Shown one piece after another: positions 1 to 64,000 of a stretch of DNA of 64,000 bases. This DNA comes from Amphiscolops sp. MND2022 (Eukaryota). The notes under the pieces were generated by a model, which saw only the letters and a list, made by a program, of their open reading frames with translations, did not search any database and was not told where the DNA came from. Made by a program: the position numbers and the translations under genes. The stretch lies in NCBI GenBank assembly GCA_964187785.1, contig OZ076409.1, positions 64,110,001 to 64,174,000 on the forward strand, written 5' to 3'. The stretch's first letter is position 1, and every line of letters begins with the position of its first letter.

Positions 1-1001
1 GTTTTCGGAATTCCTGATCTTTTTGTTGGAATGAAATTAGAAGATTGGAAGAAGAAAAAGTTTTTTGGAAAGCAAATTTTTGCGCCTTTCGGCTAGCCGC
101 CAATTTTCATGGACAGCAGAATTTTTGACAAGCAATCAGTGGTCAAGAAATCGCCTCTGGCTTATGCATGAGCAGTTTGCTTTTAGTTCAGTTATCTCAG
201 CCAGGAAACAGCTGAGCCAGCATGTGACTTATCGAAGGGTCGCATAACGAAATTATTTTACATCTTGATTTTTTGGCAATTGATTTCATTCGAAATCTGT
301 GAAATTTCAGAAGGACAAATGTAAACTCGATTTTTGACTTTCATTTTCGAAAAATATCTGATGAAAAGTAGCAAAAACTATCACCTTGTGACAATTTTAT
401 AGCGTTTTTCGAATGCCTTTCATACACCTTTCAAACAGCCTATTGAGCTCTTCGTACGTTGAAGTTTCCAAGTGGCCCCGTTTCACAGATGGAGAGCATG
501 TGACCTCAGGTTTGAATAACGAAATCGTTTTTCGGTATTTTCTTCTGATTTGCTTGTTAGTGGTCTCATTTAGAAGTAAACCATCGTTAAAATGATTTAA
601 CTAAAGCCGTTGTTTGCCATTGTGTTCAGTTTTTGCGAACTAGACGGAAAATTTACGATGCACCTCTATTCGAAATCTATTTCCAGAAAACTCAACACAA
701 GAAAATTCAAATAAATTCATGAAATCTGAATGGACCCCTGATTGTAAAAATGATTTGAACTGAAAATAAATTAGCTCGAAACCCGAGTTATTTTGGAGGT
801 AATCAAAAAATGCTCGATCAAATATCATTTAATTTGTGAAACCACTTCAGAATCAGTTTTACAAACAATTTCGTAGCTTTGTAATATCACTTTCAACAGC
901 TCGTATTTACTACTGAATTCTGACCTAGGAGCAAATTTATGCGAATTCTTATTACACATCTCACACACCCGGTTTTGGAATTTTGTATTATTGACAAACT
1001 A

Positions 1002-1759
1002 CAGTAGCGTTCTAAAATATCGCAACCTCATAGCATAAAATGGCAAAATTCAAAACCAAATATACCATAAACTGTCACGAATACAAAATTTTGCCAGCTA
1101 GGAAAGTTTCTTAGAATTTTATCTAGTTTACAAAAATGTTTGTTTGAAATTTCTACGACCGTTACCAAAAAAGTTAGAAATTGCAAATTTTAGTAAATTT
1201 TAATTGAAATTTGAGTTTTTTCGAAAATTGAGTTACTTAGAATAATTTTTTTTTGAATTTTTTTTCATTGGGAAAGTTTCTATAATCTCCCGAACCTACT
1301 GAATTGTTTTGATCGAGATTTTTTTCGAATCAGAAAAAATACACTATATTCTGTGTCTATGAGCACTGAAGTACATGTATTAAAATAGGCTATAAGAATT
1401 GTATTTAGAAAATTGATGATTTTTATTTGAAATCGAAAAAGGTTTCCGATCAAATTATATCAGCATCCTCAGGAGATTTGGGGTAAATAATTGACTGAAA
1501 ATTTTTCAAAAATATATTTTCAACTTTGTGAAAATCCAGAAAAAGTACAAATTTGATTAAATTTTGTCAAAATTTCCAATTTCTAGCTTTTGTAATTTTT
1601 GTCGCAGAAATTTCAAACAAACATTTTTGTAAACTAGATAAAACTCTTAAGAAACTTTCCTAGCTGATACTTTTTCGTATTTGTGACAGTTTTCAAGAAA
1701 TTTGGATTTGAAATTTGCAACTTTAAGCATTGGAGTTGCGATATTTTAGAACGCTACTG
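1002..1759. mobile_element. Tc1/mariner-type non-autonomous MITE with long imperfect TIRs
   Basis: Starts CAGTAGCGTTCTAAAATATCGCAAC and ends with its exact reverse complement; TA at 1000-1001 and 1760-1761; inverted similarity extends about 150-200 bp inward; no ORF. Confidence 0.88.
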
Positions 1760-1792
1760 TACTCACTACTCAATCTACTGATGACGATATAA

Positions 1793-2409
1793 CAGTACTG
1801 TGATTGAGAAAACGTCCTCATGGCGATTTTATGCTCGATTTTCTCCAAATCGGTTGAGAATTTTTAGCAACATCAGAAATAAAAGTTTCTTAGAATTTCA
1901 TCTAGTTTATATTAGTGTTTCTTCTATTTTTCTGGGACAGAAATTGAGAAATAGCTGATTTTAAGCAAAATTGGGACTGTTGTTTTTCCAATTTTTGACC
2001 GTTTCATCCGCAGCGTTTTGGCAAGTTTTATGTTCAATTAACTGCCACAAATCTACTGAATCCTTGAACGTATTTTGATTTCAAAATAATCAACGGTTTC
2101 CGAAATATCATCCTGGAAAGGTAAAATTTTGTTGATTCACATGTAGTAAGATAGGAAATTAACGTTTCGCGGTGAAAAAATGCGATTAATTTCTCATTTG
2201 GAATGTTTTTGAAACAAAAAATATATCATTGAATTATACACAATCTGCCGAATCAAAAACCTGCCCAAAACTGGGAAAATAACAAAAGTGTCCTTTCTAC
2301 GCCCGAGATTTCACTTGATGCACTAATCACAATGGGAGCAAATAAGCTTTTCCAATTGGTTCATAACAACGCTCAGCGCATAGGCGACGTTCTCTTAATC
2401 ACAGTACTG
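1793..2409. mobile_element. Older Tc1/mariner-type MITE
   Basis: Imperfect TIR CAGTACTGTGATT(G/A)AGA(A/G)AACGTC at both ends; flanks AA/TG (degenerate TA); shares internal motif AAAGTTTCTTAGAATTT-ATCTAGTTTA with the 1002-1759 element. Confidence 0.65.
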
Positions 2410-2604
2410 TGTTTAATTTACCGAAAATCCCAAAAATCTGTCTTTTATGGGTTTCTCATTACTGAATTGTATGCCCTATCTTAATACATTGCATTCAAGT
2501 TTCTTCCCCTGAAATGTCAAGGTTTCTTTTCAAAACATTGCATTGAAACTCATCCAAGTGGACGTTTTTGTTGGAAAATCGTCTGAATGATTGAAAATGA
2601 TTTT

Positions 2605-3104
2605 TTAGTCGGCGTCTTCTCATTTAAAGGAGAAAAGCCTGACTATTACAGTGACTAGTTTTTTTTTCGTCAGACAACATAATGTATGCGTAGTGGACAC
2701 TTTACAGATCTACTAAACTACTGGACCGGCAACCGAAAACGCATCTAAGTTAGTGCAAAGGGTCCCTCCTTTCATTTACTCTATTTTTGACGTAAGATAC
2801 AAAACCGGCCGAGACTACAGGTCCCCCCTTTGATTTTTTTCGGTACCGTGCGACTTTTTTTTGAAGTTTCTTGGTCTCCGAAGGGTCCCCCTTCAAGTTT
2901 TTTGATATTTTGCAGCAAGCTTAAGTTTCTAAATGCCCAAAGGGTCTCCCTTTTTACGTTTGTCAGCACTATGAGACTGTTTCAAAATTCTCATTTTCGT
3001 TTTTTTTTTCGAAAATTTTTCAATGTCTCCGAAGGGTCACTCTTTTACAATTTTAAAAACTTTGCGCTTTTTGAGCCTTAGATATAGCGTCGACTCGTCT
3101 TGTT
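2605..3104 (+). mobile_element. Helentron/DINE-like non-autonomous element, family A (subTIR AGTCGGCG)
   Basis: 5' T-run + AGTCGGCG with a partial inverted copy; internal AAGGGTCCCCC/GGCACTATGAGACT repeats; 3' GAGCCTTAGATATAGCG-CGACT...CGTCTTGTT. Confidence 0.65.
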
Positions 3105-3417
3105 TTCAACTCTCAAGGCTTTTGAAATTTGAACTAAATTAAGTTAGAAACGAAATCAGTAGTGAAATGCATGTGCGTTTTTAAGTAGTTAGTCGGCGTT
3201 TTCCAAGAAAATGCACGACTCTTAGAATGGCTCGTTTTTTTTTCGTCAGTTCAACGCGATCGGTCCACTTTTTTGTTCATTTGTTCAACATCATCAACTT
3301 GAACTACGGACGTCCAAAACATACTCGAAACGCCAGAACCTCGTCCAAAACAAAAACATCGACGTCCAGAACCTCGAAAACATAGGACCCCCTTTGGTGT
3401 TTTTCACTCGCAGTTTT

Positions 3418-3852
3418 TTAGTCGGCGCTTTTCTAGAGAAAAGAGTCGACTATAGTCATGGCTTTTCGTCAGTGTTTTTTTACGACCTGAACTGACCAAA
3501 ATAGTTCTACCAAATGTTCTACAAAATTTCAAATTTCACCTGTTGGCCCAGGGAACAGAACCAAAAAGTTTCCCGCATAACATACAATGCCGGACGAGAC
3601 CAAAGGGTCCCCCCTTTCAGTTTTTTCCGGCATTGCGAGACTTTTTTTCGGAAAAAAATTTCCCCAAAGGTTTTGCGACAGATTGGGTATAGAAAAATCC
3701 CAAAGTCCCCCCTTTCAATTTTTTTCGGCGTTGTGAGACTTTTTTCAAAAAAAATTTTAGTGCTGTAGAAGAGAATACTTTGAGACTTTGATGTCCTTTT
3801 GCTATTTTCGAGCCTTGGATATGGCGCCGACTTGGGCCGTTCCCGGGTTGTT
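3418..3852 (+). mobile_element. Helentron/DINE-like family A copy
   Basis: TTTTAGTCGGCGCTTTTCTAGAGAAAAGAGTCGACT 5' hairpin; 3' CGCCGACTTGGGCCGTTCCCGGGTTGTT. Confidence 0.7.
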
Positions 3853-4399
3853 TGGCACTATGCGACTTTTTTTGGATTCCACCAAAGGGTCTCCCCTTTG
3901 TTTGTTTCGATATTTTGCAACACAATGGATGTCAAAAAATTTCAAAGGGTCCCCCCTTTTACATTTTTCGGCACTGTGACACTGTTCAAAAATCTGAAAT
4001 AGGGGCCTTTTTACGGGTTTTAGCTCGTCCCAAACGTGAATTTCTGCTGTTTTGGACAATAATATCAAAAAATTATGGTAATTTTTATGCCTGAAGTGTC
4101 CAAACAGTTGTAGAGACAATCCTCTAAGTATTTACACTCATATAATATTCTCTTATTAGTGAAATATTTTTATTCAAGAACAAAATGTGCTTTCGTGTTG
4201 GGGGTGGGTGCGTTCCCAACAAGGTGTTCCTGGGGGATAGATGACATGGTCCAAATTTTCTGAAAGGTCGAATGTTGCAAATTTAGTGAAAGCAGGATTT
4301 TTACACTTGCGATAAGCAAGTGTTATGGGAGAGTTCGAGTTTTTTTTTCCGCGCGACAACTCTCATTTCAGACCGCAAGTCGCATAATTCAGACTTTTT

Positions 4400-4462
4400 T
4401 GGTCTAGCGGTAAGATGCTTGCTTTTCAACCCATAGGGTCCGGGTTCGAACCCGCGCCTATG
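4400..4462 (+). pseudogene. tRNA-Glu(TTC)-derived pseudogene / Pol III head inside a repeat
   Basis: TGGTCTAGCGG (A box), TTTTCA anticodon-loop remnant, CCGGGTTCGAACCC (B box); colinear with eukaryotic tRNA-Glu(TTC), but acceptor and anticodon stems do not pair. Confidence 0.6.
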
Positions 4463-4469
4463 CGCTAAT

Positions 4470-5201
4470 TTTTTTACAAGTTTTTCGAAGCAGAAGATTC
4501 TCTTTTCTTCGACAATATGAGACTCGCCCCTCCCCCCCTTTTCGGCTTTTTGAGACTTATTTTCGAAAATTTTTTAATGTCCCCAAAGGGTCCTCCCTTC
4601 ATTTTTTTGATATTTTGCAACAGAACGAACGTTAAAAAATTCCAAAGGATCTCTTCTTTCAGATTTTTCGGCACTATGAGACTGCTAAAAATTCGCATTT
4701 TTTTCGAAAATTTTTCGATAAAAACACATTCGGTGTTTTTATATGCGACTTTTTCAATTTTTTTTTCATCGAAGTCCCCCTTCAATTTTTACCAAAAATG
4801 AAACGTTTTGCGACTGTTAAAGACTCGTCAAGGTTTTCGGCGCTATGCGACTTCAAAAAAATTGCCGGTGACCTTCAAAAAGTTTTTTCGAAAATATTTT
4901 GGAAAAATTTCGAAAATTTTTGAAAAAATTTCGAAAATTTTTGAAAAAATTTCGAAAAAATTTTTCCCTTAATTTTCTTTTTTTAAAGGTTTTCTGTTGA
5001 GGAAGATGGGTTTTTTGCTGTTTTCAGTTGGGGAAGAATGGTTTTCGAGACTTATGCCCATCCCTTCGGGTATTTTTTGGCGCTGTTAAATCGATGAAAT
5101 TTTAACATAGTCCTTTTACCCTTGGTTCTACGTATGATATTGCTTATTTGGTTTTCAAAAGTTTGCAAGTGTTTGCGAAGCACGGCTTCGCCTCTGTGTT
5201 A
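4470..5201 (+). mobile_element. Repeat element with family-A internal units, a 21-bp minisatellite and a 3' hairpin
   Basis: AAGGGTCC / GGCACTATGAGACT units; about 3 copies of GAAAAAATTTCGAAAATTTTT at about 4900-4960; terminal hairpin GCGAAGC-ACG-GCTTCGC at about 5175-5191. Confidence 0.5.
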
Positions 5202-5920
5202 AATCAAGTTTTTCGCTAATGCCCAACTTGCCTATTCAAAAACTCGGAGTTTTTAAAAATGGCTAGGAACTCGGATATTCAAAGGAAATTTCGAAATGAA
5301 TGATGGTTTTAATTTCCGGACATTTTATGATCCGTAATAAGAACGACTAGTCGATCAGATAATTGCGTGCGGCAGATAATTCTTCGGAGGGTTAGCTGGC
5401 CGTGCCGAGAGCGCTTTTAAAACACACTAAATCGAATACTTATGATACTTAGTGGTGTGACCTTCTAAAGTGGTTGTGAAAATTTGCTCAACGCTTTTTG
5501 ATCATTTATTTTGTTCACTTAGCGCACCAGAATCCGGTGAGACATATATTAGTGATCGAAAGGAAATTTGACCTGACAAATTAATTGCTTTTCGAGACGG
5601 CTATGGTGGAGCACGAGATCAAAAGGTTTTTGTCACCTTTTCTTAATTGAAAAAGTTCATTCTTTTATTAATGTGATGAAGTTTGTTGGTCAAGGTAGAG
5701 ATTCCCTCCAGGAAACCTACTGGAGTTGAAGTTTTTTTTTCGGAAAGCTCTCTTGAGCGTCTCTTGTGCAAACTGGTGAAGAGTCTTAGGTCTCCACTTA
5801 ACCTGTTTACCTTTCTCTTTTGTATAGAATTTTGACGGCCCTAAATAAGAGTTCGCGGCCGCGCATGAATTTTTCAATGATTCTCAAATTAGCGGCAACT
5901 AATAGAATACCTAAAATCAA

Positions 5921-6712
5921 AAAGTTTCTCAGAGTATTCACGCGGTTTCAAAATCAATTTCGAAAAATTATAACTCTTTTATAAAACCCACTCAGTATGA
6001 AGAATTCCAGCCTTTTTTCTTGCAAAAATTTAATTAAATATCATTAAATACATACTTGGAATCAAACATTCAATAGCTTGAAGAGTTTTTTCAGCGAAAT
6101 AGTGAAATTAAAATTAGCGGTTTAGCTATTAGCAAAAAAAATTAGCAATGTAAAAACCCTGCTTTTGTTGTCCAAACCCATCTTAAGCGGTCTGCTAGTA
6201 ATTTCACTGAGTTTTTTAGGTCTTCGGAAAAATTTTAATCTTTCTTGTTAGGACTTCGGAAAAATTTAATGAAATCTCAACTTGAAACCTTTTTTAAATT
6301 TTTTTCCGGTACGTGAAAGTTTCATTCATTCCGAAAAAATAAGTTACCAAATTTTTCCATTTTACGTAATGTAATCAACTAACCAGCGGAGATATTGCTT
6401 CTTGGATGCAGAAAAAGACTCGGTCCCATTATGCATTTGGCAATGGGAATATGAAACTGTATTTGCCTGGCGGTATTGGTAGATACGATATTCAGAGTAG
6501 TTTGTTTGACACATATCCTGGAGATTGCTGAGATTTTGTACTATTTTCGAAAGAGACTTGATCAAAAGTAAGAAAAAAAGCACTACTCGACGAAATCTAA
6601 GATAGTTTTGTTTTCAGATATGGTACCAAGGTACCATGCTTATAAACATTTAACCTAATAAATAGTTTCCGAAAGCTCCGTCACGCAACAACCATTTGCA
6701 TATTAGTTAATT
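5921..6712 (+). repeat. Direct duplication copy 1 (about 790 bp; partner 11127-11896)
   Basis: Colinear with 11127-11896 from AAAG-TT-CTCAGAGTATTCAC to AAATAGTTTCCGAAAGCTCCGTCA, with scattered substitutions and small indels. Confidence 0.9.
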
Positions 6713-6714
6713 TT

Positions 6715-7210
6715 GTTTTTTGAATGAATTGTTTTTGTTGCCCAAGGGCGTACAAACAGCAACTCAGAGATTGATATCAAGATCAGCACTAAAGCACCGA
6801 GTAATTATCAAATGCAAAAATTTAGCAAGATTTTCCAATAAAATTTTATCAGTTACATTCATCAGCTGGTCGTACCTGATATCGTTAGGGTAATTATAGA
6901 AGTATTCAGGTAAAAGTTCTTTACGCTTATTGTCGAAGCTCTCGCATTTCAAAGCCAGATGATACTCATCCGGTTTACATCGAGTCTCGCAAAGGGGGCA
7001 GGACTCGACTGGACAAATTAGGAATTTTGATTTTACAGTTGGTAGAGTAGTTGCAGCACACCTAAAATTTACTAGTTTTACTCTATCTGATCTTAATAAA
7101 GTTTCCAAATAGGGTTCAAATACAAGTCGGTGTATATATAGACTGTAATTATCGCATAGGGAGTTGCTTTGAAGCATAATCTGCCAAGACTGAAAAGCTA
7201 GACCGTGATA
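6715..7210 (-). mobile_element. LINE ORF2 3' remnant (C-terminal CCHC zinc-finger region)
   Basis: ORF 6764-7177 has KLVNFRC...LP and CPLC...DEYHLALKC...R, typical of the C-terminus of non-LTR ORF2; followed by an A-rich tail on minus. Confidence 0.75.
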
Positions 7211-7377
7211 TTGTTTTTATGAACTTATCAAACTTATAATTGGATACTAGACCGACATTCTTCCGTCAACGGGATCCTACAATTTATCAGAATTTGTTAA
7301 ATTCCTAAAGGTTATTGTTTGACTTCATTTCTATAATTTAGCCAAAAAAACGCATGACAGCTTAACGGGTGACTTAA

Positions 7378-7724
7378 TTTTTTCCGCCCACGTCAATGGG
7401 GGAGGAAAATCAGATCTGTGTTGGGTTTTGTTTTCCAAATTCTGCCAAATCTCCATTTTTTAAGTGCTGCCTTTACTTATTCACGTTTACGTATTCCCAA
7501 TTTTCCCAGCACGCTCTATGTGAACTTTTGACGTTATTTCCGAAGTAAATTGCGTTTCACTAAGGAGTAAGCGGAGGTTCAAAAATATTGCGCTATATCC
7601 GAAATTTGACGTTATATTCGAAGTAAAATGACTTTTACCAAGGCGGAGGTAACTTTTCGAATAAGTGTCTACTGCAAGCCAATTGCAGGCCGAAAATATC
7701 GCAGTGCATAGCGGACGACTTGTT
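7378..7724 (+). mobile_element. Helentron/DINE-like family B copy (subTIR TTTTCCGCCC)
   Basis: TTTTCCGCCC...GGGGGAGGAAAA 5' hairpin; TATCCGAA..GACGTTATA tandem units; 3' GGCCGAAAATATCGCAGTGCATAGCGGACGACTTGTT. Confidence 0.65.
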
Positions 7725-7829
7725 CGGACATACTTTGCAACTACTGCGGAATAAAACTTTCGAATTATTTTGTATTACAACATTTTTTTTGAGAAATGTT
7801 GTAATACAAAGAAGAAAGGTCGGATGAAT

Positions 7830-8330
7830 AGTTATGCCAATCCTAGGCAATTTGACAATAGGAACTAAGGTGGCAGACGGGTACATAAAGTCGTTCATTA
7901 TGTAGATGACGAAGCTTCAGACGAAAACTCAAAGGTCTTAAATGTAGAAGGCAGCTGATTGGGCAGCATAAAGCCGTACTACCTGGAAAGGTTCATCAAT
8001 GGGTTCAAATTCAAAATCATGATAGATATAGGCTCGCCGATTACAATTGGTGGAATTGTGACAAAATCAAGACAAACATGCGACAAAAAATGCAAAACAG
8101 AACGATGATTGAAAGAGAAAGATTTGTCGATTCAATGGGAAACTGTTCCGTCTTTTGGCTATGTTTCTTGCGACCTACAAGAGGGAGATGATTTGGTCAG
8201 GAAAGCATGTATTCTTGTTGCGAAAAAAGTGTTGAAGACAATTATCGGCAGAGAAGTGTTAACGACATTGAATTTCACGCGAACCAATAAATCATGGATT
8301 AATCATGAATGCAAAGCCATGACCTGTGAA
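7830..8330 (+). mobile_element. Decayed Ty3/Gypsy gag-protease fragment
   Basis: Frame near 7980-8050 reads YLERFINGFKFKIMIDIGSPIT (aspartic protease D-[ST]-G context, compare FIIDSGSPVT in the intact element); downstream KTIIGREVLTTL resembles the protease end. Confidence 0.65.
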
Positions 8331-8794
8331 TCTGAGGTCTTTCTACATCAAAATTGACATGAAACACCAGAAGTAATAGACGAACTCCGTAGCAGAGTTG
8401 TAAATTGTTAATACATAATATTGTCACGATCATCGAAGTACGTGCTGAGACGAATAGTGTGAGAAAGTTTGTGATACGTTCACAAGCAACACGCTGATTC
8501 AAATTTCTTTGCCATTCTATCATTAACTGCCAAGTATCCAGGAGTAGTTAATGTGCTTCTGCTTCCCTTATGGGTTTCCCTAGTTCAGGCACGACGCAGT
8601 GAAACCACTTTCAATAGATTGAGACCAGTAAATTGTTGTTCGAGTTGGTAGTGTAGGCTAAACATTCGAAATTATCGTCCGAAGTCGTGAAAACAGTAAA
8701 TGAGCAAGACCCACACATACCAGCATTATTGGTCAGCAGACAGCGTCTGAAAGGGTTTCTACGTTACATCGATGCATTTAAACAGCTGTGATTG

Positions 8795-9355
8795 TTATTT
8801 TCCGCCCCACAATTTTTGTGTAGGGGGAGGATAATTATAATCTGTGTTGATTTTTTTTTCAAATTCTGCCAAGCCTCCACTTTTTACTCCATTTTATATT
8901 TAATATTGAGTTTTACTAAGGAGGCTGCAGAGGTTCGAAATCAAGCGCTCCCATTTGTCCCAGTACGCTATATCCGAACATTTGACGTTATATGAAGTAA
9001 ATTGTGTTTTACTACAGAGGAAACGGACGTTCGAAAATATTGCGCTATATCCGAATTTTTGACGTTATATCCAAACTATGTTGCGTTTCACTGATGAGGC
9101 GGAGGCGGAGGTTCGAAAACGTGCGTCTCCATTTATCCCAGCACGCGATATCCGAACTTTTGACGTTGTATCCGAAGTAAACTGTGTTTTACTAAGGAGG
9201 ACGCGTTGTTTCGAAATTATTGCGCTATATCCGAATTTATACGTTATATCCGAGGTATTTGCGTTTTACAAAGGAACAGGTAAATTTTTGATTGAGCGTT
9301 TATAGTTAGCCGATTGAAGGCGGAAATTATCCCGGTGCATAGCGGGCTTCTTTTT
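8795..9355 (+). mobile_element. Helentron/DINE-like family B copy
   Basis: TTATTTTCCGCCC start; repeated CGCTATATCCGAA-TTTTGACGTTATATCCGAAGTAAA units; 3' GGCGGAAATTATCCCGGTGCATAGCGGG hairpin then T-run. Confidence 0.7.
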
Positions 9356-9779
9356 AAGTTTTTTTCCAGAAATTTATCCTTCGTTTCCATACAGTAAATT
9401 TAATTTAGTAGCCTTGGACGCGCTTTTCCGTATTTGCAGCATCGTCTCAAAAAATTTCTGTGGAAAACTTTGATTTATTCAATGTTCTCGTAACCCCACA
9501 GTAAACAACCGTACAGCAGAATTGGCAGTAGCAGGCTGTCAAAGAAAGAAGCCTTGTTTTCCCTTGTAGATCCACTTTACTCAAAAGAATGTCAATTTTG
9601 AACAGTTATCATTTTAACTTTTTTCGCGTTATCAATTTTATGCTTCATCGCGGCTTGAAAAGTGTTTTTATTTCAAAACAATCCCTAGGTAACAAAAAGT
9701 ATACACTCGCTCGATTATTTGGTCGTGAGCATGACGCTTCCGGATTCTGCCCGCGAGAAGGTCCTTTACTTATTTACTT

Positions 9780-11126
9780 AGTTTTACATGTATTTATACA
9801 CATGTTGCTTACCTCACAATTGCTTAATGTTACATTAATAGCGTTTTGCATATCCTCAGCAGATTCACTAAAAAGTAGGGTCTCATCAGCATACAAAAGC
9901 ATAGAGCGCTTCAAAAAACCAGTATATTCATTTGATCATAATTGAGGTTAACAATTTTGAGCTAACATATTCCAGAAAATCGTTCATGAAAAGGATGAAA
10001 AGCAGAGACGAAAAGTTATGACCCTGTCTGACTCCTACGCGACATTCAAATACATCTGTTAGGGATCCGTTAACCTTAAGTTGGCCAGGAAAAATCTTGT
10101 TGCATCCAAAAATCAGGTGCTTCAACTTTAAACCGCAATATCTCCTGAACTATACAAGTCCGACAAACGATTTATACAGCGTTCGAAAGAGGAGCATTGG
10201 GGCTTTCAAATCAATTTTTAAACTGCTGGCCTTGGGGCCCGCTAGCGCAGTCCCCTTGTGCGCAAAGTTTTTTGCGCGAAGTTCTCCGCTGGCGTGCGGC
10301 TTCGCCGCACTGGCTCCGAACTTTGCGCCAAAACTTTGCACGCGTCGTGTCTCTGCTTGCTTTTCAGCATGTTTCAAAACATGCTGGGGACGCTTTGACC
10401 CAATGTTGATACCAGTGGGATAAAAGGGGCACAAACGAAAACTGGGAAAACGGAAAATCTGCACTTATTTTTCTTTTGATTTTTCGCGTCATTTTCTGGG
10501 TTTTGGAGACATCACGTCAATTTTCCGTGAAAAGGCGCCGAATGCTATGCAATATTGTCTGAAACTCTTATTAAAGGGTTTGCTTTACCATACAATCAGC
10601 TGGTGCGTTAAGAATTTGCAGAAACAAAATGTGCCAAATTTGGCACATTGGCCAAGTTAAGGTTAACATCGACAGTTTTCCGGTAGAGATTTTCCATGAC
10701 TGATAGGACTTTTCCTTTATTATCACAGTGGCTGAGTTTTTTCCAGTGAAGGGAATGATCAATTCGGTCGAACGTTTTCTCATAGTCGACACAAGACACA
10801 AACAGTCTTTTCTTTTCGGCTAGAAAAGTCGATATTTTAGCATATAGGACAAAGGCGTGATTATAGCAGCTCATATTTTCCCTAAAACAAGCTTACTCCT
10901 GTCCTAGAACTTTTTTGTTATCCAACTCGTTTTCAATTCTTTCAGTGATAAGGGAAGTGAAAAGTTTACACAAACAGCTCGCAAGGGAAATACCCCTATT
11001 ATTATTTGGATGTTTCTTGTCTCCCTTCTCCCAGTCATCCCTTACAACGCCACTTTCTAAAATCTTATAGAAATGTCGTGTTAGCAAAGTAATCACTTTT
11101 TCATGAGCATACTTCAAAAATTCTGT
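9780..11126 (-). mobile_element. LINE reverse-transcriptase remnant, interrupted by a piggyBac-type MITE
   Basis: Frameshifted motifs NNRGISLASCLCKLF, FVSCVDYEKTFDRIDH, GVRQGHNFSSLLFILFMND, LLYADETLL (degenerate YADD). Confidence 0.88.
10074..10662. mobile_element. piggyBac-type MITE
   Basis: TTAA at 10070-10073 and 10663-10666; 14-bp TIR CCTTAA(G/C)TTGGCCA; subterminal palindrome GTGCCAAATTTGGCAC; removal restores LINE RT reading TVDVNGSLTD. Confidence 0.88.
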
Positions 11127-11896
11127 AAAGTTCCTCAGAGTATTCACGGGGTTTCAAAACTCTTTTGTAAATCCACACTGCATGAAGAATTCCGGCTTTT
11201 TTTCTTGCAAAACTTTAAATAATTTTTATTTAATTGCAATATTTACTTGAAATCAAACATTCAATAGCTTGAAGAAATTTTTTCAGCGAAATAGCTAATT
11301 CAAAATTAGCGGTTCAACTATTAGCAAAAAATAGCGATGTAAAACCCTGCTTTTGTTGTCAGAACCATCTTAAGCGGTCTGGTAATAATTCCACTGAGTT
11401 TTTTAGGACTCCGAAAAATTTTTAATTTTTCTTGTTAGGAGTTCGGAAAAGTCTAATTATATTTTAACTTGAAACCTTTTTTAATTTTTTCTGGTACGTG
11501 AAAGTTTCATGCATTTCAAAAAATAAGTTACAAAATTTTTCCATTTTACGTAATGTAATCAATTAATCGGTGGAGATATTGCTTCTTGGATGCAGAAAAA
11601 GACTCTTGGTCCCATAATGCATTTGGCAGTGGGAGTATGAATCTGTACTTGCCTGGCGGTATCGGTAGATACGATATTCAGAGTTAGTTTGTTTGACACA
11701 TATCGTGGAGATTCCTGATATTTTGTAGTATTTTGGAAAGAGACTTGATGATAAGTGACAAAAAGCACTACTCGACGAATTGTAAGATGGTTTTTTTTCA
11801 TATATGGTACCAAGGCACCATGCATATAAACATTTAACATAATAAATAGTTTCCGAAAGCTCCGTCAGGCAACATCCTTTTGCCTAGTAGTGAATT
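11127..11896 (+). repeat. Direct duplication copy 2 (partner 5921-6712)
   Basis: Colinear with copy 1; directly abuts the truncated 5' end of the LINE remnant. Confidence 0.9.
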
Positions 11897-12259
11897 CTTT
11901 TAAGCAATCAATTGTCAAGAAAACAGGTACCTCGGTTGTGTACAAAAGCATTTGCTTCGTTTTTAGTTTAAAACACTGTTAATAGATTTTTATACAAATG
12001 TTAATTAACGGTGTTTAAACATCATAGCGTTTTGTAGATTTACTCCATTGGTAACAGGCATTTCATAATATTGAATTGTTAATTGCGGAACCTCATGAAG
12101 TTTCAAATTTTCCATTTTCTTTCTGATTACAAATTTTCATATTGAATTTTTAAATTCTCTTTTTATTTCCACTTCTTTGATCAGTTTCATGTAAAATATT
12201 AACCTTGATAAGTCGCTGCAATATTGAATAATTTTATCAAGTTTTTGCCTTTGTTTCAG

Positions 12260-12314
12260 AAATGCTGCCTGTGCCCATCACGTGAAGGCACCTTGAAACC
12301 GACCGACACTGGTG
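12260..12314 (+). CDS. MLLT10: AF10/AF17-family protein, zinc-knuckle exon (first exon identified; gene 5'-partial)
   Basis: TTTCAG acceptor, GTAAGC donor (phase 1); encodes KCCLCPSREGTLKPTDTG, matching AF10 RCELCPHKDGALKRTDNG; joins in frame to GWAHVVC. Confidence 0.9.
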
Positions 12315-12714
12315 GTAAGCTCACAGTTTCAACTTTTTTGTGTAGAACATGCGCTATTTGTTATTAGCATGCAGCGTGCTATAGAATTTCATAACCAGAG
12401 CCGCATCATTACCAAAAGATTTCATTGTTGTCGTTCCAGAAAATATAACCATCAAGCAAAAGAGTCGAGTCATTATTCTTTTAGTTTTAAAAAAAATATG
12501 GATTCACTGATAAACCGATATTAGGACCCATAAAAAGGTACACGTTTATTTCAAGGTCAACAAAGATTTCGCAGGTTTCTGAAAATTAAACAAAGAAATC
12601 GCCGTGTTTCCGCCCCAAAATTTTTCCGGTCAGGAATATTTTTCATCTGGGAATTCTGGCAATTCAAATGCGTTTTGCTATTTTTGATCGGCAGCTTGAA
12701 ATACATTTTGGTTT

Positions 12715-13075
12715 TTAGTCGGCGCTTTTTGTAGAAAACGCAGACTATAGCAGTGACTTTTCTTATTTTTTTTTCAGACCAACGAAGTGACAGATTTTAT
12801 TATAAGTTTCATAAGCTGACTTGCACTAACACCAACTGCCACACTACTTCTACTGGCACTTGAGATAGACTTTGTTGAGGTCCCCTTTTACATTTTTCGG
12901 CACTATGCGAATTACCGGAGACCAAAAAAATTTTGAAAAAAACTTCGGAAAAAATTGGATTTTTTCAATTTTTCCTCATGCTGGTACTGTAGAAGAGAAT
13001 ACTTGACACTTTGAAGTCATTTTGCTATTTTTGAGCCTTAGATATGGCACCGACTTGGGCCGTTCCCGGCTTGTT
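12715..13075 (+). mobile_element. Helentron/DINE-like family A copy
   Basis: TTTTTAGTCGGCGCTTTT...AAAACGCAGACT start; end GAGCCTTAGATATGGCACCGACTTGGGCCGTTCCCGGCTTGTT. Confidence 0.75.
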
Positions 13076-13141
13076 TACTCATTTTCAGTGCTTTTTTAAT
13101 CGATTATACGAATATCGCTTTTCATGGATTATCTAGTAGTA

Positions 13142-13951
13142 CTCGATGAACCAAACAAGCCGGGAACGGCCCAAGTCGGCGCCATATCTAAGGCTCAAAA
13201 ATAACAAAAGGACTTCAAAGTGTCAAGTATTCTCTTCTACAGTACCCGTTTGAGGAAAAATTGAAAAAAGATCCGATTTTTGAAATTTTTTAATTTTTTT
13301 TGGTCTCCCGTAAGTCGCATAGTGCCGAAACATGTAAAATGGGGCCCTTTGGAAGTTTTTTAACATCCATTCTTTTGCAAAATAGACAAAAAAATGAAGG
13401 GTGGACCCTTTGGAGATATTTGCGAAAAAAGTCTCACAAAGCCGAAAAAAATTTGCACAAAAAATTTTGGTCATGGCGGGACTCGAACAAATGTCATTCT
13501 GCTTGTCAGACCTCGAAAAAGCCGTAGTGGCCAAGTGGCAGTGAAGTAGTGTGACACAGTTTAGTGTTAGTGCCGGTTTAGTGCCAACTTATAAAATTTA
13601 TAAAATCTGCCAGTTCGTTGGTCTTAAAAAAAGAAGTCACTACTATAGTCTGCGTTTTTCTTCGAAAAGCGCCGACTAAAAACGGAAGCTTTTAAATTTT
13701 CAAATGTCACGTTTCAAAACACCCGTTGAACGCTGCAATTCACCTGGTCAATCATTCAAATTGGCAACTTTGCTTCGAAGTGAAAGAACCAATCAAAAGT
13801 GCCAATGATTGACTGTAAAAGACGTCTAGACTTTTTTCTGAAGGCTCGGACCTAACTTAGTTGAGGATTTGACTACGACTACCTGACAAATGCTTCTTTC
13901 TAAATGATTGACAAAAAAGTTTTTGCGCGTTCCGTTTTTTGGTTCACTCTG
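13142..13951. mobile_element. TA-flanked Tc1/mariner-type MITE split by a family A element
   Basis: Left TA-CTCGATGAACCAAA | AAACGGAA (rejoined across 13154-13677); right TTCCGTTTTTTGGTTCACTCTG-TA; same family as 14439-14815. Confidence 0.7.
13154..13677 (-). mobile_element. Helentron/DINE-like family A copy (reverse)
   Basis: AACAAGCCGGGAACGGCCCAAGTCGGCGCC ... AAAAGCGCCGACT; inserted in an A/T run with no distinct TSD. Confidence 0.8.
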
Positions 13952-14438
13952 TAGAAACTTTCTGAAGTCTCAAAAATTCAAAAATTTGTCAACAAACGTT
14001 TCAAAACTTCGAACGTTGCAAATCTGCTCGCTCGCCATCATTTAAGGGATTTTTGGAACCGACAGAGCCTTCACACATAAATGAAATCAGAATGACTAGT
14101 GAAGACGTCTATACCTTCTCGGAAGGCTCGAAACATCCTCAATAGAAGATTTAATTACGTAATAATAGCTCCATTTTAAACGGTTGATAGAAAAAGAAAG
14201 ATTTTCAGTGCCTTGTTTACAAACATTACGATTTTGAGTTAAAATTTGGTTCGTTACGTTTTTTAGTCCTAGAAAATTCAAAGTACCTGCAACATCTGTC
14301 TAATTTTGTCATCGAAACTGACGTTGTTCGAAACAAATGACTCGGGACAAAATGGAACTTAGAAACTTTTGACATATTGTTGACAAAGTTTTACGCTGGC
14401 GAACTTCATGTGTACCGTTTTTCAATAAATAGAAAGTA

Positions 14439-14815
14439 CTAGGTGACAAAAAAACGGAACGCATAAAAAAATTCACTCTTCAAAATTGTGATATTTGTAA
14501 ACAAGGCGCTTTCACTTTTTCCGTCAAGTATTCAAAATGAAGCTTTCATTTCGTAATCACATCTTCAAATAAGCATGTTTTAGACCTTCTCAGAAAGTCT
14601 AGACATCTTTACCATTACCAGTCATTTTATTTTGTTTGGACTTCTGATGTGCGAAAGTTCTTTGACACTCGAATGTGTGAAAGAAAAGTTGTCAAATTGA
14701 ATGATTGACAAGCTGAATTTTAGTGTTCAAAGTTGTTTTGTTAAGTTTGTTGTCAATTATTTGACATTTTGAGAACTCAAAAATTTTTATGTGTTCCGTT
14801 TTTTGGTTCACCTAG
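14439..14815. mobile_element. Tc1/mariner-type MITE
   Basis: TA-CTAGGTGAC(A)nCGGAAC ... GTTCCG(T)6GGTTCACCTAG-TA; ends 56 bp before the AF10 PHD exon. Confidence 0.8.
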
Positions 14816-14871
14816 TATTTTGAAGACAAAAAGCAGTTTTTCGCCTACTTGTAGTTTTGTGCTCGTTCCAG

Positions 14872-15323
14872 GATGGGCTCATGTTGTGTGCGCTCTGTAC
14901 ATTCAAGAAGTCAGCTTCGGTGATATGTCCGCTCTGGAGCCGATCATCGTGACAAACGTGCCTAAAGAGAGATTCAAACAGACATGTTCTATCTGCACCG
15001 AGAGACAACAGACCCACCTAGCTGGTCTAGGGGCCTGTATGTCATGCTCTAAGTCAGGATGCAAGTCGGCCTTCCATGTCACGTGTGCCCAGGAAAAGGG
15101 CTTTCTATTTGAGGAACACGTAAACAACAACAGTCTGAATAATAACAACATCGATGGGCCCGATGCTTCTGCTTCCGTTGGGGGCGGACTGACCCCTCAA
15201 ACTAACGGGGAGAAATCTGCCACTTCAACCACACCGAACAGCAATGCCACCTCTCTCAATGGTGCATCTGGAAATGTCACTGTCAACTATCGCGGATACT
15301 GTGCATTACATATCACCAAACTG
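14872..15323 (+). CDS. MLLT10: AF10/AF17-family protein, zinc knuckle/PHD2 exon of the PZP domain
   Basis: GWAHVVCALYIQEV...CSIC...GACMSCSKSGCKSAFHVTCAQ...YRGYCALH; CCAG acceptor (phase 1), GTTAGC donor (phase 0). Confidence 0.93.
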
Positions 15324-16892
15324 GTTAGCTTATATTGCAACTATATCTTCTTCGTTCGTCTTTTTAGTCTGCGCTCTCGATAGAAAACGTATTCTGTAGT
15401 AGTGATTTTTTCAGAAATACTCAGACTGACAGATTCTATAATTATTTCTATAAATCTCTTCGTTTCGTTTTCCTGTAACTGGCGCGGCCTAGTGCAAAGA
15501 GTGCGGGACTGGGAATTTTTTGGGTTTCGAAGCTATTACGCGGTATCGTTTAGCTGCGGAATATTGCCCGAGTTCTACTAAAGTTACAAAGCATATTTAA
15601 ATTTTCTGAACGATATTCTAATTTGATGTAGGAGTCATTTAGTAACTTCGATCTTGAGTCCCTTAAAAGCTTCTGATTTTGAAAAGTTTTCAGGAAATCC
15701 TCATTTTGAACCAGCAACTTTTTGGAAAGCCAATCCCTTTGGCTAGCAGTCAATTCTTCAATCAAGTAGACCAAGTTTTCCTAGTTTTACTTTGTTTGGC
15801 CTAGTCATCTTGAACGCTGCAGAAAACGCCTTTGACCCAGCTTTGGATCGTTTCACAGAATTTTTCATCTCTAATTTCTCACGTGATATCCAGTTTGATC
15901 TTTTTTAAACGATAATTGCTTTCGGAATGATTTAGATCGAACCGATTTTCGAATTTTTGATTATTTTCGGTGACATTAATAACACCGAAAAATATCAATT
16001 CTCCACGTTTATGAACGTTTACGACTGTTTTTTTTCGGAATTGCTCTACGGGATTTCTTTCAAATGAAGGTTAATTGAAAGGCCTGTCATTTTAGATTAT
16101 TGATTCAAGTGAACCTGCTTTCCGCATTTGTTTTTAGTTGTCCTTTGACTCCTGGAGAACTATTTAATTTCAATTGAAATTCTAAAATTTGAGAAAGTTG
16201 TTGGGAAAGGCCTACTTTCCAGCCAACAAATTTCTGCTAGCAGGCAGTTCGTTTAGCAAGTAATCAAGTGTCAAGAAAACAGTTACCTGGGCCGTATGCA
16301 AAAAGCCTTTCGCCCCTATTTTCTTGCGTTTTGCCAGGCGGTGGTTGTCGGTTCTATTCAAATCAGTGTCGTATTTTTCGTCCTATCAAATTGAATTTCA
16401 CCAACATTTTTTGCATTACAAATATATGTATGGAAGGCGAATATAACATTGGGTGGGTACATGCTCTCACAGTTTTTACTGGCAGGCCAGGGCCATTCAT
16501 CAATAGCCACCAATGGACCACCGAATGCCATCAGTGGACACGAACAAGCTTTTTTGAGATATTTTTTTTCAGGTGGCCATCGGCGGAGAAATCTCGGATC
16601 TCAACTTCATTTTCGTTTGGGAACTACAATTTTTAGTTGAATTCTTCAACACTTGGACAGTTAGGTTGATATGACATTGTTTTGAGGTGCCTTCATGGCC
16701 CAGGATTGCATTTGTTGTCTGTAAGCAATGTTGCCCTACATATATAGCTCAGTGTAAAAAAACAAGTATATAGCTCATATATGCAGTTCATATACAGCTC
16801 AAAAACAAAATTAAAGCACAGACAGCGTAGGGTTGGCAAAATAAGAACTGTCAAACAATAAAACGCCGGTTCCAAACTCGACGGTTTCATTA

Positions 16893-19204
16893 TTATTTTC
16901 CGCCCATATTTCATATATGGGAAAGGAAAATATTTAAATCAAACGGTTTTTTTTTACAAAATTTGCCAAGAATTTATTTATGTTCAACTTTAAGGGTGTT
17001 ACCCATAGAATTCAACTCACATAAATTTAGCTTCGTGCGATATGTAATTGTAGAGATTTTTGGAGTTTTTTAAAAAGACGAAAATGACCCCTTAATGACG
17101 AAATGACCCCTTAATGACGAAATGACCCCTTAATGACGAAATGACCCCGAAAATGTACCCAGAAAATTCCCAAATTTCTCAATTTTTTAACGTCTTTATG
17201 CAATTTTTGTCATTTTTTTGAGAGACACCGCAAATCAGAATGTTGAAAACGTTCAACAGGGCACGAATTCATTCTCCAATAGTCTTCTATGAAGAGATAA
17301 ATGCGATTTTGTACCAGAAAATTGACCCCAAAAATGACAAAAATTCCAAAATTTTCTGATTTTTAACAATTTTAAGCAATTTTTGTCAAATTTTCGACAT
17401 ACTTCGTTAAACAAAATGTTGAGAACGCTCAACATGGCACGCATTTGCTGTCCGGTAGGCTTTTCAGAAAAGGTAATTGCTTTTTTCCAAATGAAAAAGG
17501 TCTCAAATTGATACCGAAAATAACAAAAAAAAACCAAAACTTTCCATTTTTCAAACTTTTAAATGCATTTTTGTCAAATTTTCGACAGACTTCGTAGATT
17601 AGAATGTTGAGAAGCGTCAGCAAGGAAAACGTCTTAGTCCAGTAGGCTTTTCTAAAGAATTTATTGCAGTTCTCTTAATGAAAAATATCTCAAATTGGCC
17701 CCGAAAAAAAACAGAAACTCCAAAATTTCTCAATTTTTACCGTTTTCATGCAATTTTTGTCAATTTACTGATAAACATCGCAAATTAGAATGTTGCAAAC
17801 GTTCAACAAGGCACGATGTTGTTGTCCAATAGTTTTCTAGGAAGAGATAAATGCGGTTTTGTTAGAGAAAATTGACCCAATAAATGACCAAAATTCCAAA
17901 AATTTCCCGATTTTTAACGATTTTATTCAATTTTTGTCGAATTTTAGTAGGACTTCGTTAATTAGAATGTTGAAAACGGTCAAAGTGGCCCGTATTAGCT
18001 GTCCAGTAGGCTTTTCCGAAATGAATATTTCTATTTTCTAAATGAAAAAGGTCTCAAATTGAAACCGAAAGTGACAAAAAACCCAAAACTTTCCATTTTT
18101 CGAATTTTTTATGCAATTTTTGTCACATTTTCGACAGACTTCGTAGTTCAGAATGTTGCGAAGCGTAGGCAAGGAACAGTATTGGTCCAAAACGTTTTTC
18201 CGAAGAATTTAATGCAGTTTTCTAGATGAAGAAAATCTCAAGTTGGCACCAAAAAACGACAAAAAACCCAAAATTTTCCTATTTTCAATAGCTATGGAGA
18301 ACACCTTCCAAAGGAAAATGTTTCAAGCTATATCGTGGGTTAGAATGGTGTAAGCAATAAACAACAACTAAACTTGGTGTCCAGTAGGCCTATTTGTGAA
18401 AAGACATCTGTAGATTCATGTTAGAAAAGTTCCTCAAATTGATCCCAAAGTTGTCAGAAAAAATTCTAATTTTTGACACCTTTGATGGAACTATGTGCAA
18501 AAATATACCAACCAGGGACCGCTCAAGTTCCTTAAACTTGCAAATGACCTAGTTTCAAGCCTAAACCATTTTCTCAGTGCCAAAAATAATCCCAATAAAT
18601 ACTCCTGAGACTCTGAAACCATTTTTTTCCCAACAGGATTTTCAGAACGCCATCTTTTTGATTTTTTTTTCGGTAAAATCCTATGAAGGCGAAACAAGTT
18701 TCAGCTCACAATCTACCTTTTTTATGCCGAAATCAGCTATGAAATCAAGGGGCTACGCTTTGACCAAATGAAAATTTCGGGAAGAGGCACTGAGCCGAAA
18801 AAAACTGAAATGATGTATTTTCAACAGTCAATAAGAGACTCCATCAGTTCCACATGATTAAAAGTAACGGAAAGGTCACCCGTAAGACTCGGGAAACTTA
18901 TTTCTTTCACAGAAAACCTCAAAAACTAAAAATTGCAAAAAATATTTTTCGAAAATTGTTTTCGAAAAAAAAAATTTCACTCGGTAAGTCGCATAGTGTC
19001 GAAATTACGAAAACTGGCCAGCTATCGCAGAAATACTAAAATAAAGGTGTTTCCTTCACAACTGGGCAAAGATAAATCGAAGCTTTCTTTTCTTCGAACT
19101 TCTTAGCGTTTTTATAGTGCATTAGTTATCCTTGAGCCTCAAATTTATGTAGTTGTAGAACAGTTCGGGCGGAAAATATCTCGCTGCTCAGCGGGCGTCT
19201 TGTT
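16893..19204 (+). mobile_element. Long family B Helentron/DINE-like element with an internal satellite array of about 184-bp units
   Basis: 5' TTTTCCGCCCATATTTCATATATGGGAAAGGAAAA; 19-bp minisatellite at about 17077-17148; tandem units at about 17150-18290; 3' GGGCGGAAAATATCTCGCTGCTCAGCGGGCGTCTTGTT; homologous to 29497-32749. Confidence 0.8.
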
Positions 19205-19949
19205 CTGAATAAAATTAGAATATTTCCGTGTTAACCCCAGTGGTCCACTCATGGCGACCGTGAATTACTTATTGACCACCGATGGGGATGTGATGGTAAT
19301 TCCAGTGACCACTGATAGGTTGCCAGAAAAGACAAGAGCTGAAAAGACAAAATGGTCCCCCTCTTCAGTTTTTTTCGACCTTGACACTTTCCCCCGGTTT
19401 CCCCTCATTTTTTAAAGAGGTTCCTTTTGAATGCTTTAAGTTTCCAACCTCGTAAGAACGAATCCGAAGGTTCCCCGTTCTGATCGAATTAGCATTGTTG
19501 GACTGTTTCGAAATTTTGCAACAGTCTTTCGCCGATGTTCCGAGCGTCGTTACCCAATTGAAATTGTTTAATTGCTTCAACTTTCAATTTTGATTGGCGC
19601 GTAAAGTAAGTTTCCCGGCGCAGAGAGAACCTAGATACTGTCCCAGTTTGGAGCAGATTTTTGGGACGTTTGCCGCATGATTTCAGGGCTCTATAGTTTG
19701 TGCAGCTTGTCTAGAATCCAATGGTGGTATGTTCTGTGCCATAAACATTTTAAATGAAATATTTGCTTTTTCATATATAGTTTTGTATTTAGAAAACCAC
19801 AATACCAATCCTAATGCATTCAAATCCTTTATATAGATTTTTAAAACTTTTTGAACCTGATGTTTTTAAAAACAATTATAAAAACAATTTCTGCTAGCAG
19901 GCAGTTCGTTTAGCAAGTAATCAAGTGTCAAGAAAACAGTTTAGAAATC

Positions 19950-20247
19950 TAAACATATCCATGACTTCGGCTGATTTAGGGTAGATAATTAGTATGAAAT
20001 TTGTCAAAAAGTTGTAGGTAATTCGGTAAAAACCTAGCAACAACGATAAGCCTCGATTTCGCTCTAAAATAGCTCAATTTAATTTTCAGATTTTTGGTCA
20101 CAGAAATTACCGCAGAAACAATGTAAACCAGATGAAATTCTAAGAAATTTTAATCCTGATGTTTTTTTGAAGTTTTTCATCCGGCTTCGAGAAATCCAAG
20201 TCTAAAATTGGCCCGCGGACGATTTCTGAACCACACTACTTACTGTA
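19950..20247 (-). mobile_element. MITE remnant related to 1793-2409
   Basis: Reverse-complement similarity around TAAACCAGATGAAATTCTAAGAAA and terminal TACTGTA. Confidence 0.45.
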
Positions 20248-21918
20248 CATTACGCAAAAATGATAGGGCAGTATTTGGTTATCAACAATAAACAAATTGA
20301 TTTTGCTTCAACAAACTGAAACAAAAATTTTGCTGAAACAAACTTCCTGTCACTAATTTTTCGAAACTTCTTTACAGTGAAGATTTTTTTCGAAATGATG
20401 TTGACTATCAGTTATTCATAGTTAAAATCGCTGACTCAGAACAAAAGAAAACGAGAGGATCGGATACTATTCTTTCAACATTTTAGCTTTTCTCGATTGA
20501 TCATAAGACTATTGCTTCTAGTTTTTCAAAGACAAGAAAGTGTATATATAAAAATATATTCTGCATACTTTTTCTTGAGGCAACATTTGGATGCACTCAT
20601 TTTTATCATTTTTTGAAAAGTTTAATTCTACTATGCAAGTATGTGATAGTTAGAAAACAGCCAAGTTTGTTTTTACAGTGGCAGCTTGCACCAGTTTTAT
20701 CAAACAAAACTAAGTTGAGTCGAAGTTTTCACGAAGGCAGAAATATTGCAGTTCAGCTAAAAGCTGCTGCGTTTGCTCAACAAAAACGACGACTAGTTTT
20801 AAAGTTACTTACTTACAATCGGTATATTTCTGTGGTACAAGAACACTTTTTAACTTTCTAAGTTTTGTATGCAGCAGAAACTTGTTTTACATTGCAGCAT
20901 TTATTTAATTCTACATTTTGTGGTTCCAGTCTCAATTTTTTGCGTATTATAGGCTGCCGGTGTGCATTGAATCGATTTCTGATCGAGTATGACGCTATTG
21001 TATATTATGTATAAAGTACATGCCAACTTCTGGCACTTAAACCTTCTATACGGCGAAGCTACTGTAAATGTACTCCAAAAATGTGAAATAATGTGTATAA
21101 CGCGCGCGGTACAGCCTTTATAAAAATGTATATTGTATTTTGCATTGTATATACAGCGCTCATTTTAATGCGAGCTGAACCGTCGAAGTGTACCGCGTAT
21201 CGTGCGTGTTTTGTACACAGATACTGCGAGCTGAAGAAACATAACACCTGTACTTTGCAGAAGATACCACGGGAATCATTACAAATTCAGGCAGCTAGAA
21301 ATTAAAGGAAAAATTGCTGATCCCTGAGACTGCAGCCGCCGGTTTGGTGTTGCTGTTTCTATGTGTCGTCGTTTTTTATTCTCTGGCTGGCATATGATGG
21401 ATTTTTGAACACGTTCGGCTTTGTTATTGTATTATTTACTTGCCAGATATATTGAACTGCTACAGCAGAATTTTTGGTTTGTGCGCTCAATGCAGAAGGA
21501 AGCTGTTGTCGATCAGTATCCTTGTGCGCAAAGCGCTGCTCCTGCTCTTGTTCTTTCTAGTGCTGCTGCTTTGCCGCTGCATTTCTGTCCGTTCACCTTT
21601 ATTCCTTAGCCTCAGTCGCAGTGTAAGGAATAAACTCCTTATATTCCTATACTCACTATCAAATTTTAGCTGCGTGTACACTGAGTTGTAGAGCCGCACG
21701 CGGTCGCCGCGTAGTCTTATATATTGCAAGAGTGGTCGTCAGTGCTACAAGGAATTATATTGGTGTTGTAGAAACTGCATACAATGGAACCATTTCATTT
21801 ACCTACATATCACATTTCTGGTTTTTTCTTGTCCTCCTTTCATTTTTAAATCAGAAGCAGATTACAATTAAAAGAGGTGTCGGCTTGGCCATTTAAAAGC
21901 CTAGTTTTGTTGTTTCAG

Positions 21919-23479
21919 CGGAACAGTGGTAAAATACAAAGAACCAATGTGTCGTTAAAAACTATTCTGGGTCCAGAAGTGCAGCGCCCCTTGCAAGTTA
22001 CCTCTCAGAATGTACTTAGTCCAACGGGCCTGAAAAACAAAGCAACTGCGGCCGCTTCTAATGAATTTGCCTTCTCGAACAAACGAAGACTGCATTCGAA
22101 CTCAAGTGGAGGCAGTAATTCCCATCTGGACTCAATAGATGAACCAGCTACCCTTAACCAGTCAGTGAATTCAGTGGCAGCGGCTGCGGGAGTCTCTGTC
22201 AACCCCATCCAAACTTCCTCGTCTCTGACCAGCACCACAAGAAAGGGAATACTCACTTGCACCCCAACCCCCACCTCTTTGCTACATTCAGCTGCTGGGC
22301 CCAGCTCTTGCGATATTGTTGTGAGCAGTTCTTCTCAGCAGCAACATCAGCCCACTGTTTTTGACTCATTGATAGTGAAATCGCAGCAGCATAACTACAA
22401 CTCCTCGGCCAGATTACCGCCGTCTGTTGTCAGCACAGGAGCTCACTTGGCGCTATCTGCTGTCCCGACATCATCCATGGTATCCCAACTCGGCGGCTCT
22501 GTTTCCTCAGCTTCCTCTTCCAGTAACTCTCAATCTGCTTCCGAGAAACACGTGAACTGTTCTGTTTCCTCTTCGTCTTCGCAGCTGCATCAGATCGCAC
22601 TGCTCAACAATACCTCATCTACGGGATCCAAGGGGACAGGTGCGCATGTAGCATTCCCCAACTTGAATTCAAACGGATTTCTCAGAGTTGCATCATCAGC
22701 AGATAATTCAAACAGCTCCAATTTACCTCTTACAGCTTCTAACGGCGAAGTGTTTCCTCCCTATACTCTCAACTCCGGACCCAACAAGAACATGCCCTTA
22801 GCAAATAGATCACAAAACAATGTAAGCGCCAACATGGGCATGTCTACTAGTTACAATCAAAGCTTATCTACAAGCTCAAACAACAGAAGTAATCTACATT
22901 CAAAAACTCATTCTAAGCAAGAAAAGGCTGGACTTTGGTCACAAGGGCGGAAAAATGACAAGCAAATTCCAAACGGAACTTTGTCGTCAGATGCTTCGTC
23001 AGTGGGCACTCCCCCTCCCCAGAAGAAGCAACGAGTGAAAATGAGAAAAAATGCAGCTGTCGCAGCTTCTCAGCCACCACAATCCAATGTTGCCAACCCG
23101 CCCAATTCCTCTCAACTCTCGCCTTTTGCAGCTATGGAAGCAACCCAACCTCAGCATCCAATGGGTAATAAAAGAACCAAACAAATGGCAAACTCCACCA
23201 ATCATAGCAACGGAAACAACAATGTGTTCCTTGAGAGTCCAGTGAGGGCTGGCAATGATGATGGTTCCAGTATTTTGACGTCTGGCAGTCCATGTGCAAA
23301 CTCTTCGAACACCTGCGCCGTGTCTCCTGGTGCGTTTTCTTACCCCAACAACCAGAACTTGCTGACCATGAATGGTGGAATTGTGAAACCTGTTAACACA
23401 ATTTTATCCCCTTTGCTTTCCACTGGATCTCATTCGCCCATGTCAACTTCTGATGTTTTCCCGAATACTGCCAAAAAAG
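21919..23479 (+). CDS. MLLT10: AF10-family protein, large Ser/Asn-rich disordered exon
   Basis: 1561-nt open exon; TTTCAG acceptor (phase 0), GTAACT donor (phase 1); basic NLS-like PPPQKKQRVKMRK. Confidence 0.88.
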
Positions 23480-23682
23480 GTAACTAAAAAAGCTTATAAC
23501 TTGACGACCAAATAACTATGGAAAATTTTATCACGTAAAAAGTTTACCCTAATGGTTGAAAGCAAGTTTAATCGTTGCTCAAGTTGAAGTCCGCCAAGAC
23601 ATGGTATTTTGCATAATTGTGGTTTTGTATTTCAAACTCATCTAATAAGTTAATTAGTAATGGCATTTTTGTTTGTTTTCAG

Positions 23683-24156
23683 ATAAAATTCTGATGATCG
23701 AAAACAAAGGTATCGAGTCGTGGTCTCAAGACCAGTTTTTGCACGCCGCGTCCTCGAAGTATACTGCAGTTCCTGTTTCCAACTTGAAGCCTGAACGATG
23801 CAATTCTTCTACCAACAACGCAGCAAACGGCAACAACACTCTTATACACTTACAGTCTTCCGATTTATGCGACCAATATAGGTATGGTACTAACCAGAAC
23901 GCGCTGTTGCACCATTCAAACGTTCCCTTGGATGCATCAACGGGGACGACAGCGACGGGTGACAACCTTGGACAGCATAAGATGACGACATCAGCTCGTG
24001 GCAGCAGCAGCGGTGGAAACTCTTGCTCGAATGGCATGCGAGTAACCTCCAACAACTCTTCAGGGGGCCATTCTCTAACTTCCATGGTCAGCCTATTGGA
24101 AGAACAATGGAATCAAGGATCCCAGTTTTTGATGCTCCAAGGGAAGAAATACAACA
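23683..24156 (+). CDS. MLLT10: AF10-family protein, exon with the octapeptide motif (OM)
   Basis: TTTCAG / GTAAGT, phase 1-1; SLLEEQWNQGSQFLMLQG matches AF10 QLLERQWSEGQQFLLEQG. Confidence 0.92.
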
Positions 24157-24632
24157 GTAAGTTATCTTGTGTCCTCATTCATTCCAGAGCTCCCGTTGTC
24201 GATCTCATTCTGCTGCCTGATTGATTTTCACCAGCGGAGGAAAAATCTTGTAGTATTCACACTGTAGATGGTTTCAAAGAAATTAAAGAATTGCAGTCAT
24301 ACTGAGAATGTATCGAAAAATGAATCTAAACTGATGATAAGACTAGAACGTTAAACGGTTCTTTTTAATCTCTTTAATCTCTAGTATAACTATGAAAGAA
24401 AAATGATACGGTTTTTGCTAGAATTTTGTTGGAATTCACGTGGCTGTCATGCAAATGTTTTCGAAATTTCATTTGTCCATGGTTGTTGATTGATATATTA
24501 CAGTTATGGGATTATCGTATAATATAAGCGTGTTTCTCATAAGGTTTCAGTTTATCGTTTGAAATTTTTACGGCTTCAATTGTCTGTTTAATTTTTCTAG
24601 GTAAAAGAAAAATACGTAATTGTTCATTTCAG

Positions 24633-25291
24633 TTCCTTCGTTGCTGTCCAGTTTGTACGAGTTGCAAATGGAGAATCGACAACTAGAGAGTGAACTGGCC
24701 GAAGTGACTTCTCGGAGGAAACAACTGCAGATGATGAACCAGCACCTCTCGATACCTTTGTCCCAAACTTCTGCCGCCGCCGTGGCCACCGGGGGTCATG
24801 GGCACAATGCTGCTGTCGCAGCCTCAACAAGCGCATCTTCTGGGGCTGTACACGTCACTGGCAACCCTCAAAGCCACGTTGCTGCTAATGCTGCCGCCAC
24901 CAGCATCGTATGTCCTACCGGGTCCATCGCCGTGGCAAGTGCTCCTAACTCGATGAGTGCCGGTGGCGCCGCGGCTTCGGCTCTTGCTATACACGCTCCT
25001 CACACAAATACTGTGAACGCTGGAACAAGCACAAACAACAACATTGACAGCATATCTATCGCAGACACGCCCATCCCAACTTCCAACACGGCGGCCATTG
25101 ATGGTATGCACCCAGGAACCGTGGGCGCACCTGCACTGTCCCAGAACTCTCAAGTTCTCGGGAGGTCCAAAATGGGCGGTGCTGGCGGACGAGGATCTGC
25201 GTCATTGACCAGTTCCTCTATGAACCCAACCACTTCTTCGGATGACTTGATACCCTCTAGTTTCCTGTTGGGAGCCAAAAATGTGAATGAG
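24633..25291 (+). CDS. MLLT10: AF10-family protein, leucine-zipper exon (DOT1L-binding OM-LZ)
   Basis: TTTCAG / GTGAGT; LLSSLYELQMENRQLESELAEVTSRRKQLQMMNQHLS matches AF10 MLKSLHQLQVENRRLEEQIKNLTAKKERLQLLNAQLS. Confidence 0.92.
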
Positions 25292-25620
25292 GTGAGTCAA
25301 ATTTATATGTTTAATGTGGCAAGGTTCTGATGATCTGGGAGGTGAGTTTCTCATCGTGCTCTCGGATGTAATTGTTTGACTTTGAATAGTCTGACCATAG
25401 TAATTCAGTACGCTCATGGCCTTTGTTTTGTTCCATGTCAATGGCATTAATTGAAATTCGTTGTCGGTCATCTTTTTTAGTATTTAAAAAAGTTGCTCAA
25501 TTAATATATGAATTCTGCTATTTTCAATACTTTGAATTTTGCAAAATACCTTGAAATTTTATTTTATTGTTGGAAAGTGGTTACTTCAGAGTTTGAGGTG
25601 AAGTGTTATTTATTCAATAG

Positions 25621-26209
25621 CAGGATACATCTCAGGCAGTAACAGCCATAGCTGCTGGCCTTATTCCTTATGACTGTCACAGTACCCCAACTCTGCGCCT
25701 GAATAACGGAGGCTCTAATGGCGGTGCATCTTCCCATAACCCTAACTCGTCCAACAGAAGGACTCCCATGACACCTTTACAGTCTCCAATCTCCACTAAT
25801 CCCTCTTCGATGTCAGCAGTGGCACCCTCTCTATGTATAAGTCCCAAAGACAATCAGAGTCTCAGCATCTCGTCAACAGGAGGAGGTGTGACACCCAACA
25901 GTGGGGTGACTGCTGGGTCACTGGGAGTGACGACTCCTAGCTCAGTTGTGACTGCCTCCCTAGTGCAGCAGCAGCAACAGCAGATGGTGGCCGCTCAGCA
26001 ACTGGCCGCAGCTGCACAAGTGTCTTACCTGGACCCATCGACGTACTCACTGCTGGCGCAGCAACAACTCGTCGCTTACCATCGAGCCCTGAGCATCTCG
26101 CAAAACACGTCGCCCCAAAACACCGCTCAGCCGGCCACCTCGCCCGTTGTTGATCAACTCACGCAAAGCTACAGACTAGCAGCCGCAGCTGCCGTGTCAG
26201 GATTAGATT
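25621..26209 (+). CDS. MLLT10: AF10-family protein, Gln/Ala-rich C-terminal exon
   Basis: TAG|CAG tandem acceptor (phase 0); open frame with polyQ; GTAAGC donor (phase 1). Confidence 0.85.
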
Positions 26210-26440
26210 GTAAGCATTTTACAAGCTTTCCTCCTTTTGATATCATGCAATGTGAATTGATGTATCTGAAAAATAAAGCTTAGTAGCTTGTCATCTCGAA
26301 AAAGTTTTCGCTGCTCAGTTTGTTATGCTGCTCCATTGTTTTAATTTTAATCGTTTCGGAAATAAACGTAAAATGGTCAGTTTTGCATGGAAATATTGGA
26401 CTGCTCAATAATGAGAGTCACATTTTTTGATTGGTTTCAG

Positions 26441-26511
26441 CTACAACTCCTGTAATACTGAACCCGGCAGTTCTAAACAGCCTCTTCACTGTGGGACCCG
26501 CTGCTCGATGA
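26441..26511 (+). CDS. MLLT10: AF10-family protein, terminal coding exon
   Basis: TTTCAG acceptor; phase 1 gives STTPVILNPAVLNSLFTVGPAAR-TGA; AATAAA at about 26683. Confidence 0.7.
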
Positions 26512-28465
26512 CGTCACTGATAACACTTCCACAGACATTATTACTTTCTCTATTTAACCCCAGAAAGTTAGTCCCCGGGGAATCTCACCAAAAAATTTTA
26601 AAAGCCAGGAAGACCATATATCGGCTCTCCGCTTGAGAATCAAAAAGCACAAATTAATTCAAATAGTTATGGACTGTTTTTGAATAAAATTCTCAGTTCC
26701 AAAAAATATTCTAAAGAGGACCGTTTGGGCTTAATATAGCTTTGTTATTCACAAAGAAGTGTCAAAAATTGAAAGGCAGAGCTTTCGCATCATCTGGGCC
26801 CTCTTGAGATCTTAGACCTGTAGAACTTTTGCAGAACGTTTTTGGCCACTTCGACCGGGTTGGAAAAAAGACTAAATGTCACTATAATACTCGCGTTTCA
26901 TTTCATAAGCGCCTACTAAAAACGGCGTTTCTGTGAAAAAAATCATTCCCTAAAAATGAATTTGTGGCCCAATCCATGGGAAAAGTATATTGCAATGACT
27001 TAGATAGTAAAGAGCAAAATTGTTTTCGACGGAATATCATTTTTGCCTTGAAAGGTGTCAAGATTTAGTTGTGCACAATCCAATTCAACCAATGTCTTCA
27101 TGAAAATTTTGATATCTGTTTCAGACCTTGGTTGCGGAAGGTTCCTTTAAGAAACCTTCACTCAAAGCATTTATATACCTGTAGGAATCCTGATGGAGCA
27201 GCATCGAGGTCATTTGAGTTTCCCTTGTTCGTGTACCCAACCCACCCTTGCGTTTTTCGAGCATTCGTCACTTTTAGCCCGACCAATGTCAGACCTGCTA
27301 TTACCACGTTGGGGCGTTTTAGCGACAATTGCTATTGTTACGTTTCAACATTCTTTACCATTATCACAATTTCTGTTGTTTTGTTAACCAAATTTTATTT
27401 TTACTAGAAATTATCTTCTACTTCATAATTTCAATTCATAATCTTCCATTTTTGTTGTTACTCTCTCTGCGTCATTGGAAACGAAAAGTCCCAAACAAGA
27501 TTACTGGCGAAGCGATGGCAGACACAGATCCATTCCACTTGCTAACGACGGGTTCGAATCCGGGAACAGTCAGTTAGAATTTTGAAATCAGAATCAACAA
27601 GTTTCGAACTTCGAGAAGAAAAGCAGCTCAATGTCTATGGCTGCTGTCTGCATCGCTCAGCTTCAAGAGATGGCGAGTATTAAACGCTAATGAATGTCGG
27701 CAAGATATCTTTGAGACGGTGTTTCTGGTAGATGACTTTCTCATTTCAAGCACCGAATTCTCATTTCAATTTCTAAACTTTCTTGAAAGAAAGCCATTTG
27801 AAAAGAGTGCAGCTATTCTGACTGACTGGGTGCCCGGTCAAAGTGGACATGTTGAACTGTTGCTATGAACTATTGCCCTTGAAAGAACAGAACGCGTTGC
27901 GATTGAAGTTTAGTTTGTGTATATAAATAAGTATATAACTTAGAATTGTACAGCTGAAGTGCAATAATAGATCTTTTCTTTCCACAACCAATTTATTCCC
28001 TTAGAGCTAGTTGTATCCAGTTGCTTGAGTTCTGATTTTCAGTAATTTAGTTTGGAATTGAGATTTACTGATTATTTCATCTTTGAACGTTTTTAGGTTA
28101 AGCAAATTTTCAAACTGCAGAAGTTGAAAGTTTTGGAAACTAGTCATATATCGGAGAATAATTCGGGCATTTTTTGTCATTTTGAAAAAGACGCAACTAT
28201 TACAGTGACTATTTTTTAACATGCCGAAAAAACCTCAGACTGAAATCCATTATTTTTTGTTCAATTTTTTCAGTTTCATTTTTACGTGGACTAAGTATTT
28301 AGTGCACCGATACGTTCAGGCCGCTTATGAGGCTAAACTACCAAATTATCCTTTTTTTCGGCGCTTTTACTCTTTGAACGGCCAGGGGTTTTATTTGTTG
28401 AAATTATCAAGTTCGATAAAATTCTAACAATGATCGACGCCAGCTGCGCTTTTCAGATTTTAAGA

Positions 28466-29005
28466 AACAAGCCGGGAAATGCTCAATCTGCGCCCTGCTC
28501 AAGGTCTAAAACTGTTTGAAATATTCAAGGGACAGCGATTGTGAAACTTTTCAACTGTCATACAGTGGTGAAGAAAAATTCTCAAGAGAGGTACCCTTGA
28601 GACATGAAAACAGTTTTTTTCTGAACTGGAAACATCAGGAAAACCCAAATTTTTTTTAGAAAGCTTCGACAAATTTCAAAAGTAGTATAGTGCCGAAAAA
28701 ATACAAAAGGTGACCCTTTCGGCTCGTTAAACGCTTTTTCGAAACCGAAGACATGAAAAAACTGAAAGGGAAAGCTTTGATGAAATTAAAAGGGCCATTT
28801 GGTCTCGTTTATTTTTGAGAAAATCAGAAAAATGTTCAAGAACCCTTGCTTTACAGTCATACACTCATCCACTACACCAAGTGGTCGTGTCAGTCTGAAT
28901 TACTGAAGCAATTTATAGAAATTAGAAATATGCCAGTTCGCTGGTCTTAAAAATAGAGGCCACAACTATAGTCTGCTTTTCTGTCGACGACTAAAAGCGC
29001 CGACT
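28466..29005 (-). mobile_element. Helentron/DINE-like family A copy (reverse, diverged)
   Basis: AACAAGCCGGGAA start and AAAAGCGCCGACT end, with family internal motifs. Confidence 0.65.
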
Positions 29006-29349
29006 GAAAACCGATTGAGATTTTGTACAACAGCAGTATTTGACGCATGAAAATTTGTTCTTCTAAGGTGTATTCGAATGGTTTGAATATTTTAAAGCGT
29101 ATATTCGTATAAATGTATTTTCGTTTAGAAAACAGAATCTCGTATACTTGCAAACAAAATCTGCATACTTGATTTCAAAATCAGTACGACAAAAACTCAA
29201 AAAGAAACTGCCATCAAAGTAAATTTTTCTCAAACATACTTTTCACACCAGTAATTTGGGCGCTCAAAAAGACTACAAATGTAAAAGGCCCTCCAAAGTT
29301 ACTGAGTCGAGGTTCAGCTCGTATTTTTCCCGGAAAAGATCGAGGTTGT

Positions 29350-32300
29350 AGTCGGCGTTTTTATACAATAAAAAAGCCCGACTATTAGTCACTTTTTCAA
29401 GACAGACTCGAATGTGGCGAAAATTTTCATATCGTTCAACTAAACGAATATCTCGAAAACGCATCTAAGTTAATGCAAAGGGTCACCCATTCATTTTTAT
29501 TTTCCGCCCATATTTCATATGGGAAAGGAAAATATCGGGTTTTTTTTTTACAAAATTTGCCAAGAATTTATATCAAAGCTAAAAGGTTTCACCCATAGAA
29601 TTCAGCTCACATAAGTTTAGCTTCGTGGGATTTGTATTTGTGGAGATTTCCGGACTTTTTTAGTTGACCCCAAGGACCCCAGAATGACCCCAAATTAACT
29701 CAAAAATGACCCCAAAAGAGAATTTGCGTTTTTTACGTTTTAATGCAATTTTTGTCGAGTTTCCGATAAATGTCGTGGATTAGAATGTTGAAAAGATTCA
29801 CAAAGATAAGAACGCGTTGTCCAATAGTCGTTTATGGAGATAAATGCGGTTTTTTGGAAAGAAAAAGACCCAAAAAAGGACAAAGAAAACCAAAAATTTC
29901 CAGATTTTTAACGTTTTTAAGCAATTTTTGTCAAATTTTCGATAGAATTCGTGGACTAGATTGTTGAAAACGATCAACATGGTACACGTTTGTTGTCCAG
30001 TAGGCGTTTCCGAAGAGATAATGGCTGTTCTTTATTTGAAAAATGTCTCAAATTGACGCCGAAAATGACAAAAGTCCCTAAGTTTTCCATTTTTCAAAGT
30101 TTCTACGCTTTTTTCGTCAAATTTTGGAGACTTCGTGGATTGGAATGTTTTACGGGGTCAAAAAGGAAAACGTTGGTTGTCCAGTAACCATTTTTAAGAG
30201 TTTATTGCATTTTTCTAATTGAAAATGTCTCAAATTGACACTGAAATTGACAAAAAACACAAAATTTTCCAATTTTCAAAACAAAGTTTTATGCATTTTT
30301 TGTTAAAGTTTCACAGACTTCGTGGATTGGAATGTTTTAAAGGGTCAACAATGAAAAAATTGGTACGTCCCGTAGTCTTTAATGAAGAGATAATTACAAT
30401 GTTCTGCTTGAAAATGTCTCAAATTTACACCGAAAATGACAAAAGTCCCAAAAGTTTTCAATTTTCAAAGATTTCGTGCAATTTTCTAAATTTTTGACAG
30501 ACTTCGTCAATTGGAACGTTGAAAAGGGTCAACAAGGAAAATAAGCGTTGTCCAGTATGCTTAGAAAAGAGATAAATGCAGTTTTTCAATAGGAAATTGT
30601 CCGGAATCGACATCGAAAAAGACCAAATTTCGAAAAATTGTCAAATTCATTTTTTCCACTTTTTGTCAAAATAACGATAGACTTCGTGGACTACAGTGTC
30701 TAAACGCTTAAGGCATGGGCAAACTTGTTGTTTCGGTGAGCTTTCGTTACGAGACAAGTTCAATTCGTAAAAGAAAAGGGCCTCAAATTGACATGAGATG
30801 TCAAAATTTCGAAGTTTTTGTCGTTTTTGATTTAATTTCTGTAGATTTTTCGAAAGATTTGTTCTAAGTTCCCCAATCCACTCAACAACGAAAAAACGAG
30901 CTATGCAATTTTTTTCTTGAAGAGAAAATTACAGTGTTTTGCTTCACAAACACTTCAGAATGACTCCAAAGGAATCAAAAAATTTCAACTTTGTTTTTGT
31001 GCAACTTGTGTACTTTTTGAATCGTTTTGGTGTCAGAATGTCAGCAAACGTTCAACAAAGACTGAACTCATATTCAATTAGGCTTTCAGGGGAATATTTG
31101 CAGATTTCGATCGGAAAATGGCTGAAAAGTGACCGTAAAAAGTCGAAAGCTTGAAAATGTTTGTCGATTTCTGACATTTTCAGTGAATTTTTATTTGAGA
31201 TTGGAAAATTTTGGTAAACTAAAGGGTTCAAAAAGCTCGCGTTGATTAAACTAGGCCCGGAACACGGTTTTTAAGAATGCCTAGTTTATGGTCGGAAGTT
31301 TAGTCAAAATAGTACAATTATTGGAAAAATTGAAAATTTTCAAGTTTTTTCTTACATTTTCAGGCAGTTTTTTGTTGATTTTTTGACCTACTTCCTTGCA
31401 TAAAATGGTTTTAAACACTCAACACTAACTCTTCCGGGTATCTCCAGTAGGCATTTTTCAAGAGATAACTGCATGTTTTGTTGGAATTGGTCTCAAAAAC
31501 ACCCAAAAATTCATGAAACAACAAAAAAGCACGTTGTTTGACAAACTAATCCCATTTTTTGTTCAAGCCACGAAAGTTTTTAACGAAGAGAAATTCCAAT
31601 GACCTCAGCGTTTAAACAATAAGGTATTCAAAACGCAATTGTGGGAAAAAGAGGCATGAAGTTCATCGAGTTTACAGCAAGGATGTCAAAGTTTCGAACT
31701 TTTTTTATTTTCGACAACATAGTCCCAATTTTGGACACTTTCCTAAAATTTACTTCAATCAGAAATATCATAGGCTAAGGATTGAAACGTCTAGCTACCG
31801 GTAGTGTTCCGAAAAGACATCAGACAAGTTTATTCGCACAACTTTCAAATGCTTCACTTGAAAACGTAAATTTCAACCTCATTTGTCCAATTTTTGTCAT
31901 TCAAAAACCTCCAAGCAAATTCACTAGAAAGGGAGTACATCTTCCTAAGAAAGATGTTTCGTGCTAAATCGTGAGTTAGAATGGTGTAAACATTCAACAA
32001 CAGCTAAACTCGGTGTCCAGTAGGCTTATTTTTGAAGAGACATCTGTAGATTCATTTTCGAAAAGTTCCTCAAATTGACCCTAAACTTGTCAAATCTATT
32101 TGCAGTTTTTGACACTTCTGGTGAAACAATGTACAATAATAGAACAAACCGGGGTTGCTCAACTTCCCTAAATTTGAAACTGACCTAATTTCAAGCTTTT
32201 ACTATTTTCTCTTTTACCATTTATGGCGAAACGAGTTTCAGCTCGCGAAACTGTTTTTCTCAAGCCGAAATGTGCTATGAAAGCAAGGGGTACACTTTGA

Positions 32301-35052
32301 CCAAATGAAAGTTTCGGAAAGACGTACAGAGTCGAAAAAAACTTAAATGAGGTATTTCCCACAATCAAAAAGAAAACTCATCAGTTCCACATGATCAGAA
32401 GTAACAAAGAGGTCACCCTCAAGACTCGGTAAACTTGTTTCCTTTACAGAAAACCTCAAAAACTAAAAATTTTGAAAATTGTTTTTAAAAAAAATATTTT
32501 CAAAAAATTTATTGAAAACTTTCTTTTTTCTCGGTAAGTCGCATAGTGCCGAAAAAACAAAAAGTGACCAGCTCTCTGAAATAATAAATTAGGGGTTTCC
32601 TTTAAAATGGGGTACGATGAATCAAAGTTTTCTTTTCTTCGAACTTATTGGCGTTTTTAGTGCATTGGCTTATTCTTTAGCCTCAAACTTATGTAGTTGT
32701 AAAACAGTTCGGGGCGGAAAATATCCCGCTGCTCAGCGGGCGTCTTATTTTCCTTTTTAACGTAACGCAAAACCGGACGAGACTGAAAGTCCTCCTTTTC
32801 GATTTTTTTTTGATAATTTGCTTTGCAACAAAATGGATGTCAAAAATACCAAAGGGTCCCCTTTTTAAACTTTTTGGCACTATGAGACTGTTCAATTCAT
32901 CATTGTTCGTCGTTTTTTCGAAAATTTGCTGTCTCCAAAGTGTCCCCTTTCAATTTTTTCGATATTTTGCAACAAAATGGATGTTAAAATCCCAAAGCGT
33001 CCCCCATTTACACTTTATGGTACTATGAGACAGTTCTCATTTTTCGTCTGATATTAGGCTTTGTCAATATATATCCACCAATCCACGAATAATATTTTTC
33101 AATACTGTCCGAATTTTTAGTCGGCGCTTTTCTTAAGAAAAGAGCCCGACTATTACAACCACTCGTTTTTTTAGTCGGCGCTTTTCTCAAGAAAAGAGCC
33201 CGACTCTTAAAGTCACTCGTTTTTTTATTTTAAGACAGACTCGAAGCGACGAACGTTAAAATTAACGTTCAACTACTAAATACAGTACTACTAAAATACT
33301 GGCAGCGCATTTGAGATAGTGCAAAGGGTCCCCCTTTCAGTAAGTCCATTTTTATCGTAAGATACAAAACAGGACGAGACTATAGTGTCCCCCTTTGAGT
33401 TTTTTTCGGCACTGTGCGACTTTTTTTTCGAAAATTTTTTTGTCCCCAATGGGTCCCCCCTTCGAGTTTTTTGATATTTTGCAACAAAATGTATGTTAAT
33501 AAATTTCCAAAAAAAATCTTTTGCGCTTTTTGAGCCTTAGATATGGCGCCGACTTTAGACGTTCCCGTCTTGTTTTATTTAAGACAGACTCGAAGCGACG
33601 AACGTTAAAATTAACGTTCAACTACTAAATACAGTACTAAACTACTGGACCGGTAAAGGCAAACGGGGAGCGCATTCATCTACTTTTTAAACGTTACCTA
33701 CAAGCCCGGACGGGACTAAAGGTTCCCGCCTTTCGATTTTTTTCGGCACTGTGCGACTTTTTTTCGAAATTTTTTGAAAGATCCCCCCTTTGAGTTTTTT
33801 TTATTTTGCTACAGAATGCGTGTTTGTAAATCAAAAAGGGTCCCCCTTTTACATTTTTCGGCACTGTGCGACATTTTCCGAAAGAATTTTTTTTCGAAAT
33901 TTTCAAGTTTTTTTCCAAAAAAATGTTTTGCGCTTTTTGAGCCTTAGATATAGCGCCGACTTGAGACGTTCCCGTCTTGTTTTACGTTATATTTGAAAAA
34001 AAGGCGTTTAACTAAAGAGGAGGTAGAGGCTCGAAAAAATTGCGCTATATCCGAATTTTTGACGTTATATCCGAAGTAATTTGTGTTTTACTGAGAAAGT
34101 GTAAGTTCGAAACAAGACGGGAACGTCTAAAGTCGGCGCCATATCTGAGGCTCAAAAAGCTCAAACTTTTTGAAATTGTAAAAGGGGGGACCCTTTGGGT
34201 TTTTTGAAAATCCAATTTGTTGCGGGGTGTAACGTCTCAAACTTCGGATATAGCGTGCTGGCCCAAATGGGAGCGCTTTTTCAGCCTCCGCCTCCTCCTT
34301 GGTATAACGAAGTATAATTCGGATATAACGTCAAAAATTCGGATATAGCGTTTTACTCAGGATATTACGTCCAAGTTTCGGATAGTTTTGGAAAAAAATA
34401 TTGGTAAATATATACTGAGAAAACCTAATTTCAGACAAAAAATAACAATTTTGAACAGTCTCATAGTGCCGAAAAATCTAAAAGAGGGGACCCTTTGGGA
34501 TTGTTCAATATCTATTATGTTACAAAATTTTCTAAAAATTGAAGGGGGGACCCTTTCGAGACATTAAAAAAATTTCGAGAAAAAAACGAAAAATCGAAAA
34601 CTAAGAATTTCTAGCCAGTCTCATAGTGCCAAAAAACTTGAAATGGGCTTTTTGAAACTTCAGTTTGCTGTAAAATATCGAAAAACTTGAAGGGGGACCC
34701 TTTGGAGACAAAAAAAAGTTTCGAAAAAAAGTCGCACAGTGCAGAAAAAAACTCAAAGGGGGGACCCTATCGTCTCTCATTTGTCCCACCACGCTGCATC
34801 CGAACTTCTGACGTTATACCCGAAGTTAATTGCACTTTGCTAAAGAAGAAGCCGATGTAGCTCCCATGTAGCCCAGCACGCTAAATCCGACCTTTTCAAG
34901 CGTTTTCCGAGCATGAAAGGCGCCCTTTGGCTGTTTCGATACTTTTATGTGAGTTTTGCATTTGAAAAAGTTCTGAGCAAATTTCAATGTTTTCTTTGCA
35001 ATTTTTGTTGAGCTTTAAGTAGGGCGCCGACTTGAGACGTTCCCGTCTTGTT
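29350..35052. mobile_element. Nested stack of family A and family B Helentron/DINE-like elements
   Basis: Family A start at 29350 is interrupted by family B 29497-32749; further family A starts at about 33119 and 33174 end at about 33981 and 33574; reverse copy from about 34111; another 3' end at about 35023-35052. Confidence 0.75.
29497..32749 (+). mobile_element. Long family B element with a larger satellite array
   Basis: Same termini as 16893-19204 (TTTTCCGCCCATATTTCATATGGG ... GGGCGGAAAATATCCCGCTGCTCAGCGGGCGTCTT); more units of about 180 bp. Confidence 0.8.
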
Positions 35053-35808
35053 GTTTTTAACGGAACGTCCTTGAAGATTGCTGAATCATCACTTTGTGTG
35101 TACGTGCCTCTTATTTAATTCATCATATTCATTAACAACTTATTACAATCATTATCGTTAATTGTGCTATCGTTAAGAATCATTGATTGTTATTAGTCAA
35201 TGTTTCTTATCACCTCAACTGGCGGCAATATTTCTGCCTCCCGATTAAACGAATATACGATTAACTAAATAAATGACACGTACACACAAGGCGTCGATTC
35301 AGCAACCTTCAAGGTCGTTCTGTTGAAATCAAGAAGACGGGAACTTGAAGCTCAAAACGTACAAAAACTTTTTTCAAATGAAAAACTCACATGAAAGTGC
35401 CGAAACAATCAAAGAGCTACTTTCATGCTCAGAAAACGTTTCACATGGGAGCGTTTTTTCCGAACCGGTATAAAATCATTCAATTATGATCACTAGGCAA
35501 GTTGAAATGCGACAAAGTAGTTAGAGCCATGGCCCGGAGTGAAAGAAACACGGAAACGGAAATCGATTTTTGTAAGTGTTCAGTCTTTTACACCTTTACA
35601 TGAATAACAAAAGTGAATGTAACCAAACTGACTATATGATTTTTGTTTCATCAAGGAGTTGTAACCTTTGCTTTGTAAAAACCTTTCTGTCAAGAAAATA
35701 ATTGAGACTTGAATGTATTTTTCTGCACTGTGAGGTTCATCAGTGTCATATTCGGTTCATTCCGGCTTCCATGACCTCAACCGAGATTCGGTCTACAAAC
35801 CTACAAAC

Positions 35809-38800
35809 TGTCTACGTACCAGTTAGAGTAACTAGAATTGTTGATAAACAAACTCAAAAGACGATAATTTACATTTGATGCATTTATACAATTACATATA
35901 GTTCTATACAGTCGAGAACTAGAGATATCAATTTTCACAATATTCTTTTCTCTTAGCAACTAGATTAGTAGAATAGAACATGGTGCAGTCAGCCAATTTT
36001 TAAACAATTGAAACGAACTTCTTACTACCAAACACAGAAAGGCAGAAAAAAACATAGTCCCAAGCCTCGAAGCAAGAGCCACAGATGGAAATCCGGTATT
36101 TACACCGAGACAATGGCTTGAGAGATTCCGGCAGTTCTGCAAACGGGAAGCCAAATTAGACATTGCACTGTTACTGAAAGGAAAAAAAATCACAGCAACC
36201 GAATGGACCGGAAAAGGACAAGCAATTCAAGAAGACTTCTTATGGGGAGAGGGACCGGAAGCTTTTTAACGAATAACTAGGGCCGAATATGAAACGGAAC
36301 CCGATAGTATAAAAGTGAAAGAACTAATCCGGTTGTTCACCGAATTCTACATGCGGAAGAAAACGCTTACCAAAAACCGCGGAGATTTCGTCTGGGCAAA
36401 ACACACCGAAGAAGAAACGCCAGAAGAATTTTGGAGACGGTAAATTGAAATTGAAAAAGAGTGTAATTTCAATACAATTTCGGCTGAAGAATTGCTGATA
36501 TCAAAGTATATGACCGCAAACACCGATAAAACATTACGGGATAAAATAATGGAAAAAACACTGGAACTAAAGAAGAAAATTGAATTGATTAGAGAGAATA
36601 CATATAAGAAAAACAAAAAAACACAATACCGGAAGCTTTGATATCAACAAAAGAAAAACACATAGTGAAGGAGGAACCAATTCAAAGAATGGAACCATTC
36701 GGAATAAGACCGAGAAACAAAAATTTCGGAAACCCAGCATACAGATTCTGTACCGCGCCAAATTGGACACCAATGCATCAATGTCCCGCATTAGACGTCA
36801 ACTGTAACAAATGCGGTATGAAAAGACACTATGCAGAAGCGTGCAGACAGCAGACAAACAACAACGGAACTGTGAAAAGACCAACCGAAAAGAAAACGAA
36901 CCAATCGGACGAACCATCAAGCGAGTCCTAAGAAAGCATTCTTTACAAAAAAGAAATAAAGAAAATCGACGAGACATATAAACATTTCACCACAACGCTA
37001 AAGATCAATGGAGTAACGAAAGAATTCATAATAGATAACGGATCACCAATATCATTAATGCCACTGGATGAAAGAATCATGAAATCAACCGACATACAGA
37101 AAAAAACAAACCGATACCAAGACGTGAACAAAAAAATTATATTCCGGGGAAAATTCCGGTAAATGTCGAATATGAAAACAACAAACAAAAAGTGGAATTT
37201 TTGATAACCGAAAGAACAGACATGACACCACTACTCGGGATGGACTGGATGAAGAACTTCAAACTAACAATCGGCAAAATACAATTGGCCGATAACAACC
37301 AATCAGAAAGCGAGTAAGTATTCAAAAAGTTTCCGGACCTATTTGAAAACAACGAAACGATAAAAGATACCGAGAAAAACATCCAATTAAAACCGGGCAC
37401 TATCCAGTAAAACAAAAAGCGAGACCGGTACCACTACATCTACAAGAAGATGTCGGCCGTGAATTAGAAAAACTAATTAAATCCGGACACCTAGAAAAAG
37501 TAAAAGACGTAGATGAAGACTGTTTCGTATCACCAGTAGTCATAACAGTAAAATGTGACAAATCGGTGAAAATAGCAATGGACTCGACGCAATAGAATGA
37601 TAGCTGTATTAAAATGAGACCCCACATGCCAAATATGGAAGATTTGTTAATCCAAATTTTGGTAGAAATTACCCGTGACCGAACAGTACAACTATTCATA
37701 TCAAAAATAGATCTCGACTACGCTTACGGACAAATGAAGTTATCCGAAGAAACAAGCCGACAATACGTATTCGCAGTAACCGCGGGAAAATTTAGTGGAT
37801 ACTACCGATATAAAAAATGGTTTTACGGACGTGCCGATTTACACACCATCTTCCAAGAGCAAACTGACCGAACACTCGGATACTGCACATCGGCATGGTT
37901 GGACAACATAATTGTAGTAACACGGTGAAATAAACAAGACCACGAGTAGAAAATAATCGACGTCTTGAAAAAATTTGAAAAAGCCGGTTATCAAGCAAGC
38001 AAAAAGAAATCTGAATTCTTAATGAACCAAATAAAATGGTTGGGACACGAGATTTGTGAAAACAGAATTAAACCGAACGAAGAAAAAGTAGAAGCCATAT
38101 TAAAACTAACGCCACCGGAAAATACGAAAAAATTGAAATCATTTCTCGAGGCAATACATTATATGGCAAGATTCTTACCAAAACTTTCGGAACAAACAGA
38201 CCGATTGCAAAAAATATTGAAAAAAATGAACCATGGATATGGGGAGAAGAACAACAGAAAGACTTTGTAGAAAATAAGACAAATGTTAACCGAGGGTCCA
38301 TGCTTGGCACACTACGCAAAAGACAAAGATAATATAGTAATAACGGACGGACGCCAGCACTACCGAACTGGGAATAACGTTATGGCAAAAACAGGATGAC
38401 GGCAATACAAAACCGATAGCATTCGGAAGTAGATATTTGATCAATACCAAAAAGAAATATTCTATAGGTGAAATTTATCGATTAGCAGTAGTATGGACAC
38501 TCGAAAAATTCCGATTTTATTTATACGGAAAAAAAGTTTACTTGTATACCCATCACCAAGCATTAGAACCCTTGAAAAAAAGAAATCGGAGCAATAAACA
38601 GTATAGCGCTAGATTAACGAGATGTTTAGACCGCTTAACTCACTTTGATATATCAATACAACATAATGCAGGCGGCAATCTGAAATTCACCGATTACCGT
38701 AGAAGAAATCCGGTAGAGTGAGCCACATCGGAACAAATACGACGATGAATACGTAATCAACATACTTTTCGAACAGGCAAAATTGAAAATAAAATACGGA

Positions 38801-40314
38801 CCATTATTCGCCGACCAATCAAAATGCGACAGAGCGAAAACCGAAACAAAGAATGGTACATCCGAAGAACAAAATGAGAAACGAGGAAACCAATCACATA
38901 CGAAAAGAACATTCGAGAACAAACACGGCGTGAACAAAAATCAACAAAACGAAAAGCTACATCCGCTGGACTTTGTTTGGTCGGGATGTGGCGAATACTG
39001 CCCGTTGTGTAAAATGGTCAAACCGGCGTCGCAAACCGCCGGGCAGTCTGATATTAGCACGCTAAAGTCAAGTTGCTCACCGAAAGAAATTTTATGTTCA
39101 AATCAGGTTTCAAAACTTCAAAAATTAAAAACGGAACTTCCCGAAGTGGACCGCGAAAACTTCTATCATTGGAGCGCCAGAGACAAAAATATGAAAATTA
39201 TCCGCAGACGAAACAACACACAGGCTAATAGAGCAGAGAAACGAGTTATCCCCCTAGAAAATTGCGACGCCGGTTTGACCATTTTACACAACGGGCAGTA
39301 TTCGCCACATCCCGACCAAACAAAAGAAGTGGAGCAGAAATAGCCGACATTGATGAAGAGATTATGCGGAGAGTGAACCGATTGGGCTGCGGATATCAGC
39401 CAATAATAGAAGAACAAAACGAACCGGAAGAAGTACGGGAAGAAGGCGAACAGGAAATAGAGGCTACAGAGACGGAAGAAGATAGTGTGAATATGCGCGG
39501 CGACAATTTGCCAATAGTAGACATCAGCAATTACAACACGGAAAGGAAGCGCATTATATCCAGATTAACCGCATTCGGGGAAAACTGACAAACAACAAAA
39601 AGATAACGGGAGACCAGATTAAGAGCGCCGAATTCGAGTTCATGATGGACCTAAAAACGCTTATTGCCAAAACTGCAATCGATCCGGAGCTAACCCGCGT
39701 CAGGAATAGTATGCTTAGAGAAAACCGGGAGACAATCTCGGATGGCTACCGGACTGTCTTTGACAAGCTGTCCATCAGATGGGGATTGGTCTTTGTTGAT
39801 GACCAAATCGTAGTGCCAATAGACCTAAGACGACGACTTGTGAACATCCTACACTTCGGTCGATCCGGCATAACGAGCATAACGAAAATGACATCAGAAG
39901 CAAAGATATTCTTGTGGCCCGAAATTAAGCAGGATATCGACAACAATGTGGAAGACTGTACAGCCTGCTTTGCATCAGGTAAAACCTTAAATATCAATTA
40001 CCGAAAAAATACTACGGAAAGCTAGAAAAACTAACCGAACCCGGCCAAGAAATACAAACTGACTTTTTCGGAAAACTACACAACAAACACATACACGGAG
40101 AAGAACAAATTCTAATAGCGGTAGATAGATTTAGTAATTGACCGACTGTAAAAATTTGTAAAACGGCGGAGACCAAGGAGGTCATAAATTTTCTATCGAG
40201 TAACTTTAATTTGTATGGAATACCCGAAAAAAATATCCGATACGGGGGAGCGATCGTTTCCAAAGTGTATCAAAAATTTTGCAAAAACCGAAATATTGAA
40301 ATTGAATATTGCAC
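35809..40314 (+). mobile_element. Decayed, 3'-truncated Ty3/Gypsy element of the WLDD family
   Basis: LTR end GAATAGAACA at 35980 followed by PBS TGGTGCAGTCAG; frameshifted gag (CNKCGMKRH..C), FIIDNGS, IDLDYAYGQM, AWLDNII, RNase H, integrase zinc finger and start of core; no 3' LTR; LTR start is approximate. Confidence 0.88.
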
Positions 40315-41048
40315 AATTGAATCGAATTGCAAAATTCGAGTCGTTTTGTGCTGAATTGGAGTTATCAGGCCTGCCAATGAATTGAAATGATTATAAAACC
40401 TGTTTATGACATTTTTTGGAAAGTGGCTTTGAGAAGAAAATTGACTCTGGGTACACATCCAAGTTTCAGGTTCATCTGCAAAGTGTCTTTCGGATGCGTT
40501 CTTCTAGGGAACTCAAAGTATCACAGTGCCACTACGCCTTGTGCTCCGTTTCATTTAAGCTTTTTTTGCTACGGGTACGATGAAATGCAACTATATAGCG
40601 ACTACTGAAAAACGTTTTTTTTTCAAATATCATTTGAATTATGCTATGTTTAAATACTGCACGCTGACATGCAATCATATTACGAATATGGGTCAAGAAT
40701 TATACCACTTACGAAATGAAATTAAAGGGTTGGTGGTTTCTGGACTTGTTTCCTCTCACCCACACATTTAGCGAAATTTCGTGACACATTGGAAAATGAT
40801 GATAAATTAGTTCCTGATTGAGTGAATTTATGTGATGTCATCAAAGAACAGTGAATAATTGTTTTTAGAAATCAGTGAAAGTCATTAGAATTTTTAAAAT
40901 GCAACTGACGATGTTAAAATCTAGTTTTTGAAACGTAAGTTGTGTGGGTGGGGTGGGTTAGCCAGTGTAAACTCAAGTTTTCTAAAGCATTTGTCCAGGG
41001 TTGAAGTGTTCAGGATGACGTGATCGATGACAAAAGCTAATTGTCGTC

Positions 41049-41167
41049 TCAGAAAATGACGTCCATGGTTCTAATGAACTCTTCCACTGTGATTTCACTG
41101 TTCATAGCAGCATGTGAGCTGATTTTGACGTCACGCCTTGCTTGCACTCCACCATGGTTGTTGAATT
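41049..41167 (-). CDS. Calmodulin-like EF-hand protein, terminal exon
   Basis: TTTCAACTTAG acceptor, phase 1; encodes KFNNHGGVQARRDVKISSHAAMNSEITVEEFIRTMDVIF-TGA; EITVEEFIRTM resembles calmodulin QVNYEEFVQMM. Confidence 0.8.
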
Positions 41168-41610
41168 CTAAGTTGAAACAACCAATATCGAATTTTTTTA
41201 ACGTTTATACTTCAATTTTTTGTTGCATGATTATGCGCCCCGACAGCAGAAGTGCACGTATCTAGCTCAGAAGTGATTGTAATGACAAAATTTTTTAAGG
41301 TAACAAACTCAATTGGGTTTCTTGTTGATCCTTATTCAATATTTCAATAGTGCTTTTTCAATTCATAATTCATAGAGTCCAAAGTTTCACCAGGAAGTTT
41401 TGAATAATGCCGAAAAGATTGAAACCATGCCTCGGATAAACGCAAACTCAAATTTAAAGTCAAATGAGCTCAAAACTCAAAACTGTTCAAAATTCACCAT
41501 GGAGACTAGAAAATGATTGAACATCTTCCAGACAAAAAGACAATGAAAACTTTAAAAGATTTAGCAATTACAAAAAGATTGAGACAAGCCACTAGGCCAT
41601 CATGACTTAC

Positions 41611-41761
41611 TGGATGTTTTCTGGTTCCGTATGATGATGTTTTCGAACGACTGGTTTTTGCCAATGTTCATGTGGGCAAAAAGTTCCTCCAGTTCGGGCA
41701 CCTCGATTGTCGCCTCTTCCGAGAACTTGTCCACTGCTCGTCTCATTTCTTGAAATGTCAC
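41611..41761 (-). CDS. Calmodulin-like EF-hand protein, exon completing EF3 and starting EF4
   Basis: CTCAG acceptor (phase 0), GTAAGT donor (phase 1); VTFQEMRRAV completes the 12-residue loop DPENRGK-VTFQE across the 14.7-kb intron. Confidence 0.85.
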
Positions 41762-44171
41762 CTGAGATCAACACAATGTGGCATTTTTGGAGAAAAAATA
41801 CTCTGGCTGAGTAGAACCAGGAAGATCCCTGGATAGGGACAAAAAGTTTATGAAATTAATGAATTAAAACAAAGTTCAAGTAAGGGAGGTAAACTTGGAT
41901 TTTCCCCGGAGCAAATTTTAAGAGCGCAAATCCACAAACACCAAAAACACAAAATAGTTTTGGAAAAGTTCTTTTCTTTTGATGTCGTAAAACCTGGTCA
42001 AAGTTGAATCTGCTTTGAATCTGACGAGGGATCAATGAATGGGTTTTGAATTGTTTTTGTTCATTTATAGGTTTTGAATACAGGCTATGATTTTAATATA
42101 TAAGCTAATATAGGCTTTTAATATACACAGGTTAATATAGCAATCGGAAACTCGAGCTTAAATAATTCTGTATAGACGCTGAATTTTCCTAAATTGAAGT
42201 TTTTGCTAAAAGGTAACTCCTTAGAATTTTTTCGGATAATGAGAAATTTTCTTTAGCCCCATGTTTTAAATGCTTCAGTTTTTAGTCGGCGCTTTATGAT
42301 ATAAAACGCGACTTTTATAGTATTTTTTCGTATATTTTTCCAATCCAGTCGTAGTGACCCAAAGTCCTACAAAAAATTCTACAACGCTAAGATCTAAGCA
42401 GGGTCAAAAGGGCTCAAGACGTTAGTTATTTCAGTTTCGTTCAATTAATATGTTTTTTCGGCACTTACTGTAAACACCCAGACCTGTATCTTCTCTAATA
42501 TCAGAGGTAGATCTACAGTTCTTCTCTGTTGAATTCGTTTGAGACCAATTAGGCTTTTCACCGAGATCGTGACGGCAAGTGGACGGACCAAAATTGTGTT
42601 TTCGCATAGGCAAGGTTTCCACTATACTTTGTATCTAAGGGATCACCTTGTCATTTATTGCAGAAGTAATAGCTTTATTTATCTGCTTCTGCATGATCTT
42701 TATAAGGAATTAATTCCCTGTGATAATCTAAGGTTCAGTTCTGTCGACGGTTGACATTTTGATTTTATGAGCACATGTTTCTTTTTCTTTTTTTCTGGTC
42801 TCCATTTAAACTAAAATGACCATAAGATGGGACATTTGTATGCTTGTTTTGTCATGAATTTTTTCTTGGCATCTTACATGTAACCTTTAAAGAAGCATCG
42901 ATTAAAATTTATGCCCACCGTGAATATGAATGCAATCTATTGCAAAAAATCAGTCTTCATGATAAAGCAAACCATCAAAACATGGTTTTTTTCAGACGGT
43001 CATGACGGCGAGCACACATAACATTGGTCGCCGTGTACCATCCTAATTCTCCTGGTTTTTAATGGTTTGGCAGCTATTCGATTCTTTTTCCTACACTTTC
43101 GAGAATAGTCTCTGACTTTCAGTTTAGCCGTCAAATATCACCAAGAGACCCTAGTATGAGGAACTTCAATCAGCAGGTGTCTAAATCGGTGAAGCTAGGC
43201 ACTCGAACAAACTAGAAATAAATAATTTTGTGAACTGAATTCGTCGGAAAAAAAGTTGAAAAATCACATTTATCAAATAAAAGGAGATATTTGTTTTAGT
43301 GTGGCGGTACTGTCGGCAACTGCTGCCGCCGCTTGTTTCATCTGATGTATGTGATTGATGTCTTATAATTGGTTCAATTTGTTTCAATGTTCATGCTGTA
43401 TTAGGCGAAAACACTTGATTTTTTGAGCATTTCTGTTATTTAATTAGATTGAGTTTTTTCACTGTTTTTCCCCGAGCAACATCAAATTTTGTTTGTAAAA
43501 TTTTTACTTTCATCTTTTAATGAAGGTTCTATTTCATTTAAAAAATGAAGAAAATTAGCGAGAAACTGACATTAAAGTTCCGTCTGAAAATAGAGATGAA
43601 TACATCAATGTTCAATCGAGTGACTTTTTGTGGCCCACGGCGTTTAATGAGCTTCGAATATTTTCAATGAAGCACCTTTGGTTTCTACGCATAGAGTGAA
43701 CAATCTCAAGTTAAGAGAATCAAGTGGAATCAATGAGAAATTAATTACCTTAATTGAAAGCATTACAATTTAGGACAATCTTCTATACCTTTTCAGCAAA
43801 TGTGATTCAGATGGTTGGAATTTCTTTGTGCAACACAATAAAGAAATTAACTAATTTTAAATGTTCTCATTTCGCAATCCCGGGTTGACCCTCTCGCTAG
43901 CATCTTGGCTGCTATGGCAAGATCTTGCTAAATTCTTACTATATCTTGGCGCCATGAATCCCTTAGCAAAATTCTCACCAAGATCTTGATAAAATGTGTC
44001 ATAATTCAAAGTGCAAGATAAAGTCCAAGTATGAATAACCTGCAAAACACCTTCCTTGCCATTTCAGAAACATTTAAACGTTATTTGGCTTGTAAAACAA
44101 TCGACAGACTGTCACTGTTGAAACTATGTTTTGATTGATCGACAAATACCGAAACACTTATATTAAAATAC

Positions 44172-45933
44172 GCTAATCCTGACTATGTGTGGTCCCTACA
44201 ATACTTATGCAGCGGGCCTGAAAGCTCCTGGCTAAGTGTGGTCCCTAGCAGATTCAGAAGAGCAATCGTAAAGCAAACATTACAGGTAGTTCAAAATAAG
44301 GTGACTATTCATCTAAAAAAACTACAAAGTCTCAAGAAGAAAAAAGAAAGAACGTGTATCTAATTGAATTTTGTGTAAATAAGAACATGGCACATGATTA
44401 AACACTTTCATTCAATTTGGACAGGAGAGGAGCCTACTCAGCTCTTCGAGTCCTCGCCTAGCAAAATACCAATGAGCGAGTCTTTCTAAATCGAGGGCTA
44501 CTTTTTGTAACTATGTAGGAAAAACAAGTGCAGCATTTCAGATACTTTCAAAAAATCCTAGAAGGCGGTTTCGAGGCGTGAATAAAAATGTTCTTTCATT
44601 TCAGTGTATTCTGCCACATAATTAAAGCAGATATTTTTTCGTGTAGGAATTCATTTGATTGGAGCTTAAGTTGGTGATGTCAAGGGGTATGAGGTCAAAA
44701 GTTTTCAACCAATTGTAACAAACTCTGATGGAGTTTTCAACTGATTTCTTTTTTGTTACCGTTCTACAGTATAACGATGGGAACAGGCCATGCTGTTTTC
44801 TTCATTTTTGATACGTGCAAGGATTGCTAGCATGTGCGAGAATATTTGGCGGAGAGTTCCATCTAATCTGCAAAAAGACTTCACGAATCATTTCAGATAT
44901 ATAAAGTTCAGATGCTGTGAGAACTTTGTACTTTGTCAGAACAATAGATCAGCTTTCAGTTTTTTTTTTGAGAAAAATAGCACAACGTATTCACCGTTGA
45001 ACCTCTTCAATCAAATCGATGTTTGTTTTGGCTGCACTATTAATACTACCGGACCATATGAAATAATAGACCTTGCATATGAATGAAAAAACATCAACAA
45101 ACATCCTATAGGATACAAATGACTCACTTTGTACAGCAAACCAGAAAATTTCTCAGGCTTCTGGACAACATGAGCAATATGGTTGGTGAAACGTAAATTT
45201 CTATCAATTTACAAACCTAGATATTTACAAGAATCTTTGGTTTTTATTTGGGTACCAAATACACTCAAGTGAATTGGCAGCCCTGCGCTGAAATGGATTT
45301 TTTCACATTTGTCTGTATTGATAGTTAGTTATTGTAACAAAACCAATCAATAATTTTAGCAAGATCAGTTTGGAGATTCGATTGATTACGAGAATCTGCT
45401 TTCATTGTGGATGTGTCGTCTGCGAAAATGGCCAATTTACTTTCACGTGTTTTGTGCAAAGGCAGATCATTGATATGTATCAAGAATAGAAAAGGTCCAA
45501 GAATTGAGCCTTGCGGCACACCTGTTATGATTTTGAGCATACCGGAGTTTTTATTAGAGACGTGTAAAAACTGCCATCTTACATCCAAATAATTTTTTTC
45601 CAAAATTTCAAACGCGGGGCCACGAAACCCATACTTAAGGATTTTACGAAGCAGAATTCAAATTACTAGCTTTCAGTGCTGTTACAGCCAATATGTATGG
45701 AACTTGATATGAAGAGGTTAGCATATTTGTTGTATGGCTCGGTCGCTTCGCTCCCTTCGCCGAGTACCAACATTGAGGCATGGCCATTTGGCACGTCGCT
45801 TCGCTCCTGCCGTTAGGGCATTAGGGGTATGTGAACATATCTGACGACGTTATAATGATAATTCTGACAAAATATGCAGGGACCACACTTAGTAAGGTGA
45901 AATCGTTTGGGACCACACTCAATCAGGAGTACC
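44172..45933. mobile_element. Merlin-like non-autonomous DNA transposon containing a LINE fragment
   Basis: TIRs G(G/C)TA(C/A)TCCTGA...GTGTGGTCCC with a second inner perfect CTAAGTGTGGTCCCT pair; 8-bp flanks TAAAATAC / TAAATTAC; GGTAC terminus fits the Merlin GGNRM pattern. Confidence 0.6.
44405..45655 (-). mobile_element. 5'-truncated CR1/L2-group LINE remnant
   Basis: KYGFRG, GVPQGSILGPFLFLIHINDLP, IFADDT, KYLGL motifs with stops and frameshifts; 3' boundary approximate. Confidence 0.85.
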
Positions 45934-48900
45934 TAAATTACTGTCTTTTGAAATATTAGTCTAAAACACTATGATGTGGAATAAGGACTAAACTCACTGT
46001 ATCCCGAAGACTAAGATCTAAAATCGCTGGGTCATAGTGTAATAAGGTCTAAAATCGTAATGTTCTAAACTGAAAGTCACAATCGTTTCAGAATGGATTG
46101 GCGATGGCTAGAAAATTTGATTTCCTCTGTTTTAATTTTCGTTTTATTAGGGTACGGGCTTTTTTCTGAATAAAGACTTCATTATGCACAATTTGTTGAC
46201 ATTACATGATGCTGTAATCAATCCACGAACAGTAGCTTTTAGATGAGACAAAATGACAATTTGTGGTTTTCAGTGGTTTGAGATGTTTTTAGTAATTGTG
46301 AAGGTTGTCTCAAACAAGTAATCGTGAAGTTTTGAGAGAATTTTAGAATATATTTCAATTTACCATTTCTTATTTTTTTTTTCGAATGCTGCTTTTTTCT
46401 CGCTAGCACGCAGTTTTCAGCAAGTTTTTTTGGGCTTCGTAATAAGATTCTTCCTGGACACATGCTGTCTTGATAAAGTCTTGACATGGCATTATGCGTA
46501 CCATGACAAGATCCTTGCAGGATATCCATGGAGGGGCAACTAGGGATGATATGTAACGAGAAGATTTCTTATTTTGAGATGGCGAAGAGAAATGTATTAT
46601 ATTAAAAGAATCCAATATATTATCTAATCACATCTGGTTCTTTCCTTTTCTCAAGAAACAAAGTAAGAATTGGGCAGAGATGTAAAAGTATAAATTGTAT
46701 TTAAATATAGTGACAAGAATGAATAAAAGATTCTTGTTTTCCATTTTGTACAATACAATTTATTTGTTATTTTTTTTGCTCCAATATAGTTGTGTTTTAG
46801 GCCAATACGCGAAATGCACAAAACTCAACACAGTTTCTCAACCAACTATTAGGAAGTATTTGGATTTAGTTACTAGATGTGAAGAAAATTCAATGAGGGA
46901 ATTGCTACTTACTATTATTATTATTATGGATGGTTGTAAAATCAGAAGTGCACATACGAACTATTCAATACGAGCAATGAGCAATATATATTTCCTCACA
47001 CAAAATAGAACAATTAGTGTAATATATTTATCGTGTGTCAGGAAAATAGTATATATATTCACATTCGAAAAATATTTAAATGTGAGTATGTGTCGTCAAT
47101 GTCAAAAATTGAAGTAAAAGTTAAAAGTTGAAAAGTTTGATCAAACGGATTTCCAGTTTCTATGCTAGCTGCTAGCTGACTGTAAGCGTTTAAAAGATGC
47201 AGATGCAGTGAGCTATTGGGCAATCAGGATCCCTGAGAAGCAGTTCTGAACGTATCACTAAATTGTCATTCAAAACTTACCGTAATGTCCAGCCTATAAG
47301 CCCCCGGCTTATAAGGTCCTTTAATTTTGAGCCACAAACACTAATGTTTGGGTGTATCCGCTGTTTAAGCCCCCATATTTGGAAAAATATAAATACTTTT
47401 TGAAATTGGTAATTATTGGAACAACAAAGAAATCTTTCATTTGTCCCGAATCCTCCACGAACGTAAAATCAACTGCAGCATAATCAAGTTCATCATCGTA
47501 AGGCTGCACTGAAAAATCATCATGTTCTGGTTCTTTAGAATTTTGGACGTAATCAAGTTAGAGTTAGTGCAACGTCTCCTTATCATACAGACATGTTCAC
47601 TGCTGACATGCTCAACAACGGAAAAACTTGAAGGTAATATAATTTGCCGCAAATGGTGTCCGTGTCAGTCCAAATACCCGTCCCAAAAAGACGAAACCAT
47701 AAAAAAGAGAGCCGGAACATCCCAGAGTAGACCCGAGAAAACGAAAGCGTAAAAAGGCTCAATGAGCGCAGTGCTATTTACGTTCAGACTGAAGTTGGGT
47801 AAAAACTCCCGTACCGCTCAGCATGTTGGTACTAATTGTAAAGATTACTTTAAAATGAGTCTTCCTGTTTAATTAAGCATACGGTGCTTGTGTCCCTTCT
47901 TATTGCTGTGCAAAGCCAATAATGTTGTCATACCTTCATGATGTCTTAGCTCGGGAGCTACTAATTTTTGTTCACTTGTGATCGGAACATAAAATTCACT
48001 AGTTGACACCAACGCCCACGTTTTTAAATTCTATCTAGACGGTGGTCCTGAAGTAAAGAGTAAGATGTTCGTCACTGGTAGCAGTTACAAGCAACACTTC
48101 ACAAGCGTGAATGTTGGGCAGGTGGTTGGCAATACCCATTCTGGAATTAATTTAGTTACCATCTTGCAAAACCTCGCTGGATCGAGCCAGAATTCCGATG
48201 TTTTAACCAGATTCCACATAAGCCTGTCAAGATCTTATCAAGAATTCTAAGTGTCTGATGCTGGGCAAATTTGACACTTGTTGAAATAAAAGTTTCAATT
48301 ACTTGTAACGGCATCTTCTGGTACACCAAAATTAGTCGGCTTTGGAATTTAGACTTCTTCAGAAGTTTGGTGGAAAATTTTAATCCGATGTGTGACGTGG
48401 TGCTGAGCATGTGATTGGCCTTTTCGCTGTTTCCGCCATTTTCAATGCAGAAGGTGGACAAGGGCAGACCGAGCAAGAACACTGATAGCTCGTAGAGTCT
48501 TTGAAAATTTCTAGAAAGACACTTTTTGAGGTGCTAACACCGGTTTTTATTGATTTCCAGCATTATTCGACCTTAAGTAGCGAAAACTGGAATAATGAGT
48601 CCTTTTGCCTAAAGATCCTTGATTGGTACTTGGAGATCCTGCGCCCCAGCTTGCAGCTGTGTGGCCTGCCAGTTTGTATGCTTTGATGTAATTTCACTGT
48701 TTTCAGTCGGATTTACTAGCCCGTATTTGCTAGCTAGTTTTTGCAATTTTATACGTTATTCACATGTCACCCCTGAAATGGAAATTCACCTTATTCCATT
48801 GTTTTTATGTGCTAGTTAAACAGTGGTGTTTAGAGAGTCAGGAAGATGCCTGTTACTTTTAGCTGTCAAAGACTAGAACCGGCTGGACGGTTTTCGTCGA

Positions 48901-49429
48901 AGCACCCACGGCCTCGGGACGTATTTCACCCCTGGAGGCAAAATTGATCTGTGGCAATGGGCGCCTGTTCCGAGCAATGCACCATTTCTACAAGTTCCGC
49001 CTCTGTTAACGTGTTAAGCGACCTATCACTGCTTGCCATTACAACTTCTTCTAAAGTGCATTGAGAAATTTCGAAAAGCTGGTAGAAAATTGAGAAATTT
49101 TCGAAAACTGGTAGAAAATAGATTCTCTGGAAGATTGAATTGTTTCTTTTTCATGTATTTTGAGATCAACTATTTGAAAAAGCTTCACTGAACTTAGGGT
49201 GAAACAGCTGCGACCCAAGTTTACCCTCCCAGGTTCTTCAAGTTGGCCCTCCAAGTCTCCTTTACGTGGAATAATGGACTGCTCAAAGGCAAATATTGCA
49301 TAAGATCCAAAACTACGAAATGACCAAGATCTAAATTCAAACCGCCTGATTTGTCAATAATTTGGTACAAGATCTATAATAGCTCTCAAGGCTAAACCTT
49401 ATGACAAAAAGGTGGCAAAATTGACGTAA

Positions 49430-49900
49430 TAATGTTTTCTGAGTCTTTTAGGTGTGCTATTATGAATTTTGAAACCATAGAGGGCGGAATGAAAGGTTCC
49501 GTCACTTATGTGTCTGAGGAATTATGTTGTGCTTTCTCTCATCGATTTAAAACCGAAGCGCTAGAGAGACTCGTACACGTCGACGAAACCTTCAAAGTGG
49601 TCCCAAATTGGTACCAATTGGTGCCTTTGTTGTTCAAAATAGCTGCAATTCGATTATCGGTTTCTGAATATCCTGAATTTAGGTAAGAACACTGTGTTAT
49701 TCATCAATCGGTTTTGTGTCCGAATGTGCTATGCGAGGTTGCTTTCTCCATTATCGCACAGCATTGTACGGGAGTCTAAAGTCTAAAAGAATAACTTATA
49801 GAATTGCTCAGGGTGGCCCTTGGGAAATTTTCATAACGTCAAGTTGTTTTGCAACCATTACAAAAAACCGAGTTTTTCCGAAGTTCTGTTCTGGTCTTTA
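49430..49900 (+). pseudogene. Mutator/MULE transposase remnant
   Basis: VHVDETFKVVPNWYQL resembles the MULE DGTFK..P..YQL motif; downstream RGCFLHYRTAL resembles GCxFH..QA; frames are broken. Confidence 0.6.
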
Positions 49901-50097
49901 ACGAACTGCTAAACATTCTTAGAACAATCGATTAGCAAAATATATGTTTTATTGTAGATGTATTTGCTCTGTGGAAATTTTACTTGAATTTACTTGGCTG
50001 CTTCAATGGTTTCCTGGTTTTTCTGTTTTATGATTTGTCGCTTTACCAGTTTTTTAATACAATGGTATCATGACATCGTTACAACCACGTTAACAAC

Positions 50098-50304
50098 TGT
50101 AGAATAGAGCATGGTAAAGGTCACTATGTCATGTAAGATTACATAATTTCATACCATACTGTCTATGACCATATTACATAATGTACCTGCTAACATAGTA
50201 CTGGAGATTACTGTATATCTTAACGACACAAGAAATTTGGATACAGTTACAATACAGTATTACATTCCCTGACTCCTTTTGAATATAATCGATAGAATAC
50301 AACA
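50098..50304 (+). repeat. 5' LTR
   Basis: TGTAGAATAGAG...GAATACAACA, identical to 55895-56101. Confidence 0.96.
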
Positions 50305-50316
50305 TGGCGCAGTCAG
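50305..50316 (+). other. Primer-binding site, tRNA-Ser type
   Basis: TGGCGCAGTCAG directly after the LTR, complementary to a tRNA ending CTGACTGCG-CCA as in invertebrate tRNA-Ser; variants at 35981 and 59087. Confidence 0.75.
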
Positions 50317-50317
50317 A

Positions 50318-53300
50318 ATGAGTCAAAAGAACGAGACGAACCCGATAGAAGTATCAAGCAGAAACTCCTCAAGCGAAGAACCCGGAGAAAAGAAGGGGAG
50401 ATCAACAACACACCAAAAAATAACGTTACCCATATTTGAGAAGAAAACCATCCAAGAGGCCAAACTATGGTGGCGACGATTTATACAATATGTCAAAATG
50501 ACACAGAAGATCGATTTAAACAGAATGACAACGGACAAGGAGATTATAGAAGAATACAGAGAAGAACTGGAGATAAAAATAAAGGATATTTTTATCTGGG
50601 CCCTAGGAGAAGAAGCGGTCACCGAAATGACAAAAACAGTGAGAGACAATGACCCAAACAAAATGAATATAAATCAACTATATTCATTATTTAGACTCCA
50701 CTTCATCCCAGAAAGAAACAAGTTCCATAGTCGAGCCGATTTTTTCGGAATAGTACGGGAACCCAATGAAACAGCCGAAGATGTTTGGACCAGAATTCTC
50801 CAGACAGAGAAAAATTGTGAATTTGACAACGTTACACCAGCCGAGCTTATTGCATCGAAGTTCCTGTCACTAATTGGAAGGTCAACGGGAGACTATGAAC
50901 TAAAGAAAAAGATACGGAAAAGCAACATGACAATTGAAACCATTACCGATCTTATACATGAGTACATGTATGACCGATTAAATGATTCAAACAACTCAAA
51001 CGATGGAAGAAATGTAAAACACGTACAGGAAAGGCCCCAAAAGAGAAAGTGGTCTGAGAAATCCAGTTACGAAAGGAACAAGAGAAGACCGGAATATCAG
51101 AAACAAAAATACAAAGATAACCGGTGTGGACAGTGCGGAGCACCTAACTGGTCAAGACAACACGTTTGCCCTGCCAGGACGGTAGAATGCAGAAACTGTA
51201 AAAAGAAGGGACACTATGAAAAAATGTGTAGACTCCCAAAAAGAATACAATACGTGGATAAAATATCATCCTCAGCTGAAGAAGACAACTGGGATTACAA
51301 CAAAATACAAAGTATCAACAACAAAAAGAAAAAAGAAGATTTCTTCCACGCAACGCTACTGGTCAACGACGTACCAATAAAATTCATAATAGACAGTGGA
51401 TCACCAGTCACACTAATACCACAAAAGCTTTTCAAGGGCACTTCAGAGGTGACGAAGCTAAACACAAACTACAAAGATGTAAACGACAACAAAATTGAAT
51501 TCCGGGGACAAACATTAGCAACGGTGAAAACAAACAATACGACGCTACAATTACCACTGCTAATTACTAAAGCAAACATAACACCGTTAATGGGACTAGA
51601 CTGGATGAACCGGCTAGGTATAACTCTTAACACAACAACGGAAGATGTCAAAATACACAACATCAAACTGGACGAAACCCAAAAGAAGATCCTAAAATTA
51701 AAAAACGAATTCAAGGACCTATTTTATAACAACACGGAAATAAAGAATTTATCAGTAAAGATAAATCTGAAAGCAGACGCAAAAATAATACAACAGAAAG
51801 GCAGACCAGTACCGATCCATTTGCAAGAACAAGTAGCCAATGAAATCAAACGATTAATAAAGAACGGCTATCTTGAAAGAGCAACTGAGATAACCGAAAA
51901 TTGCTTTGTGAGCCCCGCGGTAGTTACAGTAAAGAAAGACAAATCGATAAAAATTGCCTTAGACTCAAGAAAACTGAACGAAGCAACAATAAAAAGAAAA
52001 GCACAAATGCCAAACATGGAAGAGCTGATATCGAGAATATCACGAAAAATATCCGAAGAAAAAGAAGGCGAAATATGGCTAACAAAACTAGATTTTGATT
52101 ACGCATACGGACAAATCAAACTGGACGATGAAACAAAAAATCTCTGCATATTCACCATTACAGGAGGAGAATTCACGGGATATTACCGTTTCCTCAAAGG
52201 ATTCTACGGACTGGCAGATATACCAACCATCTTCCAGGAACGGATAGACAAAACACTAGAATTCAAACACCCCGCTTGGTTGGACGATATCATAATTGTA
52301 ACCAAAGGAACAATAGATAAACACGAAGCGGAGGTAAAAGAGACAATGGAAAACCTAGAAAAAGCCGGGTATAGACTACACCCAAACAAATGCGAATTCT
52401 TCAAACAGGAGACAGAATGGATTGGACACAAAATAGACCAAAACGGGATCAGACCTTTACAAGATAAATTGGAAGCCATCACAAAGATAGAAATACCAAA
52501 GAACGAAAAAGAACTAAAATCATTCCTGGGCGCAATCCAATACCTGGCAAAATACATAGAAAATTTGTCAGCACAAACAGATATCCTCAGAAAATTACTG
52601 AAAAAACAAAATGAATGGAATTGGACACAAGAACATACGGAGGCATTCAACAACTTAAAAAAGTTAATAACACAACTGCCATGCTTAGCCCACTACAACA
52701 CCGATAACGAAAACATCCTAACAACGGACGCCAGTACAAAAGGATTGGGGGCAACACTATGGCAGAAACAAAAAGACGGAAATTTAAAGCCGATCGGATT
52801 TGCAAGTAGATTTTTATCGGACACGGAAAAAAAGTACGCAATAAACGAACTAGAATTGCTAGCCGTAGTGTGGGGATTGGAACATTTTCGTCTATACATA
52901 TACGGAAAGCCAATCGAATTACTTACCGATCACCAAGCATTGGAGCCGCTAATTAAAAGGAATAGATCAAATAAAACTTATAGTGCAAGATTGACAAGAT
53001 GGCTGGATAGACTGGCACACTTTGATATCAACATAAAGCACGTCGCTGGAAAACACTTGACGTTGACGGATTATTTAAGTAGAAACCCTGTAGCAAAGCC
53101 GGTACCAATTGAGAATTACGATGAAGAATACGTAATCAATTGCATAATACCTCTACTGGAGTTCATTAACACGCATGGCAGCATCTCAGATGAAAAGAAA
53201 GCGACGATGCAAACGGAGAATAACACAGCGAAGCAAAACAACAACCAATCACAGACAAGAAGCGTGAACAAACAACCACTCACCATAAATCAGATAAACG

Positions 53301-55612
53301 AACTCAAGCCATTCCAAACTTTGCAAACGAGTGAACCAATTGATTCACAGCACAAATTCGACCACCGTTCAATCAACATGGATATTAAAACAATTGAAAG
53401 CATTGAAAAAGATGATCCATCAGAAGATACACTTCGACTTACCAGCAGATGGAGAGAAATTACCAAACCGGGCGACTATCGATTTACTCAAGGACAGTGG
53501 AGAAAATATGCACCCCCGAGAACATTGAGAGCCGAATTAAAAAGAATTGAAGTAGACCTATGGCAAAGAAGAAATAAACTAATCTGGCAGAAAATGGAGA
53601 AGAATAGTAAAGAAACACCGGAAGAAGTAGCACGGAAAAAGGAGTTCCACAGAGTAATTGAGAAGATCAGAAATCTGCCTAAACGAGACGAAGCAGGCCC
53701 GAGCAGCAGCAACACACAGCAACAACAACCACAGTATGAAGAAGAGAATATAAACGCAGACCAGAGAGATGAAACGGAAACAATGTCTTCCGACTCAGAT
53801 CAAACAATAGCCGTACCGGCTATAAACTTCAAACGATATCTGGGCGCAACCAGCGTGAGATACATTCAAATGGGAACCGCAAGCAAAGTACAATACGAAG
53901 ACAAGTGGGACTTAGAAGAAACAGTACGACAAGCAGAACAAAAATTCTCAACGGATCTGCGAACAATCGCAGACGAAACCACCAACGATGAAAAGCTACT
54001 AAAGACACTGGTTTGCCTTGAGAGAAGAAATTTCGAACAAATCCCCGAAGAGTACAAACAGTACAAAAACAACCTCTCGACACGATTTGGAGTCGTCTTT
54101 TACGATGACAAAATAGTGATACCAAAGCCACTTAGACAAACCGTCATTATGTTATTGCACAAAGGACACCCGGCGATCAACAAAATGAGCCACGCTGCCC
54201 GCCCATTCTGGTGGCCTAAACTGACAAAGGACATTCAAACAAAATGCAATGAATGCATCCCTTGCAAGATGTCAGGTAAGAGTATTAAACCACAATTACC
54301 AATGACTGAAATTAACTACTTACCACCGGCCGAAAAACCAAATCAGGAAATCCAATTGGACTTCATCGGACCAATAAGATTTAAGCACCGGAGATTTTAT
54401 ATTCTCATATCAATTGACCGATATAGTAGATGGCCGGCCGCATGCATATGCGAAGCTCCTAATAGCAAAACAGCAAAAAATTTCTTGGAACAATACATTG
54501 TACTAAACGGGATACCGCAGACAATAAGAACGGATAAAGGAACCGCCTTTACCGGAAGGGAATTTAGACAAACATGCAAAAATTTAAATATAAAACTAAT
54601 ATATGGCACGCCATATATTCATACAGCGACGGGATTAGTCGAAAGAGGAATAAAAACCTTAAAGGACTTGATGCGAACAAATTTACAAGATAAGTGCAAT
54701 TTGAACGAGGCACTATACCAAGCACTAATGGTGATGAGAATGACCGTCCACTCAAAAACAAAAGAATCACCATTTGAAAGACACTATGGCAGAAAGCCAA
54801 GAACGGAACTTACAAACTATCTAAACTTACCAACGGGTAATAATGAATATATTTCAGCCCAACCGGAGACCCTCCAAGTGTACTCCTTTAACAACGGAAA
54901 AGGAGGCTACGACCAACTAATCATGAAGACGCCCAGAAAACTCAAATGCGACGTGAGTAATAACTTTCCATACAAATTTTTGGAAAAAAGACAAACAAAA
55001 AACAAATTCGAGAGCGAATATCAAACAAAACCACAAACAGCGGTAGCTGGAACAAAACATACCATAACAACCGATACAAATAAAGTAATACACCGAAAAT
55101 TGGCAAGCAAACCCCTACCAAATTCATTTCAGAATCCACTCTCTCGCCGCGGGGAGAACAGGAGAGGAATAGATGGGCGATTCATACAGATGTCCTTACC
55201 ATCACTGGAGACGGAAGATACGGACGAAGAAGAAACCCAATCAGAGGGGGAAAAAGAAAGCACACCGGTAGCAGAAACATCGACAGAACAGATGGAAGAA
55301 GAGTTCGAATTCACGCCACCAACACCGATCAGAAGAGGTGAACCACAGTCACCAGGAGCAGGGAACTTGAAGCTTCATGTCGAAAACATGAATGAACAAC
55401 AACTAGAACAAGCTCTCGAAACAATCAACGAGAACCCAACAACCACCACAATCATCGACAATAACGGTAACGAAAATTACATAAAAACAGAAATAAATGA
55501 AATTACAAATACAAGCGAAAGAAGTAGTAATAATAACCAACCAATTAGAAGATCTTCAAGACTAAGAGCAAATAATCCAATAGTAAGATTTGGAAACCCG
55601 TTAACGCATTAA
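50318..55612 (+). CDS. Gag-Pol polyprotein (Gag with two zinc knuckles, protease, RT, RNase H, extra domain, integrase)
   Basis: CGQC..H.C and CRNCKKKGHYEKMC; IDSGS; LDFDYAYGQ / FYGL / WLDD; TDAS, ELELLA, TDH; HKGH...CIPC; LDF, TDKG, VER; first in-frame ATG after the PBS at 50318 (1764 aa). Confidence 0.95.
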   Translation: MSQKNETNPIEVSSRNSSSEEPGEKKGRSTTHQKITLPIFEKKTIQEAKLWWRRFIQYVKMTQKIDLNRMTTDKEIIEEYREELEIKIKDIFIWALGEEAVTEMTKTVRDNDPNKMNINQLYSLFRLHFIPERNKFHSRADFFGIVREPNETAEDVWTRILQTEKNCEFDNVTPAELIASKFLSLIGRSTGDYELKKKIRKSNMTIETITDLIHEYMYDRLNDSNNSNDGRNVKHVQERPQKRKWSEKSSYERNKRRPEYQKQKYKDNRCGQCGAPNWSRQHVCPARTVECRNCKKKGHYEKMCRLPKRIQYVDKISSSAEEDNWDYNKIQSINNKKKKEDFFHATLLVNDVPIKFIIDSGSPVTLIPQKLFKGTSEVTKLNTNYKDVNDNKIEFRGQTLATVKTNNTTLQLPLLITKANITPLMGLDWMNRLGITLNTTTEDVKIHNIKLDETQKKILKLKNEFKDLFYNNTEIKNLSVKINLKADAKIIQQKGRPVPIHLQEQVANEIKRLIKNGYLERATEITENCFVSPAVVTVKKDKSIKIALDSRKLNEATIKRKAQMPNMEELISRISRKISEEKEGEIWLTKLDFDYAYGQIKLDDETKNLCIFTITGGEFTGYYRFLKGFYGLADIPTIFQERIDKTLEFKHPAWLDDIIIVTKGTIDKHEAEVKETMENLEKAGYRLHPNKCEFFKQETEWIGHKIDQNGIRPLQDKLEAITKIEIPKNEKELKSFLGAIQYLAKYIENLSAQTDILRKLLKKQNEWNWTQEHTEAFNNLKKLITQLPCLAHYNTDNENILTTDASTKGLGATLWQKQKDGNLKPIGFASRFLSDTEKKYAINELELLAVVWGLEHFRLYIYGKPIELLTDHQALEPLIKRNRSNKTYSARLTRWLDRLAHFDINIKHVAGKHLTLTDYLSRNPVAKPVPIENYDEEYVINCIIPLLEFINTHGSISDEKKATMQTENNTAKQNNNQSQTRSVNKQPLTINQINELKPFQTLQTSEPIDSQHKFDHRSINMDIKTIESIEKDDPSEDTLRLTSRWREITKPGDYRFTQGQWRKYAPPRTLRAELKRIEVDLWQRRNKLIWQKMEKNSKETPEEVARKKEFHRVIEKIRNLPKRDEAGPSSSNTQQQQPQYEEENINADQRDETETMSSDSDQTIAVPAINFKRYLGATSVRYIQMGTASKVQYEDKWDLEETVRQAEQKFSTDLRTIADETTNDEKLLKTLVCLERRNFEQIPEEYKQYKNNLSTRFGVVFYDDKIVIPKPLRQTVIMLLHKGHPAINKMSHAARPFWWPKLTKDIQTKCNECIPCKMSGKSIKPQLPMTEINYLPPAEKPNQEIQLDFIGPIRFKHRRFYILISIDRYSRWPAACICEAPNSKTAKNFLEQYIVLNGIPQTIRTDKGTAFTGREFRQTCKNLNIKLIYGTPYIHTATGLVERGIKTLKDLMRTNLQDKCNLNEALYQALMVMRMTVHSKTKESPFERHYGRKPRTELTNYLNLPTGNNEYISAQPETLQVYSFNNGKGGYDQLIMKTPRKLKCDVSNNFPYKFLEKRQTKNKFESEYQTKPQTAVAGTKHTITTDTNKVIHRKLASKPLPNSFQNPLSRRGENRRGIDGRFIQMSLPSLETEDTDEEETQSEGEKESTPVAETSTEQMEEEFEFTPPTPIRRGEPQSPGAGNLKLHVENMNEQQLEQALETINENPTTTTIIDNNGNENYIKTEINEITNTSERSSNNNQPIRRSSRLRANNPIVRFGNPLTH

Positions 55613-55883
55613 CGTTTACAGGAAACACCGTTGACAAAATCAACGAGAAGCTCACCCAGTCACAGAGCGAATAAGAAAGGACCGGACGGAGAAGCAGAAC
55701 ACGCGAAGTCACACCCGGTGACAAACATAGCAGAAGAAGAGCGATGATCCAGAAGTATTACCTGGAACCTTATGTTCAACGATGAAAACTAAAACATTTT
55801 CATGTATCAATGTGTATGTGTGATAACTTTATTTTGTTATTAACCTTTGAGTTATTATTAACAGATTGTACAATCTGGCCCGT

Positions 55884-55894
55884 AAAGGGGGGAA
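55884..55894 (+). other. Polypurine tract
   Basis: AAAGGGGGGAA immediately before the 3' LTR. Confidence 0.9.
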
Positions 55895-56101
55895 TGTAGA
55901 ATAGAGCATGGTAAAGGTCACTATGTCATGTAAGATTACATAATTTCATACCATACTGTCTATGACCATATTACATAATGTACCTGCTAACATAGTACTG
56001 GAGATTACTGTATATCTTAACGACACAAGAAATTTGGATACAGTTACAATACAGTATTACATTCCCTGACTCCTTTTGAATATAATCGATAGAATACAAC
56101 A
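55895..56101 (+). repeat. 3' LTR
   Basis: Identical by eye to the 5' LTR. Confidence 0.96.
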
Positions 56102-56467
56102 ACAACCTTTGTTCAGTTTTGGCTACGGCTTAGCTGTAATCTTAACACGATTTCGCTGAGGGCCAAAACGGGTCGAACACATCGCTTTTAACATTCAGCT
56201 TTGTTCTGTTGAAATTGTCGATTTATTGAAACTATCGATGAGCCAGAAAAATTCTAAAGTTGTATAACAAAAAATCTGAAAGGCTTTTGATTGGTTCACC
56301 CGAAGTAATAAAAAAATTGGTTGGGACAAATAACTTTTGGGGTTTGATTAAAAACCGAAGCTTTGAGGCATTGTTTTTTAAAAAACAAAATGTATTTATA
56401 AAAAAGCAATATCTGCCCCAATCGAATGCCTTAATTTTAATTAATGTTTTCTTAAATAACTCTCTAC

Positions 56468-56651
56468 CTTTCCTCTGTTCTCGGGGTCGAAGACTCTGAA
56501 CGCCCGTCGCAATTCCTGTTCGGTGCAGGGGTCACTGATGAAACTGTCGAGCTCCTTGAGGAATTCCGGGAAATCGATGTCGTCATCTTTGGCACGTGAC
56601 CTGTCTAGAATTCTCTGCAGTTTGTTCTGGTCGATATGTTGACCCAGCAAT
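56468..56651 (-). CDS. Calmodulin-like EF-hand protein, EF2-EF3 exon
   Basis: LLGQ...IDFPEFL...EQELRRAFRVFDPENRGK aligns with calmodulin SLGQ...IDFPEFL...EEEIREAFRVFDKDGNG; AAG acceptor (phase 2), GTAGAG donor (phase 0). Confidence 0.9.
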
Positions 56652-57257
56652 CTTTAAAAGTCAACAGATTCCTAGGCGCTATGGAACTCCATACGATTAC
56701 AAACCATAATTACACGACGAATCTTATGGTTCCATGCAATTGCATGTTTGTCACTTACACATTCCATATATAGAAACAAATGAATCTATTCGATTGATGG
56801 CTAAGGAATGGCAATAACCCAATTTCCAATAAATTATTTTGCTCTAAAATAGTTTTCAGAAGGTTCAATTGTGTGTGGAAAATTTAAATGGGCTGACAAC
56901 CGTTCCGAAGATTTCGATAAATTTTACAAATTAAGAGTGGATTTTCGTTGTGATTCTGAAGATTCAGATCAATGCTCTCTTTTATTGCACACAGCGTACG
57001 TTTTGTTAAACTTAATGTCAAAGATATTTCAAGTGTAATGATAAAACTAACAAACAGATGAATTGGATTTGTATGCATAAGTAGTCCAGTAGTATCTCGA
57101 TTTGATTACGGAAATGAAATGTTTGAAGTTTAGCCCTGAAACTTCTACAGAGAGTACTTTTAATTGTACTCAAAAATTCCTAATACTGAGCCTGTTATAA
57201 AAAAATGCGGAAAAAGTCTCACTGAGGAAGAGTTAATGATGAAATACTTTCGCCAAC

Positions 57258-57396
57258 CTCATGAGTAGTTGAAGATCCGAGATGTTAACTCGCGTGTCAC
57301 TCATAGAATCTCTCGATTTCGGAGCTTTGCTTGCTTTGGGCGCTTTCGTGCCTTCATTACTCGAAGAAGATGGAGCGATGAAAATGTTGTGATTAC
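57258..57396 (-). CDS. Calmodulin-like EF-hand protein, exon ending EF1
   Basis: TTTTCATTCACCAG acceptor (phase 1), GTTGGC donor (phase 2); ...SDTRVNISDLQLLMR joins LLGQ (compare calmodulin GTITTKELGTVMRSLGQ). Confidence 0.8.
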
Positions 57397-57760
57397 CTGG
57401 TGAATGAAAATTTTCAGTAGTGTCAAGTTATTGAAACAATGGTCACAAGAAAATCTCGAACTTGCCAGGAAACTTTCCAATTCACGAACTAGAACAGTTG
57501 AGTTTAGAAATGTCGGTATTGATTAAATTTCCAGATGATTGCATGATGCTTTTTGTTCGACAAAAGGATTAGTCAGTTTTTGGGATACATTTTATGCCGG
57601 GAAAAGGGCGCCTGTCAATTTCGAAATGTTTCATCATTACATTGTTGAGATTATCACTATTCAAATTCAAGCAATAAGTGTTTCATTAGGTTCCACTGAA
57701 ATGAAATTCTAAGAGAAACTTGCGCTATATTTTCTTTCTGAAGGAGATAGTATGAGTTAA

Positions 57761-57892
57761 TTACACATGAAGTTTGGAAACACAGGCGCGTGTTAGCTCT
57801 GTAAAAGTCTCATCAGAAATTTCTGGTACGAAGTTTCGTCGTATTAGCAAATCTAGAGATTCCGTCGTCAGAAATCTTGTCCAGAAAAACAT
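57761..57892 (-). CDS. Candidate first coding exon of the calmodulin-like gene (donor unresolved)
   Basis: Short ORF MFFW...ISDETFTELTRAC resembles calmodulin LTEEQIAEFKEAF; only a weak phase-1 donor (GTGTTT) is available. Confidence 0.35.
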   Translation of the reverse strand: MFFWTRFLTTESLDLLIRRNFVPEISDETFTELTRACVSKLHV

Positions 57893-58891
57893 TCGTCGTA
57901 GTTTAAAAAAAATAACAGCGTCTATGAATATTTGTTAATACAATTAGGTAAGTACTTAATTACTGAATTGAGACCTTGGGAACAAATTTCATTGTGCGGA
58001 AAAGCTAATTGCATTCAATTAACTCAACAGAAAGCTAAGTGAGCAACGGCAATATTCGATGAGGCTTTGTGAACAGTTTCAATTATTGTTTTTTTAACTT
58101 TTTCCACCAAGTCAGTATAATTACTTGGTATTTAGTCTACTTTGTACAAAAATTCAAGTTAATTTTGCAAGAAATGTTTTAAAAATTGACTAAAAAATGA
58201 TTCCATAAGGAATCCAAATACGAACGAGTTTCTTCAAAATAGTATATATTTTTTGGTTGTTTTTGAGAGCGTAAGTAACTTCAGAGCTCCACAACGAAAC
58301 AATTTGCTACTTTCAGAGTCAGTCAGCACATTCTTAGCTAGAGAAATTAAGTGTTTTGTTGTTGCAGAACCATGCAGAAAACAAACCAAAAATTGTCAAA
58401 TTCATCAATGTTTGATCGTCTATCATTGTACAAGATTTGAATGTTTTTGACGGTATGACTGTCCTCAACAAAAATTATATCTTTTGTAGAAACATTTGGC
58501 GTGTTTTTTGCTACAAAGATGAGATGAAATGAAAAGTGTCTAAATTTTGTTTGCAAGAGTTCTAGTTATCGGTTACGCTCAAGCTTCAAGAAGAAAAGTT
58601 TTTAAAATATGCTCAGGAATTTTTCTGTAACAAATTCACATAAAAGTGTCGAAACACCCAAAGGGTGCCTTTCAGGCTCGGAAAACGCTTCAAAGGTTCG
58701 GGTACAACGTGCTGGGCCACATGGCAGCGCTGGTTTACGAACATTCGTCTCCTCCTCAGAAAAACACCATAAAGTTCGGATTTAGCCCAGTATTTTTGAA
58801 CCTTCAACTCCTCCTTAGTGAGACGCCATTTACTTTGCATAAAACGTCAAACAATCGAGTAGTATTGAAAAACATATTATTGGTGGGTATA

Positions 58892-61800
58892 TGTAGAGGA
58901 CTAGGACAATTTATATTAATTAGTTTGCTGTTATAGTTGTGCTATTTCATGTATACGATGGTCTCTTATTAAATACCTGCCCACATAGTGCAGATGATAC
59001 AGATGATCATAAAGAGTCAGAACAAGATAAAGTACAGTTGAGTTTCAGTGAAATGATCTCTTTTATCAATGAGCTAGAATGCAACATGGCACAGTCAGCA
59101 TACCCTCAAAGTTATATGTGACCACAATAGCATTCAACAGCCGACAAGGAAGAAAACTCAAGAGATGGGGATAATACGATGACGTCAGCGGGAACACGGC
59201 AATGTGGACAACTGCTACCAAACGATACAATTAACAGGACGGCAGACCGGACCTGCACCCAAACGCTTACCATTCCCACATTGGAGAAGCAAGACCAAGC
59301 CAATGCGAGTGAGTGGTGGAGAAAATTTGTACAGTAATCAAAATGACAAAGATATCGACCTGTCAACCATGACGAACAGCAACGAGATACTACCACAATA
59401 CCGTGATCAACTCGAAGCAGATATAAAAGAATTGTTCATCTGGGTAATTGGACAAAATCACGGAGATGACAGAAACAGTCAGGGAAAGAGAACCGAGTTC
59501 ACCATCTCTGTACAAACTATGCACGCTTTTTCTATTGCACTTCACTCAAGAAAAGAACATACACCACAGCAGAGCCGATTTGGTTCCATCTGAAACGAGA
59601 AGACGGCGAAACCGCAGCAAACGTGTGGAAACGACTACTAGAAGCAGAAAAGAACTGCGAATTCGAACCAATAACCGCAGCAGAACTTGTGGGATCAAAA
59701 TTCCTGTCTTTTATCGGCAAATTAACTGGTGATTACGACCTGAAGAAAAAGATTAGAAAACACGATATGTCGGTAGAAGGAATAACCGTTTCAAAACAGG
59801 AGTATATGTAATTAGGATACAATTCCTTGATTGTTTTTATTTCAAGTTTTATTCACCATTTTATCTACCATCTTCTTTACATTAAGTAATCGGACTGGAA
59901 GTAAAAATACAGATGAAATAAGATGCAAAACTAATACAGCAGAAGGGAAGACCCATACCGATTCACTCACAACAATCGGTGGAAAAAGAAAAAGAGAAAC
60001 AAACAAAACAAGGTCATATTGAGAAAGTCAATAACATTGAAGAAAATTGCTTTGTGAGTGCAGCCCCTATGACGGTAAAGAAAGAAAAGTCGATAAAATT
60101 TCAAGAATTTCGAGAAAAATAGCAGACGGTACTGCCGATGAAATATGGATTTTAACATTCGACTTGGACTAGGCATACGGACAATTACTACTGTCGAAGG
60201 AAATCAGAAACTCAGGCCTATTTGCCGTAACCGGGGGAACTTTACCGGTTACAACCGCTTCCTGAATGGGTTCTACGGTTTGACGGATATACCAACAATT
60301 TTCCAGGAAAAGATTTACCAGACTCTGGAAATTAATCACCCAGTATGGTTAGATGACATCATTTTAGTAACAATAGACTCAAAGGAGGAACACATGAAAG
60401 AATTATTCGATCTCCTAATCAAGCTTGAAAAGGCCGGATAAAGACTGAGCGAAACAAAATCCAAATTCTTACAAACATAAATTGAATGGATGGGCCACAA
60501 AATTAACCAGGCCGGAATCCGACCTTTACAGGACAAATTACTGGCAATAAAAGTATCGAAACAACCGATCAACGAAACAGGAATTGGAATTTTTCTTGGG
60601 GGCCATCCAATTATTGTCAAAATACATCGACAATCTTTCCGCCCAAACTGATAGTTTGAGACAGTTACTGAAGCAAAGCAACAAATGGATACTGTCGGTA
60701 GAGCATTTTTTTTGAAAATTGAAACAAAAAATAACGGAAATACCTTGTCTGGCACATTATAACTCCAATTATCTAAACGTGATACCAACAGACGCAAGCA
60801 CAAAAAGCTTAGGGGCGACCCTATGGCAAGTACAGCCTGACGGAATGTTAAAACTGATAGGCTTCGCGAGTCATTTTTTATCAGAAGAAAAGAAATACGT
60901 CATATATGAACTCGAACTACTGGGAGTAGTCTTGGGCTTAGAACACTTTCGTTTATACATGAACGGAACACCTATTAAACTTTTGACGGATCACCTGGCT
61001 TCAGAACTGCTGTTCAAAAGAAAACCGCTCCAACAAAACCTATAGCGCACGCTTAACACGGTGGTTAGACCGATTAGCACACTTCACGATTAACGTGATT
61101 TATATCGCCGGCAAACACTTAGCACTCACAGACTTCCTCAGTAGAAATCCGGTAGCACCACCACAAATTGATGACGAATACGACGAAGAATACGTGATCA
61201 ATAGCATTCTACCACACTACAACTTCATCTCAAAACACAGTTGCCTTAGGAACCACAACAACCAATCAGAAATCGGAACAGAGAAAAGTGGACGGAAAAC
61301 AAATAACAAATCGCGGAAAAACGACGCGCGTTAACAAACCGCCTTCACAGCGACAAACACACACGCATTGATTCAAACGAATTGAATACTTCTAAGTGCA
61401 TCAAAATCACAATGGAACCAGGAACCTTTCCAGGAACCAAAGATTTTACGTAACGAAAGGAAAGTCATAGCAGGTTCGGTCTCGTTTTCTTGGAGGACAG
61501 AATTATAGTCCCGAAGAACCTCTGAGCCACGGTAATCAGCTTGCTGCATAAAGGACATCCCATCATCAACAAGATGATTCTAGCAGCCCGGCACTTCAGG
61601 TGGCCAAAGATGGCCGAAGCAATGCAGCAGAAATGCGAAACAAGCATCCCCTGGAAGATGTCCGGTAAGAGCGTTAAACATAATATACCTAAAACACGGG
61701 AAAAAATTTACCACCGTTGATCAGTCCGAACGAAGAAATCTAATTGGATTCCCTCGGGCCAATCGCAGAAAACACCTGCCGATTTCACATACTGCTGTCC

Positions 61801-63514
61801 ATTGACCGGTTTAGTGGATAGCCGGCGGCGAGTTTCTGTCAATACACTGACGGAGAAACGGCGGTGAACTGTCTCGAACAGTATTTCCAGCTGGACGGTA
61901 TACCGGAAACAATTAGAACGGATAAGGCAGTCGCATTCACAAGACGCCTTTTTTGTGACTTGCTACATTAAATTAATTTCGGAACACCGTATATACATAC
62001 ACCCACGTGCCTGGTAGAACGAAGAGTTAGAACACTGAAGGAAGAAAGTCTCCTAACGAACACAAAAGCAGGCGAACGGTTCGGAAAAGCCTTAGATTTA
62101 TCTTTAGATGTAATGAGAAAAACACCCCATACAAGATTTAAAAATCGGCATTCGAATTTCATTACGGTCGGGAATCAAACACGGAAGTTAGTAATCTGCT
62201 AAACCTGGACATCTTGAAGGATCTAACAAAAAAAATCCATTTCAGCGAAACCTGGTTTTTTACAGGTATATTTGTTCATCGTAGTTGGCGTTGTTTCTGA
62301 GCAGCTACTGATGAAGTCAAAGAAAAACGATAACGGAGTTTGTAATTACACCTTCCTTTTCTTAGAAAAAACACCAGAAACCTAAATTCGAATGTGCCTA
62401 CTCTGATGAACTAAATATAGCTATTTCGGGAACGAAACATACTGTAACTACACCGAATGGTAGAACTATACATAGGGAATGTATTAGTAAACCAATTACT
62501 GATTGTGATCAAGACTGTAACAACAACAGAGGAACCGGACTGAGAGGACCAGACGGCCGGTTTACAAAATCACCATCAAAACAGAACAAGGTGTACGTAA
62601 TCGTATCGGACAACGAACCCGAGACATCCCACCAGAGAAAAGCAGTCCGACGGTACCGGAGCAAACAGACAGCACCACGGTCAAAAAGAGCACGTTTTGC
62701 CGAGGCAGACCGAAGCTAATAAGAGACCGGCTGAGGTTAAACTCCACCCAGAGCTCACCGGGCAAAGCGGACAACACCGGCCCGCTCACCATAACCATCG
62801 CCAACAAGACATACACGGAGGTCGACCGTGCCATCGATGACGCTAGGCAAGCAAATGAAAAGCTTTATATCAGAGACGACAACGGTAAGGTGTTTAAAAA
62901 TCTCACTTCTTTCCCTGACACGGGGAAGAGAATAGCTTTAAAAACTCCAAACTAGATCTGGCTAGCAACCTGAGCTTTAGTACTGAATTAGAAGCAGACA
63001 CTAAACATGAGGAAGAAAAAATAGTATGCAGATCACAACCGCCAACAAAAACTAATGCAATTGTTAGATATATTAACCCTATTTGTCATAATTTTATGAA
63101 ACACCGTAGAAAGGCTGAAATTGGGAATAACACTGGTCAGACGGACATGGAGACAAACAGCCCCAACTAACCCAAACAGCAGACAACAACTTGACGTCAC
63201 GGGCAGATGCCCACCGTGACAACCATAAAAGCAAGGATCGGTCGCACGTTCTCAAACCAATGGACCATTGAATGAGTCACAACCATACACAAACTACACA
63301 GAGCCCCATTGGTCGAACAACAGCCAATAGTGAGGGGGGAAGGCAGAGGACTCAGACAATTTATATTGTGCTATTTTATTTATACGATAGTCTTTTATTA
63401 AATACCTGCCCACATAGTGCAGATGATACATTGATCATAAAGAGTCAGAACGAAATAAAGTACTATTGAGTTTCAGTGAAATGATCTCTTTTATCAATGA
63501 GCTACAATACAACA
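58892..63514 (+). mobile_element. Decayed two-LTR Ty3/Gypsy element of the WLDD family, inserted into a reverse family A element
   Basis: LTRs 58892-59086 and 63342-63514 (about 15 substitutions, 22 bp of gaps); TSD GTATA/ATATA; PBS TGGCACAGTCAG; PPT GAGGGGGGAA; fragmented gag, VWLDDII, TDAST, integrase; the flanks rejoin as a family A repeat ending at about 63822. Confidence 0.92.
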
Positions 63515-64000
63515 ATATACATTGAGAAAACCTGATATCAGATGAAAAATGAGGACTTGGAATAGTTTCATAGTGCCGAAGAAAACGCAAAAGGATGATT
63601 CTTTAGTGTCGTCCGGTTTTGTATGTTACATTTAAAAAGAGAAAAATTAAAGGGACTCTTTGGTCTACTTTTTCTTTCCTTTCCGATATATTCGTTTAGC
63701 TGAACAAATTGTACAAAACATTGAGACTTTCGTTGAAATCGAACCTCTCTTGAAGAACATACTTTTTGGATAAAAACCAGTGACTGCAAAAGCCGGGTAT
63801 TTTTACTCCGAAAATGTCGACTAAAAAGCAGCAGTCCAATTGTACCTGCTACAACAAAACGTTCTTTTTGGATCGGACCAAGTTAACGTCAGAATACCGA
63901 TGCACAGTTTCTTTTTATGGCTCTACTAATGAGAATAAAATGTCAGATTGAAACTTTGTGCTTTCTCCAAAGAATCCCCCGCTGGAGTTGAAAAAATTGA

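Follow-up and report, generated by a model that had tools for sequence, protein, structure and literature searches.

The polyprotein is usually regarded as the only source of integrase in simple LTR retrotransposons. Foamy viruses use an internal promoter for the accessory genes Tas/Bet. In HIV, a multiply spliced mRNA encodes the regulator Rev (cited in PMC3315495). Among Ty3/Gypsy elements, Cer1 of C. elegans is a single-ORF element whose genomic RNA retains host-type splice sites (PMC10309623, PMC3315495); its CERV mRNA is described as multi-exon and as sharing in-frame peptides with the polyprotein, and the encoded protein as having no outside homologues (PMC10309623). The LTR elements Tor3b and Tor4b of Oikopleura are reported to carry a second promoter, Penv, which in Tor3b starts inside pol (PMC4402516), and for plant Ty1/Copia elements, also single-ORF, the published account describes conserved splicing to a subgenomic GAG RNA that alters the product ratio (PMC5580714). 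Errantiviruses and Tf1 carry extra folded modules, the mini and pseudo-RNase H bridge domains, between RNase H and the zinc finger (PMC13524379). The text available for an Arabidopsis long-read study (10.1101/2024.04.02.587720) holds nothing on integrase transcripts, and our literature search, with GyDB, Repbase, Dfam, supplements and most subscription papers outside its scope, found in the texts covered no element whose integrase is preceded by a promoter or loses its core through splicing.

Here we describe a Ty3/Gypsy element in which an extra stretch between RNase H and integrase is probably where a second, hidden gene begins. The feature is real and larger than first described, and it appears to be a variant of complex-retrovirus-style gene control within Ty3/Gypsy, combining splicing that can be read from genomic copies with a putative promoter, translation and function. 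It resembles Cer1 in the respects named above, the splicing in this case being known via genomic copies. However, the N-terminal exons of the CERV mRNA are shared with Gag and trans-spliced, whereas the product proposed here would share its exons with integrase and drop the catalytic core; and whereas a role in export has been demonstrated for CERV, the role proposed here is by analogy, and the transcript likely starts at a promoter within pol. Rev and Tas/Bet come from separate ORFs near env, unlike the present product, which would be an integrase that has lost its core through splicing. The env mRNA made from Penv is unspliced and lies downstream of pol (PMC4402516), whereas the present element is without env and its putative promoter would serve a spliced, integrase-derived mRNA. 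In the plant elements, removal of a protease-centred intron yields Gag (PMC5580714), whereas the three introns here lie in or after integrase. In contrast to the errantivirus and Tf1 bridges, our insert lies upstream of the mini domain and is predicted to be mostly helical with one hairpin, and the available account of those bridges describes neither an internal start nor splicing (PMC13524379). If our reading is true, an accessory protein would be made by a new route, from a promoter before integrase combined with core-deleting introns, and complex-retrovirus-style control would be documented in Ty3/Gypsy for the second time, Cer1 being the first.

The window, a 64,000-nt stretch of DNA from Amphiscolops sp., contains a young Ty3/Gypsy element at 50098-56101, with identical 5' and 3' LTRs of 207 nt and a single frame of 1779 codons that encodes gag, protease, RT, RNase H, an H2C2 finger and the rve core in this order. 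Its assignment to Ty3/Gypsy follows from the gag-PR-RT-RH-IN order together with TG...CA LTRs, a target duplication, a primer-binding site and a polypurine tract, as follows.

50098 to 50304, forward strand: 5' LTR (TG...CA), identical to the 3' LTR; the 5-bp target duplication ACAAC flanks both sides
50305 to 50316, forward strand: primer-binding site TGGCGCAGTCAG, with TGGCGCAGTCA common to lineages A, B and C
50318 to 55612, forward strand: single gag-PR-RT-RH-IN ORF, with reverse-transcriptase motif WLDD
55884 to 55894, forward strand: polypurine tract, read from the sequence
55895 to 56101, forward strand: 3' LTR, from the LTR comparison

No tRNA gene matching the primer-binding site was found within the 64-kb window, which also holds two decayed relatives of the element (~35950-40330 and ~58900-63500). 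Across the 1.07-Gb host genome, each protein query (block 1 or the whole insert, the insert queries coming from different lineages) returned 2395-4602 first-look candidates, of which 150 were scored per query. Many copies have open frames, and the families are very abundant and young. We labelled the insert-bearing lineages A (the window element), B, C, D and E. The closest named proteins are 30-36% identical and annotated 'K02A2.6-like', and the clade sits on its own long stem in a tree built without reference Mag sequences; a double Cys-His knuckle is associated with the Mag clade of Ty3/Gypsy, to which the element may belong.

The initial annotation had drawn attention to a gap of about 299 codons between RNase H and the integrase N-terminal helix, and the gap is indeed present at 53084-53980, inside the 1779-codon frame. 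The 'few dozen' codons given there as the Ty3/Gypsy norm proved too low, since a helix-plus-three-strand 'mini' domain normally precedes the integrase zinc finger (PMC13524379): from the end of RNase H to the first zinc-finger His, the 40 more distant relatives that could be measured span 55-422 aa with a median of 103 aa, while the window element has 359 aa and whole proteins from lineages A-E have 330-367 aa. Nor is the stretch one conserved domain of ~250 aa, as had been proposed. This figure is the total excess length, made up of a near-neutral spacer and then a conserved part of ~195 aa (53378-53960), in which a disordered acidic linker separates block 1 (~100 aa) from block 2 (~50 aa). 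The ~60 aa ahead of the finger are, by model, an ordinary mini domain, for which Foldseek matches Ty3 and PFV integrase. The bridge upstream of the mini domain, and the exon end beyond it, are laid out as follows.

53084 to 53188, forward strand: conserved 35-aa stretch after RNase H (EEYVIN...), pN/pS 0.16-0.26
53189 to 53377, forward strand: variable N/Q/T-rich spacer, putative internal promoter and 5' leader, pN/pS 0.63-0.93, lowered synonymous change
53378 to 53677, forward strand: block 1, Arg-rich, predicted helix-helix-hairpin-long helix-helix, pLDDT 78-94, pN/pS 0.18-0.23
53678 to 53812, forward strand: acidic linker, predicted disordered (pLDDT <50), of variable length in the alignment
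53813 to 53959, forward strand: block 2 (VPAINF...FSTDL), conserved, pN/pS 0.12-0.23
53954 to 54275, forward strand: integrase mini domain and H2C2 zinc finger, from domain search and model; the putative exon 1 ends here

These ratios were pooled pairwise within lineages (6 sequences of lineage A, 5 of B and 10 of C), and pN/pS was used in place of JC-corrected dS because dS had reached saturation in both blocks. One locus, L152, was left out of the bridge alignment and of pN/pS, its zinc-finger anchor being misplaced. On the same scale, RT/RH gave 0.07-0.12 and the linker 0.24-0.49. Purifying selection across copies, which the initial annotation had named as a check, is therefore found in part: blocks 1 and 2 are under purifying selection as protein, but the spacer is hardly so. 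Synonymous change in the spacer is nevertheless lower (pS 0.45-0.55 vs 0.66-0.68 in RT/RH), and the spacer is constrained at the DNA level though near-neutral as protein.

We then modelled the conserved part with AlphaFold2. With 30 sequences, residues 1-100 were predicted at pLDDT 78-94 as two short helices and a beta-hairpin followed by two more helices, the first of them long, while residues 106-173 stayed below 50 and block 2 was weak; a model from 12 sequences was similar. Block 2 was poorly modelled except for its last helix, which is continuous with the integrase mini domain, and the fold searches barely probed this block. Block 1 carries 7-18 Arg per 80 aa, although lineages A and B have just 7-12, with acidic residues equally many. 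A Pfam search of the insert gave nothing above cut-off, the PDB sequence search gave a best E of 0.4 (not significant), and Foldseek of the insert models against PDB and BFVD gave no match at E<=0.001 and generic helical matches only, matches to the integrase N-terminal part alone being added with a longer model. The VIA fold search likewise returned nothing significant, its best hit being a designed helical protein (Z 6.8, rmsd 2.3 over 60 residues), and two ESM Atlas queries yielded no usable match, which implies neither novelty nor absence. Block 1 is thus a predicted fold of ~100 aa for which these searches found no known match. The AlphaFold plus Foldseek check suggested in the initial annotation accordingly ended without a described domain, and its claim of an uncharacterised domain stands for a selected, predicted-folded region but not for a single domain of 250 aa. 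The model offers a small predicted fold without a match for further study.

Several candidate identities were set aside. Pfam NUDIX_4 and Inp1 scored far below their cut-offs for the insert. A duplicated mini domain received an hhalign probability of 0.7% (from shallow profiles, Neff about 3), and the pseudo-RNase H bridge domain has a five-strand core, compared with one two-strand hairpin in the model of block 1.

Regarding its origin, the insert was found, among the searches made, only in the host genome and in ENA proteins resembling the host lineages. A search of 1.84 billion representatives returned 293 matches, and all of the 150 listed were short fragments, matching lineage A/B bridges at no less than 35%. 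A quick RT/RH tree of 48 rows placed the 16 rows with the insert in one group (SH-aLRT 99) with 11 insert-less rows as its sister (97), both together being supported at 100 on a long stem. Since the insert-bearing rows form one group, the insert was probably gained once.

The spacer carries a set of DNA signals ahead of a conserved internal ATG.

53243 to 53251, forward strand: CCAAT box AACCAATCA (NF-Y type), in 21 of 22 subfamily representatives; in another reading frame in the insert-less clade
53263 to 53272, forward strand: second DNA motif CGTGAACAAA, in more than one reading frame; CGYGAAY in 19 of 34 sequences, not in the other 15
53309 to 53314, forward strand: Inr-like CCATTC, with a putative transcript start near 53311; in 20 of 22 at +59 to +80 from the CCAAT box
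53378 to 53380, forward strand: conserved internal ATG in RNNATGG context, an alignment column

Scored by alignment column, the start position is Met in all 74 unbroken frames and is followed by Asp in 73, some loci having been fetched twice. We compared 22 representatives with spacer identity below 70% between them; they are related, so that the counts given for them overstate independence. The strong initiation context that had been proposed at 53378 is borne out, RNNATGG being present at this Met in 22/22 representatives vs 116/556 (21%) other Met codons. RRCCAATSR lies 110-230 nt upstream of the Met in 21/22, at a density of 9.1 vs 0.28 per kb, and in 2000 runs of synonymous recoding a CCAAT box occurred in 4.7 of the 22 on average and in 11 at most. 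CCAAT boxes are described as typically lying 60-100 nt upstream of start sites (PMC11802806). An Inr-like word occurs 59-80 nt past the box in 20/22 vs 13% of other windows, the pattern and its window having been picked after the sequences had been seen. The 120 nt upstream of the Met hold a single ATG among the 22 representatives, where 28-37 would be expected. Exceptions to the pattern are ATGs at -34 (L156), -97 (L154), -122 (L160) and -85 (four D copies) and one in frame at -15 (L071).

The insert-less sister clade provides the best control for this layout. Among 30 loci chosen there by a motif upstream of the spacer, 26 carry the box downstream of that motif. The box is present in 10/10 unbroken frames, where it is read as Pro-Ile, whereas the insert clade reads it as Gln-Ser, so it is not a protein motif. 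The ATG that follows the box precedes the integrase mini domain in frame in 8/10 of these sequences, its context being without the +4 G. Given box and Met in this clade, the promoter-like layout is older than the insert and is maintained as DNA. Taken together, these sequence patterns make it quite probable that an internal promoter and start codon lie within pol.

Downstream of the conserved Met, genomic copies that are exactly without certain segments gave access to the splicing of the element.

54276 to 54857, forward strand: intron 1, 582 nt, GT-AG, phase 1-1, an exact gap in L086 and others; the whole integrase catalytic core (rve) lies inside
54858 to 54952, forward strand: exon 2, 95 nt, in frame, from the L086 comparison
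54953 to 55132, forward strand: intron 2, 180 nt, GT-AG, phase 0-0, an exact gap in genomic copies
55133 to 55466, forward strand: exon 3, with the RG.DG[RK][FY] motif (55163-55183) and an acidic tail, from the L086 comparison
55467 to 55621, forward strand: intron 3, 155 nt, GT-AG, an exact gap in genomic copies; the polyprotein stop codon lies inside
55622 to 55674, forward strand: coding part of exon 4, a short new C-terminus and stop, from the L086 comparison

L086, complete with two LTRs and a target duplication, differs from the window element by 51 mismatches in 5080 nt and by exactly three GT-AG deletions. Of these, the first excises the rve core and the second 60 codons, both in frame, and the stop codon is lost with the third. 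The homologous three introns are absent from L053 of lineage C (603, 165 and 125 nt) and from L200 of lineage D (609, 180 and 146 nt), and the lineages sharing the three losses are 60-64% identical in RT/RH. Because the same three GT-AG introns are exactly absent from copies of three lineages, we conclude that RNA of the element is spliced. Such intron-less genomic copies can map transposon splicing without RNA data. At donor 1, the Gly-Lys after the finger is written GGT AAR, with GT in 20/21 representatives, although GGT accounts for 15% of Gly usage. True acceptors read TTTCAG, TTTTAG or TTACAG, and a same-phase TTTCAG or TTTTAG lies 582-603 nt past donor 1 in the 18 representatives where one was located. 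The donor is also conserved in lineage B and in the insert-less clade, with a same-phase acceptor in B and in 5/10 insert-less frames.

A junction-spanning search yielded 22 loci, of which 14 are without at least one intron by a strict test and 5 more by junction context, while 3 show no losses; the combinations differ, and some pairs probably share ancestry. Among loci fetched irrespective of junctions, 2 of 85 assessable ones are without intron 1 (5 more were not assessable). The junction-pattern search gave 3 matches and 1 control in lineage A, one of the matches being the true junction of L086. In lineage B it gave 1 match, not an element, and 1 control, and a spliced copy was found neither by this search nor among the B loci fetched irrespective of junctions; the insert-less clade gave 0 junction matches. 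All three introns lie downstream of the conserved Met, and the aligned parts of L086, L200 and L053 contain no deletion >30 nt upstream of it. Most of the spliced genomic copies examined are full-length with gag and RT present, and therefore attest splicing of LTR-started RNA or recombination, not an internal transcript. Comparison of L086 with 12 close copies for template switching found no haplotype breakpoint near the putative start. The triple-spliced full-length copies keep an open frame of 1494-1522 codons from gag onward.

Conceptual translation from 53378 across the three junctions yields a product of 459 aa for L086 and of 494 aa for L200. This product would contain, in order, block 1, the linker, block 2, the mini domain, the H2C2 finger, a C-terminal region of 32 aa, RG.DG[RK][FY], the acidic tail and the new end. 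Pfam recognised the finger only, and lineages A and D have no conserved exon-4 peptide in common. The RG.DG[RK][FY] motif of exon 3 is present in 14/22 representatives, some frames ending early. An NF-YA-like DNA-binding motif is described as an A2 helix plus GXGGRF (PMC11802806); no NF-YA Pfam match was obtained at E<=10.

On this basis we propose that a CCAAT/Inr promoter hidden in pol would start transcription at ~53311 and that translation would begin at the Met at 53378. The internal-promoter mRNA would be fully spliced at the three introns, with the integrase catalytic core removed in frame, giving a 459-aa non-catalytic accessory protein with the lineage-specific domain at its N-terminus; the same residues also belong to the polyprotein. 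The genomic RNA must keep three host-type introns and hence needs a route past splicing and nuclear retention. HIV and Cer1 solve this with a fully spliced mRNA for an Arg-rich protein, CERV in the case of Cer1 (PMC10309623, PMC3315495). By analogy, the accessory protein may help the unspliced RNA, whose introns must be retained for integrase and for copying of the whole element, to escape splicing or nuclear retention. We put the probability at about 0.62 that a second transcription unit yields a spliced mRNA for a 459-aa non-catalytic protein, most likely a Rev/CERV-like regulator. That a separately translated product from 53378 combines with splicing had been suggested in the initial annotation, and the sequence evidence supports it as likely. 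The Rev/CERV-like regulatory role, taken by itself, is a tentative proposal from analogy. Equally speculative is a two-gene plan for the whole clade, in which the LTR would drive the genomic RNA and the CCAAT/Inr promoter in pol an integrase transcript, with splicing as the switch that yields either active integrase or a regulator without the core; a new-fold, Arg-rich N-terminal domain would then have been added in one branch, making an integrase-derived analogue of Rev/Tas. The proposal is directly testable, as the start, the ATG and six splice sites are defined to the base.

Other readings of the same evidence deserve consideration. The internal promoter may mainly make an unspliced mRNA for active integrase, the insert serving as an N-terminal extension for targeting or nuclear import, and splicing of LTR-started RNA would then yield Gag-PR-RT-RH without integrase or tune the integrase dose. 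This would fit the insert-less clade, where box and Met immediately precede the mini domain, and also the frame still open from gag in triple-spliced full-length copies and the continuity of block 2 with the mini-domain helix. However, splicing would be the expected default for a short transcript that has three good splice sites, and dropping integrase needs neither introns 2 and 3 nor a new C-terminus, and we regard this reading as rather unlikely. The spliced product could also be a repressor that keeps the finger without the core, poisons integrase complexes and limits copy number. The integrase zinc finger is a multimerisation domain, and Ty1 p22 and the P-element 66-kDa protein limit copy number in their own systems. 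The architecture evidence for a repressor is the same as for a regulator, and the catalytic core is taken out precisely and in frame; but the families are so abundant, young and rich in open frames, and a repressor has so little obvious need for an added, selected N-terminal domain, that we consider it unlikely.

A second transcript may also be absent altogether, in which case the Met would be a polyprotein protease site, the insert an integrase extension only and the introns cryptic host splicing of A-rich RNA. The frame is open through the spacer and intron 1 is absent in so few of the unselected copies, as this would predict, but it leaves unexplained the CCAAT box in two reading frames, the ATG depletion, the -3 purine and the three in-frame introns shared by such divergent lineages; we hold it to be improbable. 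The short mRNA could, finally, be a product of trans-splicing with a spliced leader, or of cis-splicing that joins the LTR to an acceptor immediately upstream of the Met. Cer1 is reported to make its spliced mRNA by SL1 trans-splicing (PMC3315495), but the CACAG at 53350, into which splicing had been suggested, is found in 1/12 close copies, the window's own, and acceptor-like words occur in the last 130 nt of just 2/34 sequences, unlike true acceptors. The signals favour an internal promoter instead, and leader splicing is in our view very improbable.

The alignments of three blocks with the element at ~39147-39660, reported at the outset, are real and run across frameshifts. The words GAAGTGG (~39146) and ACAATGG (~61412), taken there as counterparts of the start, do mark the homologous Met position: intact relatives read GAA ATG GAT at the former, and the copy at the latter lost most of the insert just past the Met.

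In the quick reverse transcriptase/RNase H tree, the active site of the reverse transcriptase was WLDD in all 16 rows of Ty3/Gypsy elements that carry the insert between RNase H and integrase, and it read Y/F-I/L-DD in each of the 11 rows of the insert-less sister clade. Bridges of 247-422 aa between RNase H and integrase, lacking blocks 1 and 2 of the insert, were also found in proteins of other elements (P0296, P0299, P0302, P0306, P0381 and P0382). Several insert-less copies (L170, L171, L184, L185, L190 and L196) have a donor-like AGTAAG in the putative leader, about 40 nt 5' of the internal ATG. In exon 3 of lineage D (L200-L205), a CxxC...C..H cluster overlaps the GKF motif, and lineage A has RGIDGRF at the same place.

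The window also holds two decayed relatives. The lineage C element contains a perfect inverted repeat of 63 nt with arms at 38972-39034 and 39262-39324, in which the upstream arm is block-1 coding sequence copied in inverted orientation and sitting in the spacer. The third element, of lineage B, has lost the insert and the mini domain almost wholly directly after the Met (61412-61470), with only a fragment of block 1 left.

Lineages A, B and D have LTRs that are otherwise unlike but share TACCTGC (for example at 50185-50191 in the window, and in L063, L064, L067, L068 and L200), and this heptamer is possibly a factor-binding site. Directly 5' of the 3' LTR in lineage B lies a mutually facing pair of ATTGG and CCAAT (about 63305-63330 in the window), which is also present ahead of the polypurine tract in the copies L067, L068 and L069.

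Elsewhere in the window, 14745-26283 contains exons of a host gene, perhaps AF10-like; they encode long tracts of low complexity as well as a PHD-like Cys/His pattern. Repeat arrays with a unit of about 176-188 nt occupy 17170-18134 and 29715-30597, and several MITE-like inverted repeats are spread over 1000-35400.

Follow-up and report, generated by a model that had tools for sequence, protein, structure and literature searches.

The window, by which we mean the whole 64,000-nt stretch of DNA analysed here, holds a Ty3/Gypsy LTR retrotransposon whose integrase coding region is interrupted by signals resembling host introns, and the question is whether these signals are used and what the spliced RNA would then encode. 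A sequence-only reading had proposed two in-frame introns whose removal would leave a spliced, catalytically dead integrase derivative. We find three introns, removed from part of the element RNA, and propose, with a probability of about 0.5, that the integrase-less protein encoded by the spliced RNA acts as the element's own nuclear regulator, export of unspliced RNA being its predicted task. Env-less Gypsy elements are usually annotated as a lone polyprotein; the second gene considered here sits in frame within integrase, where it is invisible to ORF and domain annotation, and it is conserved between lineages at ∼40% identity.

Three introns in the integrase region of a single-ORF element

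The element, on the + strand as are all features below, has the hallmarks of a Ty3/Gypsy LTR retrotransposon. Its 5′ LTR (50098–50304) and 3′ LTR (55895–56101, with the polypurine tract just ahead) are identical TG...CA repeats of 207 nt flanked by the target-site duplication ACAAC (50093–50097 and 56102–56106), and the primer-binding site (50305–50322) begins with TGG and has the same start in the seven lineages compared. A single ORF for Gag, PR, RT, RNaseH, an extra domain and integrase occupies 50318–55612, within a stop-to-stop frame of 50273–55612 (1779 aa). Pfam matches give the order PR-RT-RNaseH-integrase (aa 362–447, 554–721, 784–917 and 1283–1448), and the best solved-structure matches of the integrase are the Ty3 and foamy virus integrases. 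The element may belong to the Mag clade of Ty3/Gypsy, which is defined by its position in RT trees, a single ORF and paired Cys-His boxes in Gag; the single ORF and the boxes are visible here. The superfamily is represented in the genome by 20,822 to 45,900 first-look candidates.

The coding part of exon 1 (53378–54275) comprises the extra domain, an acidic linker, the integrase N-terminal extension and the HHCC finger. Intron 1 (54276–54857; 582 nt, phase 1, GTAAGA...ATTTCAG) starts at CAG|GTAAGA and equals exactly 194 codons; when retained it encodes the whole DDE catalytic core, with D1363, D1421 and E1457 (54359, 54533 and 54641; assigned from motifs and an integrase alignment) all inside it. 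Exon 2 (54858–54952, 95 nt) has a basic stretch at its end and is followed by intron 2 (54953–55132; 180 nt or 60 codons, phase 0, GTGAGT...CATTTCAG), which codes for a conserved 60-aa block. This block has no Pfam match, and its position and its 51% between-clade identity indicate that it is probably the integrase C-terminal domain. These two introns, and the catalytic residues within the first, lie where the sequence-only reading had put them, and TTTCAG, which it had noted at just two places, occurs exactly twice in the 5340-nt ORF. Exon 3 (55133–55466, 334 nt) encodes an RG-x-DG-R-F motif, an acidic tract and a short helix-strand block. Intron 3 (55467–55621; 155 nt, phase 1, GTAACG...GTTTACAG), added by the present analysis, has conserved splice sites and contains the terminal RRS-R...P..R-F motif together with the Gag-Pol stop codon. 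Exon 4, whose coding part (55622–55674) ends at the TAA at 55672–55674, lies within the 3′ UTR of the unspliced ORF and would be translated only once spliced.

Hence the spliced product keeps the extra domain, HHCC finger, short exon and GRF/acidic tail and loses the DDE core, the putative C-terminal domain and the terminal RRS-R motif; in domains kept and lost it is the derivative proposed earlier, but that proposal was incomplete, as it had missed intron 3 and exon 4. The second splice brings two basic stretches together in clades A and C. The intron ends fit the GT donor and YAG acceptor of host usage, and in a neighbouring PHD-finger gene TTTCAG stands just inside the start of three of the five long reading frames examined.

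Genomic copies that lack the introns

Copies precisely without these intervals, which the sequence-only reading had suggested looking for, do exist. Sixteen separate insertions from three clades are without one, two or all three introns, in six different combinations, with exact loss of intron 1 in 10 insertions, of intron 2 in 12 and of intron 3 in 9, and one further intron 3 loss with a 2-nt offset. One of them, L061, extends from LTR to LTR with a 5-bp target duplication, is 98–99% identical to the window element, is without precisely the three segments and has one open frame of 1494 codons; natural spliced frames are open in L061 and in L274/L277. Exon 2 is retained in every spliced copy where it is readable, and gag-PR-RT-RH remains intact in these copies. 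When the clade C donor 1 pattern was searched with a following base other than G, five of the six matches were spliced copies; in clade B, intron 1 was absent from none of 10 pattern matches.

It is hardly conceivable that these losses arose without splicing, solely through deletion of DNA or template switching between short repeats. Such events would be helped by the 4-nt TCAG repeat at both ends of the window's intron 1, which the first reading had missed, and a repeat-mediated deletion did occur within the family, in L217 (L217/L222 was considered as a splice product and rejected for this reason); for intron 1 loss taken alone, template switching could be an option given this repeat. However, the intron most often lost is intron 2, which has no microhomology at its ends in the window sequence, and single copies combine three separate exact GT-AG losses. 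Moreover, among 47 deletion calls in 77 loci, GT..AG ends were found in 11, all at these introns, and in none of the 32 other deletions (the remaining four calls being LTR-spacing artefacts). We regard it as virtually certain from these copies that LTR-initiated RNA undergoes splicing at each of the three introns, alone or jointly, and that such RNAs are reverse-transcribed and inserted. Because copies without intron 1 encode no integrase, it would have been supplied to them in trans. Re-inserted spliced copies can thus serve as a genomic record of transcript structure where RNA data are absent.

We also looked for a splice joining gag to the extra domain, and no strong conserved donor/acceptor pair was seen upstream of integrase; nor was there any GT..AG deletion in that region among the 77 loci, a test that never-packaged RNA would escape. 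The conserved GTs at 51479 and 52298 were rejected as donors, since Val codons explain them and the exon-end G is absent.

Selection on the splice sites and on exon 4

The splice sites lie on rare synonymous codons in nine lineages whose proteins are 40–83% identical, and they are found again in a fourth clade. GGA was said to dominate the ORF, and it accounts for 41 of its 68 Gly codons and GGT for five; nevertheless the GGT codon at donor 1, like the TTTCAG of acceptor 1, is found in 9/9 lineages. Across these lineages the codon is invariant in only two of 34 invariant Gly columns, one being the GGT at donor 1, and in one of 15 Ser columns, that at acceptor 1. Synonymous nulls with one lineage per clade gave 2e-4 to 4e-2. 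In clade D, the fourth, which was analysed later, introns 1 and 2 are present along with a candidate for intron 3, the internal Met discussed below and a CCAAT box. Two decayed relatives in the window carry sites where the earlier reading had seen them, namely donor 1 of a 3′-truncated clade C relative (39979–39984), and donor 1 (61665), acceptor 1 (62245) and donor 3 (62885) of a clade B relative (61665–62890) whose remaining splice sites are degraded. The splice-site codons thus do not vary freely across lineages, and the exact natural losses together with the synonymous-codon nulls put the introns beyond chance.

Exon 4 also shows selection on its peptide. Variants by codon position number 59/54/188 in clade C and 42/29/61 in clade A, the latter count resting on eight codons, and both have an excess at the third position; clade B has no such excess (21/24/22), and there exon 4 overlaps the long ORF in another frame. 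It might be argued that splicing per se is selected, for RNA stability, silencing evasion or dose control, with the protein as a by-product, or that cryptic sites are simply tolerated. In favour of this, introns 1 and 2 each span a whole number of codons, so that RNA decay is also avoided, and spliced copies are few and lead nowhere (3 of the 27 insertions examined in the window's own subfamily). We consider this very unlikely, for exon 4 lies past the Gag-Pol stop and yet its peptide is kept, with a threefold third-position excess in clade C, and cryptic sites are not expected to last at synonymous positions over 40% protein identity. Codon usage and substitution patterns thus show selection on the splice sites and on the spliced-only exon 4, and very probably a protein is the selected product.

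Candidate internal start and extra domain of the spliced protein

A CCAATCA box (53245–53251) in the linker between RNaseH and the extra domain is a candidate internal promoter element, and a conserved internal Met (Met-Asp, 53378–53380) is the candidate start of a 459-aa spliced protein. All nine lineages carry the CCAAT box, at positions between −133 and −256 relative to this Met, and clade D has it at −109; with the protein held fixed, its null was modest (0.03, one per clade). M1 and D2 are invariant in 12/12 alignment rows, adjoining a linker of 18% between-clade identity, and are also found in clade D. No copy was found to start at the proposed internal start, and every long spliced copy has pol sequence upstream. 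On balance we lean towards an internal CCAAT promoter as the source of most of the spliced protein, which would begin with Met 53378 and have 459 aa; otherwise it would be cut from the 1494-codon spliced Gag-Pol frame.

The extra domain (∼190 aa) is, to judge by its sequence, an unannotated family, with 551 representatives at E up to 0.001. No informative match to it was obtained, as Pfam, PDB-sequence and Atlas searches returned only the HHCC finger; Foldseek gave nothing at E up to 0.001, its weak top rows being foamy and Ty3 integrases, and VIA-align gave generic helical matches only (best Z 6.1). The natural spliced frame of L061 folded alone gave a weak model (mean pLDDT 43), and a model of the extra domain with the HHCC finger from 36 rows had a mean pLDDT of 58, with residues 1–70 mostly at 70–86. 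Homologue searches retrieved ENA proteins down to 44% identity, followed by a gap to 34% or less, and a single-protein metagenome scan gave 122 pattern matches, none of them confirmed.

Possible roles of the spliced protein

In the proposed mechanism, removal of the introns from part of the element RNA would take out the catalytic core together with the putative C-terminal domain, and also the terminal motif and stop codon. The fully spliced RNA would then be translated into the integrase-less protein, which as the element's own nuclear regulator would allow unspliced genomic RNA to be exported and packaged. Since the element has to export RNA that retains three strong introns, it needs a bypass, and the natural early product to supply one would be the fully spliced one. 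By analogy with the CERV protein of Cer1, an export-factor role is our tentative suggestion for this protein, held somewhat less firmly than the regulatory role in general. The retained HHCC finger fits an integrase partner or poison as well as an RNA factor, so that other roles need to be weighed.

One of them is self-limitation, in which the HHCC-bearing protein would enter particles or integrase multimers and dampen transposition, while splicing would also cut the dose of active integrase. The HHCC finger has a role in integrase multimers, and the introns take out the catalytic and putative DNA-contacting parts and leave this finger. Spliced full-length RNAs were reverse-transcribed and therefore were in particles, and Ty1 p22, as described in PMC8458377, is a precedent for an internally initiated restriction factor. 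We nevertheless think self-limitation unlikely, as it is not obvious why a poison should need a novel domain of 190 aa and a new C-terminus under selection, and the superfamily is very abundant (candidate numbers above).

Transactivation or anti-silencing by a protein from the internal promoter, similar to foamy virus Tas/Bet, appears less likely again. The CCAAT box and Met conserved in four clades, the acidic tracts and the multiply spliced RNA would suit it, and RG-x-x-GRF resembles the DNA-contact motif of NF-YA. However, no NF-YA or CCT match came up when the tail was scanned against Pfam at E up to 10, which leaves the likeness of RG-x-DGRF to NF-YA without Pfam support. The precedent is the internal promoter and spliced tas/bet RNAs of foamy viruses, as outlined in PMC13220597. 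Lower still we place a structural or targeting role, in which the catalytically dead protein would sit in the integration complex and tether it to chromatin. The HHCC finger is kept, the basic RG-x-DG-R-F motif is conserved in clades A–C, and an acidic tract is present, but the parts that would be expected to contact DNA or nucleosomes, the putative C-terminal domain and the terminal RRS-R motif, are discarded by splicing.

This retrotransposon shows that several strong introns can be kept in an RNA that must be packaged intact, and the means by which such RNA avoids being spliced or held in the nucleus can now be tested directly in an animal system other than that of Cer1. A wider generalisation, possible but doubtful as a whole, is that this env-less and very abundant Ty3/Gypsy superfamily consists of 'complex' retroelements with a two-stage programme, in which an internal CCAAT promoter would drive an early gene, spliced three times and interwoven with that for integrase, each intron being one integrase module, and its novel zinc-finger-bearing protein would switch the element to export of unspliced RNA, an independent Rev-like switch built from the integrase gene.

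Comparison with known systems

The sequence-only reading knew of no Ty3/Gypsy isoform of this kind, which was too strong in view of CERV of Cer1 (partial accounts in PMC10309623 and PMC3315495), although the layout differs. Cer1 is a Ty3/Gypsy element of C. elegans; CERV is reported to be required for export of unspliced Cer1 RNA (PMC10309623), and it joins four exons of the gag region to a fifth exon, the C-terminal half, in a 2.4-kb RNA (PMC10309623, PMC3315495). As far as these accounts go, Cer1 and the window element share a single Gag-Pol ORF, several host-consensus introns on the sense strand that have to be skipped for genomic RNA to be made, acceptors of the form TTTCAG, a novel protein encoded by spliced RNA of several exons, and sites conserved family-wide. 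In contrast to Cer1, the introns of the window element lie inside and after integrase and the product keeps the HHCC finger; neither N-terminal exons shared with gag nor splicing out of gag were detected. Among the Pfam and PDB matches obtained, none pointed to CERV. In the open literature, covered mainly as titles and the starts of abstracts and without supplements, we found no description of introns removing the integrase core of a Gypsy element.

Conserved splicing at homologous positions is described for the short gag mRNA of EVD and related Ty1/Copia elements, where one intron around protease yields extra Gag and is coupled to early termination, and the same study is reported to have seen no such conserved splicing in Arabidopsis Ty3/Gypsy (PMC5580714). 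The window element differs from Ty1/Copia in that its spliced copies leave gag-PR-RT-RH intact. Foamy virus is a retrovirus with env whose accessory genes are not known to lie within integrase. According to PMC13220597, an internal promoter and splicing give rise to its regulatory proteins Tas/Bet, a parallel to the window element, in which the promoter is putative. Ty1 p22/p18 resemble the candidate protein as internally initiated, truncated element proteins acting on the element, but they are truncated Gag, and the excerpted account describes no splicing (PMC8458377). Among DNA transposons, En/Spm is summarised as producing a transposase and an accessory factor, TnpA and TnpD, by alternative splicing (PMC13547354), and Ginger1 as having introns within a Gypsy-like integrase gene that interrupt the transposase coding sequence (PMC2836005). 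Unlike both, the window element has LTRs, where Ginger1 has terminal inverted repeats, and unlike in Ginger1, the introns themselves encode the enzyme and have to be retained.

Natural copies lacking the introns

The Ty3/Gypsy element under study (window 50098-56101, plus strand) is young; its two 207-nt LTRs are identical, and a 5-bp target duplication, PBS and purine tract are present. A single frame of 1779 codons encodes protease, RT, RNase H, HHCC finger and integrase core in Gypsy order, with an extra region between RNase H and the HHCC finger. The sequence-only reading proposed two introns excising the integrase catalytic core, intron 1 at 54276-54857 and intron 2 at 54953-55132; all of their coordinates, phases, lengths and counts that we checked agree with the window sequence, and the three catalytic residues do fall within the first interval. 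When the host genome (an animal, 1.07 Gb) was searched with window 54000-55600, 40 of 1831 candidates were scored and yielded 43 matches; one copy matched as two pieces meeting at the intron 2 ends. The natural intron 2 junction of that copy was then used as query and led to locus L061, an insertion that extends from LTR to LTR, is flanked by a 5-bp duplication of its own and is 98-99% identical to the window element. L061 is without exactly 54276-54857, 54953-55132 and a third segment, 55467-55621 (intron 3), which likewise runs from GT to AG, and its frame stays open for 1494 codons to end in a new exon within the 3' UTR.

Further searches brought the total to 16 insertions with intron loss (tandem units counted once), which is a count and not a rate because the searches were targeted. 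In clade A, which includes the window element, introns 1-3 are lost at L061, L087 and L216, introns 1 and 2 at L220, introns 2 and 3 at L086, intron 2 at L062 and L063/64, and intron 3 at L089, while truncated copies lack introns 1 and 2 (L219), intron 1 (L221) or intron 3 (L088). Clade C lacks introns 1-3 at L274, L277 and L275/276, junction 3 of L275/276 being offset by 2 nt, and introns 1 and 3 at L279; clade B lacks intron 2 at L282. Intron 1 is thus lost 10 times, intron 2 12 times and intron 3 nine times plus the offset case, exactness at L087, L216, L219, L220 and L221 being judged against relatives of ∼75% identity. Of the 27 insertions compared from the subfamily to which the window element belongs, three are spliced. 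For 13 of the 16 spliced insertions the nearest relative among the copies compared is unspliced, by a clear margin for L061, L292 and L293 (∼99%) and by a small one for several more; L087, L216 and L221 are mutually nearest, and are therefore countable as independent events only with reserve.

Because TCAG is present at both ends of intron 1, loss of this intron by itself could be a template switch. Mapping deletions of at least 50 nt in 77 clade A loci gave 47 calls, of which four were LTR-spacing artefacts and 11 had GT..AG ends, all at the three introns; such ends were found in none of the 32 other deletion rows, some of which repeat within tandem arrays. The mapping script overlooked some intron losses detected by other comparisons. 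In clades C and B we searched for copies in which the base following the donor 1 exon end is not G. Five of six matches in clade C were spliced, and none of ten in clade B had lost intron 1; eight of these ten, L282 among them, were alignable and two were not alignable downstream, and seven keep intron 1 with an altered donor, one of them without intron 2.

Tandem arrays of partly deleted elements with common LTRs occur at L063-L065, L217-L218 and L291, some assembled from units already spliced. A decayed clade C relative holds a perfect 63-nt inverted repeat (window 38972-39324) that looks like a local inverted duplication. In 7/7 lineages (window 50183-50189 in the 5' LTR, L175, L226, L236, L242, L248 and L258) the word TACCTGC is found 46-89 nt from the LTR start, these LTRs being otherwise dissimilar, and AGGTCA or its reverse occurs in 4/7; both words are probably host transcription-factor sites. 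The window also contains a host gene with a PHD-like zinc finger (14745-26283; Pfam zf-HC5HC2H), taken as AF10 in the sequence-only reading, two diverged tandem-repeat blocks with units of 176-188 nt (17170-18970 and 29715-32507) and several dispersed inverted-repeat families.

Conservation of the splice sites

We compared nine intact-frame lineages, three per clade and 40-83% identical, taken from 34 long-frame copies of which the others are near-duplicates. Synonymous positions are close to saturation across these lineages. Of 34 Gly columns without amino-acid change, only two also keep a single codon, which is the common GGA in one and, at donor 1, the rare GGT in the other (14% of Gly codons elsewhere). 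Of 15 such Ser columns, one keeps a single codon, that of acceptor 1. Acceptor 1 is TTTCAG and acceptor 2 ends in CAG in 9/9 lineages; TTTCAG also marks the start of three of the five long host reading frames examined. In all six clade A and B lineages donors 2 and 3 can be aligned, and they stand at matching places in clade C, as confirmed by spliced copies. When a single lineage was taken from each clade and the protein kept constant, chance values were 2e-3 (donor 1), 2e-4 (acceptor 1), 4e-2 (donor 2), 6e-4 (acceptor 2) and 2e-3 (donor 3). A fourth clade (14 close copies), whose sites were looked at only after predictions from the first three, has donor 1 and acceptor 1 in 13/14 each, the misses being places the script failed to locate, donor 2 and acceptor 2 in 14/14 each, and a candidate intron 3. 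A further lineage, P0271 (57% identical over the integrase region), seen as protein sequence, retains the residues that the sites encode elsewhere (SGK, ISA, VS, FQ) and an internal Met.

What splicing removes and adds

Intron 1 is the integrase catalytic core. The 60 aa encoded by intron 2 form a conserved block (51% identity between clades) without a Pfam match, by position probably the integrase C-terminal domain, and intron 3 contains the terminal RRS-R motif and stop. Exon 4 (coding part 55622-55674) is readable only after splicing. Variants at its codon positions 1/2/3 number 59/54/188 in clade C (24 distinct of 40 copies, 25 codons), where it lies beyond the Gag-Pol stop, 42/29/61 in clade A (8 codons) and 21/24/22 in clade B, which are counts and not a test of independent events since the copies are related. 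In clade B the long frame passes through exon 4, which is thus an overlapping frame there; at L236-L249 it reads across intron 3 and exon 4 and reaches the 3' LTR (∼1880-1900 codons). In clades A and C, splice 2 brings two basic stretches together.

Start of the spliced product

Every long spliced copy has upstream pol sequence, which makes splicing of LTR-initiated RNA certain. Met-Asp opens the extra domain in 12/12 aligned sequences; the linker before it is 18% identical between clades. Upstream of this Met stands a CCAATCA box, at a distance of 133-256 nt in 9/9 lineages and of 109 nt in the fourth clade (nulls, one per clade: 2e-3 with codons shuffled, 3e-2 with the protein fixed). The conserved Met-Asp after a variable linker, together with the upstream box, leads us to favour, by a modest margin over even odds, an internal promoter and a 459-aa integrase-less protein starting at Met 53378. 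No copy beginning at the proposed internal start was among those found, and neither conserved donor and acceptor sites nor deletions in the 77 clade A loci revealed a splice out of gag. The extra domain has 551 unnamed relatives, and sequence and structure searches gave no family or fold match.

After RNase H, the YDEEYV codons (window 53117-53137) keep TAC, GAA and TAC invariant in 9/9 lineages; this silent-site cluster, ∼110 nt upstream of the CCAAT box, may be another cis element. In most lineages the box is followed by a GTGAAC-like word (window 53260-53272 and matching linkers), with GTGAACAA in 5/9.

Possible role and comparison with known systems

Because integrase requires retention of all three introns, RNA that still bears three strong pairs of splice sites has to be exported and packaged by the element. 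Partly spliced copies occur in mixed combinations, showing that RNA with some introns still in place is indeed reverse-transcribed. Fully spliced RNA would be exported through the ordinary pathway, and in the simplest role its protein would license export of unspliced RNA, as CERV, the spliced accessory protein of the Ty3/Gypsy element Cer1 of C. elegans, has been shown to do (PMC10309623; PMC3315495). By this analogy an export-licensing role is a tentative proposal, at slightly less than even odds; the protein may instead be a self-limiter, transactivator or targeting subunit.

The three-intron feature is real and its architecture unusual; genomic support is strong, and the role of the product is putative. 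In the open-access papers searched, we found no description of introns excising a Gypsy integrase core. One trait each is shared with the Copia short gag RNA (PMC5580714), Ginger introns (PMC2836005), En/Spm (PMC13547354), foamy virus Tas/Bet and Ty1 p22. The element resembles Cer1 in having a multi-exon sense-strand accessory RNA (PMC10309623; PMC3315495); by its layout it is not a CERV member, its exons being drawn from the integrase region and not, as in CERV, from gag.
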